Virus record (IMG/VR): IMGVR_UViG_3300010158_000028
Span: 1 to 64,000 of that record
Direction: 5' to 3' (one strand)
From: a virus
DNA: 64,000 bases
In this document: piece after piece, positions 1-64,000 of the stretch
How positions within the stretch are numbered: the first letter of the stretch is position 1
Layout: each line of letters begins with the position of its first letter
The notes under the pieces: model-generated
Told to the model about the DNA's origin: nothing
Seen by the model: the letters and a program-made list of their open reading frames with translations, nothing else
Databases searched by the model: none
Program-made: the position numbers and the translations under genes

Positions 1-19
1 ACAATAACTTTCTGCATAA

Positions 20-463
20 TTAATCCTGAATGTTTATATTTGGATATGCTTCTTTAACTAATTTTAAAGTTAAGAAAGGAACTTTTAAATCTTTCTTTAG
101 TAAATTAACAAGTAATTCCGCTTCATCTTTGAATAAAGATTCAAGCAACTGCATTAATAAATTACTTTGTTTTTTACCAACAAGTCCCGGTGGTCTTTGT
201 GGATGATCTTTAATAAATCGGTATAGTTTTCTCACTTCATTTTGTAGATACATGTAATTTAGACCTGCTGGATCTTTTGATGGTCTATAATCGGGTATCT
301 CTACATCAAATTGAATATCTTTCATAAATGCTAAAACTAAGAACTCACGAAATCTTTCGCTATCATTTTTTCGTAATACATCTAATCGTTCTGCTTTTGT
401 GGATGCCAACTTAAAATCATCCATAATCTCAGAAAATAATTTAGAATTCATTTTTTTTCTCAC
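20..463 (-). CDS. conserved T4-like phage hypothetical protein (DUF6433-like) downstream of RNase H
   Basis: 147 aa ORF; its position beside rnh and the 'LLESLFKDEAELL' segment resemble this family as I recall it. Confidence 0.55.
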   Translation of the reverse strand: MRKKMNSKLFSEIMDDFKLASTKAERLDVLRKNDSERFREFLVLAFMKDIQFDVEIPDYRPSKDPAGLNYMYLQNEVRKLYRFIKDHPQRPPGLVGKKQSNLLMQLLESLFKDEAELLVNLLKKDLKVPFLTLKLVKEAYPNINIQD

Positions 464-470
464 TTTTTTA

Positions 471-541
471 TATAAATAAAGGTGTAGATCGCCGAGCGGG
501 AACTCGCATCTACTCTAACACGAAAGGACCGTATCAGCATG
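471..541 (+). promoter_or_regulatory. T4-type late promoter TATAAATA plus structured 5' leader (copy 1)
   Basis: TATAAATA at 471-478; hairpin GTAGAT..CGAG/CTCG..ATCTAC at 484-513; AAAGGA then ATG at 539; a near-identical copy lies at 5700-5768. Confidence 0.75.
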
Positions 542-964
542 TATATATATACTCCACCAAAAGATGAAATATTTGTCGGACTAAAAGATGTTGACCTGAC
601 AGATTTATGTTCATTTGTACCTGGTAGTAATCAAAAAGATAAATTCAATAGTTTTTATGGTAAAAAACACACTTTAGAAACTAAAAAACTGATATCTAAG
701 AAATTAACTGGAACTAGACATCCATATAGTCCTAAACCTTGGGCTAAAGACAATTTAAAATTCATTAAATACAGAGCATATGGTCATTATGAAATAACTG
801 AACCCGATGGAAACAAAATAATAGTAATAGATTTGAAATCATACTGTAAAGAAAAAAATATAAGTTATACTTCTATGGCATCATTATCTAACGGAAAATA
901 CCCCAAAAATAAATACAAAGGATATCAGTCTAAAAAATTAGGTTATATCAAAATTCATCAATAA
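539..964 (+). CDS. NUMOD3-containing homing-endonuclease remnant or DNA-binding protein
   Basis: NUMOD3-like 'NSFYGKKHTLETKKLISKKLTG'; no HNH or GIY-YIG catalytic motif visible; inserted opposite to its neighbours. Confidence 0.65.
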   Translation: MYIYTPPKDEIFVGLKDVDLTDLCSFVPGSNQKDKFNSFYGKKHTLETKKLISKKLTGTRHPYSPKPWAKDNLKFIKYRAYGHYEITEPDGNKIIVIDLKSYCKEKNISYTSMASLSNGKYPKNKYKGYQSKKLGYIKIHQ

Positions 965-1790
965 CTTCAAGTAAATTTACCAACCTTTTTGCAATCATAT
1001 AATTCATAAACTGCTGTTTGGTTGCTGGTTTAACTTCTTCATATCTACTTATAATAGTTTTTACAAGAGATTGTGGAATTTCTGATAAATCAATCAATTG
1101 TTTATTACGTGCCCAATTACGTTTTAACTCATCGTTACCTTGAAGTGGAATAATCATGCTCATCATCTCATTCAATTTAACTTTGGTAATTGATTTCTGA
1201 CGAATACCATCTACAATAAAATTATCACCAGATAAGATATTAGGTACACCATCACCTTTATCACCGTTAATGATTAATTCTTTTAATTGATCGGCAGCAT
1301 TATCAGTCTTAATAAACTTCTTCATTGAAGGTGAATATTGTTGCACATTAGAATTAGTCTGTAACTGAACAAAATCTTTATCAGATGATAGAATGATTAC
1401 TTTTTCTTTTTCAGAATAATGTTGAACCAATACACCAATGATATCATCGGCTTCTGCACCTTCAATATCAATAACTTTATATGGTGCAAATTCTTTTAAT
1501 TCAGACCGAACTTTATTCATACATTCAAATATTGATGCCCAATCATGACCAGAACTATCTCTACTTTTCTTTCTATTACCTTTATAGAAAGGAAATACAT
1601 CACGGCGCCAATATTTTTTATTGTCGCAAGCAATAATCACTTCACCATAAGATTTGAATTTTTTAATATTACTTCTAATACTATTCAAAATCATATGACG
1701 AACAAGGTCTTCCTCAACTGGTTTCTTTGAGGATCCAATTTGTTCCATCAGATTGGAAATTACAATCTGGTTAAAGTCAAATAATATCAT
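948..1790 (-). CDS. rnh: T4-like RNase H (5'-3' flap exonuclease)
   Basis: Motifs 'YWRRDVFPFYKGNRK', 'EADDIIG', 'SSDKDFVQLQ', 'GDKGDGVPNI'. Confidence 0.93.
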   Translation of the reverse strand: MILFDFNQIVISNLMEQIGSSKKPVEEDLVRHMILNSIRSNIKKFKSYGEVIIACDNKKYWRRDVFPFYKGNRKKSRDSSGHDWASIFECMNKVRSELKEFAPYKVIDIEGAEADDIIGVLVQHYSEKEKVIILSSDKDFVQLQTNSNVQQYSPSMKKFIKTDNAADQLKELIINGDKGDGVPNILSGDNFIVDGIRQKSITKVKLNEMMSMIIPLQGNDELKRNWARNKQLIDLSEIPQSLVKTIISRYEEVKPATKQQFMNYMIAKRLVNLLEVIDEF

Positions 1791-2458
1791 TTTTTCTTTT
1801 TCTCTTTCTCAAGTGCTTCAACAAGTGCTTCATTCAATTCTTCAATTGTTTTTTCTAAATCTACATCTTTATATTCTTCTTGTAATTCAGCTAGTTTGGC
1901 CAAATCTTCCAATTCTTCTTCAGATTCTTCATCCAATTCTATATCTTCTTCATCTTCCAAATTTTCTTCAATTCGTTCCATTACATCATCACGAATACAC
2001 CAATATTCTAAAATATCTTCGGGTATATTATCCAATTCATCAATATCATCATATGCATCATTATATTCATATGAATCATCAATACCATCTGCATAACGAC
2101 CAACAAGACACATACCAGGTTCGTGATAGTTTGCCTCAGCAACTTTCCATTCTGTGTTGTTATCTAAGTATTCAAAGAAAGTGATTGGTGCTGACCATGC
2201 AGTATCAAACGATAATTGTATTGTCGTATCCGACAACCGAGATATGGAATCTTTATCTGGCATTACTTCCCATTTGGTACCCCAATTACTTACATTCCAG
2301 TTATACCAATCTTCTTCTTCACTCTCGGGTCGTGGACAAAAATATGAAAACAAACCATTAGAATCTGTTGATTTTGTTTCTAAAAATTCAACAAGTTTAT
2401 CAACTTCTTGTTTTGATTCGTTTTCCAACACTATAGTATTCATGCACCAGTTTGGCAT
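1787..2458 (-). CDS. DUF1281/YubB ferredoxin-like domain protein with acidic tail
   Basis: 'MPNWCMN', 'WYNWNVSNWGTKW', 'FDTAWSAP', 'YHEPGM'. Confidence 0.7.
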   Translation of the reverse strand: MPNWCMNTIVLENESKQEVDKLVEFLETKSTDSNGLFSYFCPRPESEEEDWYNWNVSNWGTKWEVMPDKDSISRLSDTTIQLSFDTAWSAPITFFEYLDNNTEWKVAEANYHEPGMCLVGRYADGIDDSYEYNDAYDDIDELDNIPEDILEYWCIRDDVMERIEENLEDEEDIELDEESEEELEDLAKLAELQEEYKDVDLEKTIEELNEALVEALEKEKKKK

Positions 2459-2468
2459 AACAATCTCC

Positions 2469-3551
2469 TTAATTAGTAATTTTCAACAATATTGTATCAG
2501 AATTTAAACGACCTGTCAAGCTTTTTTCTTTTGCTTTAATGGTAATCATTACATTTCGTAGGTAAACTTTGCCACCTTTAATAACATCCGGTAATATTGC
2601 TTCTGGTTTACGCAAGGTCTTACATATTGAATTGCGCTCACTAAAATTAATAATACTACTACCCTTTACTGATAATCCACTGGAATCGTCTGCAACATAA
2701 ACACCTAACTTTTTAGTCTTAATATTAAATACCCATAACTGATTAGCACCAATAATATCTTTTGCAGATACAGATTTAATCTTATATGTATCATCTTCAA
2801 TACAAATATTAACCTTCGCTACCAACTGTTCCGGACTCTTTGCCTTGCGCTTACGAGGTTTACGATTCTGTTTAGCAGTGCCAGTAATCTTTAAGGCATC
2901 ACTAATAATTAAATCGTGATAGGCAATAATTTTCTTAATCTCAGTCTTAGAATAATTACTATAACCTTCTACCAATTGTTCATCGGTACCATCCAATACC
3001 TGTAAGAATTCTTCTTTATCAGTCTTATAAATGGCAATGATTCTACTTGCATGAACTGATTTAATAGTATCTTGCATAATACCTAACGGAGATGGCATCT
3101 TCTTAAATCCACCTAAGATATATTCATCTAGTGATTCATCAATTAGACCAGCAATTTCCATAGTCTTTTCATGTATACGGTCTTGAATTGAGATAACATT
3201 AGACACTGGTTTATCAACTGGTTCTACTGATTCCGGTTTAACAGTATCTAAGTATTGCTTAAATTTAATCTCATGTTTATCAGATAAGACTGCACCACGC
3301 ATCTTCATTCGGCATAGAAAACCAAAAGTGGGTACCTGTTTATTCAAACCATCTGTATCATGTTTAATTTTATTCTTTTTAAGATAGTCGGCAATATACT
3401 TTGCTGCAGATTTACCATCTTTATTTTGTGAATACCAAGTAAGTGTATGCCCAACTTGTTCTTCAGTTAATATATCACTGGTGGTAAACTTAGGTTCACC
3501 GCCACTCATTGATTCTTGAATTTCCGCCATTGATTTGCGAACTTTAGCCAT
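2469..3551 (-). CDS. conserved T4-like phage hypothetical protein
   Basis: 360 aa ORF with 'IIGANQLWVFNIKTKKLGVY', 'KTLRKPE' and C-terminal 'GRLNSDTILLK'. Confidence 0.6.
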   Translation of the reverse strand: MAKVRKSMAEIQESMSGGEPKFTTSDILTEEQVGHTLTWYSQNKDGKSAAKYIADYLKKNKIKHDTDGLNKQVPTFGFLCRMKMRGAVLSDKHEIKFKQYLDTVKPESVEPVDKPVSNVISIQDRIHEKTMEIAGLIDESLDEYILGGFKKMPSPLGIMQDTIKSVHASRIIAIYKTDKEEFLQVLDGTDEQLVEGYSNYSKTEIKKIIAYHDLIISDALKITGTAKQNRKPRKRKAKSPEQLVAKVNICIEDDTYKIKSVSAKDIIGANQLWVFNIKTKKLGVYVADDSSGLSVKGSSIINFSERNSICKTLRKPEAILPDVIKGGKVYLRNVMITIKAKEKSLTGRLNSDTILLKITN

Positions 3552-3825
3552 TAGTTAATTCCTTAAATGTATAATTTTGATAATCTTTAATAAACATAAT
3601 TCCATCGTCCGTTTCATCGTATAAACTACTTATACGCATGGCAGCATTCAATGCAGTTAATTCTAATTCAAATGTATAACACAAACCAAATACTTCCTTA
3701 ATTGCAACTTTATTGGGTTCATATTTTATTGTATCATCATTAAAAGCACCGAAAAAATCATCATACCGATTAGAGTATACAACACGGTACCCATCAATTG
3801 TTTTTAATATATAAATGCCACTCAT
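3544..3825 (-). CDS. hypothetical protein
   Basis: ORF overlaps both neighbours, consistent with translational coupling. Confidence 0.6.
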   Translation of the reverse strand: MSGIYILKTIDGYRVVYSNRYDDFFGAFNDDTIKYEPNKVAIKEVFGLCYTFELELTALNAAMRISSLYDETDDGIMFIKDYQNYTFKELTNG

Positions 3826-4241
3826 TACTTAACAACCTCAAATGGTTTATTCCAACGACCAACATTCAAGTGAACATAGTAGGCAGTATTAAAATAATCG
3901 GTCTGAGCATCGGAATGATCATAATAATCTGCACTATACAAACAACTTACAATCTTTTCCATAATCTCAAGTGCCTTACCAGAATAGTGATTTTTATAGT
4001 GGTATGTATTTACTTGTTCATAACCAGAGTCATTTGGTTTAAAACCTTGTGCCACTTGATAATAATCTTTTTGACAAGTTTCGTTACTGTTGGCAATAAA
4101 ATCTACAGGTGCAGATTTAATGGTGCAAACAATTGCTAAATGATTTGACACTGATAAACTGTATTTGACACCAGTTCCTTTTAGTGCTTTTTTCAAATTC
4201 TCGGCAATCTTCGCTTTTTTCTCTTGATTCATATAAGCCAT
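3825..4241 (-). CDS. conserved phage early protein
   Basis: AAGGAG RBS; first gene after the early promoter; 'SDAQTDYFNTAYY' motif. Confidence 0.7.
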   Translation of the reverse strand: MAYMNQEKKAKIAENLKKALKGTGVKYSLSVSNHLAIVCTIKSAPVDFIANSNETCQKDYYQVAQGFKPNDSGYEQVNTYHYKNHYSGKALEIMEKIVSCLYSADYYDHSDAQTDYFNTAYYVHLNVGRWNKPFEVVK

Positions 4242-4266
4242 TATTTACTACTCCTTATCAATTATT

Positions 4267-4323
4267 CAGACTCTATTATACCACAACTGTACCGAATGTC
4301 AAGCGTTTTGTAACTCATTGATT
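4267..4323 (-). promoter_or_regulatory. sigma70-type early promoter cassette with upstream IHF-consensus box
   Basis: TTGACA (4297-4302), 16 nt, TATAAT (4275-4280); AATCAATGAGTTA at 4311-4323. Confidence 0.85.
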
Positions 4324-4391
4324 TATAAAGGTTTTCTGTATTCTGTAACTTATTGATTTTATTGGACATTTCTTCACTCATTTCAATACTA

Positions 4392-4420
4392 ATTATACTA
4401 TAAATAGAAAGGAATGTCAA
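4392..4420. promoter_or_regulatory. overlapping divergent promoters: minus-strand sigma70 and plus-strand late
   Basis: Minus-strand TTGACA 4415-4420, 17 nt, TATAAT 4392-4397; plus-strand TATAAATA at 4399-4406 lies inside the spacer. Confidence 0.65.
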
Positions 4421-4438
4421 GCACTATATGGAGGTAAA

Positions 4439-4717
4439 ATGGACTTTTTCAAACTTGTAGCAGAATTAGGATTTCCAATTGCCGCAGCAATGGCAGGCGG
4501 ATACTTTATTTTCTTAACTCTTAAATTTATATTGGCGGGTGTCATGGGTTCCATTAAAGGATTAACTGGGATTATTGGCGCACTAGATAATAGAGTAAAG
4601 ACGATGAACCATGATGTTATCCGTATTGATACGATTGTTTCAAATGCTTTAGGATTAAAACCAGATACAAACCGAATTGCAAGAGCAGACGGTAAAAATG
4701 ATGCTCGGCGTGACTAA
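4439..4717 (+). CDS. small membrane/coiled-coil protein, paralog of 6377..6697
   Basis: GGAGG RBS; TM segment 'LGFPIAAAMAGGYFIF'. Confidence 0.7.
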   Translation: MDFFKLVAELGFPIAAAMAGGYFIFLTLKFILAGVMGSIKGLTGIIGALDNRVKTMNHDVIRIDTIVSNALGLKPDTNRIARADGKNDARRD

Positions 4718-4729
4718 TAGGAGAATAAA

Positions 4730-4918
4730 ATGAGATTTGTAGACTATGACTTTGACTTGGGACCAGATGGTTCAATATTCATGGATGAAACATTAAGACC
4801 AGCAATGATTGAGGTTAAAGAAGGTGATATATTTGTTGCCACCGTATACAATGATAAGGTGTTATTAAGAAAAACAAAAGGGACATTATGTGCATGTCCA
4901 CCCGAGGAATCAAAATGA
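4730..4918 (+). CDS. hypothetical protein
   Basis: AGGAG RBS; its stop overlaps the next start. Confidence 0.6.
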   Translation: MRFVDYDFDLGPDGSIFMDETLRPAMIEVKEGDIFVATVYNDKVLLRKTKGTLCACPPEESK

Positions 4919-5688
4919 AAAAATTAATTTATGCTTTACTTTTTGTTTGCGTTAATGTATTAGCAAATCCTATTGACGATAACTGCCCACAATTCGTTCT
5001 ACGTGGTGCACCAGTGAGTAAATTAACTCAGAACACTACAAAATACCTATGTAAACAAAACTATGCTATTCATTACAGAAACGATACCAAAACTGCAGAA
5101 TATGTCGTTGAACATCTTACACTACCCGCAGTAACAGGTACAGTTAAACGCCAAGATGATTTTAGACCTGATCCAGATATCCCTAAACAAAATCAATCTT
5201 TACTATCAGACTATGCTGGCAACCCATATGATAGAGGTCATCTATCACCTGCAGGTAACAATACACAATCCGCAATTGTTATGAGTGAAAGTTTCTTTTT
5301 ATCTAATATGGTACCGCAAGTACCTAATCACAATCGTGGTATTTGGAAACAATTAGAAACCTATACTCGTAATTGGGCAATTGAAGGTGGTGATCTGTAT
5401 GTTATTACGGGAACATTTTATGCTCCTGGTTACTTAACTATTGGTACTAACAAAGTTGGTGTACCTACTCATTTATGGAAAGTAATTGTTGACCGTAAGA
5501 ATGTTAAATCAATTGCATTTTTCTTTCCTAATGAAGCATTACCAGTACCAGATTTACCAAAGTATGCAGTATCGATTGCAGATATTGAAGGTATAACACA
5601 AATTGATTTTATGCCTCAGTTACCACCTGAATTAAAAAGATTAGAAGCAAACAAACCAGACTTAACTAAGTGGAGTGGGTTGCACTAA
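4915..5688 (+). CDS. secreted DNA/RNA non-specific endonuclease (NucA/EndoG family)
   Basis: Signal peptide MKKLIYALL...; 'YDRGHL' active site; 'FFLSNMVPQ..NRGIWKQLE'. Confidence 0.92.
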   Translation: MKKLIYALLFVCVNVLANPIDDNCPQFVLRGAPVSKLTQNTTKYLCKQNYAIHYRNDTKTAEYVVEHLTLPAVTGTVKRQDDFRPDPDIPKQNQSLLSDYAGNPYDRGHLSPAGNNTQSAIVMSESFFLSNMVPQVPNHNRGIWKQLETYTRNWAIEGGDLYVITGTFYAPGYLTIGTNKVGVPTHLWKVIVDRKNVKSIAFFFPNEALPVPDLPKYAVSIADIEGITQIDFMPQLPPELKRLEANKPDLTKWSGLH

Positions 5689-5699
5689 ATTGTTCTTTT

Positions 5700-5768
5700 T
5701 ATAAATAGTTGTAGGTCGCCGAGTTACCGCTCGCACCTACTCTAACATAAAAGGACTATGCCAGCATG
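5700..5768 (+). promoter_or_regulatory. T4-type late promoter plus structured 5' leader (copy 2)
   Basis: TATAAATA 5700-5707; hairpin GTAGGT..CGAG/CTCG..ACCTAC 5711-5740; AAAGGA; ATG at 5766. Confidence 0.75.
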
Positions 5769-6377
5769 ACTATTTATCACAAACATCACATTGTTCCTAA
5801 GCATATGGGTGGAACTGATGATGAATCAAATTTAATTTTGTTGACAGTTGAACAACATGCAAAAGCTCATCGTGAGTTGTATGAATTACATGGACAATGG
5901 CAAGACAAACTTGCTTGGCAAGGATTATCGGGAATGATTAATCACCAAGAAGTTATTTCTTTAATTATGCATCGTCCACGTGGTCCACGAAGCGATGAAA
6001 CTATAGAAAAGATTAAATACACAAAAAAATTAAATCCATATAAACACAGTGATGAAATAAAGTTAAAAATAAGTTCTTCTAATTTAGGTAAAATTTTTTC
6101 AGAGGAACATAAAAATAGGATTTCTAAATCTCATGTAGGAATGAAAAAAGATTGGTTAAAAGGAAATAAACACGCTTCATCGCTTAAAGGGAAACAAAAA
6201 AGTATATCTCATCAAGAAGCGATAAATAAAGCGTTAGATAGTTTAGAAGTTAAACAAAAAATATCTTCAACTTGGGCTAATAAACCAACAGTAAAATGTC
6301 CATTTTGTGAGAAAGAAGGAAAAGAAGGACATAATATGAACAGATTTCATTTCAATAATTGTAAAAGGATATTATAA
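5766..6377 (+). CDS. free-standing HNH homing endonuclease with NUMOD3 repeats
   Basis: 'HKHHIVPKHMGGTDDESNLILLTVEQHAKAH'; 'HSDEIKLKIS' and 'SEEHKNRIS' repeats; C-terminal CPFC..H..NC. Confidence 0.88.
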   Translation: MTIYHKHHIVPKHMGGTDDESNLILLTVEQHAKAHRELYELHGQWQDKLAWQGLSGMINHQEVISLIMHRPRGPRSDETIEKIKYTKKLNPYKHSDEIKLKISSSNLGKIFSEEHKNRISKSHVGMKKDWLKGNKHASSLKGKQKSISHQEAINKALDSLEVKQKISSTWANKPTVKCPFCEKEGKEGHNMNRFHFNNCKRIL

Positions 6378-6697
6378 TGGATGTTGTGGAACTTGTTAAT
6401 AAGTATGGTTTTCCTATTGTTGCAGCTTCGGGTTGCGGATATATGGTGTTTTATGTTTGGTCTTGGGCTACTAAAGAAGTTAAACCTGTTCTCAGTGAAG
6501 CAAATGCAACTCTAATTGGATTAATTGATAGAATCAGAATGTTAGATAATGATTTAATTAGATTGAATCAAAAGGTTGATGTTGTTCTACATCTCCGTGG
6601 TAAAACAATTGAACATGAACGGGTATTAGCAGAACAAAAAATTAACGCATTTGTGGATGATGAGGATAAGAAAACTGCATCAGCCGGTGAAGGTTAG
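6377..6697 (+). CDS. small membrane/coiled-coil protein, paralog of 4439..4717
   Basis: 'YGFPIVAASGCGYMVF' and 'LIDRIRMLDNDLIRL'. Confidence 0.7.
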   Translation: MDVVELVNKYGFPIVAASGCGYMVFYVWSWATKEVKPVLSEANATLIGLIDRIRMLDNDLIRLNQKVDVVLHLRGKTIEHERVLAEQKINAFVDDEDKKTASAGEG

Positions 6698-7337
6698 GTT
6701 TATATAATCTATTCACAAAATTGAGTAACAATTCGTGATGGTCATTATTGTGCCAGTGTTTCTTCATCCAACTATAACTCTGATACCAATTATATTCACT
6801 TTCTGGATGACACCCAATTAATCCTATACGGTCTTGAATAATTGCCATTGGATCATTATTGGCATATGTTGCAACAACTTCAAATTTAGTTTCATCACCA
6901 ACTAAAGCACATCCATCATAGAAAAACATTTTTTCTGGTTTGTTTTCCCATGTTATATCTATTGCTTTTGCGTGTGGTCGTCTAGTATCTGTATTAGGTT
7001 GTCTAATATATTGAACTGCTTCAACACCATCTAAAATGTCAAAGTAATCTTTACCTGCCCAATATGCACCCATACAGATACCTAGATATGCGCCACCTTT
7101 TTCCACAAATTCTCTGATAACATTACGATTCTGTTTGAATAGATAATCAAAACTATCTGCATCTCCTATACCACCAGGAAACGCAACCATATCTACATCA
7201 TCAAAAAAATTATCATCTAATTCATGTCTAGTAAATATCTTAAAATTATATTCACTTTCTAATGATTTAATAATACCGTTACCTGACTGTATCGAACACT
7301 TAGGTTGATGCACGAATAACGCTATTACGGGTTTCAC
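6642..7337 (-). CDS. BPL_N / class I glutamine amidotransferase-like protein
   Basis: 'VAFPGG', nucleophile elbow 'YLGICMGAY', 'HPE'; likely GTG start at 7337 coupled to the upstream stop. Confidence 0.8.
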   Translation of the reverse strand: MKPVIALFVHQPKCSIQSGNGIIKSLESEYNFKIFTRHELDDNFFDDVDMVAFPGGIGDADSFDYLFKQNRNVIREFVEKGGAYLGICMGAYWAGKDYFDILDGVEAVQYIRQPNTDTRRPHAKAIDITWENKPEKMFFYDGCALVGDETKFEVVATYANNDPMAIIQDRIGLIGCHPESEYNWYQSYSWMKKHWHNNDHHELLLNFVNRLYKPNLHRLMQFSYPHHPQMR

Positions 7338-7471
7338 CTGATATAGTTTCCAGTGACTACCACATAGATGAATAATACCCAACCAAATCTTAATGCAATA
7401 TCAAACCATCTTTCAAAATGATCTAACCATGATTTAGTATCACTGTTTTTGTTCTTGATCCCGTCTTCCAT
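7334..7471 (-). CDS. small membrane protein (45 aa, not in the ORF track)
   Basis: MEDGIKNK...FGWVLFIYVVVTGNYIR; its stop overlaps the next GTG. Confidence 0.5.
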   Translation of the reverse strand: MEDGIKNKNSDTKSWLDHFERWFDIALRFGWVLFIYVVVTGNYIR

Positions 7472-7598
7472 TGTCAACCTTTCCTATTTGCACTTCATGA
7501 TAGGTATCTGGTTCAACATATTTGTCCCAGACTTTTTGTCCTGTGTTCCAACCAAATACAGTAATAAATCCAATTGCAATATAAGTTAATACAAACAT
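7440..7598 (-). CDS. small membrane protein (52 aa, not in the ORF track)
   Basis: GGAG RBS; MFVLTYIAIGFITVFGWNTG. Confidence 0.55.
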   Translation of the reverse strand: MFVLTYIAIGFITVFGWNTGQKVWDKYVEPDTYHEVQIGKVDNGRRDQEQKQ

Positions 7599-7608
7599 AA
7601 TATCTCCA

Positions 7609-9615
7609 TTATTTTGATGTTGCTTTATAAGTCCCTGCCCAATCTTCTGGTTTACCTTCTTCTAATCTATCTATCATTAATTTATAATACTCATACATCT
7701 CTTTATTCTGAATCATTTGCGTTCTTGCTGTAGTTAATGCTTCATCCCATTTACCTTCATAATACCAATACAGAAAAGCATTTTGTCCTTCTGTTTGCTT
7801 TGACAATGTATATATCTTCACGCCTTCCTTCTTACCTTTAACTGCAATACAATCCAATTCAAATACATCATATTCATCCTGAACTAATTTGGCAGTTTCT
7901 GGACCCAATATAATACGTACCCCATAATTCTTAGATTGACCTTCAAGGCGACTTGCGAGATTGACTCCATCACCAAGACAAGTATAATCAAAACGCTGAG
8001 AGGAACCCATATTACCGACAACAACAATGTCACTGTTAATACCCAAGCCCATACCAAAGGCGGGTATACCTTCTTTAATAACTTCTTCATTAAATCCATC
8101 TAGACTCTCCATCATTTCTAATGCGGTTTTAACTGCCATCTTTGCATGATTAGGTTCATCTAGTGGCGCATTCCAAAATGCCATCTGTGCATCACCAATA
8201 TACTTATCTAGTGTTCCATTGTTCTCTAAAATCTTTGCGGTCATTGCAGTCATGTACCGATTCATAATTTTAGTAAGACCTTGAACATCTTTACCATAAT
8301 GTTCACTGATACTTGTAAATCCTCTTACATCGGTAAACATAATTGATAATTGTCTTGATTCACCACCAAGTGTTAATAACTCTGGATTCTTTTGTAATTT
8401 TTCAACAAGTGCGGGTGATAGATATGTACCAAACTGTTTCTTGATTTGCATCTTTTGTAAGAATTCAGATACAAACTTTACGGCATAACAATGTAAACTA
8501 ACCAAAACAAAACATACAACCAAAGCAGTTGAGTCCAGTAAGGACAAAGCCGCATCATAATAAACAAGACTACCACCAACACCACCAGCAATAACCAATG
8601 CCGCAAATCCAATCCCCACATATGTCCACCTTGATAAAAGAATAATTAATATACTACCAAAAATCATTAATAATATTTCTGCGCCATCTGCCCAATCAGG
8701 TCTTTGAATATTGGTTTGACTAGTTAAAGTATCTAAAACTGCCGCTTGTAAATAATGTGGGTAGACTGCTCCAATAGAAGTAGCGACCGGGTTGTTAAAC
8801 CCTTTTGCTGTGAGACCAACAATGACGATTCCACCATCGAAGGATTTGGGTAACTTATTAAGAGAATGTTCTTTAGGTCTTGATTTCCAATCAACCCAAA
8901 TTCTACCGAACTCATCCGTTGTGATTTTGCCAAATTTAGGAATTCTGACTGCTTCAATTCCTGTCTCTGTAACTTTAACTTGAAAACTTGGATCTCCTGA
9001 AGCAACTCGCAATGTTTCAAGACTGATACTTGGATACAACTTTTCTTCAAATCTGACGACCATTGGAATTCTTCTGGTGACGCCATCAATCTCGGGAAGT
9101 GTATTAACAACACCAATGCCAGCAGCACTCTCATTTATTATCCTTGTGTTAGGTTGAATACTATTATATTCAATACCTACTGAACCAGAACCAATAACTG
9201 ATACACCAGGTCTGAATGGATCGTAATTTGCTTTAATTGGGTCATCACTTCCTGTATGTGGAAGAATGACTGAAAATTGTTTTAGTGTTTGTGCTAACTG
9301 ATTGTCTTGATTAAAGCGATCACGCTCAGGCATAAAGACATTAAACACAACAAGCCCAGCATTACGAGAATACAAATCAGCAATAATGGTTGCGTATTTA
9401 CTTCTTGGGAACGGAAATTGTCCTTCTTTTTGAATAAACTCATCGTCTATGTTTACTACATGTATCTGTTCGGATACAGTAGTCTCCTTATTAGTTATTA
9501 AAGTGTCGAAATACCGAAGTCTTACGGATTCAACAAATGAGGGATTAGCGATTCTAATGCATACTAATAATATTAATGTTAGTATTGCGGTCCACGGAGA
9601 TAATAATTTTTTCAT
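7609..9615 (-). CDS. CHASE2-domain class III adenylate cyclase
   Basis: N-terminal TM; CHASE2 motifs ('VVNIDD', 'DGVTRRIP', 'IVIVG'); three TMs; cyclase motifs 'FTDVRGFT', 'DKYIGD', 'DYTCLGDGVNLASRLE'. Confidence 0.93.
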   Translation of the reverse strand: MKKLLSPWTAILTLILLVCIRIANPSFVESVRLRYFDTLITNKETTVSEQIHVVNIDDEFIQKEGQFPFPRSKYATIIADLYSRNAGLVVFNVFMPERDRFNQDNQLAQTLKQFSVILPHTGSDDPIKANYDPFRPGVSVIGSGSVGIEYNSIQPNTRIINESAAGIGVVNTLPEIDGVTRRIPMVVRFEEKLYPSISLETLRVASGDPSFQVKVTETGIEAVRIPKFGKITTDEFGRIWVDWKSRPKEHSLNKLPKSFDGGIVIVGLTAKGFNNPVATSIGAVYPHYLQAAVLDTLTSQTNIQRPDWADGAEILLMIFGSILIILLSRWTYVGIGFAALVIAGGVGGSLVYYDAALSLLDSTALVVCFVLVSLHCYAVKFVSEFLQKMQIKKQFGTYLSPALVEKLQKNPELLTLGGESRQLSIMFTDVRGFTSISEHYGKDVQGLTKIMNRYMTAMTAKILENNGTLDKYIGDAQMAFWNAPLDEPNHAKMAVKTALEMMESLDGFNEEVIKEGIPAFGMGLGINSDIVVVGNMGSSQRFDYTCLGDGVNLASRLEGQSKNYGVRIILGPETAKLVQDEYDVFELDCIAVKGKKEGVKIYTLSKQTEGQNAFLYWYYEGKWDEALTTARTQMIQNKEMYEYYKLMIDRLEEGKPEDWAGTYKATSK

Positions 9616-9617
9616 AG

Positions 9618-9998
9618 TTATTTTTCCTCACATGGAGGCATATTGTAAAATGTTATACCACTAATTATTCCTACTACTATTGAAACTGGTGTTGCTGCGC
9701 CCGCTATTACAAATATATTATTTATTGCTCCACCCATCCAAATAGAACCCATAAAATTATCCATTTTTACTTGTGATTCTTTTGGTAAACCATCTTTGTA
9801 ATTTAATAAAAAAATCTTTCCTATCGTTGTTCCTATAAACCCCAGTGGATTGATTTCATAAACATTAGGCATATTCAATGCTATTGCTGTTGTTGCTGTA
9901 TCTGCAATAGCACCTTCTTTTGCTGTTGGTTTCAAACACATAGAAAAACAAGAAAAACTAGTAAACAATAACAATATCATTACGTAATATTTTTTCAT
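9618..9998 (-). CDS. membrane protein
   Basis: Signal peptide, hydrophobic segments and an 'EINPL' motif; coupled within the operon. Confidence 0.6.
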   Translation of the reverse strand: MKKYYVMILLLFTSFSCFSMCLKPTAKEGAIADTATTAIALNMPNVYEINPLGFIGTTIGKIFLLNYKDGLPKESQVKMDNFMGSIWMGGAINNIFVIAGAATPVSIVVGIISGITFYNMPPCEEK

Positions 9999-11098
9999 TT
10001 TTGTATAATAGTAATTGTTGTTGATCCTCCACTATTGATTCTTTGATATAGTGGAACATTACTCTGTGTAATATTTAGTATCAGATTTGCGTCTTTTCCT
10101 ACAATTACCTGTGCAAAATGTGTACCACCTTTTGTCAATACTAATCTATCATACTCATCTATACCATAGAGTAATCCTGATGCGGGATCATAACCAGGTA
10201 ACATTGATAACTCTGCAGTCAATACATCTTGACTGGCAAACAATGCAGCATTAACTTGATCCAATACATTAGGTAATAAATCAAAATCTAAAAAATTAAT
10301 ATCTAATGCATTATATCGTAATACATCTTGATCCAATACAGAGGTCTTTAATAAATCTTTATTCAAAAAATTTACATCAAGCGCATTTCTAGTTTCTGGT
10401 CCTCTTTGTTCACTTTGTTCTCTTTGAATCTCTCTTGGTGGATCAATAATCAACATATTGTTAATATTCATTTGATCCATATGAACAATAACTGGTCTTG
10501 TTGGTGGTGTGCTTAGTGATGTTACTAATGTTGCTTGATACGCAACATCCATGTGGACTGTACCTGAATCATTCGTAACTGATATTGCACCTGTAACACA
10601 TGCTTTTTCATCACATGACGGTAATAACATAACCATACTTCTACCTAATTCATCTACCGTCATTGAAAAATCTGTACCTCTTACTGCTATTGTTGCAGTG
10701 GGTGTTTGTATACTCACACTCTGAGGATTGCTTTTTGCTATTTGACCACTAGCATATCTAGCGGTACCTAATGCTACTTTCATTGCCAGTTTGCCTGTTC
10801 CTTTTGCAGGATCGTAGACAAAATCGTCAATGATTAAACGTGACTGCTCAGTAATCTTTACTGTTGTGGCATCATCAAATGTCAATTGTGCTTTGGACTT
10901 AGCAGTGGATATAGTATCATTCATTTCAATACCAGTATTTACCGCACTTGGTATTGATTTTTTATTTCTAATAATTTCGGTAGGACCGGTCTGTTCTGTT
11001 ACTTTACCAACACCACCGAAACTAGTTAGACTGATTGATAGTAATACTGTTGCTATTGCCAGTTGAACTGACGCTAACACTTTTTGCCAATGTACCAC
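9995..11098 (-). CDS. periplasmic FecR-domain protein
   Basis: 'DTISTAKSKAQLTFDDATTVKITEQSRLII' and 'TPTATIAVRGTDF'; GTG start at 11098 with GGAG 9 nt upstream gives a signal peptide. Confidence 0.85.
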   Translation of the reverse strand: MVHWQKVLASVQLAIATVLLSISLTSFGGVGKVTEQTGPTEIIRNKKSIPSAVNTGIEMNDTISTAKSKAQLTFDDATTVKITEQSRLIIDDFVYDPAKGTGKLAMKVALGTARYASGQIAKSNPQSVSIQTPTATIAVRGTDFSMTVDELGRSMVMLLPSCDEKACVTGAISVTNDSGTVHMDVAYQATLVTSLSTPPTRPVIVHMDQMNINNMLIIDPPREIQREQSEQRGPETRNALDVNFLNKDLLKTSVLDQDVLRYNALDINFLDFDLLPNVLDQVNAALFASQDVLTAELSMLPGYDPASGLLYGIDEYDRLVLTKGGTHFAQVIVGKDANLILNITQSNVPLYQRINSGGSTTITIIQK

Positions 11099-11618
11099 TT
11101 TGTGTAACTCCAATTGTATTTGTGTTTCCGGTTGCAGTAATATAGGCCGTTGTTGCACCTGTATTTGTTGATGAATGTGTAATTGTATTAGTGTCACCAA
11201 GAACTGTGATTTCACTTATATGATTACCACCGGTACCCAAATTCGTTGTTACTGTGTTATCATCACCAGTAATAATTTGTTTTATTGTTGATCCAGAACA
11301 ACTTGCTGTTCCTGTTGACCCACAAGTAATTGATTGTAGATTACCACTACCATGTGTTGTAACAGTCGTATTTGTTGATGCACCATTCACAATCATGGCT
11401 AATGTATTGTTGTCACCAATCTGTTCTATTGCAACTGTGTTAGAACCACCGCCCATAAAAGCGGAAACTAGTGAATCACCAATAGCATTACCTGTTCCAT
11501 CTTGTGTAATGGTAACTGTAGAACTGTCACCCACCTGCTCAACATATATCTCATTAGCAAATATATTATTAGCAAATAACAACAAAGCCATAATAATATA
11601 GCCTGTTATCTTTTTCAT
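11022..11618 (-). CDS. curlin-like secreted beta-solenoid repeat protein
   Basis: Signal peptide followed by repeated xQxGxxN units (EQVGDSS, TQDGTGN, EQIGDNN, ITGDDN, VLGDTN, ATGNTN). Confidence 0.72.
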   Translation of the reverse strand: MKKITGYIIMALLLFANNIFANEIYVEQVGDSSTVTITQDGTGNAIGDSLVSAFMGGGSNTVAIEQIGDNNTLAMIVNGASTNTTVTTHGSGNLQSITCGSTGTASCSGSTIKQIITGDDNTVTTNLGTGGNHISEITVLGDTNTITHSSTNTGATTAYITATGNTNTIGVTQSGTLAKSVSVSSTGNSNSITINQSN

Positions 11619-12400
11619 TTTGTTTCTTCCTTTTGTTTGAACTTCCATATTCCTTTCTGTTCACCATCTATAATCATTTGAGACACTGCATGTTCTATTG
11701 CTACACGAACAGCATATGTCGTTGGTTCATTTAATGCGTTTCCATTCTCTAATTCTAAAGCATGAGTACCCGCATCAATAAACTTCATCACACCTACATT
11801 ATGTGCAGTGCTATAAATTGTCTTAGATACAGAATTTGTTATTAATACTTCTCCACTTGTTACACTAACCAATCTCATAGAGATAACAACTTCATCAACT
11901 CTGTATTGCTGACTTGCACCGAGTCCTAAAAATCTTGCACCATTACCACCAGAACGAATATTACTATCATAACCAATAATACCACCTTCAATCATTACAC
12001 CTGCAACTGTCAATGGTTTTAATGGTTTTGCTTCTTTACCTTCATAAACTTCTCTTTGGTTCCTAATCAATTGCCGTTCTTTAACTAAATTCTCTAACCC
12101 AACTCTTTCAACAACTTTGAACCAATTCTTTGAATCTTGTAATGCTTTAATTAAAAATACTTCGGCGCCTTGTGTTACTGCTTTACTAAACAGAGCCATC
12201 TTATCACTTGATTTGTTCTGTCCCGTTCTATCTAAAAAACCATATACAGCAATTGCAATCGGAGGTCCATCTAATTCTGGCATTTTATCTAATAATGATT
12301 CTTTAACGGTTAACTTAACAGGATCTTCCTGCAACCGTTGCATTTCATTAGATGCACACCCCGATAACATAATAACAACCAAAATAACAAAATATCTCAT
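11615..12400 (-). CDS. csgG: CsgG/HfaB-family outer-membrane secretion lipoprotein
   Basis: Lipobox LSGC; 'AVYGFLDRTGQ', 'FSKAVTQG', 'WFKVVER', 'EGGIIGYDSN', 'NEP'. Confidence 0.92.
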   Translation of the reverse strand: MRYFVILVVIMLSGCASNEMQRLQEDPVKLTVKESLLDKMPELDGPPIAIAVYGFLDRTGQNKSSDKMALFSKAVTQGAEVFLIKALQDSKNWFKVVERVGLENLVKERQLIRNQREVYEGKEAKPLKPLTVAGVMIEGGIIGYDSNIRSGGNGARFLGLGASQQYRVDEVVISMRLVSVTSGEVLITNSVSKTIYSTAHNVGVMKFIDAGTHALELENGNALNEPTTYAVRVAIEHAVSQMIIDGEQKGIWKFKQKEETK

Positions 12401-14445
12401 TAGAAATTCATTCTTACTTTAAAAATCATTGAATCAGTCTTGTTACCTTCTTTTTGTTGCTGTGCTACTTGTATACCAACATTACTATTCTTTTGTGGTG
12501 AGTAAAACGCACCAGCAGAGGCAGTTAAATAACCATCTGTTGTTGAACTTAACTGACCAGTGACACTAATCTTATTATCAAAATTCTTACGAATCATTGC
12601 ACCAAATTCAGCATAATCAAAACTTCTTGAATTGCTATCAACTGCTCTGGCACTTTGAATACTACCTTTTTCAGTGTAACTATTTACTTTTGTTGTTCCA
12701 AATGTGTATCCAGCAAATAGTCTAATCATTTGTGAAAGCTCAGGACTATAAACTTTATTAGATATCCAACTATCTGTTCCTTTTGTTGCATAATAGTTTC
12801 TAAACAATCCTTCAACATTTCTTATTGAACCAATATCATTACTTGCACTACCAATATTGGTTGATAAAATTAAATCTTTAGGCAACTTGTAAACACTATA
12901 AACACCAAAGTGTTGTTTTTCTTGTTTAGTAAGACTATCTACACCTGACATTCTTGTTGATACTAAACTGTATTGACCACCAATCTTTAAATCACTATTG
13001 ACATCTCTATCAAAAGCAATTGCGGATATATCACTCTTAGAACTATAACCATCAGCCATTGTAGTTTTTAAACTACCGATTGTGGTATAGAATGTTCCGT
13101 TGTCTGTCTTGTATCCATCTTGACGGAATGGATCCATATCTAAACCACGATTGATACCTTTATTCAAATCAGACAATTGTGCTTGTTGGTCAATGCGACC
13201 AGAGAAACTATCATTAGCAACTGAAGTAACTACATCATTAACTAAAGATGAGGCAGCACTTGTAGAACTATCCGATGTTGTTACAGAACCATCACTCCAT
13301 GTTGTTGTAGTGCGAACTAGAGTGGTAATTGTTCGTGTAAATGGTGTTGTAACATTAGTGGTTGTTTCTCTTGCAATAGTTTGCTTTGTTTTGTTTTCGG
13401 TTGCAACATGATGTGCAGTGCTGGCAGTGATTACAGGCAATCCAGTATTAACTACTGTATTATCTGAAACGGTAACTGTAGCAGTGCTTGTGCTAACAAC
13501 TGTAGGTGCGGCAGGTGCTACTGGTGTGACTCCAACCATATCGCAACTTGATGTGCAACCAGGAACAACACCTGGCGTTCCACCACCTGCACCAGAACTT
13601 ACTGCAGTAGCACCAGCGGTCAATGTGGATGGTCCAAAAATATATGCATATTGAAACTTAACAATATCACCAACTGCAACTGATGGAACAAGAAAACCTA
13701 AACCAATTGTATAGTCACCAGTGCCATTATTAACACCGTTGTAATATTGAATTGGATCGGTTGTCCATCCGCTACTGATACCAGCACCAACATTAGTTGC
13801 AGCAGAATATAAACCTAATGCATACTTTGATGATAATGCTTCAGAGAATACTACTTGTTTAATACCAATAGGACTGAATCCTAAAGTATTTGTTGTTGCT
13901 GAACTATCACCTGCTGCCGCTCTAGCATCTGGATCAGTGAAACGACCAAAGTAAAGATTAGTCATTGCTACCGATGATGTTAATGTTGTAGTGATATCAA
14001 CAAATTTTTGATTGTTATTAAAACGAACATCGTTGATTAAACTGTAACCATTACCGTTACCAGTCCAAACTGCACGATTATCAAATGTAGAACTTGCGTA
14101 AGCAATTCCACTGTAATTAGTTAAAATACCACCAGTGATAGAAGTAGCACCAGTGTTATTATTTGTTTGTGTTATAACTGTGCCAGCACCATTCGTATAC
14201 TTAACAGTGAAACCCTCAAACGGAGTTCCTGGAGTTAAATAATCGTATGATGTATTAAATGTTCTTGTACCGGTATTATCATAGAGAATACCAGGACTTG
14301 TGTTACCTTTACTTCCAATTGTACCATAATCACTCACACCAATTTTAATGTAGTCGCCTGTAAGCGCAAAAATCGATCCAGTTGTTTGAGCATATATCCA
14401 TGACGAAAAACATAACAATGATACTGTTATAATTTTTCTAAGCAT
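12400..14445 (-). CDS. autotransporter-like outer-membrane protein (Thr/Ser-rich passenger plus beta-barrel)
   Basis: Signal peptide; T/S/G-rich N-terminal half; amphipathic beta-strands in the C-terminal ~250 aa; terminal Phe. Confidence 0.68.
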   Translation of the reverse strand: MLRKIITVSLLCFSSWIYAQTTGSIFALTGDYIKIGVSDYGTIGSKGNTSPGILYDNTGTRTFNTSYDYLTPGTPFEGFTVKYTNGAGTVITQTNNNTGATSITGGILTNYSGIAYASSTFDNRAVWTGNGNGYSLINDVRFNNNQKFVDITTTLTSSVAMTNLYFGRFTDPDARAAAGDSSATTNTLGFSPIGIKQVVFSEALSSKYALGLYSAATNVGAGISSGWTTDPIQYYNGVNNGTGDYTIGLGFLVPSVAVGDIVKFQYAYIFGPSTLTAGATAVSSGAGGGTPGVVPGCTSSCDMVGVTPVAPAAPTVVSTSTATVTVSDNTVVNTGLPVITASTAHHVATENKTKQTIARETTTNVTTPFTRTITTLVRTTTTWSDGSVTTSDSSTSAASSLVNDVVTSVANDSFSGRIDQQAQLSDLNKGINRGLDMDPFRQDGYKTDNGTFYTTIGSLKTTMADGYSSKSDISAIAFDRDVNSDLKIGGQYSLVSTRMSGVDSLTKQEKQHFGVYSVYKLPKDLILSTNIGSASNDIGSIRNVEGLFRNYYATKGTDSWISNKVYSPELSQMIRLFAGYTFGTTKVNSYTEKGSIQSARAVDSNSRSFDYAEFGAMIRKNFDNKISVTGQLSSTTDGYLTASAGAFYSPQKNSNVGIQVAQQQKEGNKTDSMIFKVRMNF

Positions 14446-14457
14446 TTTTTTCCTTTT

Positions 14458-14916
14458 TTAGAAACCAAATGTAGCAATAGGCACAGTGATATCTGTTCTA
14501 TTACCATTTGACTCCGTTATCGTTAGTGTTACCTCTGTGCTTGATTTAACCCATGATATATTGGTCCCCTGAAAATCCATTGTACCAGATGTTGCACCAT
14601 TATCAGTAAACATAGAATCTGCTAATTGTTTTGATAATTGTGCATAAATTCGTGATTCAACATTAACAAGAAATTTTGCTAAGTTGGTACTAGATGCAGC
14701 ACGATTAGCCGCATCATTGGCGGCTTTGGCATCATCTTTTAATTTTTGTCTGCGTTGTTGTTCAATCTGCTCAATAGTCAGGACATGCGAAGAATACCCT
14801 ATACCCGAAAATACAGGACTATTGAATTGATGGATTAACTCACCGGCACTTGCAGTAGAAACCGCAAAAAATGTATAATAACAAATAACACAAAGCAACT
14901 TGGTTATTGTTTTCAT
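14458..14916 (-). CDS. csgF: CsgF-like curli assembly protein
   Basis: Signal peptide then 'ELIHQFNSPVFSG', similar to the CsgF N-terminus FQFRNPNFGG; 'ESRIYAQLSKQL'; upstream of csgG. Confidence 0.75.
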   Translation of the reverse strand: MKTITKLLCVICYYTFFAVSTASAGELIHQFNSPVFSGIGYSSHVLTIEQIEQQRRQKLKDDAKAANDAANRAASSTNLAKFLVNVESRIYAQLSKQLADSMFTDNGATSGTMDFQGTNISWVKSSTEVTLTITESNGNRTDITVPIATFGF

Positions 14917-14921
14917 AAAGA

Positions 14922-15455
14922 CTATTTATGTTTTATTATTATAGTTTCGTGAGTATAGAGTTGGATTGTGTTTTTGCGTCTTTTTAATGAAAACTCATCA
15001 AAATTCATGTAGTTTTTGGCATCTGCAGAGTCAAAAAGATATATTTTCTCTGTTCGGCAATCAATTTTCGTTACTACAGACCAATGATGCCAAGGTGGTC
15101 CAAACGAAATAATTGCAACTTTCTTTTCATTTATATGTTCATTTAGACAAGCAAAGTATTCATAATGATCATCAAAGAATTCATCCTCAAAAATTACTTC
15201 AAATTTAAACTTTTTTTCTTTTTGAGTTACCTTTTGTAATATTTTTGTAACATTCTCTAAGTATGTACCTTCGGCATAATATTTGTGAAAGAGATTAGGA
15301 TTGATTGATAACATCTCTCGCATTAGTTTCTCTGCACGGTCTTGGCCATACTTTGAGTCTAGATAATGAAATGAATTGATAATAGAGTAGAATCCACAAA
15401 GACCATCAAGTAGTCCTTGTTTATATGGTTCTTTTTTAATTATCGGTTTAGTCAT
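14922..15455 (-). CDS. papain-like (C39-like) cysteine peptidase fold protein
   Basis: 'QGLLDGLCG', 'HHWSVV' and 'YLFDS' give a Q/C/H/D arrangement; start moved to 15455 to avoid tRNA-Arg. Confidence 0.6.
   Translation of the reverse strand: MTKPIIKKEPYKQGLLDGLCGFYSIINSFHYLDSKYGQDRAEKLMREMLSINPNLFHKYYAEGTYLENVTKILQKVTQKEKKFKFEVIFEDEFFDDHYEYFACLNEHINEKKVAIISFGPPWHHWSVVTKIDCRTEKIYLFDSADAKNYMNFDEFSLKRRKNTIQLYTHETIIIKHK
14923..14930 (-). promoter_or_regulatory. putative late promoter (CATAAATA) for the curli-like operon
   Basis: One mismatch to TATAAATA; 6 nt before the csgF-like ATG; no SD. Confidence 0.45.
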
Positions 15456-15468
15456 AATATTATATATT

Positions 15469-15544
15469 TGGCCTGCTTGGCTGGAATCGAACCAGCGACC
15501 CACAGCTTAGAAGGCTGTTGTTCTATCCACTGAACTACAAGCAG
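15469..15544 (-). tRNA. tRNA-Arg(UCU)
   Basis: Acceptor CTGCTTG/CAAGCAG; anticodon arm ACAGC-CTTCTAA-GCTGT; GGTTCGATTCC; encoded CCA. Confidence 0.95.
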
Positions 15545-15548
15545 AAAA

Positions 15549-15624
15549 TGGCTCCCCGACCTGGACTTGAACCAGGGACCTGCGGATTAACAGTCCGTCG
15601 CTCTACCGACTGAGCTATCGGGGA
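15549..15624 (-). tRNA. tRNA-Asn(GUU)
   Basis: TCCCCGA/TCGGGGA acceptor; CTGTTAA loop; CCA. Confidence 0.95.
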
Positions 15625-15630
15625 ATATTT

Positions 15631-15705
15631 TGGTGCCCGATGTCTGGATCAAACAGACGGCCTACGCATTACAAGTGCGTTGCTCTATCACTGAGCTAAT
15701 CGGGC
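15631..15705 (-). tRNA. tRNA-Thr(UGU)
   Basis: GCCCGAT/ATCGGGC acceptor; CTTGTAA loop; variant T-loop TTTGATC; CCA. Confidence 0.9.
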
Positions 15706-15707
15706 GT

Positions 15708-15795
15708 TGGCGGAAGCTGTGAGATTCGAACTCACGGACCCTTTCAGATCGGCAGATTTCAAGTCTGCTGGTTTAAACCTCTCACCCAAACTTCC
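15708..15795 (-). tRNA. tRNA-Ser(UGA)
   Basis: GCAGA-CTTGAAA-TCTGC; long variable arm; GTTCGAATC; CCA. Confidence 0.95.
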
Positions 15796-15803
15796 ATAAA
15801 ACT

Positions 15804-15887
15804 TGGTGGAGTATCCTGGGATCGAACCAGGCGTGGCAGAGCCGGCGGATTTACAGTCCACTGCATCACCGTTGATGCTTCTACTCC
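15804..15887 (-). tRNA. tRNA-Tyr(GUA)
   Basis: CTGTAAA loop; variable arm; GGTTCGATCCC; CCA. Confidence 0.92.
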
Positions 15888-15893
15888 ATAAAA

Positions 15894-16346
15894 CTATTCT
15901 GTGTATGCTTTATGTATCTTAAAAATTAAATCTGATATTACATGAGGTTTCATATTAGTACCATTATTATCTTCAAATGGTATTACGTCCCACCTAGCGT
16001 CATCAGAACTATACCAAGCATAGATACAAACCTCTTCATCTGGTCTATGAATAATCCATGAACCGAATGATGTTGGAAATACTTCATGTTCAGGAAAATG
16101 TTTATTGCGTAATGATTCTTTATGAACAAATACTGTATATGATTCTGTCTTAAGATCGGGTTGTCCATCATCTAATTCAGCATAACCATCAAAGATAATC
16201 TTTACACCAGGAAATGTATCTCCTGAATTATCACCTTGAACTGAAATGCCATCACTTGGATCAGGATCCATTGTTGCTCTGAATTCTTCTAACCAAGATT
16301 GAATTACATTACTATAATCTCTTTTATCATCCATAAAAAATTCCAT
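15894..16346 (-). CDS. hypothetical protein
   Basis: Likely start MEFFMDD at 16346 with GGAG RBS. Confidence 0.55.
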   Translation of the reverse strand: MEFFMDDKRDYSNVIQSWLEEFRATMDPDPSDGISVQGDNSGDTFPGVKIIFDGYAELDDGQPDLKTESYTVFVHKESLRNKHFPEHEVFPTSFGSWIIHRPDEEVCIYAWYSSDDARWDVIPFEDNNGTNMKPHVISDLIFKIHKAYTE

Positions 16347-16347
16347 A

Positions 16348-16698
16348 TTAACTCCATGTGCGATGCTTCTCAGCAACCCACTCTGTACCATCATACTCAC
16401 CAATTTCCCAATCAACATCATCAGGTACATCAACAACTTTTAATTCTGCATAATCACCGAATGATGCATTACCCAATTCTTCTACCGTTTGAACTAGATA
16501 AGGACAATTTCTTAATAAATCCATTGATGCCCAATAATTATCATTACTAACTTCATTTAAATAATAATGTTTTCTAACATAATCATCTTTTTCCGCATCA
16601 ACAGCAATTATATTAGTATTACTCAACTCGGCGTATCGCATAACACCCTCATGTGATAAACCAAATCCACCAAAACATTTATTAATCACGACTTTCAT
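16348..16698 (-). CDS. conserved phage protein
   Basis: 'MKVVINKCFGGFGLS' and 'EYDGTEWVAEKH', a family common in large phages. Confidence 0.7.
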   Translation of the reverse strand: MKVVINKCFGGFGLSHEGVMRYAELSNTNIIAVDAEKDDYVRKHYYLNEVSNDNYWASMDLLRNCPYLVQTVEELGNASFGDYAELKVVDVPDDVDWEIGEYDGTEWVAEKHRTWS

Positions 16699-17071
16699 CT
16701 CTATACTCCAATTCTTTATCAAATAATTCTTTTAACCATGGTGTCAATTTACAATTATCTTGTGTAGCAAAAATATGATCTGTTGTCATATCTGTTAATG
16801 GTACCCAAGTTAATGGTTGTTTACCATCTTTGCCACGAGTGCCCCAATGAAATGATTCTCTAATCTCTACAAAAGAATCACTCATCATTAATGATAATTC
16901 TATATATGGTGCATCATCGTGAACATTTCTACGAAGATAATCTAGACCACCATCAACCATATATTCTTTACCATTCTTATCGGTATATTCTTTATAATCG
17001 TGTCTATGGTATGATTGTAGAATAGTACCATCTGGTGTTTTGATTCTATTTGCTACAATTTGATTATTCAT
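16682..17071 (-). CDS. conserved phage protein
   Basis: 'SYHRHDY', 'VDGGLDYLRR', 'WGTRGKDG'. Confidence 0.7.
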   Translation of the reverse strand: MNNQIVANRIKTPDGTILQSYHRHDYKEYTDKNGKEYMVDGGLDYLRRNVHDDAPYIELSLMMSDSFVEIRESFHWGTRGKDGKQPLTWVPLTDMTTDHIFATQDNCKLTPWLKELFDKELEYRDESRD

Positions 17072-17264
17072 TTCTCACATCTCTTATCCATTCAATCTTA
17101 TCACGCCATTCCCTATACAATATAGGATCATTATAATATATCTCTGCTAACTGTTTCTGCAATACGCCTAACTGATAAGAAAGAATTAAATTCTTATCTT
17201 TATACTTAGTAATACTATCTAAATCATAAGCGATTTCTCGTCTTATGAATTCTGCATCTTTCAT
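17064..17264 (-). CDS. hypothetical protein
   Basis: Coupled ORF. Confidence 0.55.
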   Translation of the reverse strand: MKDAEFIRREIAYDLDSITKYKDKNLILSYQLGVLQKQLAEIYYNDPILYREWRDKIEWIRDVRNE

Positions 17265-17602
17265 TCATTCTCTTTGTTACTAATATGGTTTAATCTATCC
17301 TGCTCAATAAACTCGCTAAGTATGATCTCACACATTTCATTTAATGTGATATCTCTATCATGTGCCATTAACATTAAATTATGTAATTCATCTTTTTCTA
17401 AATCAAGAAGAATTTCTTCTTTTTGTTCTTTCTTTTGTTTCTGCATTTCTTCATACCTACTTAAATAATATTCTTTTGTTGCACTAATAAACAAATTCAT
17501 TCTATCATATGTTCTATAACTATCATATCCTTCAGGATCATTTAATGCACGGTCAATAACAATACCATACTTGATTGCTAAATTCTTAATTGCTTCATTC
17601 AT
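17261..17602 (-). CDS. hypothetical protein
   Basis: GGAG RBS; 'LMLMAHDRDITLNEM'. Confidence 0.6.
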   Translation of the reverse strand: MNEAIKNLAIKYGIVIDRALNDPEGYDSYRTYDRMNLFISATKEYYLSRYEEMQKQKKEQKEEILLDLEKDELHNLMLMAHDRDITLNEMCEIILSEFIEQDRLNHISNKENE

Positions 17603-17611
17603 GTTAGTCTC

Positions 17612-18121
17612 CTAGTCCCATAATGCTCTGTAATATTTACCAAATAAATCTAAACCTTCTTGTATCTTTGGATCGTTAATAATTTTATCATCATCTTTTA
17701 TTATTTTTTCAAAAGACCAAATCATTTTATCCATAATTTTGTCCCATTCTTCTACTGCAGAATTGAATGCTGCATCATCTCCTTCCTTATAAAACTCAAA
17801 ACATGATTGGACACTATTACTATCATACTTTACCAAACCGCCAGGAATACCATGTTGAGTTGCTTTTAACTGTTTCAACATTGGTAAGATAATCATTGCT
17901 AAAGTATGATCCATACTCCAAGTATCCCACTTATCAATCTGAATTGATATTTTTCGTTTGTGTTTATTATGGATCCATTCACACAAATCTTTCACCCAAG
18001 TTTCACACAACCATTCACCAATCTTATAACATGTATCTTCAGACACACCAACCTTTTGAAATAAATCAGCAAATTGGTATGGACCCCACCAGTCTAAGTA
18101 TGGCCCAATTTTTACTTTCAT
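17612..18121 (-). CDS. conserved phage protein
   Basis: 'WDTWSMDHTLAMIILPML' and 'GLDLFGKYYRALWD'. Confidence 0.7.
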   Translation of the reverse strand: MKVKIGPYLDWWGPYQFADLFQKVGVSEDTCYKIGEWLCETWVKDLCEWIHNKHKRKISIQIDKWDTWSMDHTLAMIILPMLKQLKATQHGIPGGLVKYDSNSVQSCFEFYKEGDDAAFNSAVEEWDKIMDKMIWSFEKIIKDDDKIINDPKIQEGLDLFGKYYRALWD

Positions 18122-18321
18122 TATCTTGCTTTCAATATATTAAATGATAAAAATGACGTTAATAAAAATGCCGCACACCATGTGTCAAAGGTATACGGAA
18201 TTGCTAAAACAGGAAACAAAGTATTAAAACACCAAATAGATAAAAGTGGTGAAAAAACTATAATACTTGCTGCTATAACAACTATACTAATTCCTAATAA
18301 TATTTTCATAATCATATTCAT
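18121..18321 (-). CDS. small membrane protein
   Basis: Two hydrophobic segments. Confidence 0.6.
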   Translation of the reverse strand: MNMIMKILLGISIVVIAASIIVFSPLLSIWCFNTLFPVLAIPYTFDTWCAAFLLTSFLSFNILKAR

Positions 18322-18602
18322 TTAACACCTCCTAAAACAACCTCAACTTGTTTAATAGAGTCATATCTAAAACTCCGCCAACCTTGATTCTCTAAATCAA
18401 ATACCGCAATAACTTCATCATTTACTTTTCTGTTATCTTCAGATTTTGGCGCAAACTCTTGTGGAATAACATTCTCATTTAATGTTGCTTTCATTACACG
18501 CTCAGTACCATCTTTTTTGGTAAATGTAACAATAGCACCTTCTTTACTTAGTAACTTCTTCAACCATGTCTTACTTTTTTTATCTGTAAATAATAGTTCC
18601 AT
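18318..18602 (-). CDS. WYL_2/DUF2693 Sm-like SH3 beta-barrel protein
   Basis: 'VTFTKKDGTERVMKATL' and 'VFDLENQGWRSFR'. Confidence 0.8.
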   Translation of the reverse strand: MELLFTDKKSKTWLKKLLSKEGAIVTFTKKDGTERVMKATLNENVIPQEFAPKSEDNRKVNDEVIAVFDLENQGWRSFRYDSIKQVEVVLGGVK

Positions 18603-18611
18603 AATAATCTC

Positions 18612-19031
18612 CTAATTGTTAGCAATACTTTCTGCCATCTCTTTCACATTCTTTTGTTGTTCTAAAACTTTTATCAATACTTCTTGTAAAAAACTTTCAA
18701 ACCATTCTACTGTCTTATCTGTCTTTTTTATAAACATACCGTAAAATTTAGGTAATAAACTTGTTGCATAGTAAACTGGATCTCTGAATATTGCTTCAAA
18801 AGTATCATCAAAATCCATTTCAGCCACATTTTCTTTATTAGATTTAAACAATATTACATGATATTTGTCACCTACTTTGGTACCTTCTATAGGATTACCA
18901 CGACTATATTTGTCTTTCAATTCAAAGAAAGATATATCAACATTCCCATCATCATCTGGTGAAACCATAAAACCATCATAGAATTCATCTTTTAAATTAT
19001 CATCCATAATACTACTCCTATCACTAACCAT
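18612..19031 (-). CDS. hypothetical protein
   Basis: Acidic ORF in an operon. Confidence 0.55.
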   Translation of the reverse strand: MVSDRSSIMDDNLKDEFYDGFMVSPDDDGNVDISFFELKDKYSRGNPIEGTKVGDKYHVILFKSNKENVAEMDFDDTFEAIFRDPVYYATSLLPKFYGMFIKKTDKTVEWFESFLQEVLIKVLEQQKNVKEMAESIANN

Positions 19032-19089
19032 TCAGTAAATGTAAATTGATAACACCAATTTGGTAATTGGTAACTTATATAATGCCACA

Positions 19090-19341
19090 TTAGTTAATGA
19101 ATTCTCCTAGACCTCTTCGTGCTGCAGTAACAGAGGTATATTTTTCTTTGTTTATTAATATATATCTTTGACTATAAACTTTTACAATTCCATACTTGAA
19201 TGGAATCTTGTAAAATACTTTTTTATCGTTTATTTTTTCTCTTAATCTTGTTAAAAGAGGGGCATCGGTAAGTCCGGCATATTGAATAGTCTCTTCAATC
19301 TCTTGTGCCGCTTGACTACGAGCAAATGCAATAGGAATCAT
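19090..19341 (-). CDS. hypothetical protein
   Basis: Start MIPIAF downstream of the promoter at 19369-19397. Confidence 0.5.
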   Translation of the reverse strand: MIPIAFARSQAAQEIEETIQYAGLTDAPLLTRLREKINDKKVFYKIPFKYGIVKVYSQRYILINKEKYTSVTAARRGLGEFIN

Positions 19342-19368
19342 AATATAAACTTTCTCAATTAAAAACAT

Positions 19369-19397
19369 ATTATATAACAACTAAACCTGAATGTCAA
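19369..19397 (-). promoter_or_regulatory. sigma70-type promoter
   Basis: TTGACA, 17 nt, TATAAT. Confidence 0.7.
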
Positions 19398-19999
19398 CTA
19401 TATCTTGTAATATTACCGTTTTCATGGACAAAGAATGCTTCAAAATTAATATTGTCAAATTCTTTTTTCAATCCTAAAAATGCATCTAGATTACCTGCAT
19501 GGTCATCAAACATTCTGGCAATAGTATAATTACCTTTTTTTAACTTGGTTCGAGCAATCTCTGCCTTTGCTGCTGGACCAGGCATTGATAAATTACCGGC
19601 ACGATGCACATGCACCCGCTTAATATCAAAACCATATTTGTCAAAGGTCTTTAAGAATAAATTCTTATCATCCAAATCAACCCGAGCAGTGATTATGATA
19701 ATCTCTTTTTGAGGTGTATTTCTAAACTTATCAAGCATCCGCTTTGCAGTTTTAAATACTGTATCAACTGGTTTAGCAGTCTTATTAAATATTGCCGAGG
19801 ATCTGAATTCAGAAAAATCAAATACTTCACCATCTTTTTTATCATATACATTGTATTCTGCAGGTGTAAGTGATCCAACCTTCTTACCATCCTTCATTAC
19901 ATGAACCGAAGTTTTGGTGCGGAATAAAGTATCATCAATATCAAATATTGATAAACTTGACTCAATATCCTCTTTAATAAATTCTTTGAATGATATCAT
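19394..19999 (-). CDS. HAD-superfamily phosphatase-like protein with capsid-targeting-like N-terminus
   Basis: 'FDIDDTLF', 'ITAR', 'FDD'; starts MISFKEFIKE; late-promoter-like GATAAATA at 20005-20012. Confidence 0.75.
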   Translation of the reverse strand: MISFKEFIKEDIESSLSIFDIDDTLFRTKTSVHVMKDGKKVGSLTPAEYNVYDKKDGEVFDFSEFRSSAIFNKTAKPVDTVFKTAKRMLDKFRNTPQKEIIIITARVDLDDKNLFLKTFDKYGFDIKRVHVHRAGNLSMPGPAAKAEIARTKLKKGNYTIARMFDDHAGNLDAFLGLKKEFDNINFEAFFVHENGNITRYS

Positions 20000-20162
20000 A
20001 CTATTATTTATCAATTAAAACCTTTGAAAACATCATACACAAAATCAAAACATGATACTTTAAAAGTCTGGGTAAAATTACCAGATTTTATACGATATCC
20101 ACCACTGTCCAATTGATATAGAGTAACTTTTCTTTTATTAACAACCCGTGATAAAATAAATT

Positions 20163-20384
20163 TCATTTGATTATCCCTATAAAGTAAATTAGTAAAAGAC
20201 CAGAATTAACAGCGATCATTGCCGAATCCTTAATACGAATACTCCATATAAGGAATACAATAGAACCCATGTTAAGTAAGTATATATTCAACGGATCAAT
20301 ACGAAAACTGGTACATAAAGCACCTGCCAAAGTAATTGCCGTTGCAAACCATTTCAAGTAGTTATTCATCATCATGTATACCAT
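20163..20384 (-). CDS. small membrane protein
   Basis: Three hydrophobic segments; true start probably at one of the downstream Met codons. Confidence 0.6.
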   Translation of the reverse strand: MVYMMMNNYLKWFATAITLAGALCTSFRIDPLNIYLLNMGSIVFLIWSIRIKDSAMIAVNSGLLLIYFIGIIK

Positions 20385-20432
20385 TATACACGATTATATC
20401 CAAATGTCAAGCGTAATCGTAACTTATTGATT
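20383..20432 (-). promoter_or_regulatory. early promoter plus IHF-consensus box
   Basis: TTGACA 20405-20410, 16 nt, TATAAT 20383-20388; AATCAATAAGTTA 20420-20432. Confidence 0.8.
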
Positions 20433-20687
20433 TTATTGACTTTTTTCTAACTCAAAATGTTCCTTTAAAATCAGTCTGGCAGAGTTGGAATTGCGTACCT
20501 CCCGTTCATGCAATATCTTAATACATTCCTCTACTGTTAACCGCATAAACTGTTCCAGAGTATCACCACCCACTAATGGATAATGACTGCCACCCGCCAT
20601 CAATGCTAATTCTTTACATTTAGGACTCATCTTTTTTCCTTGTTCGTTCAATATCTCTACCAACATAATAACCGAGAAAAAATACAA
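20433..20687 (-). CDS. 'F..LIV.EC' family small phage protein
   Basis: 'EQFMRLTVEECI..LKEHFE'. Confidence 0.55.
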   Translation of the reverse strand: MYFFSVIMLVEILNEQGKKMSPKCKELALMAGGSHYPLVGGDTLEQFMRLTVEECIKILHEREVRNSNSARLILKEHFELEKSQ

Positions 20688-20892
20688 TACTGATCAAAAT
20701 GAATAAAGCCATTACCTGATCATTATTTAAAGGCATCATACACTGTTCCCCATAACATAATACCAAAATGCAATTGAAGCGAAATATACAATAATATATT
20801 TGCCTATATTTTTACCAAATAAACCTTGATTAAAAAAAGCAAACGTCATGCCTAACATAAAAGAAAATAAATTAAGTCGGGCAAACGATATA

Positions 20893-21123
20893 TCAAATAT
20901 ACTCAAAGTTTCCATAATCCTCATCCATGCCAAAACCTGCAGAAGTCATGGCACTATCAAAGTCACCATCCATACTATCATCATAATCATCATTCAAATA
21001 ATTTTGAATAACATAATTAACATCGGAAAAATCTACCTTCAACATCTTTGCAACTTCTAACGGAGTCCAACCATCCTCAAAAGCATCAATAATTTGTTCT
21101 TGCATATTAGAAAAATAACCCAT
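20893..21123 (-). CDS. hypothetical acidic protein
   Basis: 'SMDGDFDSAMTSAGFGMDEDYG'. Confidence 0.6.
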   Translation of the reverse strand: MGYFSNMQEQIIDAFEDGWTPLEVAKMLKVDFSDVNYVIQNYLNDDYDDSMDGDFDSAMTSAGFGMDEDYGNFEYI

Positions 21124-21300
21124 TATACATTCTCCCCATAAAATTGTGCATCATCATCATAAGAATTTGCCGCATATTGCAGTGATTCATACTCCATTGC
21201 CATCTCTACAATTTCCTGCTCGGATGGTTGCCAATTTGTTTCATTCAACAATTCATATAAACTGGTAATAGGCTTCATAATAATCTCCATCAAAGAATAC

Positions 21301-21329
21301 ATTATATAACAGAATCACTACAATGTCAA
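21301..21329 (-). promoter_or_regulatory. early promoter
   Basis: TTGACA, 17 nt, TATAAT. Confidence 0.75.
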
Positions 21330-21970
21330 GCGGCAATTTTCAACATAATAACTTTTTTCATTGCCCGACCATGTTGAGGATAACCAATCACATCTACCGA
21401 CTTATCATAACATGCACGGCAACCAGAACATTTTCCACCATTCTGATATGCGGTACACAATGTAACACCTTCTGGTACATTATCAGTAGGCAATATTGTT
21501 GAACCGTGAATACCTTTTGTGAATTCACCCATAACAGAATCACTTGAAAAGCGAACCTTAACATTAGGTAAAGAATCCATCTCTTTCAAGATTGGTTGAA
21601 ATTTTACAAATTTAAACATGCGAGTTGGTAACCAATGCTTCACATGAGGAGTAGCTTTCATTACCTCAAGCATTTTATTTGCCAACTTTAGTGAATACAT
21701 ATCACCAGAATCAAACCAACGGAAATATTTTTGTTTCTTTAATGCTTCAACCATATCGGCAACCCAACCATCTCGTTCCCAATCCTCTTGATTCTCAGCA
21801 CGGACTAATTTAACGCCAGGAAAATGATATGTACCTTGAGTAGCATAGCAACCTTTACATGCATCAACCAACCCACCATCTTTTGCTTTACTTCCAGGAC
21901 ATGTAGTTAATGCCTGTAAAGACCAAGATTTAATATTGTCTAACTTGCTGGTTTTAGAAATATGTAACAT
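21326..21970 (-). CDS. GP88-family (Cys-rich, radical-SAM-like) protein
   Basis: 'TCPGS', 'CKGCYA', 'FRWFDSGD', 'HWLPTR', 'CSGCRAC'. Confidence 0.75.
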   Translation of the reverse strand: MLHISKTSKLDNIKSWSLQALTTCPGSKAKDGGLVDACKGCYATQGTYHFPGVKLVRAENQEDWERDGWVADMVEALKKQKYFRWFDSGDMYSLKLANKMLEVMKATPHVKHWLPTRMFKFVKFQPILKEMDSLPNVKVRFSSDSVMGEFTKGIHGSTILPTDNVPEGVTLCTAYQNGGKCSGCRACYDKSVDVIGYPQHGRAMKKVIMLKIAA

Positions 21971-22000
21971 TTACTGCTCCAAATCAATTAATCAGACTAC

Positions 22001-22049
22001 ATTATACCATAGTTGGAACAAATGTCAAGCGTTTTCTAAGTTGTTGTTT
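22001..22049 (-). promoter_or_regulatory. early promoter cassette plus IHF-like box
   Basis: TTGACA 22023-22028, 16 nt, TATAAT 22001-22006; AAACAACAACTTA 22037-22049. Confidence 0.8.
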
Positions 22050-22211
22050 TTAAAGGGTTTTTTCTACACTCTTCTTTTGCTTGGACTGGCATATCTGGAC
22101 TAATCTCCGCCCACCTACAGTCAATTACCTTTTGATCTTCGATATTCAGACTAATGCTAACCAACAATAAAGAAAAAAGTATGATAATAATTAATATCTC
22201 GGTTATTATTT

Positions 22212-22787
22212 TCACTTCTTTACTCCATACAGAATCATCATTACATCCAAGATACAATCATCAACAGGATTATGTTTGGTAACATGTAAAAAAGAATCAA
22301 AACCTGGATATTCAATCTTACAATAACCGTTCTCTGTATTATAAAGAAAATCAACTGCTGTCCTAACATCTCTCCATCTATGGTATTCAAATACAGGTTC
22401 TATTTCAACATCATCACATAACGAATCCAATACAGACTGATCTAGATTACCTCTAGCCCATACCCATTTCTTTTTATCATTACCATAAGTATTAGCCCAC
22501 TTTGCTAATTGTTCTAAACCATTCTTTGCAGATACATCAATATCAGATGGTTTAAATGATTTGATTCTAGCATTCTCACACTGCTTTGCCCACCAATCAA
22601 TAGTGCTTTTAGATACACTTCTTTTATATTGTTTAATCTGTTCTTGTGCATCAAATTTTATAAAGATAGAATCTTTTCTTAATGTCTCTGGTGATGGTTT
22701 TGCATCAGGATCAAAATGAACACAAGCCATTGATAGTATTACCGAACTTGAATTTTTATTTAGAGTCTCTACATCAAACATGAACAT
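22212..22787 (-). CDS. DEDDh 3'-5' exonuclease (DexA/Rv2179c-like)
   Basis: 'FDVETL', 'WWAKQ', 'VWARGNLD', 'RDVRT', 'HNPVDDC'. Confidence 0.82.
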   Translation of the reverse strand: MFMFDVETLNKNSSSVILSMACVHFDPDAKPSPETLRKDSIFIKFDAQEQIKQYKRSVSKSTIDWWAKQCENARIKSFKPSDIDVSAKNGLEQLAKWANTYGNDKKKWVWARGNLDQSVLDSLCDDVEIEPVFEYHRWRDVRTAVDFLYNTENGYCKIEYPGFDSFLHVTKHNPVDDCILDVMMILYGVKK

Positions 22788-23035
22788 TATTCGTCTAACT
22801 CCCAATGTGATTTAATCAAGTCTGCAGTATTAGGTAAAATGAGTCCAGCTAAACTCTCTCCATACTTTACACAATTCTCATGGTTATCATTAGCAATTGC
22901 CGCACACTCTCTAACGATATCCCTTACAAATTCTTCTAATTGTTGTTCAGTGAATTCATAGTAAGTATCTATGCGACTCTTAACGGGTACTCTAGAGAAC
23001 ATTGTAGTTTTAGATTTAAATAATTCTTCGTTCAT
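22787..23035 (-). CDS. 'F..LIV.EC' family small phage protein
   Basis: 'EEFVRDIVRECA..LIKSHW'. Confidence 0.6.
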   Translation of the reverse strand: MNEELFKSKTTMFSRVPVKSRIDTYYEFTEQQLEEFVRDIVRECAAIANDNHENCVKYGESLAGLILPNTADLIKSHWELDE

Positions 23036-23197
23036 ACCTTAACATCCACATTTTGACCTAATTGTTTAACTTTATTTTCTTCTCTTAGTCTTTCTTCTTG
23101 TATTTCCATTACCCGTCTTTGTTGCTTAATATCATCTATTTTCCTCTCATAGATTCTATTCTCAACCATTCTTCGGTATTGTTCTACATTCATAGTT

Positions 23198-23692
23198 TTA
23201 AGCCTCTGCTACATGAATATTACATTTACGTAAAAAAGATAATCCTTCTATACTTCTATATTCTTTATTATAATAAAATGCTTTAATACCAGATTGATAG
23301 ATTAACTTTGCACAATCTAAACAAGGTGCATGGGTGCATACCATTATTGCACCATCACCTGATTCAGTAGACCTTGCTAACTTAGATATCGCATTAGACT
23401 CAGCATGAATTACTTCTGGTTTAGTTTTTAAACGATACCAACCTTTACCAGTGCCGGTAAATCCTAATCGCTTCATTTCATCTGGAGAGGGGATTTGTTC
23501 GTTATTACCAACGTATTCGGTATTCTCACAAGTATTATCCCATCCAGAAGGCATACCATTATAACCAATACTTATAATCCGATTATCTTTAATAATCAAT
23601 GCACCGACCTTTAATCGCACTGCACTACTCAACTTCGCATACACATGTGCTACTTCCATATGTGCTTGAAGATGCTTTGGATTAATTTCCAT
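23198..23692 (-). CDS. dCMP deaminase
   Basis: 'KVGA', 'GYNG', 'HAESNA', 'PCLDC'. Confidence 0.92.
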   Translation of the reverse strand: MEINPKHLQAHMEVAHVYAKLSSAVRLKVGALIIKDNRIISIGYNGMPSGWDNTCENTEYVGNNEQIPSPDEMKRLGFTGTGKGWYRLKTKPEVIHAESNAISKLARSTESGDGAIMVCTHAPCLDCAKLIYQSGIKAFYYNKEYRSIEGLSFLRKCNIHVAEA

Positions 23693-24003
23693 GCTTTGCT
23701 TCTAATACTCTTAAATCATTTGCCGCATCAGATACTCCATGCCAATCACTCTCTTGTACCTTCATTAACAAGTAATCAATATATGCTTGTCTTTGTTCTC
23801 CATACTTCTTTTCATCTTCAGTATATACTACTTTCCAGTTATTCATTATTTGCCTTTAGTTGGTATCTTAATACAAACACAGTTAATCTTTTTATCAGAT
23901 AAAGTATTCTTTGCTTCTATGCAATCTTCTTTCAAATCATACTTTGCCCATATCTCCATATTTGGGTTCATTGCTCCAATAGTAATAATTATTAATGCCC
24001 AGG

Positions 24004-24324
24004 TCATGAATATTCAATATCCATTACTTTAACATTATCAGGCATAATTTCCATTGGATACTTCTTCATAAACCCACTTAACACGCCAGCACCGTATCCT
24101 GTTGTTCCATATGAACCTTTTCTACATTCATATACAGAACCACTATGGCCGTGGAAGTAATAATAGTCATCATCCTCTGTAACACTCTTAACACCAGAAT
24201 TTAATTGCCAACTATCACCATCAGTATATCCACCACTCCATGTAGCAAATATCTTATAGATTGTATCAATCTTTACCATTAACCATCTATTTGGTGTGTA
24301 TGTCATCTTTCCACTCCTATCCAA
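24004..24324 (-). CDS. conserved phage protein
   Basis: 'WSGGYTDGDSWQLNSG' and 'GHSGSVY'. Confidence 0.65.
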   Translation of the reverse strand: MDRSGKMTYTPNRWLMVKIDTIYKIFATWSGGYTDGDSWQLNSGVKSVTEDDDYYYFHGHSGSVYECRKGSYGTTGYGAGVLSGFMKKYPMEIMPDNVKVMDIEYS

Positions 24325-24336
24325 GTAATACTATCA

Positions 24337-25023
24337 TTAGACATTATACTTCTTCTCAATCAATTTAATTGCTTTAGCCATTGCTGCATCTATTACATCT
24401 CTAGTAAATGTAGTCATACCATGATGCCTGATAGAATCATCATTCTTTAGTATATCTATAATCTCAGATGGAATTCTTGCCGCTTCTTCTAGTAAATCAG
24501 CAATACGATCATTAGAACCTTCTTGAACACTTTTACGACCAGGAATCTGTCTGCGAATCTCTGCCCGTTTCTGTAACCGAAATACTAGACTCTGTTCCTC
24601 AACTGGTAAATGACTTTCGTCTTTTGTCATTTTATTTTCCTTTAGTTTGTTCTCAACAATCACTGCCGGTAATAACAGAACAGCCGCATGATTACCTGCT
24701 CTAGCTAATCCTTTAACTTCTTCAACTGACTTATCTAACAAATTGCTTGAGTCATCCCAAGCAACAAGTGCGGCAATAGCTCCCCACGCAGCATCCCACG
24801 CAGCATCCCACGCAGCAGCCAACGCAGCATCCCTCGCAGCAACCAACGCAGAATTCAACGTAGCCGCACTCGCAGCATCCCACGCAGCTCTCCACGCAGC
24901 AGCCCACGCAGCAGCCAACGCAGCATCTTCCGCAGCATCCCACACGTCTGGGTTTTCTTCTAGCGTCTTTATGACCCAGTCGATGTGATTGGCATTGGGT
25001 AAGTGGCTCCATTTTTCAGTCAT
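24337..25023 (-). CDS. AAW-repeat protein apparently fused to a downstream conserved small phage protein
   Basis: AAW(D/A/R) tetrapeptide repeats; internal ATG at 24630 (MTKDESHLP) with a purine-rich RBS. Confidence 0.65.
   Translation of the reverse strand: MTEKWSHLPNANHIDWVIKTLEENPDVWDAAEDAALAAAWAAAWRAAWDAASAATLNSALVAARDAALAAAWDAAWDAAWGAIAALVAWDDSSNLLDKSVEEVKGLARAGNHAAVLLLPAVIVENKLKENKMTKDESHLPVEEQSLVFRLQKRAEIRRQIPGRKSVQEGSNDRIADLLEEAARIPSEIIDILKNDDSIRHHGMTTFTRDVIDAAMAKAIKLIEKKYNV
24783..24941. repeat. 12-nt degenerate tandem repeat (CCCACGCAGCAT-like) encoding AAWx
   Basis: Visible GC-rich periodic array; a related array lies at about 25460-25645. Confidence 0.85.
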
Positions 25024-25310
25024 GCTTGTCCCCTCGCTCGAATCGCTTGCGCTAATGGCTGACGCACTTTGTCAGGCCACTCAGGCAATTCAAGAGTTTC
25101 ACAAATAGTTGCACACGCTTCACGCTCTGCTTCTATTGCTTTTTGTATTTCTTCTATACTATTGTCTACATAATTAATAATGTCTTGGTTGCTCATTTTC
25201 TCTATTCTTTCCCTTTCTATTTTCCTATTGAGTTCCAAACCTTCCACCTCCATGATTCCGTTCCAATATAGTATTCCATGGGTTTTATTTGGCTCAAACA
25301 TATCGTTCAT
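25020..25310 (-). CDS. hypothetical protein with 'EREACA...AIRARGQA' tail
   Basis: Modular C-terminus common in phages. Confidence 0.6.
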   Translation of the reverse strand: MNDMFEPNKTHGILYWNGIMEVEGLELNRKIERERIEKMSNQDIINYVDNSIEEIQKAIEAEREACATICETLELPEWPDKVRQPLAQAIRARGQA

Positions 25311-25731
25311 TCTTTAACTCCTTTAGTTTATATTTGACAACGACAGCTGGCAACATAAGAACAGCAGAATGGTTACCTTCACTACCTAACTTAGCAACTT
25401 CTTCAATTGACATATTCAGCAACTTGTTTGAGTCATCCCAAGCGATAAGTGCAAAAATTGCATCCAACGCATCATTCCTCGCAGCATCCAACGCAGCAGC
25501 CCACGCAGCATCCAACGCAGCATTCTTTATTGAAGCATCCCGCACAACACCCCACCCAGCATACCTCGCAGCAATCCACGCATCACTCCACGCAGCAGCC
25601 CTAGAAGCATCCCACGCAACACGCCAAGCAGCATCTGTTGCAGCGCTCCACACCTCTGGATTTTCTTTTAGTGTGTCCAAAACCCAATTAATATGCTCTG
25701 CGTTAGGTAAGTGACTCCATTCTGTAGTCAT
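25294..25731 (-). CDS. AAW-repeat protein, paralog of 24337..25023
   Basis: 'MTTEWSHLPNAEHINWV' versus 'MTEKWSHLPNANHIDWV'; 'ALIAWDDS'. Confidence 0.7.
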   Translation of the reverse strand: MTTEWSHLPNAEHINWVLDTLKENPEVWSAATDAAWRVAWDASRAAAWSDAWIAARYAGWGVVRDASIKNAALDAAWAAALDAARNDALDAIFALIAWDDSNKLLNMSIEEVAKLGSEGNHSAVLMLPAVVVKYKLKELKNERYV

Positions 25732-25806
25732 GCTTGTCCCCTTGCACAAATGATGTATATCTTGTTCATTCTTCAATCCCAATCAAAAAAATGATCTAAC
25801 AACAAC

Positions 25807-25965
25807 TCACCAAGCTCCGTGGCGGAGATAATCTCGTTCTACTACATTAATACATTCCCGAACAATCAACTCGGCAAACTTCTCCATATCATATGGATTA
25901 TCACCGTCTCGATTGATAATGCTAATATAACACTGATCTTTCAACTCCTTGATTCGTTCGTTCAT
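25807..25965 (-). CDS. 'F..LIV.EC' family protein, possibly frameshift-truncated (not in the ORF track)
   Basis: MNERIKELK...MEKFAELIVRECI; a typical tail (HF..GIEE) appears downstream in other frames. Confidence 0.55.
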   Translation of the reverse strand: MNERIKELKDQCYISIINRDGDNPYDMEKFAELIVRECINVVERDYLRHGAW

Positions 25966-26153
25966 TATTTCATCTCCAACATATTAGGTAAATGATTTTG
26001 CCGCTTGAATAGCATCATCAATTGAATTATAAGTCTGGTAATACCGTTCATTACCACCATACTGCGGGATTTCATATACCTCATACAATCCCATTCCATT
26101 TTGATAAACTATTCCATATGATTCTTCACCATATGAATAAGAAAACACCTGTT

Positions 26154-26363
26154 TCATTCCTCAATCCTCCATCCAATCAGTTCATATTTCCACGCATCTG
26201 GCATTTTGGTATTCAACTCATCTATGCGTGTTTTCGCTTTGATATTCAGCCTCTCAAATGGAGTTTTATCCCAATCTAAACAATTCTTTGAAGATATCTT
26301 ATCTTCAAAGACTATACCAGTTTCCAAATTAGTTTTGCTAAACCATAGTTGTGGTTTATTCAT
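26154..26363 (-). CDS. hypothetical protein
   Basis: Coupled ORF. Confidence 0.55.
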   Translation of the reverse strand: MNKPQLWFSKTNLETGIVFEDKISSKNCLDWDKTPFERLNIKAKTRIDELNTKMPDAWKYELIGWRIEE

Positions 26364-26553
26364 TTTTCTGTCCAGCGTATGTTAAACAAATCGTAGGATT
26401 AGCACTTGTAGCACATGCATAAGCTAACGGATCATCAGCCTTTGATATCTTATCATTAGTATATACTGTGCAAACACCTAATGTAACAATTAAAATACAT
26501 ACAGTAATTGTAATTAACTTATATACTGCTAACCAAAATTTATCCTCTTCCAC
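26356..26553 (-). CDS. small membrane protein
   Basis: GAGG RBS, GTG start, TM segment. Confidence 0.55.
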   Translation of the reverse strand: MEEDKFWLAVYKLITITVCILIVTLGVCTVYTNDKISKADDPLAYACATSANPTICLTYAGQKNE

Positions 26554-26629
26554 GATTAACCTCTCTTTTCAAGAGTATATACTTATGAAAATGTATATAC
26601 TTATTAATAACTACAGACGGAATCATAAG

Positions 26630-27067
26630 TTACCAACTACTCGTATAACTAAAAGACCATTGTTTATCTAACTCTAGTGTATTATCTATAATAGTTATAG
26701 TATCTCTTAGATCACCCATATAACTCTCATCGTAATCTACACCACCGAAAAAGAAACCGCCAAGAGATGGTAACATACTAGAAGCCAAAGAAGCATTTCC
26801 CAATACTATCTTACACTGCTGGCGCAATTGTTCCAACTGCTCTCTACTTACATCATACTCTTCGCAATCATCTTTTCCATCCTGAACATTAGTCACAAAC
26901 CAGTTATGGATAGCATTAGCTTTGCGCCAGTAACCAACTTCAGCATCAATACCATATACTAATAAATTCTTAGGAAGTAATGCATTAATATCACTGCATA
27001 ACTGTTTATCTTCAGATTTATACTCACGTACCTGCCGATTACCTCTCAAATACATATCTAGACCCAT
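26630..27067 (-). CDS. conserved phage protein
   Basis: 'MGLDMYL', 'YWRKANAIHNWF', 'GFFFG', terminal 'SSW'. Confidence 0.75.
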   Translation of the reverse strand: MGLDMYLRGNRQVREYKSEDKQLCSDINALLPKNLLVYGIDAEVGYWRKANAIHNWFVTNVQDGKDDCEEYDVSREQLEQLRQQCKIVLGNASLASSMLPSLGGFFFGGVDYDESYMGDLRDTITIIDNTLELDKQWSFSYTSSW

Positions 27068-27288
27068 TATGCTGCTTCCTTTCTCATTAATGATGAATTC
27101 CTCATCCGCAATTCTATCGCTTCACGAACCTCTGGAATCTCTTTGGCCAACATATTCAGAAAACCATTTAGGTAACCTACTGTAAATGCTTTAATCTCAT
27201 AATCACCAGCACCAGATATCATATCCTTAGCACCATCTTGGATCATATCAGTAAAATCATCAACCACAGTGCGCTTAAATTCAGTCAT
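27067..27288 (-). CDS. hypothetical protein
   Basis: Start MTEFKR with AGGA RBS. Confidence 0.55.
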   Translation of the reverse strand: MTEFKRTVVDDFTDMIQDGAKDMISGAGDYEIKAFTVGYLNGFLNMLAKEIPEVREAIELRMRNSSLMRKEAA

Positions 27289-27405
27289 AATAAAATTCCT
27301 AGTAGAGACCAAAGACAATAACAACTACAGCAGCCATAATACACACATACCCAACCATCGCATCAGCATCAAAATTCTTCATCTCAGTATTCCTTATCAA
27401 TTAAT

Positions 27406-27463
27406 CAGACTCTATTATACCAGATTCCAACCAAATGTCAAGCGTTTTTATAAGTCATTGATT
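27406..27463 (-). promoter_or_regulatory. early promoter cassette plus IHF box
   Basis: TTGACA 27436-27441, 16 nt, TATAAT 27414-27419; AATCAATGACTTA 27451-27463. Confidence 0.85.
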
Positions 27464-27723
27464 CCAAAGTGTTTTTTGAGCTTCTCCTCTAGTAGAACCT
27501 CCAAGGTATAACTCGTAAGATCGTTAAAAATCTTCAATATTTCCTGTCTCAATATTTCCTGTCTTACCAACCAAGCGCACTCTTTTACAATCAATTGGCC
27601 ATACATCTGTTTATCAAATACTGGGTTAAAATCAGTATCATAGTAACACAGTATCGCCAACTCGTCTAGTCTATTCATAGCATCCTCTGCAACTTTATTA
27701 GCAATCCTTGTTTTCTTCATCAT
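27448..27723 (-). CDS. 'F..LIV.EC' family small phage protein
   Basis: 'YGQLIVKECA..LKKHFGI'. Confidence 0.6.
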   Translation of the reverse strand: MMKKTRIANKVAEDAMNRLDELAILCYYDTDFNPVFDKQMYGQLIVKECAWLVRQEILRQEILKIFNDLTSYTLEVLLEEKLKKHFGINDL

Positions 27724-27937
27724 TTAAGTATTCCTCTACATGCTTATATGCTTCTTCTAAAGTATCAAAGAAACCACCACCAATCTCTTCTTTATTATAG
27801 AATTCAGTAACCATAATCTGACCATGATTAGTGGTACTGAATACCTCCACACCAACCTTTAAAATATCAATTCTAACTGATTTATTAGGATTCATAATAT
27901 TACCTCTTATATAAGTAAGAACCAGCCCAATCGGCAT
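27698..27937 (-). CDS. hypothetical protein
   Basis: Likely start MNPNK with GAGG RBS. Confidence 0.5.
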   Translation of the reverse strand: MPIGLVLTYIRGNIMNPNKSVRIDILKVGVEVFSTTNHGQIMVTEFYNKEEIGGGFFDTLEEAYKHVEEYLNDEENKDC

Positions 27938-28235
27938 TATCCTTGATATACTCTAAATCTTTGAATAGATTATATCGGACACCATTCTTTGCGGGTGCTT
28001 TGTAACTGGATGCCATTAACACATTACCCGTCTTTTTCTCTACGAAGGCATGAACTGAAGCACTACTACTCCATTCATCAGTTTCCTTGTATTTTTGCTT
28101 CATAATAATCTTAAAATACTTATTACCAGAGTCAATCAAGTAATATTGAGTAAAAAAAGAATTAGAAGCGGTTTTCTCATAAATTCCATGTAAAATATCG
28201 CAATACTCACATACCAACTGTTCAACTGTTTTCAT
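27900..28235 (-). CDS. conserved phage early protein
   Basis: 'SVHAFVEKKTGNVLMASSYKAPAK..RYNL..ADWAGSYLY'. Confidence 0.72.
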   Translation of the reverse strand: MKTVEQLVCEYCDILHGIYEKTASNSFFTQYYLIDSGNKYFKIIMKQKYKETDEWSSSASVHAFVEKKTGNVLMASSYKAPAKNGVRYNLFKDLEYIKDNADWAGSYLYKR

Positions 28236-28236
28236 C

Positions 28237-28449
28237 TTAGGCCCTCGTCAATTGAATATCAAATTTAAACTGGTTCATTTTCTCATCGTATAGAGTAACC
28301 GTCTTACCAATACCACGGTCTTTACCCATACAATCCAAAGCAAAGAACATAGCAGTATTCTGTAAACTAAAATCCGATACAGTGCGCCTCTTAATTGCAG
28401 TGGTACTAGTATAAAAACAAACATTATTTACAATTGCTCTAATTTTCAT
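28237..28449 (-). CDS. hypothetical protein
   Basis: AGGAG RBS directly after a promoter cassette. Confidence 0.65.
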   Translation of the reverse strand: MKIRAIVNNVCFYTSTTAIKRRTVSDFSLQNTAMFFALDCMGKDRGIGKTVTLYDEKMNQFKFDIQLTRA

Positions 28450-28470
28450 AACAACTCCTAATCAACTATT

Positions 28471-28512
28471 CAGACTACATTATAACAGAACTGTACCCAA
28501 TGTCAAGCGTTT
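28471..28512 (-). promoter_or_regulatory. early promoter cassette
   Basis: TTGACA 28501-28506, 16 nt, TATAAT 28479-28484; conserved GTAGTCTGA leader. Confidence 0.85.
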
Positions 28513-28517
28513 CACTG

Positions 28518-28592
28518 TGGTGGGCCTACTAAGAATTGAACTTAGACTCGTTCGATTATGAGTCGAATGCTTTACCATTAAGCTATAGGCCC
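28518..28592 (-). tRNA. tRNA with CAU anticodon (probably Ile2, otherwise elongator Met)
   Basis: GGGCCTA/TAGGCCC acceptor; TTCGA-CTCATAA-TCGAA; CCA; lacks initiator features. Confidence 0.9.
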
Positions 28593-28602
28593 AAAAATAA
28601 TC

Positions 28603-28745
28603 ATTGTAAAGTGCTATGTGCCGATTTGTCAACAAAGGTGCTTCCTCTGACAAGCGAATAGCGGTTATATCAGGACCTGTTCCTCGCACAGTTAGGCCCG
28701 CATAGTGGCTGATCAATTCCACGATACCCTATAGCACTTTACAAT
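28603..28745 (-). ncRNA. putative structured ncRNA A closed by a 15-bp stem
   Basis: Perfect inverted repeat ATTGTAAAGTGCTAT 28603-28617 / 28731-28745 enclosing GC-richer internal hairpins. Confidence 0.6.
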
Positions 28746-28755
28746 AACTACTCTA

Positions 28756-28890
28756 AGAGTATTATAAGGGTGAACACTATCCGTTGACTCTTCTTAACAA
28801 CCTAGGCTAACGCCACATGGTTTTTCTAAAGATTTTACTCTTCCCGGTCAGAAACAGGACTGGCAACAGCATTCACTCTTATAATACTCT
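28756..28890 (-). ncRNA. putative structured ncRNA B closed by a 19-bp stem
   Basis: Inverted repeat 28756-28774 / 28872-28890 (one mismatch), extendable by G-U pairs on the minus strand. Confidence 0.58.
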
Positions 28891-28918
28891 CAAATTTTTA
28901 AAGAACAATCAATCAATT

Positions 28919-28956
28919 CAGACTACATTATAACACAACTATACCAAATGTCAAGC
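28919..28956 (-). promoter_or_regulatory. early promoter cassette driving the ncRNA-ncRNA-tRNA unit
   Basis: TTGACA 28949-28954, 16 nt, TATAAT 28927-28932; leader lacks the AGGAG RBS seen in sibling cassettes. Confidence 0.85.
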
Positions 28957-28957
28957 A

Positions 28958-29170
28958 TTAATTATTATTTTCCAATTCAGATACCAGACACAAAACCTTA
29001 TCCATATTAACATATTCCACCTTGGATTGCCAGTCCAACCTAACTTCATACTGAATAACTGCATCAGCACCGAACTTAACACGACTATCCAACACGGTAC
29101 CCCAGCACTCAGCACCCTCAGAGGTTATAATAACAACATGGGCACCTTCTTCGTATCTTTCAATAATCAT
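28958..29170 (-). CDS. hypothetical early protein
   Basis: AGGAG RBS; single gene between two promoter cassettes. Confidence 0.65.
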   Translation of the reverse strand: MIIERYEEGAHVVIITSEGAECWGTVLDSRVKFGADAVIQYEVRLDWQSKVEYVNMDKVLCLVSELENNN

Positions 29171-29192
29171 AACAACTCCTAATCAATCAATT

Positions 29193-29249
29193 CAGACTAC
29201 ATTATACCATAATGGTACCGAATGTCAAGCGTTTTGTAAGTCATTGATT
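29193..29249 (-). promoter_or_regulatory. early promoter cassette plus IHF box
   Basis: TTGACA 29223-29228, 16 nt, TATAAT 29201-29206; AATCAATGACTTA 29237-29249. Confidence 0.85.
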
Positions 29250-29402
29250 CTAATGCAATATTATCTGGTCAATATTCCTTAGATAATCCTCATAAGCGTC
29301 CAGAACTAGTAAAACACTCATTAATTCATTCTCGGGTAACTTCTTCAACTCGGTCCGAACTACCTCAGGTTCTGCAGTAATTAACATATTATAATCAATC
29401 AC

Positions 29403-30839
29403 TTATGCCGCCTTTCTAACAACTTTTAAAGATACTTTTTTGCGACCATTTAATACTCCTTTCAACTCTTGGTGAGTCATTTGGCCTTGTAATGAATGGC
29501 AATCTTTACAGAGAACTACGCCATCCTCAACTAGTCCACCCTCAGAATATGGAGTATCGTGTGCCCATTCTGTATTTTCCAATTTTACGGATTTCTCACA
29601 AGCCCAGCATTTACAGTCTTGATGATTAAAAACTTGACGGCGTTGAGTTAAACTATAACTTCGTTTGGATTGAAGGAGAGTAACACCCAATTTAGACAGA
29701 TTACCTTTCTTTTTCATATACTGCAATATAATCTTACCAACTTCCTCTTGAACATCTGGTTCTGAATACGCACCATCATTAACACGGACAAAATGCTTAA
29801 TAGAATGTATTTCATTTTTAAATGATATCGGCACATTATCAAGAGTCTTATCTACAGTACCAGTCAAAGCGGAACGAACTTGATCGAATGGTTTTACAAA
29901 TTTCTCCATATCAATCTTAAATGCTTTATTTTGTGCATACAGATGAAACCACACACATTGGAATGCGCCAAAATCACTATCCCGCAACTTTTTTCCATAA
30001 ACTTTACCAAAATTCATAAAATCATCAAAAAATCGTGCCATATCTGACCGATGCTTCTTAGTGATTACAACACTATCTTCCTTTTCAATCATTCGGATAG
30101 TCTTTTTCTCACCCGCATCCACATGACCGCCACTTAATATCTTATGAAGGATTACCCAAACCCAGGTATGCCAGATGGCTCGTTCATTAATTGAACTGAA
30201 ATAAACAGACTCTGGTTGTCCTTGGTCACTGGTACGGATTTCAAAGATTGGATGACACTTATTAAAATTATACTCTGGATAAGATTTTGTTATTTTCCGC
30301 ACCTCTTCACAAAGAACAGAGGAATCATTATTCATAATCAACTCATAACCATTGGCAGAAGTCGTTTGATTTACAATCTTAAAAGCATCAATTGCCGCTA
30401 ATGAGGTACAGGTTATATAATCTAATGTAACTTGAAAATTATCAAAATGTTTTCTTTCTGCATCCGTAAATTCACGATAATACTTCTCTACGCCACACAC
30501 GGTAACTGTAAACTTATTATCTCTAAAATTATTAATTGCACGGCATCGGTGTCCACCATCAATAACTAGTGAATCATATCCCACATACATTTTCTTAACT
30601 TTTTCTTCGGTTGTTTTTGTGATATCCCGAAGCGTCAAAGAACCAATACCAAGACCTATCATAATAGCACTAATAATGCCTCGATCCTTTTTACTACCTA
30701 TTATAGTGAATAGAGGAGGGCGCTGGCCAACAGGATCAGGATTCAATTCCTTTTTATTAATCATATCCGAGAGCTCTTTTACTGTCTTAATAACTCTCCA
30801 ACATCCATAAGTAGGGCTAAAACTCATAATTATCTCCAT
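29403..30839 (-). CDS. DUF262/ParB-like domain plus C-terminal HNH nuclease (GmrSD-like)
   Basis: 'QRP', 'VIDGGHR', 'FKIVN'; C-terminal 'CWAC..WAHDTPYSEGG..LCKDCH'. Confidence 0.75.
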   Translation of the reverse strand: MEIIMSFSPTYGCWRVIKTVKELSDMINKKELNPDPVGQRPPLFTIIGSKKDRGIISAIMIGLGIGSLTLRDITKTTEEKVKKMYVGYDSLVIDGGHRCRAINNFRDNKFTVTVCGVEKYYREFTDAERKHFDNFQVTLDYITCTSLAAIDAFKIVNQTTSANGYELIMNNDSSVLCEEVRKITKSYPEYNFNKCHPIFEIRTSDQGQPESVYFSSINERAIWHTWVWVILHKILSGGHVDAGEKKTIRMIEKEDSVVITKKHRSDMARFFDDFMNFGKVYGKKLRDSDFGAFQCVWFHLYAQNKAFKIDMEKFVKPFDQVRSALTGTVDKTLDNVPISFKNEIHSIKHFVRVNDGAYSEPDVQEEVGKIILQYMKKKGNLSKLGVTLLQSKRSYSLTQRRQVFNHQDCKCWACEKSVKLENTEWAHDTPYSEGGLVEDGVVLCKDCHSLQGQMTHQELKGVLNGRKKVSLKVVRKAA

Positions 30840-31105
30840 TATTTTCTATATGAATTACCATATCGGTCTAAAACTACTTGTAACTGAGGTTCTACGGTAA
30901 ACCATCTTTTTACATTGAGAATCCCTGGTAAATTAGGCAACTCATATAGTGCTTTCTTTGGCATCCACACAAATCGCTTGGTGGATAACACTCTGAACTT
31001 AACTGCAGTCAACCGGTCCTCGACAACTTCGCAAGGAAGCGCTTGGTTGAAAGCCACATGAGAAAACCACAAGGATTTAGTATCACCAATGTTCATATTA
31101 AGCAA
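30839..31105 (-). CDS. hypothetical protein
   Basis: Coupled ORF. Confidence 0.55.
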   Translation of the reverse strand: MLNMNIGDTKSLWFSHVAFNQALPCEVVEDRLTAVKFRVLSTKRFVWMPKKALYELPNLPGILNVKRWFTVEPQLQVVLDRYGNSYRK

Positions 31106-31304
31106 ATTCTTTAGTGTAAATATATGCTAAATCAGCACATCCAATGGAAAACAGAAAGTCCTTAAACAAGTATCCCATCTCCATCGCTTTTACAAGAGAA
31201 TCACCGTTATAAATCGCAATTTCACCCATATATCCTTGGTCCATAATGAAATCTGCATAGGCATCACTGTATTGCAACTCATAAATTTTATCTTCTAGAC
31301 TCAT
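31098..31304 (-). CDS. hypothetical early protein
   Basis: AAGGA RBS after a promoter cassette. Confidence 0.65.
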   Translation of the reverse strand: MSLEDKIYELQYSDAYADFIMDQGYMGEIAIYNGDSLVKAMEMGYLFKDFLFSIGCADLAYIYTKEFA

Positions 31305-31325
31305 AATAATTCCTTTTTCTCAATT

Positions 31326-31368
31326 CAGACTCTATTATACCACAACTATACCGAAAGTCAAGCGTTTT
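31326..31368 (-). promoter_or_regulatory. early promoter cassette
   Basis: TTGACT 31356-31361, 16 nt, TATAAT 31334-31339. Confidence 0.85.
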
Positions 31369-31495
31369 ATATCATAGTAACAGTAATTACAGCATCCTCG
31401 GCGCCAAATTGCTGAATAACCTCTTGCATAATCTCATAAACTTGAATCCAGTCGTTGGCAATCAAAGTCTCATCAGGGCATTTTACTAGGTACAT
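31367..31495 (-). CDS. 42-aa early protein (not in the ORF track)
   Basis: AAGGA RBS; MYLVKCPDETLIANDW...; its stop abuts the next cassette. Confidence 0.6.
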   Translation of the reverse strand: MYLVKCPDETLIANDWIQVYEIMQEVIQQFGAEDAVITVTMI

Positions 31496-31520
31496 AGGGA
31501 TTCCTTCGTATCAATCAATT

Positions 31521-31558
31521 CAGACTCTATTATACCAGGTCGGTACCGAATGTCAAGC
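31521..31558 (-). promoter_or_regulatory. early promoter cassette
   Basis: TTGACA 31551-31556, 16 nt, TATAAT 31529-31534. Confidence 0.85.
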
Positions 31559-31613
31559 ATTATTTCCGTTATTATCTAGAGGATTTCTATGATCCCGCCC
31601 TGTCCACCCTGTT

Positions 31614-31686
31614 ATTATACCATAAACGGCACTGGATGTCAAGCATTTTCTGAGGATCCTTTGATAGGATCCCTAAGTCATTGATT
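31614..31686 (-). promoter_or_regulatory. early promoter plus IHF box
   Basis: TTGACA 31637-31642, 17 nt, TATAAT 31614-31619; AATCAATGACTTA 31674-31686. Confidence 0.7.
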
Positions 31687-31861
31687 GGATTGACCTTTTC
31701 TGAGGATTCTTGACGGTCCATCTCTCAGATTACGTAAACGTGAGGTGTTTTGGATTATATTCCTGGTGTTTATTTATATGTCGGTTAGTGACCACTTACT
31801 TCGAAAATTACGAATGACCGGTTGCAGGACACTTATACACATATTATACATGAATTATACA

Positions 31862-32437
31862 TTACCGAATGAACTCAAAATTTAGTCCTATTGACCTTCT
31901 ACGGAATGTAGGATTTAGATTGATTTCAACTGTATGCATCATATACGCAGGAAATACTACGAACTTATCTGGCTCTGGTGATATCCTATACATTCTTTTA
32001 CCACCAGATTCTAATCTTTTATCTGAGGTTGTTATATTCAAATTATTATATTCTTTTGTTTCAGGCCAAGTGGTGCCTCCTCTTGGATCTAAAAGAATTA
32101 AGTCACCACATAGAGGTGCTGAATTGATATAGTATATACCATTGACTACACATGACATATGATTATGTGTGCCCATTCCTTCTAGAAAGTTATTAGAGGT
32201 TACCCAGCATGCTTTTATATTGACTGAACTAAATTCATAGTATGGTTTAAAGTATTCGGTAACACATTCAAAGATCATTTTTTTAAATGTTATTAGAACC
32301 GTATCATCTGTATGAAAATTTCTAACTCTTTTTTGTGGATCTAAAGTATCAATAAATGATTGAACTTCATCCAAAACTCCTAGATTATGAAAGACCATAA
32401 TAGGTGTTGGGAATATATCAAATCTCTGTGAATTCAC
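31862..32437 (-). CDS. 2OG-Fe(II) oxygenase (TIGR02466-like)
   Basis: 'IFPTPI', HxH 'THNH', 'GIYY', 'LLDPR', 'FPAYMMHTV', 'RRSIGLN'. Confidence 0.85.
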   Translation of the reverse strand: MNSQRFDIFPTPIMVFHNLGVLDEVQSFIDTLDPQKRVRNFHTDDTVLITFKKMIFECVTEYFKPYYEFSSVNIKACWVTSNNFLEGMGTHNHMSCVVNGIYYINSAPLCGDLILLDPRGGTTWPETKEYNNLNITTSDKRLESGGKRMYRISPEPDKFVVFPAYMMHTVEINLNPTFRRRSIGLNFEFIR

Positions 32438-32475
32438 TATAATTAACTCCTTGGCATAAAATTATATATATTGTC

Positions 32476-33327
32476 ATGATTATACTATTAATATTGATAT
32501 TGATCGGCAGTAACACATATGCACAAACACTAGTCACTAGATCAAGTCCGGGTGGTACTGTTGATACTATCTCTAGAGAATTGATTAAAAATACTCCTAT
32601 TGTTATAGAAAATAGACCTGGTGCTGATGGTGATATTGCTTTAGAAAATGTAATTAATTCTAAAGGAAATACATATTACATCGGTCAACTCAATGCATAT
32701 CTAAAGTATTATATGAATATTGATGATGGTAATAAGAGTATTAATGTCCAAAAAGAATTTGATTATGTTGCCCATGTTGGAAATGTATTAAGTGTGATAA
32801 TTATCCATCCAAATGTTCCAGTTAAAACTATTAACCAATTAATTCAAATTGCAAATACTAATCCAAATACTATAAATTTTGGCACTACAGGCAAAGGAAG
32901 TACCTCAGATATTGTCTATAGATTACTAGGTAATAAATTCTATAACATACCATATAAATCTTCTATAGGTTCACATATTGATCTTATCAGTGGTCAAATA
33001 GATGTTACATCATCAACTGTATTATTATCAAGACCACTACATAAAATAGGTAAAATTAGAATAATACTCAAATTATTTGATGAACCTCTTGATGATATTA
33101 AAGGATCAAAGAATTTAATTGTCCATACCAATGTAATGATACTAAGTAAAAAAGGTAGGATTGATAATAAATTTAAAGATAATATCGTTAGTATAATAGA
33201 ATCTGATAAATTTAAATTAAAAATGCAAGAGAATGGAATATCAGTAAAATCATTGAATAATATTGAATATGATATGCTCCTGACTAATCAAATAAATCAG
33301 TGGAAATCTCTACGGTTGATTAGATAA
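32476..33327 (+). CDS. Bug/TctC tripartite tricarboxylate transporter substrate-binding protein (divergent)
   Basis: 'PGGTVDTISR', 'VIENRPGADG', 'IPYKS', 'DLISGQID'. Confidence 0.8.
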   Translation: MIILLILILIGSNTYAQTLVTRSSPGGTVDTISRELIKNTPIVIENRPGADGDIALENVINSKGNTYYIGQLNAYLKYYMNIDDGNKSINVQKEFDYVAHVGNVLSVIIIHPNVPVKTINQLIQIANTNPNTINFGTTGKGSTSDIVYRLLGNKFYNIPYKSSIGSHIDLISGQIDVTSSTVLLSRPLHKIGKIRIILKLFDEPLDDIKGSKNLIVHTNVMILSKKGRIDNKFKDNIVSIIESDKFKLKMQENGISVKSLNNIEYDMLLTNQINQWKSLRLIR

Positions 33328-34359
33328 TACAGACCGCACTTGGTCTATAGTTGGAGATATTGATTCAGGTACCATTTGGCCATCACTATCTGCCCAACAT
33401 ATTTTCCAAGTAACATTGTTGGAATAATATCTCACAACATTAGATGATTTTAATTCAATATCCTGACCAATAAAATCAGAAAATACTTTTCTTGATTTTG
33501 TATAATGATTGGCTATTGACCAAGATTGAAAATCTGGTGTATCAAAGAAAGATTCAGTATTAACAAAATTGCCAGTTATACCTATAAACCGATATCTTAT
33601 AGAATACCATTTCATTACAAAAGATATCCACCAATAAAAATCATACTTAGTTTTTATCTCTATTGGTGATCTACTCATTAAACCCTGTAGATATTCTTCT
33701 ATATTTCTAAATGCAACCTTTTTATCAGAATAATATTTTGCCATGGCACTACTCTTAAATCTATTTTTATACCAAATGCCCATATTCATTGCATTAAAAA
33801 CTATTACCGATAAATTAAAAGGAATAACATTTTTACCCATATCAATACCTGGAAAATTGGATAACCAATAATTGTTTGATACATTATAAAGATATTTTCC
33901 ACCACTTCCGGTAATAACTTTAGTTTTTAATATATTACCATTCATTAACTCACTTAAAGGTACAATATCATGAGACAGATGTTTTATTCTCTCATATACT
34001 TCGGGTAAAGTCTGTATATCATTATCTGTTATTATAACATGAGGTCTTGCACCAACATCCTCTAATGCTTTAACAACAACTAATGATGATAGACCGGATA
34101 CCAATACATCTTGATAACCTTGGTTCTTTAAGTCTGTTGCCCTCTCATATACGATATCAGAGAAACTCTTTGTTGTTAAATAACTAGGTATAGGACATGG
34201 TGTTAGATTGAAAATACTTGGCACTGTTCTATCAATACCCATACCTGTGTTGCCTAAAAATCCTATTTGATATGCGGTTAGTGTGTCTGTGTAATCAATA
34301 CCCAATTCATCTAACCGATCAAATGTAGATGGATTCTTATATATTAATAAATTACTCAC
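33310..34359 (-). CDS. degenerate PP-loop (Asn-synthetase-like) paralog
   Basis: Shares 'PIEIKTKYDFYWWISF..KW' and 'FFDTPDFQSW' with its neighbours; SGGxDS eroded to 'VSGLSS'. Confidence 0.6.
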   Translation of the reverse strand: MSNLLIYKNPSTFDRLDELGIDYTDTLTAYQIGFLGNTGMGIDRTVPSIFNLTPCPIPSYLTTKSFSDIVYERATDLKNQGYQDVLVSGLSSLVVVKALEDVGARPHVIITDNDIQTLPEVYERIKHLSHDIVPLSELMNGNILKTKVITGSGGKYLYNVSNNYWLSNFPGIDMGKNVIPFNLSVIVFNAMNMGIWYKNRFKSSAMAKYYSDKKVAFRNIEEYLQGLMSRSPIEIKTKYDFYWWISFVMKWYSIRYRFIGITGNFVNTESFFDTPDFQSWSIANHYTKSRKVFSDFIGQDIELKSSNVVRYYSNNVTWKICWADSDGQMVPESISPTIDQVRSVLSNQP

Positions 34360-35480
34360 TTCAGTAACTTTTCAATAGTATCTTTTGGTATTGTTTCAGA
34401 ACTTTTAAATACATTACCAACATCATCAATTAATCTAAAATACTGAGGAGGATTAGACGCACCACCAGATGCGGATGTTGATGCCAATGGCTCTTTATTC
34501 AAATAATAATCTTCATCATTGGTATAATCATAAATTATTTTCTTAATTGGTCCTTTTATTTCTTGTGTCTTTAATACACCATTATATGTAAGAGCATAAT
34601 TGATAAAATCTTCAGTATCGTAAAATCCTTTTATTGTATCAAATATATTTGGATTTTCTCCTCTTGTTACACATACGTTATATGCTTTACCCCAGCGTGA
34701 AAGCCAAATAAACCACTGCAGATCCAATAAATTATTAATTTCAACAGGACATTTATTCTTATACTGATTAAGTTGATCAATAACAGCATCTTTATTAAAA
34801 AATAAACTTAATGCATTAATTTCACCACGATCAATTGTAATTTTATCTTTAATTGTATTGAAAGACATAGTACCATCATCATCAAGCATTGAATAGATTT
34901 TAATTCTTTTTCTCCATGTATCACTTGTATGCCGAGGAAATGGACTACCATGTATACCCAATAAATTATATCTATCAGTATTTGCCATAAAAATAGAATA
35001 AACGTCACATATATCTTTTACTAATATATTCTTATCTTTAAGGTGTGTTTCATAGAACAATGGATATTCTTTTGTGATTGATGCTCGTGTAGTTATAATT
35101 TGTATTTTTTCATGCCACTTAGAATCTGCCTTCATAAAACTAATTAACATTCCAGTAGAGTCAATACCACCAGACCAAAATATTCTAAGTGGCGTTTTGG
35201 TTTCTAATAATTCATTAGCTCTTTTATCGCATAATTCTTCAAAAACTTTATTGCAATCACCTGTCATTTCATTGACATTAAGGGATAACGTGGGTAAATA
35301 ATTTTGTATAGGTAAATTTACAGAACCTGTTCTATCCAATGTATTATGACAGGAAAATATTCTATTAATATATTCATTTGATGCTAAATTAATGTTATCA
35401 TCTTTATTTTTTAATATAGGTAATAATTGATGTAATAAATCATCATTAAAAATTTTAATTTTGTTCATTTGGTGTAACAC
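34356..35480 (-). CDS. PP-loop adenine-nucleotide alpha-hydrolase-like protein
   Basis: 'FWSGGIDST', 'EYPLFY', 'IYDYTNDEDY..NK'. Confidence 0.75.
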   Translation of the reverse strand: MLHQMNKIKIFNDDLLHQLLPILKNKDDNINLASNEYINRIFSCHNTLDRTGSVNLPIQNYLPTLSLNVNEMTGDCNKVFEELCDKRANELLETKTPLRIFWSGGIDSTGMLISFMKADSKWHEKIQIITTRASITKEYPLFYETHLKDKNILVKDICDVYSIFMANTDRYNLLGIHGSPFPRHTSDTWRKRIKIYSMLDDDGTMSFNTIKDKITIDRGEINALSLFFNKDAVIDQLNQYKNKCPVEINNLLDLQWFIWLSRWGKAYNVCVTRGENPNIFDTIKGFYDTEDFINYALTYNGVLKTQEIKGPIKKIIYDYTNDEDYYLNKEPLASTSASGGASNPPQYFRLIDDVGNVFKSSETIPKDTIEKLLK

Positions 35481-36562
35481 TCCCTTAGTAATTGTTCACA
35501 TTTAGATTCATCCATATTAATTAAATGTCCGTTGGTTGTAACTAACCGCATACCTCTGATTAAATGCTTAACTGGTTCAACTGATCTACCCATTGACTCA
35601 TGTTGTAACTTGTTCACTCTATACTCATTATCACCAGTGAATTCATAGATAAAATCTTTTGCTGGTTGTTTATATGTGTTCCATGTATCACCCAACTTAA
35701 CATCTAAATTGGACATTGCCCATCGTTGGTAATATAAACTATTAAAGAAACTTATCTTGTTATCAAATATAGTTATATCATTGACTGCTGCTATGGCACG
35801 ACTCTTAACATGATCCCATTTGTGTGTGAAGGTTAACATCCAATATAAATCTGCAACTGTTTTAATAGGCACAGGAAACTTCTCTATCTGTTGTTCAATA
35901 TAATCTATTGTAATATACAACCGTTTATGTTTTTCGGTATGCAAATAGAATTCATTATGATTATATAACTTAGAGTAGTGTTGTTTCCTCATCTCACCCA
36001 TATCTCTCATAATGTTACACCCCCATATCTGATCACCACATGTACCATCAATAGGTAACACATCAAGATCAAATAGCTTCTTATCAAAGAATTCTAGATT
36101 CTTTAACATGACCACATCGGCATTCTTTAAGTAAGTATCATAGAATAGTGGATACTCTTCTTTGATGGCATACTCTGAGGTATAGATTCTAACTCTATTC
36201 AACCAATCACTATTTGTCATCATTAGAGCAACCAATGCAACTGTTGAATCAATACCACCTGACCAGAATACGCAAACTTTTCTATTACCTGCAACTGACC
36301 ATATATCTTCTGCAGTCTTTAATGATGTTTCAGTGAATGTATCTGAAGTATTAAACTCTGTAGGTATAGGTGTGCCATCAAAATTAAATACAAACTCATG
36401 GTTTCTATTAATTGGTCCTGATATGTTTAATAGATTACCAACACAGAACAATGCCATTAAATCAAAGACTCTTTCTTTTTGTGTGAGGTAATAGTCTTTG
36501 ATTGCTATTTGTATTATTTGTTCTCTGACTACATCATCAATATAATATTTTATCTTATGCAT
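35465..36562 (-). CDS. PP-loop adenine-nucleotide alpha-hydrolase-like protein
   Basis: 'FWSGGIDSTVAL', 'GTCGDQIWG', 'YKQPAKDFIYEFTGDNEY..NK'. Confidence 0.78.
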   Translation of the reverse strand: MHKIKYYIDDVVREQIIQIAIKDYYLTQKERVFDLMALFCVGNLLNISGPINRNHEFVFNFDGTPIPTEFNTSDTFTETSLKTAEDIWSVAGNRKVCVFWSGGIDSTVALVALMMTNSDWLNRVRIYTSEYAIKEEYPLFYDTYLKNADVVMLKNLEFFDKKLFDLDVLPIDGTCGDQIWGCNIMRDMGEMRKQHYSKLYNHNEFYLHTEKHKRLYITIDYIEQQIEKFPVPIKTVADLYWMLTFTHKWDHVKSRAIAAVNDITIFDNKISFFNSLYYQRWAMSNLDVKLGDTWNTYKQPAKDFIYEFTGDNEYRVNKLQHESMGRSVEPVKHLIRGMRLVTTNGHLINMDESKCEQLLRECYTK

Positions 36563-37482
36563 TACTTCTTCATTATTGCTTTAGACCATTGTTTATCATC
36601 AATAACCAAAAACTCATGGAATTCTTTTGGTCCGTATGCCCATATGGTCACATTCTCTTGTTTAACTTTATCTTTCACATCCTGTTTATCTAATGCCGAT
36701 AATACTGCACTGGTTACTTCATCGGCAATTTTTCTATCATAATTCTTTGGTGCAACAATACCAAACCAACCAGGATAATTGAATGATTGTTTAGTCATCT
36801 CTTGAACTGTAGGTATAGTATTCATTAAAATATCACGATGGGTTGTTGTAATAGCAACTGCTCGCAACTTACCAGAATCAATATGTGCTTTTGTTCCTTG
36901 AATACCACTGACTAATAGAGGTGTTGAACCAGACATTACAGTCAGCAGTCCATCACTAGTGCCTCTATGTGGAATAGCCTCAACTTTAAAATTGAATTTG
37001 ATACCTAACTGTTCAATGATTAGATTATTGGCACCTGCAGTACCAGCAGAGGCAATATTAATAATACCATATTTCTTTGATAGAGTGGGCAACTCTAATA
37101 GATTCTTCATTACAAAATTAGGATGTGCAGATATCAAATAAGGATATGCACCAACACCAACAACTGCTTTGAATTCTTCTAGAGGTATGTAACTCAGGTT
37201 GTTTAGATATGCGGTGATCAATAAACTATTTGGTGTGAACAACAATACATTATCTCTGATTGCTTTTTGACGACCAACATCACCACCTGCGCCGCCAACA
37301 TTTTCAATAATAATAGTTTTATTTAAAGTCTTTGATGCTTCTTTGGCTAGAATTCTAGCAACTAAATCTGTACCACCACCGGGTGGAAATGGTACAATCA
37401 TTTTTATATCTGCGGCACTAACATTTAATGATAAAATCATGCCAATTAAAATACTAAACCAATTCATAATACTTCCTTTCAA
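36562..37482 (-). CDS. Bug/TctC substrate-binding protein
   Basis: Signal peptide; 'IVPFPPGGGTDLVAR', 'IENVGGAGG', 'GKLRAVA', 'WFGIVAP'. Confidence 0.9.
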   Translation of the reverse strand: MKGSIMNWFSILIGMILSLNVSAADIKMIVPFPPGGGTDLVARILAKEASKTLNKTIIIENVGGAGGDVGRQKAIRDNVLLFTPNSLLITAYLNNLSYIPLEEFKAVVGVGAYPYLISAHPNFVMKNLLELPTLSKKYGIINIASAGTAGANNLIIEQLGIKFNFKVEAIPHRGTSDGLLTVMSGSTPLLVSGIQGTKAHIDSGKLRAVAITTTHRDILMNTIPTVQEMTKQSFNYPGWFGIVAPKNYDRKIADEVTSAVLSALDKQDVKDKVKQENVTIWAYGPKEFHEFLVIDDKQWSKAIMKK

Positions 37483-37976
37483 TTCAATAATGTGTTTAGA
37501 ACTACAACCTGTTCATTTACCTCTTCTGTTGTTGTTGCTGATTGTATATTGTTTGCAACATTTAATATATTTTGTTTTAGTGTTACATTATCTATAAGAG
37601 TAACAATGTTTTGAATGACCAAATGATTATTACCTATTGTATCAAGTGCATCAATAAAATGTTCCGTAATTAATTGTTCTTTTATAACAACTATTTTGGA
37701 TTGATCAAATGACCATTTATTCTTTTCAATATCAAATACAACATCGTTGATTTCTGGCTTTTCTCTAGTAACAATACTATATTCTGTAGTTGAACCTTTC
37801 TCAATTGGTTTACCATCCTCATCAATATAGTATGCACGAATCCATGTTTCTAATTCATCGGACCAAATAGAATCATATGGTAAATCAACATGATAAGGTA
37901 CATACTTATGGATTCTTACATCATTATCTTCAACTACACCTAAGTATTCACCCTTTGAATTTATAGCATAACTCAT
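37479..37976 (-). CDS. hypothetical protein, possibly tail-fibre-assembly-like
   Basis: Downstream of the adhesin-like gene; 'GEYLG' and 'W..E...W' repeats. Confidence 0.4.
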   Translation of the reverse strand: MSYAINSKGEYLGVVEDNDVRIHKYVPYHVDLPYDSIWSDELETWIRAYYIDEDGKPIEKGSTTEYSIVTREKPEINDVVFDIEKNKWSFDQSKIVVIKEQLITEHFIDALDTIGNNHLVIQNIVTLIDNVTLKQNILNVANNIQSATTTEEVNEQVVVLNTLLN

Positions 37977-38356
37977 TCTATTTTACCTATCAATTCGTTT
38001 TTGAGATTGTTAATGGTTTCAATTTCAGTAACATTGGTACTATCATTGATTACTGTAATACCAGTGGTTAATACTTGAACTTTAAAATCACTATTCACTG
38101 TAGTTAGAATTTTATTAATCTCACTGTAGTTATTAATCTTTTTAGAAACATCAACAATTAGATTCTTTAAAGCAGTTTGTTTATAATCTTCAAATACATT
38201 AAATGTTGATGTTGAACCATCTTCATATACTATTGATACACCATCTTCTTCAAAGGTTACTTTCTCACCATCATAGATAAATGTACCAATATTATATGTA
38301 TTGGCATTTTTATACATGTTGTATATAACTTTTGCTTCGTTTTGTATTTTAGCCAT
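37973..38356 (-). CDS. hypothetical protein
   Basis: Coupled ORF. Confidence 0.5.
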   Translation of the reverse strand: MAKIQNEAKVIYNMYKNANTYNIGTFIYDGEKVTFEEDGVSIVYEDGSTSTFNVFEDYKQTALKNLIVDVSKKINNYSEINKILTTVNSDFKVQVLTTGITVINDSTNVTEIETINNLKNELIGKIE

Positions 38357-38362
38357 TTGTTA

Positions 38363-39106
38363 TTACCATGTTAATGTAAACCAACCAAGATATCCATTTG
38401 CTTCTGTGTTGTTACCTGTTGCGTTATTGAAACCACTCCACCAATTTGATACAGTAACATTATTACCTGCATCACCAGTATTCCAAGCACTAGGATATGT
38501 TCTCAATTCAACTGAATTTGTTGATATCTTAGTAATTCGATAGGTGTAAGCGACATTTCCTTGAGCATAAAAACCACCTTCACCACCACTAGAAGCACCA
38601 ACATCAGTGTTAGTACTAACACCCAATGCAACAACATCTATACTTTGCCACCAATGGAATCTTGTATATGTATTAGTTGTATCATACCTATATTTTTGTC
38701 CATCAGCATTACCATTGTATCCTGCCGTGTTATCTGCTCCTCTTGCACGATATTGTAACCATACAGCACGAAGATCCGAACTTGGAGCTTGTTGATTTAT
38801 TTCTGGTCTACCACCCATTGCGGCAACTGTAAGCCAAACACTACCATCTACCCGATCTAATGAATATGCACTAGCAGCAAAATACTGTCCAACAGAAATA
38901 AGAGACTGAGAAATTCCAGATGGTTTTGATGTGCCATAAAAATTACTAAATGCAATTGCGCCTGATCCAGGTATATTGGTATTTGATGAATCATTAGCCA
39001 CATATGAACCACCTCTATAGTATTCACTCATACTAACAGGATTGGTTCCACCAAATTCCGTTTGTATTTCAGTTAATGCTAATGCACCAGAACTTTGAAT
39101 AGTCAT
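38363..39106 (-). CDS. putative tail-fibre tip/adhesin-like virion protein
   Basis: N-terminal 'SSGALALTEIQTEFGGTNPVSMSEYYRGG..SGAIAFSNFYG' module common in phage fibre-associated proteins; aromatic, Gly-rich C-terminus. Confidence 0.6.
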   Translation of the reverse strand: MTIQSSGALALTEIQTEFGGTNPVSMSEYYRGGSYVANDSSNTNIPGSGAIAFSNFYGTSKPSGISQSLISVGQYFAASAYSLDRVDGSVWLTVAAMGGRPEINQQAPSSDLRAVWLQYRARGADNTAGYNGNADGQKYRYDTTNTYTRFHWWQSIDVVALGVSTNTDVGASSGGEGGFYAQGNVAYTYRITKISTNSVELRTYPSAWNTGDAGNNVTVSNWWSGFNNATGNNTEANGYLGWFTLTW

Positions 39107-39115
39107 TTAATGCCT

Positions 39116-39403
39116 TTACCAATTAATTTTTTCTTCTTCATCATCGTCTAATGATGGTATATTTATCGCAAAATCTTCAGGCTTTAACATATACTCGCCT
39201 GCTCTTCTGCGATTAAGGTTTTCTATAGCATATTTATTCATCCTGGAAGTGGCAATTCCTTCAGGTGTTCTATAGTATTCAGTCAATTTAAGACTGCGTT
39301 TTAGTTTGCCCTCTTGACTGTGTTTTCGAGCATTACCACAACTTTGACTACAATATGGTCCTCGTTTGTTGTGTTCTTTGCCACATCTTGGGCACTCTTT
39401 CAT
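39116..39403 (-). CDS. Zn-finger protein
   Basis: CPRC..YCSQSC. Confidence 0.6.
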   Translation of the reverse strand: MKECPRCGKEHNKRGPYCSQSCGNARKHSQEGKLKRSLKLTEYYRTPEGIATSRMNKYAIENLNRRRAGEYMLKPEDFAINIPSLDDDEEEKINW

Positions 39404-39621
39404 GCCAATAAATTATTGATATAATAAACTGCTTCAGCCTCGCTAGTGAAATATCGTATTAGAACTTCATCACTAGCAATAGACTGAAACAGTATCAATA
39501 CATTATCACCACATATTGAGAACTTAATGATCCATCCATTCCTAATAACAGGAATAAAACTTTTTGTATTACTTCTTATTGCCTGAAAAGGCGTAATTTC
39601 CTTGGATGATTTGTTTTGCAT
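39400..39621 (-). CDS. hypothetical protein
   Basis: ORF overlapping its neighbours. Confidence 0.5.
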   Translation of the reverse strand: MQNKSSKEITPFQAIRSNTKSFIPVIRNGWIIKFSICGDNVLILFQSIASDEVLIRYFTSEAEAVYYINNLLA

Positions 39622-39781
39622 TTTCTGTACCAGTTTCCATAAATTTTACCATACTATCTAAGTATGTATTCTTTTCAGAACCTGTGAATTTACTAAATGC
39701 ATCTACATATGATTTAACTGCACCAACCTGAACATCAATCAAATCTACTGCCAACTCTTGTGTTTTCTTTGTATCAAACAT
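39569..39781 (-). CDS. small amphipathic helical protein, phasin-like
   Basis: AAGGA RBS; 'AVDLIDVQVGAVKSYVDAFSKF' amphipathic pattern. Confidence 0.4.
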   Translation of the reverse strand: MFDTKKTQELAVDLIDVQVGAVKSYVDAFSKFTGSEKNTYLDSMVKFMETGTENAKQIIQGNYAFSGNKK

Positions 39782-39938
39782 GATTCTTTTTCCTTAATGA
39801 ACGTGCTTCAATTAATGTTTCTACCATAATTTTAATGAAATTTTTAATCTTTTCTAACATTTTTGTCCTCTTTAGTAAAGGCCTCACAATGAAGCCTCTA
39901 CTATTATATATCAAAAAATGACACAATGCAACAATAAT

Positions 39939-40718
39939 TTAAGATGATATATTTACAACCTTCGCATTAGATATTTTCACTTGGGCATCTTCTTGTTGTA
40001 TCCGTGCTAAGATATAATCTTTTACCAATGATGACCTAACTATATCTTCAACGGTAAATTCAATCCGTGTAAATGCTGCCATATGCATAGCAATATCAAA
40101 GAACTTTAATATGCCACTCATATCATTCTTACGTTTGGTTAAATCTGTTTGCCTATAATCACCGCACCATATAATTTTAGACCTATAACCTACCCGTGTC
40201 ATAACAGTATCAATCTCTTCAAAATTTAAATTCTGCATCTCATCCACAATAATGATTGCATCATCAAAAGACATCCCACGGATAAATGAGGTTGATATGA
40301 ACTGAACATAACCTTGTTCTTCTAATCGGTCCCATGCATCTTTCCGATCAAATAAGGTATGACAGATTTGTTTGTATGGTTGCTGGTAAATATCCATCTT
40401 TTCATCTACATCACCAGGCAAGTGTCCCATCTCTCTTGACTGAACTGCAGACCTAACTACAATGATTTTCTTGAATGGATTTGATTTGTCTAAAACTTCT
40501 TCTAGTGCTTTGTATAATGCACAGAATGTTTTACCTGTACCTGCAACACCGTGTAATGCTATAAAATAATCACCGTGTCTATATGCTTCAAAGAATGACT
40601 TTTGGTTCTCTGTTAATGGTTGAAATGTTTTTAGGTCATCAATTCTGATTTTAAGTGTTTGATGAGTCTTGGTTGTTTGTCTTTCAACGACATTATTTGC
40701 AGATTGTTTTCTGGACAT
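39939..40718 (-). CDS. phoH: PhoH-family ATPase
   Basis: 'GVAGTGKT', 'GHLPG', 'FIRGMSF', 'VDEMQN', 'GDYRQTD', 'DIVRS'. Confidence 0.93.
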   Translation of the reverse strand: MSRKQSANNVVERQTTKTHQTLKIRIDDLKTFQPLTENQKSFFEAYRHGDYFIALHGVAGTGKTFCALYKALEEVLDKSNPFKKIIVVRSAVQSREMGHLPGDVDEKMDIYQQPYKQICHTLFDRKDAWDRLEEQGYVQFISTSFIRGMSFDDAIIIVDEMQNLNFEEIDTVMTRVGYRSKIIWCGDYRQTDLTKRKNDMSGILKFFDIAMHMAAFTRIEFTVEDIVRSSLVKDYILARIQQEDAQVKISNAKVVNISS

Positions 40719-41119
40719 ATTATTCCCTTTAAATGGGCTCTGTGTATTTTACACGATACCCAACTGTTATAGTATTCTTCAGATAACAAAGCATTTCTTG
40801 TAAATATTTCATATGTTTCCCAATAAGAACAAGGTGCTCTTGTTTTGCATAAATGTAATATTGTGCGTTTGAAATTCTCCTTTCCGTATTGTTGAACATC
40901 TTTCTTTACTTCATCAGAGGAAGACCAATAGGTCAACCAATCAGATTGTTTTCTGATTTTCTTTTTCTTACCTTTGATTTGTTGTGTACCAGATTTGGTA
41001 AAGAACTTACGACCGATATACTTTTTACCAGTCGTAAGATTCTCTATGAGATAAACGAAACCGTAATAGGTTTCTACATCTTCTTGTGTGAATTCAATAT
41101 TATTATAAAACCATGTCAT
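40631..41119 (-). CDS. GIY-YIG endonuclease (T4 endonuclease II-like)
   Basis: 'GFVYLIEN..GKKYIGRK', 'YWSSS', 'YYN'. Confidence 0.8.
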   Translation of the reverse strand: MTWFYNNIEFTQEDVETYYGFVYLIENLTTGKKYIGRKFFTKSGTQQIKGKKKKIRKQSDWLTYWSSSDEVKKDVQQYGKENFKRTILHLCKTRAPCSYWETYEIFTRNALLSEEYYNSWVSCKIHRAHLKGIICPENNLQIMSLKDKQPRLIKHLKSELMT

Positions 41120-41135
41120 AATAATATATAGTCAA

Positions 41136-41282
41136 TTAGATATCTTCGTTTTGATATTCTTTATTTACTATCAGATATTCAGCACAGAACGGACAATATG
41201 TGGGACTATCTTCACAATCATCCTCATCGTAAATTATTTTATACTTTGAGTCACAATTGTCACAGTGATGTTTTAAAATCAT
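41136..41282 (-). CDS. small Zn-ribbon protein (not in the ORF track)
   Basis: AAGGA RBS; CDNC..CPFC; 48 aa. Confidence 0.65.
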   Translation of the reverse strand: MILKHHCDNCDSKYKIIYDEDDCEDSPTYCPFCAEYLIVNKEYQNEDI

Positions 41283-41292
41283 TTTCTATTCC

Positions 41293-42288
41293 TTATGATG
41301 CTTTCCCCCATACATCTCCCCATGAACCTCCTAATGCACCCTTTGCGTAATCTGTAGCACGATTCTCAAAAAAGTTTGTATGAACTGGTGCATTGATCAT
41401 CTCTTCAACCCATGGTAAGGGATTGCGTTTAACTTTATAAATGCCTTTAAGACCCAATGATATCAGTCTACGATCAGCAATATATCTTATATATGTTTTA
41501 ACATCTTTGGGTGTTAAACCTTCAATTGCACCTAGATTGAAACACAAATCGATGAACTTATCTTCCAACTCAACCATTCTCTCTGCAATACTATAGATTC
41601 TTTCTTTCAAATCATCATTCCATATCTCTTTGTTCTCTTCAATAAAGGTTCTAAACAACTTAATCATAGACTCAGCGTGCATTGTTTCATCTACAATAGA
41701 CCATGTAATAATCTGTCCCATACCCCTCATCTTACCATGTCGAGGAAAGTTTAATAACATAATGAATGAACTAAACAACTGCATACCTTCAGTAAATGCA
41801 CTGAATACAGCGATATGCGTAGCAGTATTATCTATTGTAGAATTCTGTCCTGATATATCTGTTACATAATCATGTTTCTCTACCATCTCTTTGTATTTCA
41901 TGAATTCATTATAGGTAGACTCTGGCATACCTAATGTTTCAATAAGATGACTATATGCTGCAATGTGTAATGCTTCTCTTGCTGCAAATCCCATCAACAT
42001 CATACGAACTTCTGGTTGAGGAAAATGGGGTAGATAGTTATTAACATAACCACCTGCAACATCAATATCACCTTGAGTAAAGAATCTAAAAATGTTTGTA
42101 AGAAATTTCTTTTCTTCGTCTGTTAGTTTCTTTTTCCAATCTTTAACATCTTCTAGCATTGGTACTTCACTATGAATCCAATGAGATTGTTCATGTTTCA
42201 ACCATGCATCATAGGCCCATGGATAGTTAAACGGTTTGAATGATACTCTCGTGTCTGTCAGTTTTGATTTTGTTTTTGCGGCGTTCAT
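41293..42288 (-). CDS. nrdB: ribonucleotide reductase class Ia beta subunit
   Basis: 'FFTQGD', 'EALHIAAYS', 'EGMQLFSSF', 'DETMH', 'NFFENRATDY'. Confidence 0.95.
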   Translation of the reverse strand: MNAAKTKSKLTDTRVSFKPFNYPWAYDAWLKHEQSHWIHSEVPMLEDVKDWKKKLTDEEKKFLTNIFRFFTQGDIDVAGGYVNNYLPHFPQPEVRMMLMGFAAREALHIAAYSHLIETLGMPESTYNEFMKYKEMVEKHDYVTDISGQNSTIDNTATHIAVFSAFTEGMQLFSSFIMLLNFPRHGKMRGMGQIITWSIVDETMHAESMIKLFRTFIEENKEIWNDDLKERIYSIAERMVELEDKFIDLCFNLGAIEGLTPKDVKTYIRYIADRRLISLGLKGIYKVKRNPLPWVEEMINAPVHTNFFENRATDYAKGALGGSWGDVWGKAS

Positions 42289-42517
42289 ATTTCTTTGCTC
42301 CAATAATTGTTACATTGCTTTCTGTTTCTATCCATACTCTTGCACCACAAGATAATGGTTTATCTGGACTATACACTATTTTTGAAGGACCGTCAATAGA
42401 TACTTCATGACCATAAGTGTTTGTCTTTCCTTGTTTAACTGTAAGAACTGGTTCATTTTCTTTGTGTATTCTGTTACTCTTTATTATGTGTTGATTAACA
42501 TGAATAATAGTTTTCAT
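42227..42517 (-). CDS. conserved phage protein
   Basis: 'IHVNQHII' and 'PLSCGARVWIET'. Confidence 0.7.
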   Translation of the reverse strand: MKTIIHVNQHIIKSNRIHKENEPVLTVKQGKTNTYGHEVSIDGPSKIVYSPDKPLSCGARVWIETESNVTIIGAKKYERRKNKIKTDRHESIIQTV

Positions 42518-42520
42518 TTT

Positions 42521-44329
42521 TTATCCTTCGCAAGCTAGACACTCGTTACCCTGAGCAATGGCAGTCATGTCTAATTCTTTAATTATGTTTCGTTCAATTC
42601 GTTTTGATATCTTATCTGCTTTACCAATCTTTTCACTACGGCAATAGTATAGTGTTTTCAGTCCACGTTTCCATGCTAAGAAGTGACAAGCATGTATGTA
42701 TTTGATATTTGCATCTGGTCTAAAGAATAGATTTAATGATTGTGATTGGTCAATATACAATTGTCTATCTGCAGCATGTTCAATTACCCACCGTTGATCT
42801 ATCTCCATTGATGTTTTGAATATATCTTTTTGATATGCATCTAAAATATCTAAATGTTGAACTGAACCATCATTAGCAATAATACTAGACCAGATATCAT
42901 TATAATCATTTTGATTAACTAAACCAGAATCATCTGCTAATTTAGTTTGAATGAATCTATCTAACCATTTGTTCTTTGCTAATGACGATCCAGATAATGT
43001 ATCCTGACGATAAGCATTAGCACGATAAGGCTCAATAGAAGGACTAGTGTTTCCCATAATGATAGAACTGGAAGCATTTGGTGCAATAGCCATAAGATGG
43101 GAGAAACGCAAACCACTGCCAACAGCATCTGGAGCTTCTCCTCTAAGTTGCCCCAACTCTTTATTGGCTTCATCTAGTTTACTCCTTATATTTTTAAACA
43201 TTCTAATGTTAGCTGATTTAGCAGAGGCACTTTCAAATGCAATTAGGTTCTTTTGTAGATACGCATGAAAACCGAGAGCGCCAACACCAATAGACCGTTC
43301 ACGCATAGCAGAATATCGTGCCCTTGATATGCTGTCAGGAGCATTATCAATGAAATACTGAAGAACATTATCGAGCATCTCTGCGGTGTCTCTAAGAAAT
43401 AATTTATCATCTTTCCAATCATCATAATACTCCAAGTTAAGTGAAGATAAACAACATACTGCTGTTCTATCTTTATTAGTCGGTAGAATAATCTCACTAC
43501 ACAAATTGCTTTGTTGAATCTTTAATCCTAATTTCTTTTGAAACTCTGGCATCTTAGCATTACTTGTATCAATATAATGAACATATGGTTCACCAGTCAA
43601 CATTCTATTCTCTAATAGTTTTTGCCATAACTCTCTTGCAGATACAACTTCACGAACAACACCTGAATTAGGATCTTTTAATTCCCATGAATCATCTGCT
43701 TGTGTATCATACATTGACTTCTCAACTAATCGCATGAAGTCATCTGTTACATTAACACCATGATGGAGATTCAATGCACGAAGATTTTGATCACCAGTAG
43801 GTTTTCTCATATCAAGAAACAATAAAATATCTGGATGTGATATATCTAAGTATGCTGCATAACTACCTCTACGTGTTCTGCCTTGACGATATGCTAAACA
43901 ACTTGCATCATATGTTTTTAGATGTGGCATGATGCCTACTGATTTATCATCTGAACTACGAATACCTAGACCAATACCTACACCACCACCTAACATTGAT
44001 AACCAGTTAACCTCCGATAAGCAATCGACCAGACCTTCAGCACTATCATGCAGATAAGGTAGAAAACAAGAAATAGGCAACCCACGCCTACTCCTCCCAA
44101 AAGAAAGAATAGGAGTAGAATATGACAACCAATGCTTACTGGAATAATCATAAAGACGTTGACCATGAGCTGAATCAGTTGCGAACATTTTTGATACATA
44201 AGCAAATCTCTCTTGTGGTAAAACTTCATCATCTTTCATGTAACTTTCTTTTAGTCTTTTCAAACCTAACTCATCAAACAAACTATCTCTACTGTAATCT
44301 ATTACTATCTCCGACATTTCATACTCCAT
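42521..44329 (-). CDS. nrdA: ribonucleotide reductase class Ia alpha subunit (no ATP cone)
   Basis: 'PISCF', 'SNLCSEI', 'APNASSS', 'TLYY', C-terminal CLAC. Confidence 0.95.
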   Translation of the reverse strand: MEYEMSEIVIDYSRDSLFDELGLKRLKESYMKDDEVLPQERFAYVSKMFATDSAHGQRLYDYSSKHWLSYSTPILSFGRSRRGLPISCFLPYLHDSAEGLVDCLSEVNWLSMLGGGVGIGLGIRSSDDKSVGIMPHLKTYDASCLAYRQGRTRRGSYAAYLDISHPDILLFLDMRKPTGDQNLRALNLHHGVNVTDDFMRLVEKSMYDTQADDSWELKDPNSGVVREVVSARELWQKLLENRMLTGEPYVHYIDTSNAKMPEFQKKLGLKIQQSNLCSEIILPTNKDRTAVCCLSSLNLEYYDDWKDDKLFLRDTAEMLDNVLQYFIDNAPDSISRARYSAMRERSIGVGALGFHAYLQKNLIAFESASAKSANIRMFKNIRSKLDEANKELGQLRGEAPDAVGSGLRFSHLMAIAPNASSSIIMGNTSPSIEPYRANAYRQDTLSGSSLAKNKWLDRFIQTKLADDSGLVNQNDYNDIWSSIIANDGSVQHLDILDAYQKDIFKTSMEIDQRWVIEHAADRQLYIDQSQSLNLFFRPDANIKYIHACHFLAWKRGLKTLYYCRSEKIGKADKISKRIERNIIKELDMTAIAQGNECLACEG

Positions 44330-44331
44330 TT

Positions 44332-44982
44332 TTATTGTTCTATAAATTCTTTTATCATAGGAAAAATTGGTTCAATTATATTTGCACATTCTATTGCAAT
44401 CTCTCTGTGTTCTTTTTGTGTACCGTTGCCACTTCGTAATTGTATATAATGTATCCAACTTCTCACTGTGCCATTCATGTATAACTTAGACATGGTCATA
44501 CCTTCTGGCATTACTGCTCTTGCTTGTTCTTTCGCAATACCATTATCTATTGCCCATTGATAAGCATTCATTGCATGATTAGATACTACTACTTGTTGCA
44601 TACGCCATTGATTCTCTAATTCTTCATTATCAGTTTCAATACTATTTTGACGATTCTTTGTATCTTGGAGTCTTGCTTCTTTGTATTCAACACCTAATAT
44701 TGTTGCATTAGCATATCGTTGACTAAACTCTTGAAAACTAAAACTACGGTGTCTTAAAATCTGTCGTGCAATATCTCTTGTTGTTGATATCTCTAAACAA
44801 ATATTGACAACCTCAAATGGTGACCAATGATTGTTTTTAATCAAATATTGAATTAACTTTTGAGAATTCAACATATTGTTTTGATTATCAGGATTGGATA
44901 CTCTTGCACAGTGCGCCACTTGTGTTTCTATATCACCGTCTAATTCATGAAACTTACTATAACTGATTAACTTTACTTGCAT
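44332..44982 (-). CDS. thyX: FAD-dependent thymidylate synthase
   Basis: 'HWSPFE', 'RHRSFSFQEFSQRY', 'TQKEHR'. Confidence 0.95.
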   Translation of the reverse strand: MQVKLISYSKFHELDGDIETQVAHCARVSNPDNQNNMLNSQKLIQYLIKNNHWSPFEVVNICLEISTTRDIARQILRHRSFSFQEFSQRYANATILGVEYKEARLQDTKNRQNSIETDNEELENQWRMQQVVVSNHAMNAYQWAIDNGIAKEQARAVMPEGMTMSKLYMNGTVRSWIHYIQLRSGNGTQKEHREIAIECANIIEPIFPMIKEFIEQ

Positions 44983-44985
44983 AAT

Positions 44986-46017
44986 CTATACTTTCTTCCA
45001 AAATGTAAATTTAGTCTGTGCCCTGAGTCCCTCAAATGTATTACTACTTATAATATCCTGTAACTCACTTTGTGACATTCCATTCATAATCATCTCATTA
45101 ATATCCTTACCTTTGATTGTATCTGGCCAAATTACTACATTATGACCTAACTTGATTGCATTTTGCATTAACTTCATCACTTCTTTATTACGTGGTTCAT
45201 TATCATAAATCAAAATTATTTTTTTTGCATCAACATTTTTTGATGTCAATGCAAGATTGGAATCACCTGATGCTAGGCAGTTATTTAGAAACAAAGAATC
45301 AATCGGACCTTCCACAATATATACTGGTTCGTCTAGATTAACTCTATCCATACCATACACTAGTTTTTCTTTACTCTCATTTGTTCGTAGAGTAACATAC
45401 CTTAACTTCTCACTGGCATTTTCTAATGCACGACCAGATATTGCAATTAAACTGTTGTTTTTATCATAGAAGGGTATGACTAGTCGTTTATCTGCGGTTA
45501 TCTCTTTTCCATGCGATGGATATATTTCATCACAGAACTTCTTGTAATTATCAGTATAATACAACATACCAAGAATATCTTTAGTCATCTTACGTGATTC
45601 ACAATACTTAATACAGAAATGTTCTTTTGATAGTTTATCACATCTTTCTGCATTTTCATATTGCACATCGGTCTTTAATTTACCAAATGTAAATGATGGT
45701 ATATCTACTGCAATCTTAATCTTTTTATCTTTGAATACTTCACCAGATTTGTATCGTTCCATTAAATATTCTTTGAATAGACTACCATCTAATGTTTTAA
45801 TAAGATTGCCAATACTCATACTCTGTCCACAATTGTGACAGCGATAGAATAGATTGTTTACTTTACGGTAGATATAACCCCGCATCTTGTTGGGATTCTT
45901 TTTAGAATCACCACACAAAGGACAACGGCAAGAAAATAGGTAATCTTGCTTGCGTTGAAACTTTTCAAACCGTGGAGTTAATAGGAGAGTATACTTAAGA
46001 TCAATTGACAATGACAT
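44986..46017 (-). CDS. T4 gp61-like DNA primase
   Basis: Zn finger CPLCGDS..CHNC; TOPRIM 'EGPIDS', 'DNEPRN', 'KDIN'. Confidence 0.93.
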   Translation of the reverse strand: MSLSIDLKYTLLLTPRFEKFQRKQDYLFSCRCPLCGDSKKNPNKMRGYIYRKVNNLFYRCHNCGQSMSIGNLIKTLDGSLFKEYLMERYKSGEVFKDKKIKIAVDIPSFTFGKLKTDVQYENAERCDKLSKEHFCIKYCESRKMTKDILGMLYYTDNYKKFCDEIYPSHGKEITADKRLVIPFYDKNNSLIAISGRALENASEKLRYVTLRTNESKEKLVYGMDRVNLDEPVYIVEGPIDSLFLNNCLASGDSNLALTSKNVDAKKIILIYDNEPRNKEVMKLMQNAIKLGHNVVIWPDTIKGKDINEMIMNGMSQSELQDIISSNTFEGLRAQTKFTFWKKV

Positions 46018-46038
46018 GATTCACCATAATAAAGAAAC

Positions 46039-46067
46039 ATTATAACACAAACTACTCAATACAACAA
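46039..46067 (-). promoter_or_regulatory. sigma70-like promoter upstream of primase
   Basis: TTGTTG, 17 nt, TATAAT. Confidence 0.55.
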
Positions 46068-46086
46068 GGTTAAATTAGATGATTAC

Positions 46087-46326
46087 CTAAAATAACTTAT
46101 CTAGTTTAATGTGCGCCAATATATACCCAATAACAACTGCACCACCAAATATCATGAACCGCCACTTCTCAAGGATAGAAATTCTATCTGAGACAGAATC
46201 AAACTTTTCCATTAAACACCGGTGTTGTTCTTTTTGTTCTGCTCTAATCTCTTTTAATTCATCAACAACGAATTGAACTTTATTTTCCAAGACGGCTATC
46301 CTTGATTGAGTGTCTATCATTTCCAT
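46087..46326 (-). CDS. coiled-coil protein with C-terminal TM (XhlA-like)
   Basis: Heptad pattern and hydrophobic C-terminus. Confidence 0.55.
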   Translation of the reverse strand: MEMIDTQSRIAVLENKVQFVVDELKEIRAEQKEQHRCLMEKFDSVSDRISILEKWRFMIFGGAVVIGYILAHIKLDKLF

Positions 46327-46327
46327 T

Positions 46328-46537
46328 TTATTTCTTAGATGCCTTCTCTGGTACTTTGGTGCCTTCTAACTTTTTATGCACTTTGATTTTCTTGCAGTCT
46401 TGTGCAGTCTTACCAGTTTTCTTATCTACAACGGGTTTACCATCTTTACCTACACGGTCATGGCATACTTCTTTTACTTCTGCAGCATTAACATTATACA
46501 CGAATAACATCAAAAGTGTGGCAATTATGTTTTTCAT
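46328..46537 (-). CDS. small secreted basic protein
   Basis: Signal peptide; two Cys; 'KKIKVHKKLEGTKVP'. Confidence 0.6.
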   Translation of the reverse strand: MKNIIATLLMLFVYNVNAAEVKEVCHDRVGKDGKPVVDKKTGKTAQDCKKIKVHKKLEGTKVPEKASKK

Positions 46538-46545
46538 GATAGTCC

Positions 46546-46980
46546 TTATAGTGGTGGTTCTGCGGCAGGCGCAGGTGCAAGTTTACCTGTTGATGAATAT
46601 GATACTGGTGCTGATGTTGGAACAACTGCAGGTGCGGGTGTATATGTTGGAACTGGTGTTGGAGTAGGTGTTACAACTGGTGTAACTGGCGGTGGATTTA
46701 CTGCTGCACCAGCAACCTTCTCTTGTGTTCTACCATAAGCAGATACACCTAATACTGCACCCATTGCAACATGAAACAATCCACCACCTTGCAGTGTAAT
46801 TGGTACCCATTGTCTAAATGCATCATTAGCTGCTTGAACTTCCCAGAACTGAACGATAGTAAACATTATTGGAAACAATGCAAAGTCACACAAACAACAA
46901 AACATATACATAAATGCCATCATGGGACGCCACTTCTTTTGCATCCAATCTTCTTCTTTTTTCTCTACGATATCAGCCAT
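46546..46980 (-). CDS. holin (GTA 3TM holin-like)
   Basis: 'KWRPMM', TMs, 'GAVLGVSAYGRTQEK'; next to the endolysin. Confidence 0.72.
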   Translation of the reverse strand: MADIVEKKEEDWMQKKWRPMMAFMYMFCCLCDFALFPIMFTIVQFWEVQAANDAFRQWVPITLQGGGLFHVAMGAVLGVSAYGRTQEKVAGAAVNPPPVTPVVTPTPTPVPTYTPAPAVVPTSAPVSYSSTGKLAPAPAAEPPL

Positions 46981-46991
46981 ATTATTTTCCT

Positions 46992-47297
46992 TTAATTACT
47001 TACTAAAACTGTTCTATAACAATTACAATTTGCATCTAAAATTTGTTCGTAATGATAACCTATTGGTGCACCTGGTTGAATATATGTAACGGGTGGTGGA
47101 TTATATATCATTGGAGGTTGATTATATATCACAGTTGGTCGTGACATAATATATCCTGCAGTAGCACCAAGTAACAATGGTGCTACCCATGAACTGCGAT
47201 TTGGTTCTCTGTAGTATCCACCGTGATGACCGTGATGATGTTGTGCTAATACATTACTTGATACCAATAATGTAATAACTAACAATATCTTTTTCAT
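46992..47297 (-). CDS. secreted His/Pro-rich protein
   Basis: Signal peptide MKKILL; GGAGG RBS. Confidence 0.6.
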   Translation of the reverse strand: MKKILLVITLLVSSNVLAQHHHGHHGGYYREPNRSSWVAPLLLGATAGYIMSRPTVIYNQPPMIYNPPPVTYIQPGAPIGYHYEQILDANCNCYRTVLVSN

Positions 47298-47298
47298 G

Positions 47299-47934
47299 TT
47301 ACCCTCCAAATACGTGAAGTGCATGATCGTAATGTTTTTGTCTATCTGCTAAACCTAATGTACCACCATTGATTCGTTTAGTCATTGTTAAGATATCACC
47401 CTTATCAGCAAAGGTATTTAAATTGTTTGTTTCCCAAAACCAACATGCAGATTGTGCAGCACCTTCAAATGTTCCAAGATACTCTGGCACATCATCAATT
47501 GACATTTCTAAACTATCTGCGAATGCCTGATAGTTATTCTTACCTGTTAATTGAATTAGTCCACGACCACAATACTTCCAACCATCACCAGATGCTTCAT
47601 CACCATTACCCATACGACTACCATAGGCACGATTAGCAATCTTTGGTTGATTGTGTGCGTATTGTGCTGCGATTGATGGCATATCAGGTGGAAACAATCT
47701 TGGCCATACTCTTGATAGTGATGCAGCTGTGTAGTTTAAATTCTCTTTCAATGCTCTAAAGTTACCACTCTCGTGAGCACACTGAGCAATAAATGCTGCG
47801 GCACGTTTAGGTGTGTTAATCTCATAATCAGGTAATAGAATGTTTAATGCATCAAACCAATGGTCAACATATGGATTACCCTGAATACATTGTCCTAGTT
47901 TTTGTGCTGTAAAATCAAATGTAAATTCACTCAT
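47299..47934 (-). CDS. glycoside hydrolase family 19 endolysin
   Basis: 'FIAQCAHES', 'ENLNY', 'GRGLIQLTG', 'INGG'. Confidence 0.92.
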   Translation of the reverse strand: MSEFTFDFTAQKLGQCIQGNPYVDHWFDALNILLPDYEINTPKRAAAFIAQCAHESGNFRALKENLNYTAASLSRVWPRLFPPDMPSIAAQYAHNQPKIANRAYGSRMGNGDEASGDGWKYCGRGLIQLTGKNNYQAFADSLEMSIDDVPEYLGTFEGAAQSACWFWETNNLNTFADKGDILTMTKRINGGTLGLADRQKHYDHALHVFGG

Positions 47935-47942
47935 AAAATCTC

Positions 47943-48149
47943 CTAGGCAACTGCCCTTGCAATGTTAATAATATTTACCAGTATTTCTCTATACATAATG
48001 TTTTCATCTAGATATGCAGTTTGATCTTCTATTGATTGCATAACATTCATACTTTCAATTAACTCTTTAAATTCATCTGCAGAGATAGTACCTGCAGAGT
48101 ATGCTTCTTTAATATCTGATGCTTGTTGTGCTAGTGCTTGTAAACTCAT
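47943..48149 (-). CDS. hypothetical protein
   Basis: Coupled ORF in the lysis region. Confidence 0.55.
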   Translation of the reverse strand: MSLQALAQQASDIKEAYSAGTISADEFKELIESMNVMQSIEDQTAYLDENIMYREILVNIINIARAVA

Positions 48150-48571
48150 GATCGTGGCCTCTTAGCAATTACTTTCTGAATTTCTTCTGCGGATGATGCT
48201 ATAGATTTTAATTTTAACTCACAATATGTTTTATTAATTTCTTTTGATGTGTTATATCGTTTCTGTAAATCTGTAGTAAGCACATGAAGTAAATCTACAG
48301 GTTTAAATGTTTGTTCGTTTCTTGGTAGATACTGACTGTAATTCTTTAATTCATGTGCCATATCGTTTAGATTTTCTGATATAACTTTGATTGTGGCACT
48401 ATCATTACAGTATGGTTGTGCTAATTCTGCAGTTGATCTTACTTTATTGATTAAATTATATTCGCCTGGATCATATTGTGCAATCATGAATCTATCAATA
48501 GAAGAACATCCTGACAAGTATACTAAAGGCAAACCAGATACAAATAATAACACACATAATAGGTTTTTCAT
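48146..48571 (-). CDS. lipoprotein
   Basis: Lipobox LSGC. Confidence 0.65.
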   Translation of the reverse strand: MKNLLCVLLFVSGLPLVYLSGCSSIDRFMIAQYDPGEYNLINKVRSTAELAQPYCNDSATIKVISENLNDMAHELKNYSQYLPRNEQTFKPVDLLHVLTTDLQKRYNTSKEINKTYCELKLKSIASSAEEIQKVIAKRPRS

Positions 48572-49158
48572 TTCAATTTTTCCTCATATATTTTCTTTTG
48601 TTCTTTATACCACTGTTGCCAACCTATTACTTGTTCTCTGGTTTGGTAGTAGGTTGCGTAGTTGTCTGTGACAGTTCGTAGGACATCACTAATTTTAACT
48701 TTGGAGGTTCCTTCAACAGTGCTTCCGGTACTTGGGGAAACGGTATTTTGACTGGCACTGTCGTGGAGCACGATTGCAGCATTAGACAACTCACACTTAT
48801 TGTCATACTTAGTAACAATGGTTTCAATAACTTTAACATTTTCATTGGCATTCTCTCTTACTATTTTAACTCTATCAACATATTTAGTCTGAATAACAGT
48901 ATTAACTTTTTCAGATTCTACTTTAACTTCTTCTACTTTTGTTTCTATCTCTGCAATTCTGGCACGATAATCTTTTGTGCCGTAATAATTACCTTCATAG
49001 AATACACCAAATAGAATAATTACTAATGCAAATGGTATTACTAATATCTTATATGGTCCTGCAAAATAACTACCAATGAATACTACAAAACCAAACAATA
49101 CAATACCATGAATTGCCCATAGTAATGATTCAGTTGGTATTAGACTCATCAAAAACAT
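48568..49158 (-). CDS. i-spanin (Rz-like)
   Basis: N-terminal TMs, periplasmic coiled coil, embedded lipoprotein gene. Confidence 0.75.
   Translation of the reverse strand: MFLMSLIPTESLLWAIHGIVLFGFVVFIGSYFAGPYKILVIPFALVIILFGVFYEGNYYGTKDYRARIAEIETKVEEVKVESEKVNTVIQTKYVDRVKIVRENANENVKVIETIVTKYDNKCELSNAAIVLHDSASQNTVSPSTGSTVEGTSKVKISDVLRTVTDNYATYYQTREQVIGWQQWYKEQKKIYEEKLK
48627..48845 (-). CDS. o-spanin (Rz1-like), embedded in the i-spanin
   Basis: Lipobox LQSC followed by Pro-rich 'VPVKIPFPQVPEALLKEPP'; alternate frame. Confidence 0.75.
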   Translation of the reverse strand: MKMLKLLKPLLLSMTISVSCLMLQSCSTTVPVKIPFPQVPEALLKEPPKLKLVMSYELSQTTTQPTTKPENK

Positions 49159-49622
49159 TAGTTACCTTTACCATATCTCAGATACATCATTGCACCAGTT
49201 TGTTCATCTTCAAGAACAATACCTTCTTTCCAATTTCTATTTGCAAATTCAGCAATCTCTTTACTTATCTCTGCATCACCTAGATATGCTTCAAATCTCA
49301 TACCTTTACGTTTTAACATTCGTGCCATTACAAAATTCTTTGTTGGAACTTTAAATACTTGTGAACCAGCAAACTTCTTTCTCTTTTCTATACCAGGTTC
49401 TGCAAATCTACCTGTACCTAGACCCGCAATCTGACCACCACCAACATTATTGGTGATTGCGCCTTCTCCATCTTCACCTAGATGTTTGAAGTATTGAACT
49501 TGACGTTCTCTTTTTTCTGCACCTTCTTTAGAAGGATAAGTACCTAGATTCTTACCTGTTTTCTTTGAAACAAGTCTATAACCACCATCTACTTTTACAA
49601 TATGTTCTTTGAATGATATCAT
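49158..49622 (-). CDS. putative internal head protein
   Basis: MISFKEH start; 'KNLGTYPSKEGAEKRERQVQYFKH' module. Confidence 0.55.
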   Translation of the reverse strand: MISFKEHIVKVDGGYRLVSKKTGKNLGTYPSKEGAEKRERQVQYFKHLGEDGEGAITNNVGGGQIAGLGTGRFAEPGIEKRKKFAGSQVFKVPTKNFVMARMLKRKGMRFEAYLGDAEISKEIAEFANRNWKEGIVLEDEQTGAMMYLRYGKGN

Positions 49623-50011
49623 TTAATTTGCCTTAATACTTCTGCAATTTCCATATCAACAGGAATATCTGCAGAGATAATATTCTTGTCTCTAATACCT
49701 TTTACAACTGATGGCATATAATTCAAATATAACAAATACGTTTTCAATGCAGGGTAATCATCAAGAGTCATCTTATAAAATAGAATTCTCGTTGATGCTT
49801 CTACACCAAAAACATTATATATTACTACTAGATGATTAATAACTAATCGTTCTCTTAACTCACCATACTTGCGATACCGAAGCAATAGTCTCTTAATGTA
49901 ATTAAACTTTTTCATGTCTTGAGTAAATTCACTCATAATGCAGTTAGGTTTGTCATAGGCCTTTGCTGCATACAATAATATATTGTTACTGTTTAACGAA
50001 TCAAAAGTCAT
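49619..50011 (-). CDS. conserved T4-like phage protein
   Basis: 'GELRERLVINHL..YNVFG'. Confidence 0.7.
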   Translation of the reverse strand: MTFDSLNSNNILLYAAKAYDKPNCIMSEFTQDMKKFNYIKRLLLRYRKYGELRERLVINHLVVIYNVFGVEASTRILFYKMTLDDYPALKTYLLYLNYMPSVVKGIRDKNIISADIPVDMEIAEVLRQIK

Positions 50012-50331
50012 TAAGTTTCTTCGGTATCTTCCTCATCTGATAGTAATTCTTCTATACGTTCACTGTTACCCATCTCAGCATAGAATTCATAATAACCATC
50101 ATCTGTTTTGCCATATATTACATATACAAGTCCTGCAACTTCTTCAGTTTCAATCTTCTTTGCACTTAATACAAATTCATCATCATCTGGATTTAACCCA
50201 TAGATTACAGGCATATCCAGACGATGATTGTATAAAATGCTTCTGATTCTTTGTATGCCAGATTCTGGTGTTAAGATATTCTTATCCAGATTTTCAGACA
50301 AAGAATCATTTACTTCATCAAAATTATCCAT
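50011..50331 (-). CDS. hypothetical acidic protein
   Basis: Coupled ORF. Confidence 0.55.
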   Translation of the reverse strand: MDNFDEVNDSLSENLDKNILTPESGIQRIRSILYNHRLDMPVIYGLNPDDDEFVLSAKKIETEEVAGLVYVIYGKTDDGYYEFYAEMGNSERIEELLSDEEDTEET

Positions 50332-50888
50332 TAAGTATCAGGGAAGATTGTATCTTCATCATCAGCAACACTATTACTCATAGAACCCATTGCAACTAAA
50401 GTTTCTACCTGAGCCCGACCAGCACGACCGCCTACGGTAACTGTAAATGCTGCATTACCTGATGGAGGAACTGCAGTAGGTGCAGATGTGAAAGAACCAG
50501 GATTAGTGATTGCAAAACTATTAACTGATCCATTGGCATTAACTATTACAGTTGCAACCGCTGGTGTAGCACCTGTGCCACCGCCCGAAAATGTAACAGA
50601 ACCATTTGTTGTATAAGCATTTGTATTAGCAGTAATAGAAATAATACCACCTGTACCAGCTTTACGTAAATTCCATCCAGCATGTTGTGGATGTGATGCT
50701 GATGATTCTGATACTTTTTGTTCGGTAGGATCTACACCAAAAACACCTAATGCTTGACCAGTCCGAAATTGTCCAATTTTTGTGTTACTTAAAGTTGTTG
50801 TAGTAGTTACTGCATTTGCAGTAGACCGAGCAAAACCTGGAAATTTCAGGTTACCCGCTGCATTGTCTGTGTTTCCCCATAAAGCCAT
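50331..50888 (-). CDS. virion structural protein
   Basis: 'MALWG', 'HAGW', 'GRAGRAQVETLVAM'; AGGAG RBS; late-promoter-like AATAAATA upstream. Confidence 0.65.
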   Translation of the reverse strand: MALWGNTDNAAGNLKFPGFARSTANAVTTTTTLSNTKIGQFRTGQALGVFGVDPTEQKVSESSASHPQHAGWNLRKAGTGGIISITANTNAYTTNGSVTFSGGGTGATPAVATVIVNANGSVNSFAITNPGSFTSAPTAVPPSGNAAFTVTVGGRAGRAQVETLVAMGSMSNSVADDEDTIFPDT

Positions 50889-50916
50889 TTGAATCTCCTT
50901 TGTTATTTGTTATTTA

Positions 50917-52740
50917 TTAGAAATTATTACGAATAATTTGTGTTGACAACTCTGGTTCCGGTTCAAATTTATCTTTTGATGCCTTTTGGTCTTTTGATTT
51001 TTTAGCAATATCTTTGACCATCATTGTTGTTTTACTCACTGTTCTTTTTGCTGGTGTATTTGTTCTTTCAACATCCATCTCACTATCTTCTTTCATTTGT
51101 TTCTTTATTGCCTGTTTAGCTAGATGTTTAACTCTTGACATTGGAGAATGAACTGCACCAGATTTATCTATTTTCCCATGTGGACCATTGAATGGAATCT
51201 TTGGATCATCTTTCTTCCATCCTGTATCTTTTGACCATGAACCTTCCGCTTCATCAATTTGCACATCTTCTTTCATGTGACCATATTTCTTTTTGTACCA
51301 AGTAGGCATTCCACTTGTCTTACGGAAATGTCTAACTGTTGCTGAATCATTTGCTTGGTCACGGTATTTGTTTTCTGCATCTGTATTATGACTCTTCATT
51401 GCTTCTGCGGCAGCATGTGCATCTTTAGCAATATGAATCAGTGCTTCATCAGATTTTTTATGATACTCATGACCTTCTAAAGGATGTCTTTGTGATGGAC
51501 GACCTTCTTCAAGTGTATCTTCTTTTACTGGACCATGTTCTGATTTGGTTGTTGGTTGTTTCTTTTTTAATAGAGAACTAAGAGAATCGTAATTCTTATC
51601 AGTTTTTACATTATATTCTTTGTTACCAGGACCAATATCAGCAACTCTAGTACCAATAGGTGCTTTGTGACTGATAACAACTGCTTCATTAATCTCTTCA
51701 TCCATACGACCATTGGAAGAAAGTCTCTCTTTGCGTCTTTGAGCAGCAAAGTCAGAACCCTGTGGTTGTTTCTTCTTTTCTCTACTCAACATAGAAACAA
51801 TTGAGGACAACTTAGATTTATCTGCACCACTAATATTACTCATCTTACGTTTTTCTTCTTTTGCTCTAAGAGAAGCACCATATGCAGCATCAGATTCAGT
51901 TACATTAGATTCAACTTCTTCTTTGGCATATTTTTTCTTCAAGTATTTGTCAACCCTGCGTTCATAATCACTTTTTGGTTCTCTTGGTTGTTTTTCAACC
52001 CATGCCTTATTGGTTTTTACATTATATTCTTTATTACCAGGACCAATATCAGCAACTCTAGTACCAATAGGTGCTTTGTGACTGATAACAACTGCTTCTT
52101 GAACTGGTTTCACTGGACCATGTTGAGGAATAGTTGTTGGTGATGATCCATCTCTACGTTCTTGTGGAGTAGGAATCTTAGGTGGATTCTTAATCAACTG
52201 TTTGCTTTTCAACATAGTCATCAATCTACTACTGGCAGATTCTTTAACTGTTTTTACAATACCATTACCACCTTTAGATTTTACTGAATCTAAAAATTTA
52301 TGTGCAGTTTCTTTTGAATCATAGTGTGCTACTGATATTTTTGGTTCTGATTTATTTGTTTTGAAAAGAACTGAATGTTTTTCTTCATCAATTTTTTCTA
52401 CTGACTCATCAACTTCACTCATCAAGTAATTTGAAACGGTAGAGATATAATCTTCTGCAAGAGTAATCTTAGATTGTACCCACTCAGGAAGATTATCATT
52501 ATCTTCTAACATATCATGAACTCTTTGAGCATTGTTGATAATACTCTGTAATTGTCCACGTGCCATATCACCTTCATAATCGTATTCTGTTTTTTCTTTT
52601 GCTTCTGAAACAGGTACACAATTAGGAACCTTCTTACCATTTTTCATTTTCATACCAACTGCAGTATAACCTGTCCAACAAGCATCTTTTAACTGACCTG
52701 TTGGTTCTTTAATTTCTCTTAACTTAGAGAATCTTTTCAT
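50917..52740 (-). CDS. modular charged protein, putative internal head polyprotein
   Basis: 'CWTGY..KVPNCVP' module; 'LPEWVQSKIT'; many (V/I/L)xE sites; internal duplication. Confidence 0.6.
   Translation of the reverse strand: MKRFSKLREIKEPTGQLKDACWTGYTAVGMKMKNGKKVPNCVPVSEAKEKTEYDYEGDMARGQLQSIINNAQRVHDMLEDNDNLPEWVQSKITLAEDYISTVSNYLMSEVDESVEKIDEEKHSVLFKTNKSEPKISVAHYDSKETAHKFLDSVKSKGGNGIVKTVKESASSRLMTMLKSKQLIKNPPKIPTPQERRDGSSPTTIPQHGPVKPVQEAVVISHKAPIGTRVADIGPGNKEYNVKTNKAWVEKQPREPKSDYERRVDKYLKKKYAKEEVESNVTESDAAYGASLRAKEEKRKMSNISGADKSKLSSIVSMLSREKKKQPQGSDFAAQRRKERLSSNGRMDEEINEAVVISHKAPIGTRVADIGPGNKEYNVKTDKNYDSLSSLLKKKQPTTKSEHGPVKEDTLEEGRPSQRHPLEGHEYHKKSDEALIHIAKDAHAAAEAMKSHNTDAENKYRDQANDSATVRHFRKTSGMPTWYKKKYGHMKEDVQIDEAEGSWSKDTGWKKDDPKIPFNGPHGKIDKSGAVHSPMSRVKHLAKQAIKKQMKEDSEMDVERTNTPAKRTVSKTTMMVKDIAKKSKDQKASKDKFEPEPELSTQIIRNNF
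51602..52098. repeat. 86-nt direct repeat (51602-51687 and 52013-52098)
   Basis: Both copies encode EAVVISHKAPIGTRVADIGPGNKEYNVKT, with one synonymous mismatch. Confidence 0.9.
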
Positions 52741-52742
52741 GA

Positions 52743-53693
52743 TCAGTCCTTTTTTGCTTGTTTGGTTGCTGTTGCATACATTACTTCTTTTGCACGATCA
52801 CCATAACGCTCTTTGAAACCGGCTAAACCTTTTTTCATTGATTTAACAATTTCTTCTTTCTTATCTGTTTCAGCACCAGTTAATGTGCGCTCTTCAATCT
52901 GTTCAACTTCCACTTCAACTGATTCACTCTTTACTGCTTGAACAGAACCTTTTGATAAATCTGGTTGTGTTTTTTTACCTTCAGATTTTGCTTGTGCATC
53001 ATCTAATTGTTTTTTAACTTCTTCAGTTGAATCTTCTTCAATTTTTTCAAGACTCTCAAACAAACCTTTGATACCATTTTCTTGATAACTATTCAATAAA
53101 TTAGTAAATGATTCTCCACGCATTGCCAATTTAGCATCTCTTTTAGCTTTAGAAGCGGGTGTTTCAAAACCTCTTGTTGCTCGTGAAGCATATGTACCTT
53201 TAGATACTTTTTTCTTGGATTTCATGTCAGCTGCATCATCTGCACCTTCTGGATCAACATAGTTTTTACCATATGATTTACCTTCAATCTTACGAACAGG
53301 CAAATCTGCTAACTTAACTTCATTTAATTGTTGAACTTCTTCTTTAACTACTTCTTCTTTATTAAATGCTTTCTTTAATATTTCAGAGGTATCCTTCTTT
53401 ACTTTATTTGAAGTGATTGGTTTAACCATGTTTACATCTTTATTTTTAAGACCCAAAGGATAATCACCGCCTCGTTCCTGTGATTTTTGACTTTTATCCA
53501 TTTCATTTACTTCAACTTCTTTCTTTTGACCTTTAAGAATCTTAAAATCTTGTGCATCAATTTTATTATTGTGATTCTTATCAATATTCTTTTGAGCACC
53601 AATTAGTGCTTCTTCAACTTTTTTCTGTGCATCTGCTTCCATAATCTTTTTTACTGCATCTGCTACTGACTGCGTAGTTTTATCTGTAAACAT
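52743..53693 (-). CDS. charged putative internal head/scaffold-like protein
   Basis: EF-hand-like 'DKNHNNKIDAQDF'; 'EVMYATATKQA'; many xxE sites. Confidence 0.55.
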   Translation of the reverse strand: MFTDKTTQSVADAVKKIMEADAQKKVEEALIGAQKNIDKNHNNKIDAQDFKILKGQKKEVEVNEMDKSQKSQERGGDYPLGLKNKDVNMVKPITSNKVKKDTSEILKKAFNKEEVVKEEVQQLNEVKLADLPVRKIEGKSYGKNYVDPEGADDAADMKSKKKVSKGTYASRATRGFETPASKAKRDAKLAMRGESFTNLLNSYQENGIKGLFESLEKIEEDSTEEVKKQLDDAQAKSEGKKTQPDLSKGSVQAVKSESVEVEVEQIEERTLTGAETDKKEEIVKSMKKGLAGFKERYGDRAKEVMYATATKQAKKD

Positions 53694-53736
53694 CTTTGAT
53701 TCTCCCTTTTGTTTTTATTAATTATGATTCATTTAG

Positions 53737-54852
53737 TTAAGTGTTAGACACTAACAGTATCTCGTAATTTACAGCAGTTTTTCCTGCTCCAACTTCTATT
53801 ACAGTATACATATCGGTTTTTTGTGGTAATACTAATGGAAACGGAAAGTCATATATGTAAGTGCTGTTGTCTACAATAGCTACGTGAAGAACCATAAACG
53901 CTTTACCAAAATATCTACCCATAAAATTTACCACTGTGGCACCTGTTGATGAAGCATCACCTTTAAACAAGTAACCAGTATAACCTGCGGGCACAGTATA
54001 AATGCCTGCTTTTGCTGCGCCTCTGCCTGATGTTATTTTAGATACTATAGTACCAGTGCCAGATGTAACATGTGTAGTAATGTCACCATCATTAGTATTT
54101 GCTCCATAACACATGACCTTATGAATACGTAAAAAATGGTTAGATGTAGCTACGGGGGTTCTTGAATCTGCCGCATCTAGAGTTATTACTTCACTTTGAT
54201 TAACATAATTGGCATCTAGCCCATCAATAAGAATTGGCATACTTCTATCAGTAGCATTATTAGTTGAACTCTTTACATATAATGTCTGTGCTGTGGCAAA
54301 ACTACTCCACGGATATGATGTGCCGCCTGACCATACAGCATCACCAGCTGAAGTAGAGGGATTGTATCCTGTAATTTGTTCTGTAGTGTGTCCTGCAATT
54401 AATCCCTGTGTTATCTGCATAGTCCACAACTTGCCCTGAGCGCTACCGCCAATGGTTGATACATTCCATGTACCACTCTGTGTAACTGCAACTGTTGAAT
54501 TTGAAATACTAACAGAACCATTAACTGTTTGTGTTGATGGAAAATTATTCACACTCACTGTACCGTTAGCAGTTACATTACCCTGTATAGGAACAAATGT
54601 AGTTAAATTGCCATATGTACCAACTTCAGTTAAATGAATATGAACTGGATTGGAAGGTGAACTTGTGACATTCACAGTTGTTCCAACATTAACATCACCA
54701 GTAATAGTGATGTTATTTGATCCTAATGTAACAGGTAATGGATTACCTATAGTAACCAAATTACCAGCAGCACCATTAGCCAGATATATCACTTCATACC
54801 GTGACGATATCTTTGGGTCTAACGATGTTGTTTCAGTATTATATTGCGCCAT
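53737..54852 (-). CDS. putative virion structural protein
   Basis: Thr/Val/Asn-rich repeats, then a 'GLDANY' and 'YTVPAGYTGY' domain. Confidence 0.6.
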   Translation of the reverse strand: MAQYNTETTSLDPKISSRYEVIYLANGAAGNLVTIGNPLPVTLGSNNITITGDVNVGTTVNVTSSPSNPVHIHLTEVGTYGNLTTFVPIQGNVTANGTVSVNNFPSTQTVNGSVSISNSTVAVTQSGTWNVSTIGGSAQGKLWTMQITQGLIAGHTTEQITGYNPSTSAGDAVWSGGTSYPWSSFATAQTLYVKSSTNNATDRSMPILIDGLDANYVNQSEVITLDAADSRTPVATSNHFLRIHKVMCYGANTNDGDITTHVTSGTGTIVSKITSGRGAAKAGIYTVPAGYTGYLFKGDASSTGATVVNFMGRYFGKAFMVLHVAIVDNSTYIYDFPFPLVLPQKTDMYTVIEVGAGKTAVNYEILLVSNT

Positions 54853-55155
54853 CTAGCAGTTCCACTTCCTCAATGATTTATTAATACGACTATCTGGATC
54901 TCGTGCAGTCTTAGCAGATGTTAATTTTGCTTTCATACCAGACATTCTAGCACAAAATGATTTTCTACGATTTGCAGATTTACTACCTGCCTTCAATTTA
55001 CTAGGTTTAGTAGTAACGGCTAATGATAAATGTGAACCAGGATGTTCTCTACGATAAGATTCAATACCTTTACGATTGAGACCACCCTCAGGGTTCTTAC
55101 CTTCTTTTCTCTGCCATGCTGCAACTTCAGCAATAAATTCTTTAAGTGTTATCAT
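54853..55155 (-). CDS. basic conserved phage protein with capsid-targeting-like N-terminus
   Basis: MITLKEFIAE; 'RRKSFCARM'; 'SLRKWNC'. Confidence 0.7.
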   Translation of the reverse strand: MITLKEFIAEVAAWQRKEGKNPEGGLNRKGIESYRREHPGSHLSLAVTTKPSKLKAGSKSANRRKSFCARMSGMKAKLTSAKTARDPDSRINKSLRKWNC

Positions 55156-57566
55156 AGATAGTTTTTCTTTTTAAATGAAGCAAGACTAATGCCTTGTTTT
55201 TTTAATTCATCTTCTTTTTGATCCCCGATAGATGCAGTAGTTTCATCACCAGTTAATTCACTTAATTTATCTTTCATCTTTGGTTTTGCTTTACCGTCTT
55301 TACCAATAATCTCTTGGTTCCAACCAGACATGGCCATACCAGGTTCTATGCCCATGTCAATCTCATTTATTTTTTCTTTGAGCTTCTTCTTCGCTTGGGT
55401 GAAGGAGATTTTTGTTCTTGGACTGGTGCTGGTGCTTCCACAACCGCAGTCACAACTGGCGCCACCTCCACAACTACTTCCTTCGGTGACTCTACTGGTA
55501 CTGATACTTCTACTTTGACTTCTTCCTTCTTCTTGAATATATTCTTTATGAAATTCAACATCATTACTCTCCTTAAGTTTAACTACATAAAAATTGCCTT
55601 GTTTTTCAACTTCACCATTTTTGAGATGTGCATCTTTGGCAGCGGCACGCCTCATCATGTATTTTCTAGTGTTACCTTTACCATCTTTAAGATAATTCTT
55701 TTTCTCTACACTTTCTATAAGCATTGGTGTTCCCAATGTCAATGCATTAAAGGCACTTCTATCTGAAAATTGATAATGCTCTTCAACTTCTTCTTCTGGT
55801 TCTTCATCAGATTTTAATAGTTTGATTGCCTTTGCAACTTCTTCTGGTGTATCTCCACTGAATGTAACTGTAACTGTTTCATTTATAAATTCTAAGAACT
55901 GTTCATTAACAGATTCTTTTTTTAATTTAGCAATTTTTGATGTCTCTTTAGTTTTCTGAATAGTTTCTTTTGTTTTTGCTGGTATCTGTGTATTTGATGC
56001 ACCACCTCTTGGTGTTCCAGAGGACATTGATGAACTTGATGTAGGAATATCAGGTGTTTTCAATTTAATCTTACCAACAGCAACTAACTTATCGTTGATG
56101 GAGTGATGTGTTGTTGTTCCGTTTTTACCATATCTACCAAAACCATAGTATTGTAAACCAAGTTTCATTGCTTCTTTATATGCACCAGACTCGGTAGGCG
56201 GTGTTTGATTCAAACCTTTTTCACTTGGTTTTGTTGTATCTTTCTTATTTAATTCTGTTGCCATCCATTGTTGTGCTTGTTCATGATCTGGTTGTTTTGA
56301 TGTAAATTCTTTTACTTTCTTAAAAATCTGCATCATCTCTTCTTTTTTTGCTTTCACTACTTCTGGATCTGCAGAGCGTAAATCTTCAGAGTTATCAAAT
56401 TCAATATAGTTTTGTCCAAATAGTTTAGCAAACTCGGCTCTATTCTTTTGAACTGCATCCCATTTCTCTTTACGAATATTCTCTGGTACTGTTCTACCAC
56501 CACGTTGACCACGTTCAATGTTTCTTTGTTGTGATACTTCATCTTTAGTTTGAACTGCAACCATAGATGTTGCATAACCAATCTCTTCTAACTTCTCTTT
56601 AATCTTCTTAATCTTTTCAAAATCATCACCCGTACCATTAATGATTAAACCATTGCGACCAGACAATGCCAATCTTTGGCGCAACTCAGTGACATTCTTT
56701 GCACGACCACGAACTAAATCTCTTTTGCTTTGTTCACCAGCAGGCATCTTCATATCAAGATTTTCTTTGTCCATCAAGTATTCAAATGCTTTATCTGAAT
56801 TCAATTCTGTTAATCCATGACCTGCAAGTGTATTATCTAATACATAATCTTTACCTGAACCTGGACCGCCAGATAAGAATACTGCTTTGAAGATACTCTT
56901 ATCATGCACACCTTCATCTAACTGTTGTTCAAATAAAAAATCTAATGATAGATTGAATCCTTCTTTAACACCCATACCTTTTCTTACATCATGATATAAT
57001 TCTTTGGCATGTTTATCTTGCACACGACCAGGAATGCCTTGTTTGAATTCTTTATAGTTACCAGATGTTGCATGACCTCTCATCTTAGATGCAGACATAC
57101 CTTCTGCACCCTCTGCATCAGGATCACGTTGACCAGCAGAATGAACTGTAATCTTCTTAAAATTGAAGTGTCCATGCGGTCCTTTTACATTATTGTATTT
57201 GTGTAACAACTTATGATATTCGTCTGTGCGGTCTGAACCAGCAACCATATGCAGATGTGTTGCACCTGCTTTATGTAACTTTGCCGCTTGACTTAGAAAA
57301 TTAGGATGTTCTTTATCTGATACTGTTAGATTAGTATCTGGAAAGAATCGTTTAGCATGTTTTAGTTTTTGTTGAGAAGTGAGAGGATTCTTACCTGGGT
57401 CTTGACTATGTGAGAGAACAACATGGTGTGTTCCACCAACATTTTTAGCAATCTCTTTGACTTTATTGACTAGTTTTTCGTGACCTACTGTAGGTGGATT
57501 GACTCTACCAAATGCCAAAACGGCATGCTTTTCTTTTTCTTCTTTAATAAAATCTTTAAATTTCAT
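55152..57566 (-). CDS. cytidyltransferase-like nucleotidyltransferase fused to a Zeta-like P-loop kinase
   Basis: 'FGRVNPPTVGH', 'AGSDR', 'MSASKMR'; Walker A 'GGPGSGKD'; 'NGTG'; 'RNIERG..R'. Confidence 0.8.
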   Translation of the reverse strand: MKFKDFIKEEKEKHAVLAFGRVNPPTVGHEKLVNKVKEIAKNVGGTHHVVLSHSQDPGKNPLTSQQKLKHAKRFFPDTNLTVSDKEHPNFLSQAAKLHKAGATHLHMVAGSDRTDEYHKLLHKYNNVKGPHGHFNFKKITVHSAGQRDPDAEGAEGMSASKMRGHATSGNYKEFKQGIPGRVQDKHAKELYHDVRKGMGVKEGFNLSLDFLFEQQLDEGVHDKSIFKAVFLSGGPGSGKDYVLDNTLAGHGLTELNSDKAFEYLMDKENLDMKMPAGEQSKRDLVRGRAKNVTELRQRLALSGRNGLIINGTGDDFEKIKKIKEKLEEIGYATSMVAVQTKDEVSQQRNIERGQRGGRTVPENIRKEKWDAVQKNRAEFAKLFGQNYIEFDNSEDLRSADPEVVKAKKEEMMQIFKKVKEFTSKQPDHEQAQQWMATELNKKDTTKPSEKGLNQTPPTESGAYKEAMKLGLQYYGFGRYGKNGTTTHHSINDKLVAVGKIKLKTPDIPTSSSSMSSGTPRGGASNTQIPAKTKETIQKTKETSKIAKLKKESVNEQFLEFINETVTVTFSGDTPEEVAKAIKLLKSDEEPEEEVEEHYQFSDRSAFNALTLGTPMLIESVEKKNYLKDGKGNTRKYMMRRAAAKDAHLKNGEVEKQGNFYVVKLKESNDVEFHKEYIQEEGRSQSRSISTSRVTEGSSCGGGASCDCGCGSTSTSPRTKISFTQAKKKLKEKINEIDMGIEPGMAMSGWNQEIIGKDGKAKPKMKDKLSELTGDETTASIGDQKEDELKKQGISLASFKKKNYL
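55367..55564 (-). CDS. nested small gene in an alternate frame
   Basis: AAGGAG RBS; amphipathic N-terminus, V/E/P/A linker, basic tail. Confidence 0.6.
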   Translation of the reverse strand: MMLNFIKNIFKKKEEVKVEVSVPVESPKEVVVEVAPVVTAVVEAPAPVQEQKSPSPKRRRSSKKK

Positions 57567-57596
57567 GTTCTCCCGCCTCTATAGCAAGTTATACTG

Positions 57597-57604
57597 TATT
57601 TATA
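57597..57604 (-). promoter_or_regulatory. T4-type late promoter
   Basis: TATAAATA 30 nt upstream of the ATG at 57566. Confidence 0.75.
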
Positions 57605-58052
57605 CTTTTAACATCTTCACATAATCAGAACAAACACCTATTGGGTTAATTTGTTTAATTTCTTCATAGTTCCAATGTTTTTCTGGCATTACCATAATCG
57701 TCATATCATTAACAACTTCTTTACCCGGATATGCCCATGTATACCCAAAATTAGTCATTGTATAGTCATCATTTTCATGCCAAAAATAATGTAGTTTTGG
57801 ATGATTAAAACAATATGCCATTGCACGAACATCTTTACAATGAATCCATAGATGGTCCACTCTATCAATTAAGTAATTCTCTTTTACTTTGTATTGTTCA
57901 CAATCATGGCCAAAGTATAAATCATTCTTAATCATTCGTAAATCTACTTCAACACAATAACCACGTTCTATGGCATCATCCAAATAATAAGGATTGTTTT
58001 CTTCTGCAATATTAGGTCCGTTAATATTACCTCTGTGTGCAATCAGTATCAT
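57600..58052 (-). CDS. GDPD/PLC-like phosphodiesterase-fold protein
   Basis: 'IAHRGN', 'EVDL', 'GHD', 'WIHCK', 'GVCSDY'. Confidence 0.78.
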   Translation of the reverse strand: MILIAHRGNINGPNIAEENNPYYLDDAIERGYCVEVDLRMIKNDLYFGHDCEQYKVKENYLIDRVDHLWIHCKDVRAMAYCFNHPKLHYFWHENDDYTMTNFGYTWAYPGKEVVNDMTIMVMPEKHWNYEEIKQINPIGVCSDYVKMLKV

Positions 58053-58729
58053 AGGTTTATAACAACTCCTAAGTTTTCTCCACGACCAGAAGGAATCATA
58101 ATCTCAACTTTTTTACCTATCTTCTCAAATAAATGATCATGTACCTTTTGTGTAAAACTCCATTCATATACATCGTGAAATGCTAATACATACTTATCTG
58201 CCAATAATGGTAAAAATGCATCAATATCTTTAATCATTTGTTCTTCAAAATGACCAGCATCAATAAAGACAAAATCTAATTTCTCACGAAAATGATTCTT
58301 AATGCATCTAAACGTATCATCTGGACTCCAACCAATCTCAGGAAATAACGTATTCTGTAATTCAAACTTCTCAATAAGATATTTTACAGATTTATAACCA
58401 TCAGATGTTTCATATACTGTTCTTTCAAAATCTTTGTATGCACCAGGATTCTGACATTTCTCTTCAATGTATGCATCCATAGTAACTATCTTACCACCAG
58501 TTTGTTTGAAACCTAATCCAATTGCACAACTACTCACACCAAATGCAGTAGCACATTCATATCCTCTCTGCAAATTATGTTCAATAATCAAATCTCTAAG
58601 AAAATTAAATTCTTCTTCTTTTATAGAATATGGATATGGATGTTGTTTCATCTTAATATGACCACTACCCGTATTCTCATACTGAACTGGTCCATCTTCA
58701 AACTTTACTATTTCTTCAAATTGACTCAT
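58049..58729 (-). CDS. class I SAM-dependent methyltransferase (Methyltransf_24-like)
   Basis: 'ECATAFGVS', 'DFVFIDAGH', 'FHD'. Confidence 0.8.
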   Translation of the reverse strand: MSQFEEIVKFEDGPVQYENTGSGHIKMKQHPYPYSIKEEEFNFLRDLIIEHNLQRGYECATAFGVSSCAIGLGFKQTGGKIVTMDAYIEEKCQNPGAYKDFERTVYETSDGYKSVKYLIEKFELQNTLFPEIGWSPDDTFRCIKNHFREKLDFVFIDAGHFEEQMIKDIDAFLPLLADKYVLAFHDVYEWSFTQKVHDHLFEKIGKKVEIMIPSGRGENLGVVINL

Positions 58730-59442
58730 TTATCCATCTCCACGTATTCACCTTTAGGTGTATGTTGTAATGTTTTATGTATGCTAAATTCTTTCCATGG
58801 TAATCTCATATCAGATATCCATTGTGTAGATAAAACATGTGGACACAATAAATCAGTTTTCATATACAAATGCGTTAAGAAACATGATGCCTTAGAAAAC
58901 AACATCATATTAAACATATTACCCGCTTGAATCATATCACCTGTACCTTGACCGAGATGATTACGATGTGCCATAGTATAGAACTTATCAGTTTCAAATT
59001 CTGGCAAATCTTCATGTAGAATCATATCTGGTCTCATACGTATAACTAAATCATAAAACATACCAGTATGTGATACAAAGTTTTCTACTAAACTAATACC
59101 CGCATGTAACTTATGAAACATTGATAAGATATTCTTTGGTCTATGTGCAAAATTCTTATAAAGATTGCCACGATACTCAAACAACTCATTGTAATTATTC
59201 CAATCTTCAATTACTAATGATGTTGGTTTGTATGCCTCAATAATCTCTTCTCTATCAATCTTTGGGGTATCTTCAAAATACCCTTTCTCATTTTGTTTAT
59301 CCCCAGGTATCCACCATCCCTCTTCATTCCATGTATGAATAAAAATATCAGGATTGTATCTATCAATTACCTTCTCTTTAAAATTAGGTAATACATCACG
59401 CCAACACCTAAGATGTCCAGTTAATACTATAGCAACTTTCAT
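58726..59442 (-). CDS. glycosyltransferase-like protein
   Basis: 'MKVAIVLTGHLR', 'DIFIHTW', 'YDLVIRMRPD'. Confidence 0.65.
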   Translation of the reverse strand: MKVAIVLTGHLRCWRDVLPNFKEKVIDRYNPDIFIHTWNEEGWWIPGDKQNEKGYFEDTPKIDREEIIEAYKPTSLVIEDWNNYNELFEYRGNLYKNFAHRPKNILSMFHKLHAGISLVENFVSHTGMFYDLVIRMRPDMILHEDLPEFETDKFYTMAHRNHLGQGTGDMIQAGNMFNMMLFSKASCFLTHLYMKTDLLCPHVLSTQWISDMRLPWKEFSIHKTLQHTPKGEYVEMDK

Positions 59443-60269
59443 CTGTCTGTATGCACTTTCAAAAAAGTATTATTCATTGTGTTTATTTCATTTTTAATCC
59501 ACATAGGATTATATGAAGAATAAACATGTTGAAAAATATGTTCATCAATCAATTCCTGACTTTCTATAAAACTTGTTTTACAATAAATTGCATCGTCATT
59601 AAAATTTAATATTTTTAATTTAGCAGATTTGTGCAATAGTAAATAAAACCCATATATGATGTAATCAAAATCTTGTGAATTAACTTTAATCCAATTCTCT
59701 TCATAGTTTATATATTCTAAAAAATCTGTGAAGTTTAATTTGCTATAAACCGGTATATCATTAAACCAAAAGAAAACATTCATTGTAGTGCCATTAACTT
59801 CAGAATTAAACATACCATATGAAAGAATATCACTTAACTTCTGTTTTTCAAAATCTGTAAAAAACTTCAATGGTTCAGTTTGATAATAATACTTTTGTTG
59901 TATTAAATTTGAATATAATGTATTCTCTTTTATTTTATGGTAAAATAGTGTATCATAATCCATATTTTTAAGAAATAACGTATCAACATCAATTACCCCA
60001 ACTTTATCAAATTCATCTTGTGTAAAAATCTCAATCAATCCACTGTATTTTTTTTGAGTAATAACACCATAATTTACGGGTCTTTGATTAACAATTGAAC
60101 GATATTTTAACTTTTTGTTTTTTGTTTTGAATTCTTTTGCATCTTCTTCAGATGAAAATATTAAGTAAATATGATCATCATTAAAGTGTTTATTATAACT
60201 CTCTATTAATTTACTACCTTCATCAAATTTTGGTGGATGTATTGGTGCAAGAAAACAAGATTTGTTCAC
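59439..60269 (-). CDS. GT-A-like protein
   Basis: DxD motif 'IDVDTLF'; located in the glycan cluster. Confidence 0.5.
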   Translation of the reverse strand: MNKSCFLAPIHPPKFDEGSKLIESYNKHFNDDHIYLIFSSEEDAKEFKTKNKKLKYRSIVNQRPVNYGVITQKKYSGLIEIFTQDEFDKVGVIDVDTLFLKNMDYDTLFYHKIKENTLYSNLIQQKYYYQTEPLKFFTDFEKQKLSDILSYGMFNSEVNGTTMNVFFWFNDIPVYSKLNFTDFLEYINYEENWIKVNSQDFDYIIYGFYLLLHKSAKLKILNFNDDAIYCKTSFIESQELIDEHIFQHVYSSYNPMWIKNEINTMNNTFLKVHTDR

Positions 60270-61636
60270 TTGTAATTCTCTAAAAAGTAATTCAAATCTT
60301 CAGGTGTACCTAATCCCCACATCTTGTCAATGTTCTTTACACGAATCTTTTTACCATCACCAATTGCTTCATTGAATACTGGACAAACATAAAACTCATT
60401 GTTTGTTCTGATATTCTTCTCAATCATCTGTTCTGTATACTTAACATAATCAGAACCTTTCTTCCAGTAATAGATACCTACAGTAGCAATATTTGAAATA
60501 GGATTCTTCTCTGCAACTTCAGATACAAACCCATCATCACCTAACTTAGCAAATGACCACTTAGGATGTGTTGCTTCAAATGTAACAATACCACCATCTA
60601 CTGTATCTGCAGTAAATGCATAGAGACATTCATTTGAATTCCATTCTGCAAACTGATCTGAGTTTGCCATCAATAATGGTTGATCATTATCAATAAATTC
60701 TTTTGCAAGTAATGTAGTGCAAGCCGCACCTTCTGTAATACCATCTACTTGAACAATATCACAACCTGGTGCAATTAGATTCAATAACTGCTTTAGATTG
60801 TATTTCTCGTAGTGATCTTTTTGTACCAAGAAGATAAAGTGTGCATCAACATTTAAGTTTTCAACAACAACTTGAATCATTGGTTTGCCATTAACTTCAA
60901 TTAATGGTTTAGGAAATGTGTATCCTGCTTGAGCAAATCTACTACCAGCACCTGCCATTGGTATTAATACATTCATCTTATTATCTCTCCATGGTATCTT
61001 TTTTCTCGTCACGCCATCAAGTATATCTTTTGCTTCATCAATCTTTTCTTTGGTCAAATCTGTTGTATCTTTTACGGGTACTAGATGAGCACCAGAATTC
61101 AATGCACCTTCACGACCAATATGACTATCTTCAATGATTACTGTATTCTTAGGCAATACATCTAACTCAGTCATACATTTCCAATACATTTCGGGAAATG
61201 GTTTTGTTCTCTTTACATCTTCATTACTGATATAGTAATCAACAAACTCTAACACACCAATACTTAGTAATGCAATCTTTACAGTTTCACGAATTGAATT
61301 ACTAGCAACTGCAATCTTAATACCTTGTAACTTAAGTAACTGAAATGTATCAATTAGAAATTGATTCTTTGGAAACTGTTTGATAAGTGTAAAAGTAATC
61401 TCTTGTTTATCGGACCATACTTTAGTATAATGACTTGGACTCAAACCTTTATCATCTGTCAACATCTTAAGTTTCTTTGTAGTATTTAATCCATCATACT
61501 TACTTAAGTGTTCTTCACGACTGATTACGTATTGTTCACCAAATTGACTTAATGCAACATTCAGTGCTTCATAGTGTAATTCACGACTATCAATCAATAC
61601 ACCATCAAGATCAAAAATAATTAACTTATTGTGCAT
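60266..61636 (-). CDS. HAD phosphatase fused to a sugar-phosphate nucleotidyltransferase
   Basis: 'FDLDGVLIDS', 'KPFP', 'EDS'; 'IPMAGAGSRF..PKPLI', 'GTPEDL'. Confidence 0.88.
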   Translation of the reverse strand: MHNKLIIFDLDGVLIDSRELHYEALNVALSQFGEQYVISREEHLSKYDGLNTTKKLKMLTDDKGLSPSHYTKVWSDKQEITFTLIKQFPKNQFLIDTFQLLKLQGIKIAVASNSIRETVKIALLSIGVLEFVDYYISNEDVKRTKPFPEMYWKCMTELDVLPKNTVIIEDSHIGREGALNSGAHLVPVKDTTDLTKEKIDEAKDILDGVTRKKIPWRDNKMNVLIPMAGAGSRFAQAGYTFPKPLIEVNGKPMIQVVVENLNVDAHFIFLVQKDHYEKYNLKQLLNLIAPGCDIVQVDGITEGAACTTLLAKEFIDNDQPLLMANSDQFAEWNSNECLYAFTADTVDGGIVTFEATHPKWSFAKLGDDGFVSEVAEKNPISNIATVGIYYWKKGSDYVKYTEQMIEKNIRTNNEFYVCPVFNEAIGDGKKIRVKNIDKMWGLGTPEDLNYFLENYK

Positions 61637-62249
61637 CACGATGTACCTTGTTGTGACGAACAATACTCTTGCCATTACATACCCATTTGCATTGTGTTCT
61701 CATGCGTAATGACCATTCTACATCTTCTGCTTGATGATGAACTAATTCTTCATTGAAAGGTATTTTAGTTGCTAACTCTTTCTTAACAATCATAAACCCA
61801 CCAGATTGATACATGCATAATGTCTGTGACCAATCATCATATGGTAATGATGCATACTGTGGAAAGAATGGTGAATCCCAGATAACCCAATCAGTGAAAT
61901 GTCTTTTACCATTAATCAATAACTGTTGGCACGATGCAACATCCCAATCATCACCAAACTCAAGAAAGTTTGTATACCAATCTTTATCAAATACATAATA
62001 ATCATGCATCAATACTACATTCTCATACTTTGCAGATTGAACTAATGTATTTTTCTTTCGTGTGATCCAACCTTCTTTTTCAGATTCATCAAAGTAAATG
62101 TATTTTACAGTATCAGTATCTTCATGTTTGGTTGGTCCAATACATAAAATTTCATAGTTAGGTATGTTTAGTGCTTCAATAGATTGAAAAACTTCATTCA
62201 ACTGATCCATATTTTTATAGGTAGTTGTTATTCCAAATGTAAAATTCAT
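61626..62249 (-). CDS. GT2-like glycosyltransferase
   Basis: 'ITRKKN', 'LMHDY', 'EDVEWS'. Confidence 0.7.
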   Translation of the reverse strand: MNFTFGITTTYKNMDQLNEVFQSIEALNIPNYEILCIGPTKHEDTDTVKYIYFDESEKEGWITRKKNTLVQSAKYENVVLMHDYYVFDKDWYTNFLEFGDDWDVASCQQLLINGKRHFTDWVIWDSPFFPQYASLPYDDWSQTLCMYQSGGFMIVKKELATKIPFNEELVHHQAEDVEWSLRMRTQCKWVCNGKSIVRHNKVHRDAQ

Positions 62250-63202
62250 ACAAGCCTCATTATATCGTCAACGGTGTTTTTAATTAAATGGTTTAGCGTT
62301 ACAAACTCGTGTGCATCATCTATCTGTTTCTTTCTGACACCTTTAAACTTCTGCATATACTCTACCAACTCATCATCATTGGTATAAGTAAATCCAAATT
62401 CTTTTAATACCTTTGCACCAGCAATCTCTCTTGATGCCCATGGTGTTCTATTCAACATAGATTCCAATAACACAAGACCAAACCCTTCTTTGTGTGAGTG
62501 CATAATATATAGATCGGCTTCACTGAGTGCAGATAATACTTCATTTCTATCTTCAATCATTAATGCCTTAACATTATCAGTATCATTAGGTTTGATTTGA
62601 TGTCTATTATCATAACCTGTTAATACTAATGTTACATCTTTTCTATCTACTTTACCAAATGCTTCTACTAACTCATTCATTGCTTTGTTGGGCCAGTATC
62701 CACCACATGACAGAAACATATACTTAGTAGTGATTTCATACTTCTCACGAAAACCTTTTTGTCCTACTGATACTTTATCATCTATGCCATGTCTAATCTG
62801 AACTGATTTTCTCATTACAGATTTACGTTTAACATACTCCCAATCTTCTTGTGTTGAACAACCAAGATACTTAACATTTTGAATTGCTCTTTGATATACA
62901 TTACTTTCAGATGGAACAATAAGCATAAACACAATTGGTGATGGTATCTTATTACAATTATTCAATACAAAATCTTGTAATCCAACATCACCACCATGAA
63001 CAACAATTAAGTCCCACTTTTCTAATAGTATAGATGCTTCATTAGATACACGAACACCATTTAAATTACCTTGATGTTCACCTGCAAATACTGCAACTTC
63101 ATGTCCACGACTTAATGTTTCATCTGCCATATCACGAACATAGTTTTCAGAACCACCAGGATATGGTGCATATCTATGAACAACATATAAAATCTTACTC
63201 AT
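62246..63202 (-). CDS. GT4 (GT-B) glycosyltransferase
   Basis: 'GGSE' and 'EGFGLVLLES'. Confidence 0.85.
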   Translation of the reverse strand: MSKILYVVHRYAPYPGGSENYVRDMADETLSRGHEVAVFAGEHQGNLNGVRVSNEASILLEKWDLIVVHGGDVGLQDFVLNNCNKIPSPIVFMLIVPSESNVYQRAIQNVKYLGCSTQEDWEYVKRKSVMRKSVQIRHGIDDKVSVGQKGFREKYEITTKYMFLSCGGYWPNKAMNELVEAFGKVDRKDVTLVLTGYDNRHQIKPNDTDNVKALMIEDRNEVLSALSEADLYIMHSHKEGFGLVLLESMLNRTPWASREIAGAKVLKEFGFTYTNDDELVEYMQKFKGVRKKQIDDAHEFVTLNHLIKNTVDDIMRLV

Positions 63203-64000
63203 ACTGTGCCTCTATTTCTCTACGCCATTCTGTTCTATCATATTGATGAACAATACAGAATTCTTTACCTGTGCTAGTTAAAACTTTACCGTTCTCAAAC
63301 TTAGGACTTGGTTCTAATAGTTTAGGTCTAAATTCATCAATCTTTGATGGGTCTGCAGTAGTACCTAATTGACATGCCCATCCATCTTCAGATTTCATAT
63401 AACGACTATATGAATTATCTTTGTATGGTAATTGTGATATCATAAAATTGAATGTTGATTGGTCACAAATAGGAATAGGTCTATTGATTGCGGCAGTAAA
63501 GATATTGATTGCAAGTGATTTCATTGCTTCATGTCTACCACCCAATACACCTACATTATAGATTTCATTATCTCTAAACTTCTCATGGATATATGGTCCA
63601 TAAGTTTCTAATAGATTGTTATCGCCCCAAGGTTCATCTTTATACAAAATACTTTCAGATGCAAACAATAGATGTTGGCGTTGACCTAATTGTTCTTCTA
63701 AGAACTTTGATGGATTGGTTTGAAATATAACATCTTTAACATCGGTAGTAATTACATACCGATATTCATGTGTAGATAGATGTTCGTAGATGTGTAGGAA
63801 TCGTTCTACATGAACAGGTAATTTTGATTGGTAAACTAGATTACCATCTTTATCTTGATTGAATCCTATGATGTTTACACCACAACTTGCAACTTGATAT
63901 GCGGTTTTTGAATCACAATTCATTAAGATAAGGGCAATATCACCTTCAAATCCTGATCGTCTAATTGAAAGAACCCAATATTTAATTGTGTCCCATGTGT
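63195..64000 (-). CDS. GT-A-like protein, 5' end beyond the window
   Basis: 'TDVKDVIFQTNP', 'DQSTFN', 'VHQYDR'; the frame stays open to the window edge. Confidence 0.65.
   Translation of the reverse strand, partial: TWDTIKYWVLSIRRSGFEGDIALILMNCDSKTAYQVASCGVNIIGFNQDKDGNLVYQSKLPVHVERFLHIYEHLSTHEYRYVITTDVKDVIFQTNPSKFLEEQLGQRQHLLFASESILYKDEPWGDNNLLETYGPYIHEKFRDNEIYNVGVLGGRHEAMKSLAINIFTAAINRPIPICDQSTFNFMISQLPYKDNSYSRYMKSEDGWACQLGTTADPSKIDEFRPKLLEPSPKFENGKVLTSTGKEFCIVHQYDRTEWRREIEAQYE

Follow-up and report, generated by a model that had tools for sequence, protein, structure and literature searches.

A viral type VIII secretion (curli) module is known from pelagiphages and methylophages (Zaragoza-Solas 2020, PMC7029224; Buchholz 2022, PMC9004378; Wittmers 2022, PMC9599517), represented by HTVC008M gp014-019, Melnitz gp99-104 and the HTVC023P-type podophages. 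Wittmers et al. described it with FecR and adenylate cyclase included and reported the same gene set and order in podophages and myophages. They also reported the module from each of the 65 stations in a global ocean virome survey, and its transcripts from ocean metatranscriptomes. Annotations of both Pelagibacter phage HTVC008M and Methylophilales phage Melnitz show the order csgF-csgG-curlin-FecR-(variable slot)-adenylate cyclase. In bacteria, genes for FecR-domain (COG4254-type) proteins pair with CHASE2 genes in the Burkholderia 'BiofilmReg' operon and a P. aeruginosa relative of it (PMC5192318), in a Giesbergeria FecR-OmpA-CHASE2-HD-GYP locus and in S. meliloti, where cyaD1 lies beside smc02177. 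The CHASE2 cyclases CyaK and CyaD1/D2 of S. meliloti depend on NsrA, an outer-membrane beta-barrel, for sensing an external protein signal, and the chain continues through cAMP to Clr (PMC7529298, PMC13001267); the FecR-domain neighbor of cyaD1 is dispensable for signal perception.

We analyzed a window of 64,000 nucleotides, which is a portion of a 161-kb T4-like phage record of an aquatic myophage. Its curli cluster is one more copy of the viral type VIII secretion-FecR-adenylate cyclase module already in the literature, and no new kind of system. The original prediction, which knew of no mechanistic description of such a phage system, was wrong on this point, since the module with FecR and adenylate cyclase is in PMC9599517. 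The genes of the cluster and its surroundings are as follows.

15469..15887, minus strand: five tRNA genes (Arg-TCT, Asn, Thr, Ser, Tyr; ARAGORN), directly upstream of the run
14922..15455, minus strand: orphan protein of 177 aa, immediately upstream of csgF
14458..14916, minus strand: CsgF homologue with signal peptide (Pfam PF10614, E 1.2e-16; phrog_35372, E 1e-48)
12400..14445, minus strand: type Va autotransporter, 681 aa (AF2 models, Foldseek, PF03797)
11615..12400, minus strand: CsgG outer-membrane lipoprotein with LSGC lipobox (Pfam PF03783, E 1.3e-51)
11022..11618, minus strand: curlin-repeat protein, 198 aa (Pfam Curlin_rpt, E 2.5e-10; ORF 11648/11618-11022)
9995..11095, minus strand: periplasmic FecR-domain protein, about 366 aa (Pfam PF04773, E 1.3e-11; phrog_37870, E 3e-98)
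9618..9998, minus strand: small membrane protein, 126 aa (homologue family and hydropathy)
7609..9615, minus strand: receptor adenylate cyclase (Pfam CHASE2, E 1.1e-38; Guanylate_cyc, E 1.9e-19)
7440..7598, minus strand: 52-aa ORF whose N-terminus is hydrophobic; the nearest relative has it too
6642..7382, minus strand: GATase/BPL_N-like gene (Pfam)

Pfam gives the minus-strand order CsgF, 681-aa ORF, CsgG, Curlin_rpt, FecR, 126-aa ORF and CHASE2 plus Guanylate_cyc. Spacing is tight throughout, with neighboring genes abutting or overlapping: the 681-aa gene overlaps csgG by 1 nt, the curlin ATG immediately follows the csgG stop, the FecR gene overlaps the 3' end of the curlin gene and, by 4 nt, the gene for the 126-aa protein. 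We found no clear internal promoter or terminator in the run. Pfam, structure comparison and alignment confirmed all gene identifications of the original prediction, each gene at its predicted place. The upstream orphan has homologues only in the nearest relative and among a handful of metagenome proteins; a Cys...His-His-Trp pattern in it is a reading by eye only. Because the 193-aa upstream ORF overlaps tRNA-Arg, its start is probably at 15455. In other contigs (L153, L154) a GATase/BPL_N-type gene lies inside the cassette, between autotransporter and cyclase.

The module was surveyed in 74 viral loci, smaller denominators being the testable cases. CsgF was present in 72/72, curlin and FecR followed csgG in 54/54, and the cyclase followed csgG in 41 of 42. 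The FecR gene always came after the curlin gene and overlapped it. The prediction of one conserved gene unit is borne out by these counts, and the result named in advance as refuting, phage csgG without accompanying FecR and cyclase, was not what the viral loci showed. The whole cassette also occurs in a cellular Henriciella contig (GC 0.53), flanked by TonB receptors and metabolic genes, and in Caulobacteraceae MAGs. Gene identities, tight coupling and near-universal co-occurrence in phages and a few bacteria are thus established.

CsgG aligns over its full length with E. coli CsgG (PDB 3x2r/4q79, E 9e-49), with the LSGC lipobox conserved; in the constriction loop, the same alignment shows that of the Tyr/Asn/Phe triad the Phe alone is kept. 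The PF10614 match of CsgF spans profile positions 4 to 132 of 132, and a comparison of CsgF with PDB sequences gave no match. E. coli CsgF binds CsgG through the N-terminal motif FxFxNPxFGG, and the mature N-terminus of phage CsgF bears QFNSPVFSG, which resembles it. The curlin protein has a signal peptide and about seven imperfect Q-x-G-x-x-N repeats. A six-frame search of the phage gave three Curlin_rpt matches, all in this sole curlin gene, and no second curlin gene of a major/minor pair. CsgE (PF10627) was absent from the 96%-complete phage record, with a positive E. coli control. With CsgE absent and a single curlin, canonical curli assembly is not guaranteed.

The product of the 681-aa gene is a type Va autotransporter, for which all class features tested were found. 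It has a signal peptide and, in AF2 models, a passenger (residues ~20-300), a Thr-rich beta stalk (~316-417), a linker helix (420-435) and a barrel (451-676) of 12 strands, and the C-terminal residue is Phe. Foldseek matched NalP 1uyn (E 3.6e-10, TMt 0.77). PF03797 scored 27.6 bits in the six-frame search and did not match the 681-aa ORF in the first Pfam run; homologues of the protein bear this domain. The passenger is confidently modeled as a beta super-sandwich head, and this head is probably glycan-binding. The autotransporter accompanies the module in 17 of the 74 viral loci, and among GenBank phage isolates a distant barrel homologue was found only in Synechococcus phages DSL-LC02 and DSL-LC03.

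The FecR-like protein consists of a signal peptide, a FecR domain, LDxNFLDxDLL repeats and a C-terminal pair of curlin-like repeats. As the GTG-started ORF extends to 11215, the start cannot be placed with certainty; it probably lies near 11095, where a signal peptide precedes mature VGKVTEQ, likewise in 17 relatives. Over their full length, the last 42 residues match the final two repeats of curlin (hhalign score 27-30, P 1e-4), a likeness that is short and has an HHalign probability of 57%. In 200 column shuffles the mean score was 10.9 and the maximum 19.8, and none of the 200 reached the observed score. In bacteria without curli genes, the FecR proteins paired with CHASE2 are short and have no such tail.

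Members of the conserved family of the 126-aa membrane protein always lie directly after FecR; the protein has two invariant Cys residues and a motif at either end, CLKPTAK at the N-terminus and FYNMPPCEE at the C-terminus. The cyclase comprises a transmembrane (TM) segment, a periplasmic CHASE2 domain (PF05226, residues 14-325), three TM segments and a class IIIb catalytic domain; hydropathy places hydrophobic segments at 2-29 and 308-384. The motifs FTDVRGF, DKYIGD and DYTCLGDGVNLASRLE can be aligned with CyaC 1wc0 and with P. aeruginosa CyaB 3r5g, and every catalytic residue of the K/T type of class IIIb (two Asp, Lys/Thr, Asn, Arg) is present in the enzyme's sequence. These PDB alignments bear out the catalytic residues named beforehand, namely, the metal Asp pair, the Lys of DKYIGD and the N..R pair. 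A genome search found no cNMP-binding protein encoded by the phage.

What might the module do in an infected cell? We consider a copy of the published module working by a trans-envelope curlin-FecR-CHASE2-cAMP mechanism to be the best explanation, with about an even chance of being right. During infection, the curlin-repeat protein would be exported through a pore that CsgG and CsgF make in the outer membrane of the host. The autotransporter would be inserted by the host BAM machinery and display its probably glycan-binding beta-sandwich head, and we propose that the surface of the infected cell is remodeled by this display. The periplasmic FecR-like protein would act as an adaptor, its FecR domain working with CHASE2 as in the bacterial pairs and its curlin-like strand pair engaging curlin subunits, the fiber or the pore. 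The state of curlin export or assembly would thereby be reported to the CHASE2 cyclase, which would produce cAMP from ATP. Because the phage encodes no cAMP receptor, the target would be a host receptor.

Such an outer-membrane-to-cytoplasm cAMP circuit is plausible but unproven. It is supported by the recurrence of the FecR-CHASE2 sensor pair in bacteria, by the barrel-dependent CHASE2-cyclase pathway in S. meliloti and by the curlin-like tail of the FecR-like protein. Against it stand the dispensable FecR-domain neighbor of S. meliloti cyaD1, the lack of a phage cNMP-binding protein, the missing CsgE with a single curlin, the constriction-loop triad reduced to Phe, the shortness and 57% probability of the tail match, and the Melnitz cultures that did not clump. 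A more specific version, which we put forward only tentatively, makes the FecR-like protein a dedicated coupler: the curlin-like strands would dock on curlin, the fiber end or the CsgG-CsgF pore, and the FecR domain would gate the cyclase. If so, the phage turns the state of its own fiber (assembly, load, contact with a cell or particle) into an intracellular cAMP signal, and the module is a virus-encoded trans-envelope second-messenger sensor that some Alphaproteobacteria also use. If FecR, CHASE2 and cyclase read the curli/autotransporter layer, the phage would be equipping the infected cell with a sensory organ, and there would be a first handle on CHASE2 sensing. The hosts of such phages and their relatives include some of the most abundant bacteria in aquatic habitats.

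Alternatively, the locus could be only a surface-fiber or adhesin module for aggregation ('sibling capture') or a superinfection barrier, in which FecR takes over from CsgE in the periplasm, as chaperone or gate of curlin secretion, and the cyclase is a separate regulator sharing the locus. We think this unlikely. The invariable position of FecR after, and overlapping, the curlin gene and the absence of CsgE are what it expects, a chaperone or cap could use the curlin-like tail, the variable slot carries more surface proteins, and hypotheses of this kind have been published (PMC9599517 among them). However, FecR domains pair with CHASE2 proteins in bacteria without curli genes, where the outputs differ (HD-GYP in Giesbergeria, histidine kinase in Burkholderia and P. 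aeruginosa), nearly all testable viral loci and the cellular cassettes keep the cyclase, and published Melnitz cultures showed no clumping.

We regard as improbable that the genes form no functional unit and merely flank a cargo slot in a shared hypervariable insertion hotspot between replication and structural modules. The gap between FecR and cyclase does vary from 0 to 4.5 kb, with unrelated cargo (a nuclease, phosphoesterase plus glycosyltransferase, autotransporters, small lipoproteins); the cyclase is inverted in three loci; and the viral curli literature calls the insertion region hypervariable. Yet FecR directly abuts the cyclase in 8 loci, and gene set and order recur in podophages, in myophages (PMC9599517) and, at host GC, in cellular genomes.

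Very improbable is a role of the CsgG/CsgF pore as a pinholin- or secretin-like gated device for lysis timing, with cAMP tuning lysis or lysis inhibition, as was speculated for Melnitz from synteny and modeling and, similarly, in the original prediction. CsgG is an outer-membrane pore that leaves the inner membrane polarized, its neighbors include genes for a genuine curlin substrate and an autotransporter, bacterial chromosomes outside phages carry the same cassette, and no holin or endolysin adjoins the cassette within the window. The predicted lysis inhibition and virion sensing found no support, and nothing in the sequence favors either. Finally, import of nutrients or cofactors (iron-siderophores, vitamins) through an ungated CsgG pore with FecR as an iron-citrate-type regulator, which Wittmers et al. 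(PMC9599517) suggested from the FecR name and the absence of CsgE, is hardly credible here, as the protein consists of a cleavable signal peptide and PF04773 as its only Pfam domain, with neither a membrane anchor nor an anti-sigma domain, profile searches found neither a TonB-dependent transducer Plug domain nor an ECF Sigma70_r2 in the phage genome, and the bacterial FecR partner is CHASE2, not FecA.

Several known systems were compared with the phage module. Fec-type signaling (FecR anti-sigma, FecA, FecI) does not fit, its anti-sigma domain, anchor, ECF sigma and transducer all being absent from the phage. The curli systems of E. coli and Salmonella share a CsgG alignable over its full length and CsgF and Curlin_rpt detectable by Pfam, whereas the phage has one curlin, a triad reduced to Phe and no CsgE, CsgC or CsgD. 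Classical type Va autotransporters (NalP, EstA, BrkA, EspP) have the same signal peptide, passenger, linker helix in a 12-strand barrel and terminal Phe; the phage-encoded passenger differs in being a predicted beta super-sandwich of ~280 aa rather than a beta-helix or esterase. As in the bacterial FecR-CHASE2 pairs, the gene for an exported FecR-domain protein adjoins that for a membrane CHASE2 transducer, with a small envelope protein possible between them; those pairs have histidine kinase or HD-GYP outputs instead of a cyclase and no curli genes, and their FecR partners are short or LysM-bearing and lack LDxNFL repeats and the curlin-like tail. In the S. meliloti NsrA system an outer-membrane barrel goes with a CHASE2 receptor adenylate cyclase, and no other outer-membrane-to-cAMP chain of this type is known to have been tested. 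The S. meliloti system is a functional analogy only, with a known cAMP receptor (Clr), no curli pore and a barrel protein of ~1200 aa that is not called an autotransporter in PMC7529298 or PMC13001267.

Closest is the viral module itself, with csgF, csgG, curlin, FecR, variable slot and adenylate cyclase in identical order, no CsgE and a site between replication and structural genes; proteins of the isolates HTVC008M and Melnitz are 37 to 50% identical to those of our phage. The podophage form, and only that form, has one or more histidine kinase genes before csgF (PMC9599517); Pfam found no such domain upstream of csgF here, where the orphan and the tRNA genes lie instead. Neither CHASE2 nor an autotransporter is mentioned in PMC7029224, PMC9004378 or PMC9599517. 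Our phage differs from the described module in the autotransporter inserted between csgF and csgG and in having one curlin rather than two, the 126-aa membrane protein replacing the second. To the known module our work adds an autotransporter with a putative sugar-binding-type head, a conserved small membrane partner, a FecR with a curlin-like tail and copies of the cassette in cellular genomes.

The core of the cassette is an already published module, and the copy in the window is a variant of it that carries an autotransporter, a single curlin and a small membrane partner. The virus record holding the window (161 kb, estimated to be 96% complete) belongs to a phage with tRNA clusters and T4-type replication genes (primase, ribonucleotide reductase), and among named phages, Pelagibacter phage HTVC008M and Methylophilales phage Melnitz (both Kyanoviridae) stand nearest to it. 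The cassette is encoded on the minus strand, with five tRNA genes immediately upstream, and the genes of the run abut or overlap.

Genes of the run, in order (all minus strand)
Gene 1, 14922-15455, minus strand: 177-aa orphan
Gene 2, minus strand: CsgF
Gene 3, 12400-14445, minus strand: 681-aa protein
Gene 4, minus strand: CsgG, with an LSGC lipobox
Gene 5, minus strand: 198-aa curlin-repeat protein
Gene 6, 9995-11095, minus strand: FecR-domain protein
Gene 7, 9618-9998, minus strand: 126-aa membrane protein
Gene 8, 7609-9615, minus strand: protein with CHASE2 and class III cyclase domains
Gene 9, minus strand: 52-aa ORF
Gene 10, minus strand: GATase/BPL_N-like gene

The observation behind the original prediction is confirmed, and all of its gene identities hold in domain searches and alignments. 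Its statement that such a phage system lacked a description does not stand: in HTVC008M gp014-019 and Melnitz gp99-104 the annotated genes run csgF, csgG, curlin, FecR, one more gene and adenylate cyclase, as in the window, and the module is in the literature. Zaragoza-Solas et al. 2020 (PMC7029224) described a "curli operon" of pelagimyophages, and Buchholz et al. 2022 (PMC9004378) speculated about a role in lysis timing. Wittmers et al. 2022 (PMC9599517) reported CsgF, CsgG, CsgA/B, FecR, a histidine kinase plus an adenylate cyclase in podo- and myo-pelagiphages, and they detected the module at every one of the 65 stations in a global virome survey, with transcripts of it in metatranscriptomes. 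Neither CHASE2 nor an autotransporter is mentioned in these three papers. The useful additions of our work are the tested curlin-like tail of the FecR protein and the cellular copies of the cassette.

At E up to 5, Pfam searches returned mere noise for the 177-aa protein and nothing at all for the 681-, 126- and 52-aa ones, and PHROGs holds no family for these four or for the curlin. Sigma-70 and terminator scans returned no more sites than shuffled sequence, and no T4 late-promoter box was found upstream of the cassette. The 177-aa orphan, directly upstream of csgF, carries a GLCGFYS...WHHWS pattern that could represent a Cys/His peptidase dyad; it has only 6 homologues in 5.8 billion proteins, none with a Pfam domain.

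The linkage of the core was read from 74 viral loci with a CsgG 47 to 93% identical to that of the window, onto which all window proteins were mapped; these are fairly close CsgG relatives and not all independent. CsgF stands upstream of csgG in 72/72 loci that reach far enough, and downstream of csgG follow the curlin and FecR (54/54 loci) and the cyclase (41 of 42). The predicted co-occurrence of csgG, FecR and the cyclase was borne out in these loci.

The cyclase aligns to Pseudomonas aeruginosa CyaB and Spirulina CyaC and keeps both metal-binding Asp residues, the ATP-selecting Lys/Thr pair and the transition-state Asn and Arg; its hydropathy fits one transmembrane segment, CHASE2 and then three transmembrane segments. 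An alignment of cassette cyclases (loci L007 to L068) separates two motif types. That of the window reads DKYIGD and DYTCLGDxVNLASRLE. The second, IKFIGD and YDVLGDxVS(T/L)AARLE, has Ser in place of the transition-state Asn but retains the Lys, the Arg and both metal Asp residues. Two contigs (L058 and L059, 13090-14838) have a cyclase ORF of 582 aa, compared with 667 aa in the near-identical L060, and may hold a truncated copy.

A Fec-type anti-sigma factor can be ruled out for the FecR-like protein: it lacks an anti-sigma domain, its signal peptide is cleavable, and the mature protein begins VGKVTEQ in all 18 relatives; the phage encodes neither a TonB-transducer plug nor an ECF sigma factor. 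Curli-linked FecR proteins are 346 to 384 aa long, compared with 150 to 300 aa for curli-free partners, which end right after the FecR domain. The extra C-terminal part includes LDxNFLDxDLL repeats and has a curlin-like end (...GGSTTITIIQK in FecR, ...GNSNSITINQSN in the curlin). In profile-profile comparison, the 42 C-terminal residues of FecR and the two final repeats of the curlin align end-to-end (score 27-30, P 1e-4, probability 57%), and none of 200 column shuffles reached this score (mean 10.9, sd 2.3, maximum 19.8). The FecR domain itself and the reversed tail also scored far lower. Only this comparison with shuffles is significant: pairwise BLASTP gives a weak match (E 0.005), and with the Pfam Curlin_rpt model the tail goes undetected in all 18 members, also when E values up to 5 are allowed. 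Far from the cassette, a 371-aa ORF (53737-54852, minus strand; phrog_8198, unknown function) matches Curlin_rpt below threshold (E 7e-4, 18 bits) and might be a divergent second repeat protein or a chance hit.

The 681-aa gene encodes an autotransporter. In an initial AF2 model of the whole protein the passenger was of low confidence and the C-terminal part, with a helix at 420-435 ahead of 12 strands, was confident; Foldseek matched this part to NalP (E 3.6e-10, TM 0.77) and also to EstA, BrkA and EspP. A six-frame search placed PF03797 above its cut-off in the gene, the same domain occurs in most of more than 1400 metagenome homologues, and all relatives have a signal peptide and a terminal Phe. 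The passenger (residues ~20-300) recurs in 332 representative clusters, within proteins that range from 300 to 2600 aa. Modeled with a 73-sequence alignment, it forms a beta super-sandwich (pLDDT 96.8) that resembles the N-terminal domains found in glycoside phosphorylases and hydrolases of GH94, GH15 and GH116 (E ~5e-7, TM 0.5-0.64) and is much closer (TM 0.80-0.86) to the N-terminal heads of several viral clusters and of surface proteins that are predicted to be anchored by PEP-CTERM, CHU_C or T9SS tails or by cadherin repeats. A feature search of the protein atlas returned no named family for the passenger. The passenger is probably a surface-displayed, putative glycan-binding head; the binding function is one that we infer.

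Autotransporter homologues occur in 17 of the 74 loci, between csgF and csgG in 6 loci in addition to the window and between FecR and the cyclase in 11. Two phage contigs (L078, 9016-11031, and L079) encode a full-length autotransporter with a passenger 67 to 73% identical to that of the window and no curli genes nearby; its neighbors there are a PGDYG protein, an APS-kinase-like P-loop protein and GTP cyclohydrolase I. Among GenBank phage isolates, only Synechococcus phages DSL-LC03 and DSL-LC02 have a distant homologue of the barrel, and that of DSL-LC03 (OR003938.1, L150 6143-7792), annotated as an autotransporter, adjoins two endolysin genes and not curli genes.

The region between FecR and the cyclase, 0 to 4.5 kb long in viral loci (median, 1.2 kb), is a cargo slot. 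Besides autotransporters it holds second curlins, a 1164-aa discoidin-domain protein, small lipoprotein-like genes, a DNA/RNA non-specific endonuclease (Endonuclease_NS; 13 loci, e.g., L063 15036-15935), and a calcineurin-type metallophosphoesterase followed by a GT4 glycosyltransferase (9 loci, e.g., L050 12566-14479). For the phosphoesterase, activity as a cAMP phosphodiesterase or as an LpxH-like enzyme is conceivable. The 126-aa gene is missing from L003, a contig 91 to 96% identical to the window. Despite this absence the gene is no accident, because its family has 21 homologues that average 75% column identity and share two invariant Cys residues, and it directly follows FecR in every contig read, with the same 4-nt start-stop overlap as in the window. 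Behind it in those contigs come a second curlin, a 682-aa autotransporter, GATase/BPL_N, a radical-SAM/SPASM gene and the CHASE2 cyclase.

Searching the FecR alignment against one genome per prokaryote species revealed two kinds of locus. The first is the whole cassette (csgF-csgG-curlin-FecR-cyclase), found in Caulobacteraceae MAGs (L082 and L083) and in a Henriciella MAG (L088 6466-12489, on a 397-kb contig with a GC of 0.53 and a curlin of 504 aa). The setting is cellular, with host-like GC and TonB-dependent receptors, FAA hydrolase and ALO oxidase as neighbors. In view of these copies, the published view that bacterial T8SS operons do not include FecR and the cyclase needs qualification. 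The top "bacterial" match, a "Luteolibacter" MAG (L081, CAYWLC010000001.1), was dropped as evidence for a cellular origin because it is a misbinned T4-like phage contig: 104 kb at a GC of 0.32, with T4-type gp43 polymerase, gp44 and gp45 clamp genes beside the curli cassette in a verrucomicrobial bin. The second kind of locus is a FecR and CHASE2 pair without any curli gene, with output domains other than a cyclase, in Giesbergeria, Simplicispira, Burkholderiaceae, Aliidongia and others.

Beyond identities and linkage, we infer the following scheme as the most likely. CsgG and CsgF would export the curlin and the autotransporter would display its head, so that the surface of the infected cell would be rebuilt. 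FecR may be a two-ended adaptor, its FecR domain facing CHASE2 as in the bacterial pairs and its curlin-like tail facing the curlin or the pore. With the state of export or assembly as its input, the cyclase would then make cAMP, presumably for a host protein, because no cNMP-binding domain was found in the phage. A complex model of the CHASE2 periplasmic domain (24-315) and mature FecR (29-366), both supplied as alignments, gave ipSAE values of 0.04 and 0.01 (mark, 0.32), which speak neither for nor against binding. The case for the mechanism is weakened by the absence of CsgE, the presence of only one curlin gene, the altered CsgG constriction, and the report that Melnitz cultures did not clump (Buchholz et al. 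2022, PMC9004378). Of the predicted outer-membrane-to-cytoplasm circuit, the gene identities and their linkage are supported, and nothing points specifically to the sensing of another virion or to lysis inhibition.

Known bacterial systems offer two comparisons. The curli-free FecR and CHASE2 pairs match a Burkholderia/P. aeruginosa operon in the literature (PMC5192318), and the isolate genome of Giesbergeria sinuosa (L092 9734-13061) encodes a FecR-domain protein (211 aa), an OmpA-family protein (215 aa) and a CHASE2-HD-GYP protein (677 aa), the same three-part layout as FecR, the 126-aa protein and the CHASE2 cyclase in the phage, with the OmpA-family gene in the position of the 126-aa gene. 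The nearest tested analogue is in Sinorhizobium meliloti. There CHASE2 cyclases need the outer-membrane barrel NsrA to respond to an external protein (PMC7529298, PMC13001267). We found no statement in the literature that NsrA is itself an autotransporter, and for this signal the FecR-domain neighbor of cyaD1 is dispensable.

Follow-up and report, generated by a model that had tools for sequence, protein, structure and literature searches.

To our knowledge, none of the trans-acting small RNAs of T4-type phages has yet been given a function. Two RNAs of phage T4 itself, RNAC and RNAD (species 1 and 2), have stood unexplained for decades (PMC3014915); their function is still unknown (PMC3014915, PMC9697503), and both are classed as late RNAs (PMC9697503). 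Phages of this type also carry mobile promoter cassettes, termed PeSLs, that mediate gene shuffling (PMC2839356, PMC4122927). Here we describe a phage locus at which two conserved, non-coding, structured RNAs stand in a promoter cassette ahead of a tRNA gene, and at which the second RNA belongs to a family with a regular position relative to tRNA genes.

The stretch of DNA analyzed here (the window, 64 kb) is the first part of a 161-kb IMG/VR virus record with an estimated completeness of 96%. Its genes include those for a T4 gp61-type primase, for NrdA/B and for a DUF7717 protein that cyanomyoviruses also have, and the source is therefore an uncultured T4-like phage. On the minus strand, the locus is ordered as a promoter, a leader without a ribosome-binding site, a first structured unit (unit 1), a second (unit 2), tRNA(CAU) and a second copy of the promoter. 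The promoter of this RNA cassette is of the sigma-70 type (28954-28927, minus strand) and consists of TTGACA (28954-28949), a 16-nt spacer with TG, and TATAAT (28932-28927); the preliminary description had called it a consensus promoter, and it agrees with the consensus at 12 of 12 positions with the extended TG. A scan of the minus strand nearby gave three perfect 12/12 sites with extended TG, and the promoter-cassette motif occurs four times in the window, with zero occurrences expected by chance (the other copies lie at 28506-28468, 29228-29190 and 4302-4264). The leader (28893-28926, minus strand) has no Shine-Dalgarno sequence, and sibling cassettes have AGGAG at the equivalent place; 23 nt of this leader are missing in two relatives (L006/L007). 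The cassette is limited downstream by the next promoter cassette (28479-28506, minus strand, 12/12 match), which drives a 70-aa ORF (28449-28237), and a scan of the cassette region found no terminator-like site, nor any before the downstream early ORFs.

The tRNA(CAU) gene (28518-28592, minus strand) was identified by ARAGORN and by the Rfam tRNA model (76.6 bits), encodes its CCA end and starts 1-2 nt past the end of unit 2 (gap 1 nt). Its antisense strand matches the Rfam Plastid-ycf2 5'UTR family at 49.4 bits, under the gathering score of that family, which overlaps plastid trnI-CAU, and the acceptor stem carries C4 and C5. Given this antisense match and the determinants of TilS, the gene may encode a lysidine-type tRNA-Ile2 rather than a tRNA-Met.

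Two further observations concern the surroundings of the locus. A 478-aa ORF directly upstream of the promoter cassettes (29403-30839, minus strand) has a weak C-terminal HNH/endonuclease VII signal and is probably a free-standing homing endonuclease; a pattern search of IMG/VR gave no relative of this protein. The spacing between the primase and the DUF7717 gene is ~17 kb here (28235-46017) and ~10 kb in close relatives (IMGVR_UViG_3300009184_000227), and the source phage therefore holds ~7 kb of extra accessory DNA between these two genes.

The two units were originally recognized as adjacent stem-closed elements of 135 and 143 nt, and inverted repeats are present at both places. In unit 1, arms of 19 nt with one mismatch (28756-28774 and 28872-28890) bound the 135-nt element, while in unit 2 the arms (28598-28617 and 28731-28750) include a perfect 15-bp core (28603-28617/28731-28745) that bounds the 143-nt element. 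In folds of the minus-strand RNA, G-U pairs lengthen these stems to ~27 bp in unit 1 and ~24 bp in unit 2, in agreement with the extension by G-U pairing that had been proposed for this strand, and stem pairing probabilities are near 1. The folding z-score is -4.7 for the whole interval. Unit 1 alone (28892-28756, minus strand) has a z-score of -5.3 and a minimum free energy of -46.6 kcal/mol, and is predicted to fold as a 137-nt three-way-junction RNA with a closing stem (arms 28890-28865 and 28781-28756) and two hairpins (28859-28842 and 28832-28789).

The units have no detectable similarity to each other (global alignment score 73.5 vs 64.3+-6.9 for shuffles). Against a weight matrix of the closing stem, P1, of the unit 2 family, the arms of unit 1 score 4.9 and 0.3 bits and those of unit 2 score 16.6 and 18.8 bits. 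The two helices abut with zero spacer, so that coaxial stacking could be possible, and the sequence UUAGAG (28750-28756, minus strand) is part of unit 1's 3' arm as well as of unit 2's 5' arm; the outermost pairs of both stems therefore cannot all form together.

We found no credible ORF across the interval, in accord with the preliminary description, which had also recorded a leader without a ribosome-binding site; both the ORF list and the leader sequence, which lacks AGGAG, agree. The one coding frame that merits consideration is a 21-codon hydrophobic frame in unit 1, which might be taken for a toxin-like peptide since its ATG at 28870 lies 4 nt after AAGAG. This ATG is ATA in most relatives (L013, L129, L134 and L130), and all three of the other substitutions within the frame are non-synonymous; unit 1 is therefore non-coding. 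Longer listed ORFs cross the tRNA gene or sit on the wrong strand, and that the region encodes a small protein is, in our assessment, almost certainly wrong. The folding z-scores, the covariation described below and the lack of a coding frame together uphold the original view that both units are structured non-coding RNAs.

Unit 2 is a genuine structured RNA and a member of a conserved ~160-nt family. When a single-sequence covariance model of this unit (R2) was applied to 36 related viral records, it gave one diverged full-length match (102.7 bits), in a contig with a primase of 55% identity. In this first homolog, the RNA takes up precisely the interval that separates tRNA-Glu from tRNA-Lys within a 15-tRNA array, and it shows compensatory changes in every helix with almost identical junction strands. 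Searching IMG/VR with a 20-nt junction motif gave exact matches in 33 contigs, all 33 of which have a full-length homolog. A shifted second motif added 17 contigs with a full-length match; the remaining 3 of its 20 new contigs were chance matches. Altogether, R2 and a further model, R3, match 50 IMG/VR contigs at 94-175 bits. R3, for which most of the sequences came from other phages, gives unit 2 of the window 165.6 bits and homologs 150-175 bits. The primase of three of the five large carrier contigs is 42-62% identical to that of the source phage, and these carriers are therefore T4-like relatives. BLAST of 50,697 GenBank phage records with the window region and one family member returned only tRNA matches or none, and the 20-mer motif had only two chance matches among 185,579 prokaryote genomes, both in MAG contigs and without the RNA.

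Members of the family share a four-way junction, the strands of which are nearly invariant, and a closing stem of 20-24 bp. In the window, unit 2 is a 162-nt RNA (28755-28594, minus strand), a structure described by models R2 and R3 and by covariation in two sets of sequences, and comprises P1 (arms 28754-28731 and 28617-28594), P2 (28727-28700), P3 (28699-28673) and P4 (28653-28626). Between P3 and P4 lies a near-invariant single-stranded block (28654-28673, minus strand; CUGAUAUAAC.GCUAUUCGC), which served as the search motif. Candidate tertiary contacts in the family would join R of CARGGU to Y of AACYGC (A-U 17, G-C 5, G-U 2, U-U 2) and U/C of ACUAUGC to A/G of GGAAC; a further candidate would pair the invariant GCGA of the P3 loop with the UCGC that lies in the junction from P3 to P4. 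The helices GUGG/CCAC, CUGU/ACAG and UUGUCA/UGACAA that had been reported exist as stated but were assigned to the wrong unit, as they belong to the one proximal to the tRNA. The AUCAG/CUGAU pseudoknot suggested earlier did not hold up, being specific to the source phage; the corresponding loop in homologs is GGACGC or AGACGU.

Covariation was evaluated in two sets of homologs. In the first (25 distinct sequences), 94.5% of alignment cells are paired vs 74.2% after shuffling, double changes occur in 38 of 50 pairs vs 23.5+-2.2, and the covariation score is 0.503 vs 0.139, with slid controls at or below 0.107. The second set (15 distinct sequences, nearly none of which went into building R3) gave 95.0% paired cells vs 80.7%, 27 pairs with double changes vs 17.1+-1.8, and a score of 0.402 vs 0.143. 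The alignments behind these pair counts were fitted to the model structure and are biased towards it, a concern reduced by the controls with slid partners and by the independence of the second set. A G-U pair in P3 is preserved in 20 of 25 sequences of the first set and in all 15 of the second, and covariance-model scores on the reverse strand are 25-40 bits vs 95-205 bits forward; the RNA strand of unit 2 is therefore fixed. Covariation among homologs had been put forward as a check on the preliminary description, and it proved strong in both of these sets and amounted to four compensatory pairs in unit 1.

The 3' part of unit 2 also contains a promoter-like site (28603-28632, minus strand; 11/12, with TTGACA, 18 nt and TACAAT) whose predicted start is a few nt upstream of the tRNA, and this site could alone drive tRNA(CAU). 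Its TTGACA doubles as the 3' strand of helix P4, where homologs have TTCACA or TGGCAA with compensation in the partner strand; the conserved constraint is therefore the RNA structure and not the promoter.

The normal home of this widespread family, which is absent from Rfam, is inside phage tRNA arrays. Every tRNA within 1.5 kb of a homolog shares the strand of the RNA. The next tRNA starts -9 to +4 nt from the RNA end in 38 of 49 homologs, the 3' arm of P1 often ending at position +1 of that tRNA. The identity of the next tRNA varies (Lys, Cys, Asp, Tyr, Ala, Glu, Ile or Met). On the other side, P1 reaches with its 5' arm into the final 4-11 nt of the preceding tRNA, almost always Glu(UUC), in ~29 of 49 homologs, and the stem therefore pairs the CCA end of that tRNA. 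Unit 2 of the window is preceded by unit 1 rather than by a tRNA and lacks this feature; the GAGUA before it is suggestive, but only suggestive, of a possible relic of a tRNA-Glu 3' end. In part of the homologs the next tRNA is 76-1226 nt away or absent, and RNase P therefore cannot set the 3' end everywhere.

The units could alternatively be cis elements that act on the polycistronic early transcript, as RNase III sites or in 5' protection, or that tune how the adjacent tRNA matures. RNase III could cut duplexes of 24-27 bp, as it does in the T7 early sites and in rRNA stalks. Unit 2 mostly abuts a tRNA directly, the cassette continues into the downstream early ORFs with no intervening terminator, and in two relatives (L130/L132) unit 1 lies 10 nt before an HNH_3 ORF in the manner of a 5' UTR. 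A simple processing stalk, however, needs no near-invariant multi-helix core of ~110 nt, the tRNA downstream of unit 2 varies in identity and is sometimes missing, and unrelated sequences follow unit 1 in different relatives. As the ~110-nt core exceeds the needs of a processing signal and the downstream tRNA varies or is absent, a trans-acting RNA is favored over a cis element, which we regard as unlikely.

Other gaps in phage tRNA arrays were also inspected (L080-L112, e.g. L098, L101, L103 and L090; 87 gaps of 70-330 nt). A stem of at least 10 bp, flush with the tRNA ends, closes nineteen of the 87 from one end to the other, and many of these stems have the arms AUAUARAAACACA / UGUGUUUYUAUAU, which sometimes start at the CCA end. 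These gaps look like further types of RNA cassette.

Unit 1 is a conserved, lineage-specific non-coding RNA with modest covariation support. Its model (R1), run on 50 related records, found it only in the source phage and two near-identical contigs, with zero matches in tRNA-array loci, and a 16-mer from the unit gave 13 matches in IMG/VR, all by chance. A junction-motif scan of a metagenome collection added seven contigs to the two from IMG/VR, for a total of six distinct variants at 95% identity. Among these six variants, compensatory double changes affect four pairs (vs 1.0+-0.9 for shuffles and 0-1 for slid controls), namely 5-135, 10-130 and 15-125 in the closing stem and 80-87 in the apical hairpin. 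The two internal hairpins are invariant, and covariation support is therefore limited to the closing stem and one apical hairpin; the remaining helices never vary and are neither supported nor contradicted. The outer half of the stem is missing in three relatives (L006/L007/L013), and the full-length stem is therefore not essential. The 49-nt center is identical in every variant.

These variants occupy three genomic contexts. Unit 1 stands alone behind an early promoter in L013 and L135, is followed by unit 2 without a tRNA in L129 and L134, and in L130 and L132 is followed after 10 nt by an ORF for an HNH_3 endonuclease. The co-transcription with tRNA(CAU) claimed in the preliminary description is consistent with the promoter and the adjacency of the genes, but it is not obligatory, given relatives with unit 1 alone or with both units and no tRNA. 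At this locus in L130 (1370-1993, unit 1 included) and in L132, the ORF encodes a 158-aa HNH_3 homing endonuclease (Pfam E = 2.6e-8), and the surroundings there are unrelated to those in the window.

Relatives thus differ by whole modules at promoter cassettes, a pattern that might also be produced by DNA-level elements, either miniature inverted-repeat mobile elements or recombination sites enclosing ~100 bp. The long terminal inverted repeats, the variable presence of modules among close relatives, the occurrence of unit 1 in three contexts with boundaries at the stem ends, and a neighborhood of shufflable promoter cassettes like those of T4-type phages (PMC2839356, PMC4122927) all fit such elements. 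On the other hand, each unit is present in a single copy in the 161-kb genome rather than in the multiple copies of a MITE, no transposase is associated with either, and their orientation is always that of the tRNAs. The G-U pairs of the stems would be A-C mismatches on the opposite strand, and the helices covary, whereas ends bound by a transposase would stay constant. We therefore consider DNA-level elements very unlikely and retain the reading of both units as RNA genes.

Comparison with characterized RNAs had been proposed as a further check, and a cmscan of the window against Rfam 15, at the gathering score and at E<=10, returned only the tRNA and its antisense match; scanning three homolog loci at E<=1 gave zero matches at the unit 2 positions. 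For lack of an Rfam match, Y RNA, 6S, SRP RNA, RNase P, ribozymes, riboswitches, GOLLD, ROOL and HEARO were ruled out. A 2023 catalogue of structured-RNA candidates from IMG/VR (PMC10690425) might list fragments of unit 1 or unit 2, naming no function.

The highly conserved junctions adjoining cleavage sites in tRNA arrays raise the question of whether one or both units are catalytic, either as a novel ribozyme that cleaves itself or as a minimal RNase-P-like helper in processing the tRNA transcripts. In RNase P RNA, the universally conserved regions CR-I and CR-V form P4, and unit 2 has two short motifs with a loose likeness to these regions of E. coli rnpB. A local alignment with E. coli rnpB gave a score of 22 vs a shuffle mean of 22+-3.8, on which RNase P RNA was rejected. 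The CR-I-like motif is variable, with the GAGGAA-like sequence becoming GACCAA or GACUGA in part of the homologs, and it sits inside the covarying P3 hairpin, a further ground for this rejection. The core of ~115 nt is far below the size of any RNase P catalytic domain known to us, and no ribozyme or RNase P family matches in Rfam even at E<=10. A catalytic role thus appears highly improbable.

Our best explanation as a whole, which we consider probable, is that the locus holds two non-coding RNA genes, that unit 2 belongs to a tRNA-array family whose RNA is released by tRNA enzymes, and that the product acts in trans. The transcription, processing route, stability and trans action in this account are read from sequence and gene position. 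Both units would be transcribed on the minus strand from the strong, early-type promoter by the host RNA polymerase. Judging from position, the enzymes that mature the flanking tRNAs would also release the RNA of the unit 2 family, with RNase P acting on its 3' side and tRNA 3'-end processing making its 5' side. The terminal duplex of 20-24 bp would shield both ends from exonucleases and yield a stable small RNA, the conserved core of which would be trans-acting and would most probably bind a protein. No RNase III or CCA-adding enzyme gene was found in the phage genome, and processing would therefore rely on host enzymes; the units are most likely stable small RNAs released by the host's tRNA-processing enzymes.

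In the source lineage, the unit 2 module would have moved into a shufflable early-promoter cassette, behind unit 1 and before tRNA(CAU). This apparent move from a tRNA array to an early-promoter cassette, with or without a tRNA, represents a natural experiment, and its outcome is that function would therefore be separable from any particular neighboring tRNA. The unit 2 family, and unit 1 by analogy, may further constitute a new RNA class that is excised with tRNAs and either neutralizes a host factor early or aids processing of the array, which we hold as a minor possibility. The host factor is a matter of speculation; the RNA could be, for example, a putative decoy for a tRNA-targeting defense nuclease or for an RNA-binding regulator. 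The observation of two structured RNAs in the preliminary description is confirmed, and its interpretation of them as processed early RNAs, possibly decoys, ribozymes or a new class, is partly supported. With at least 50 uncultured phage contigs carrying it, the covarying four-way-junction RNA is a well-defined candidate for experiments.

Several known systems share features with the locus. The YrlA/Y RNAs, which associate with Ro60/Rsr, likewise have 5' and 3' ends that form a long stem under a structured head and a link to tRNA biology. Unlike these, the units have no T-arm or D-arm motifs and no Rfam match to Y RNA or YrlA. The TROVE/Rsr (PF05731) and RtcB (PF01139) domains are absent from the 161-kb phage genome, a search that was positive in control genomes and covered the phage rather than its host. 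A Y-RNA identity was rejected on the missing Rfam match and the missing TROVE and RtcB genes of the phage. GOLLD and ROOL resemble the units as structured phage RNAs that tend to adjoin tRNAs, but they are ~580 to >800 nt long and are in Rfam, whereas the units here are 137 and 162 nt and have no match. The RNase III processing stalks (16S/23S leader-trailer helices and T7 early R sites) are similar in that a duplex flanks a segment of a polycistronic transcript; they differ in that, in the unit 2 family, the stem lines up with the ends of tRNAs, a register that suggests RNase P and tRNA 3' processing.

Among known RNAs, the nearest parallel, by analogy and not by homology, is offered by T4 RNAC and RNAD. 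Like the units, rnaC and rnaD (139 and 119 nt) are small non-coding RNAs on the tRNA strand that adjoin tRNA genes in a T4-type phage, and the analogy of genomic setting drawn in the preliminary description stands. Homology does not, as models and folds disagree: R1 gave zero matches to the T4 tRNA locus at E<=10, and R3, run on the whole T4 genome, did not match rnaC or rnaD and gave one unrelated 14.8-bit match elsewhere. The fold of rnaC has a tRNA-like T arm and no terminal clamp of 20 bp or more, in contrast to the long clamp of units 1 and 2, and the T4 RNAs are late whereas the RNA cassette of the window has an early-type promoter. The arrangement of the cassette itself recalls the PeSLs, with repeated, near-identical early promoter units flanking small genes in a variable region and with the indels of relatives falling at the cassettes. 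PeSLs have been described around protein-coding ORFs, whereas the cassette here carries a pair of RNA genes together with a tRNA. Besides ORFs, such shufflable cassettes of T4-type phages can hold RNA genes.
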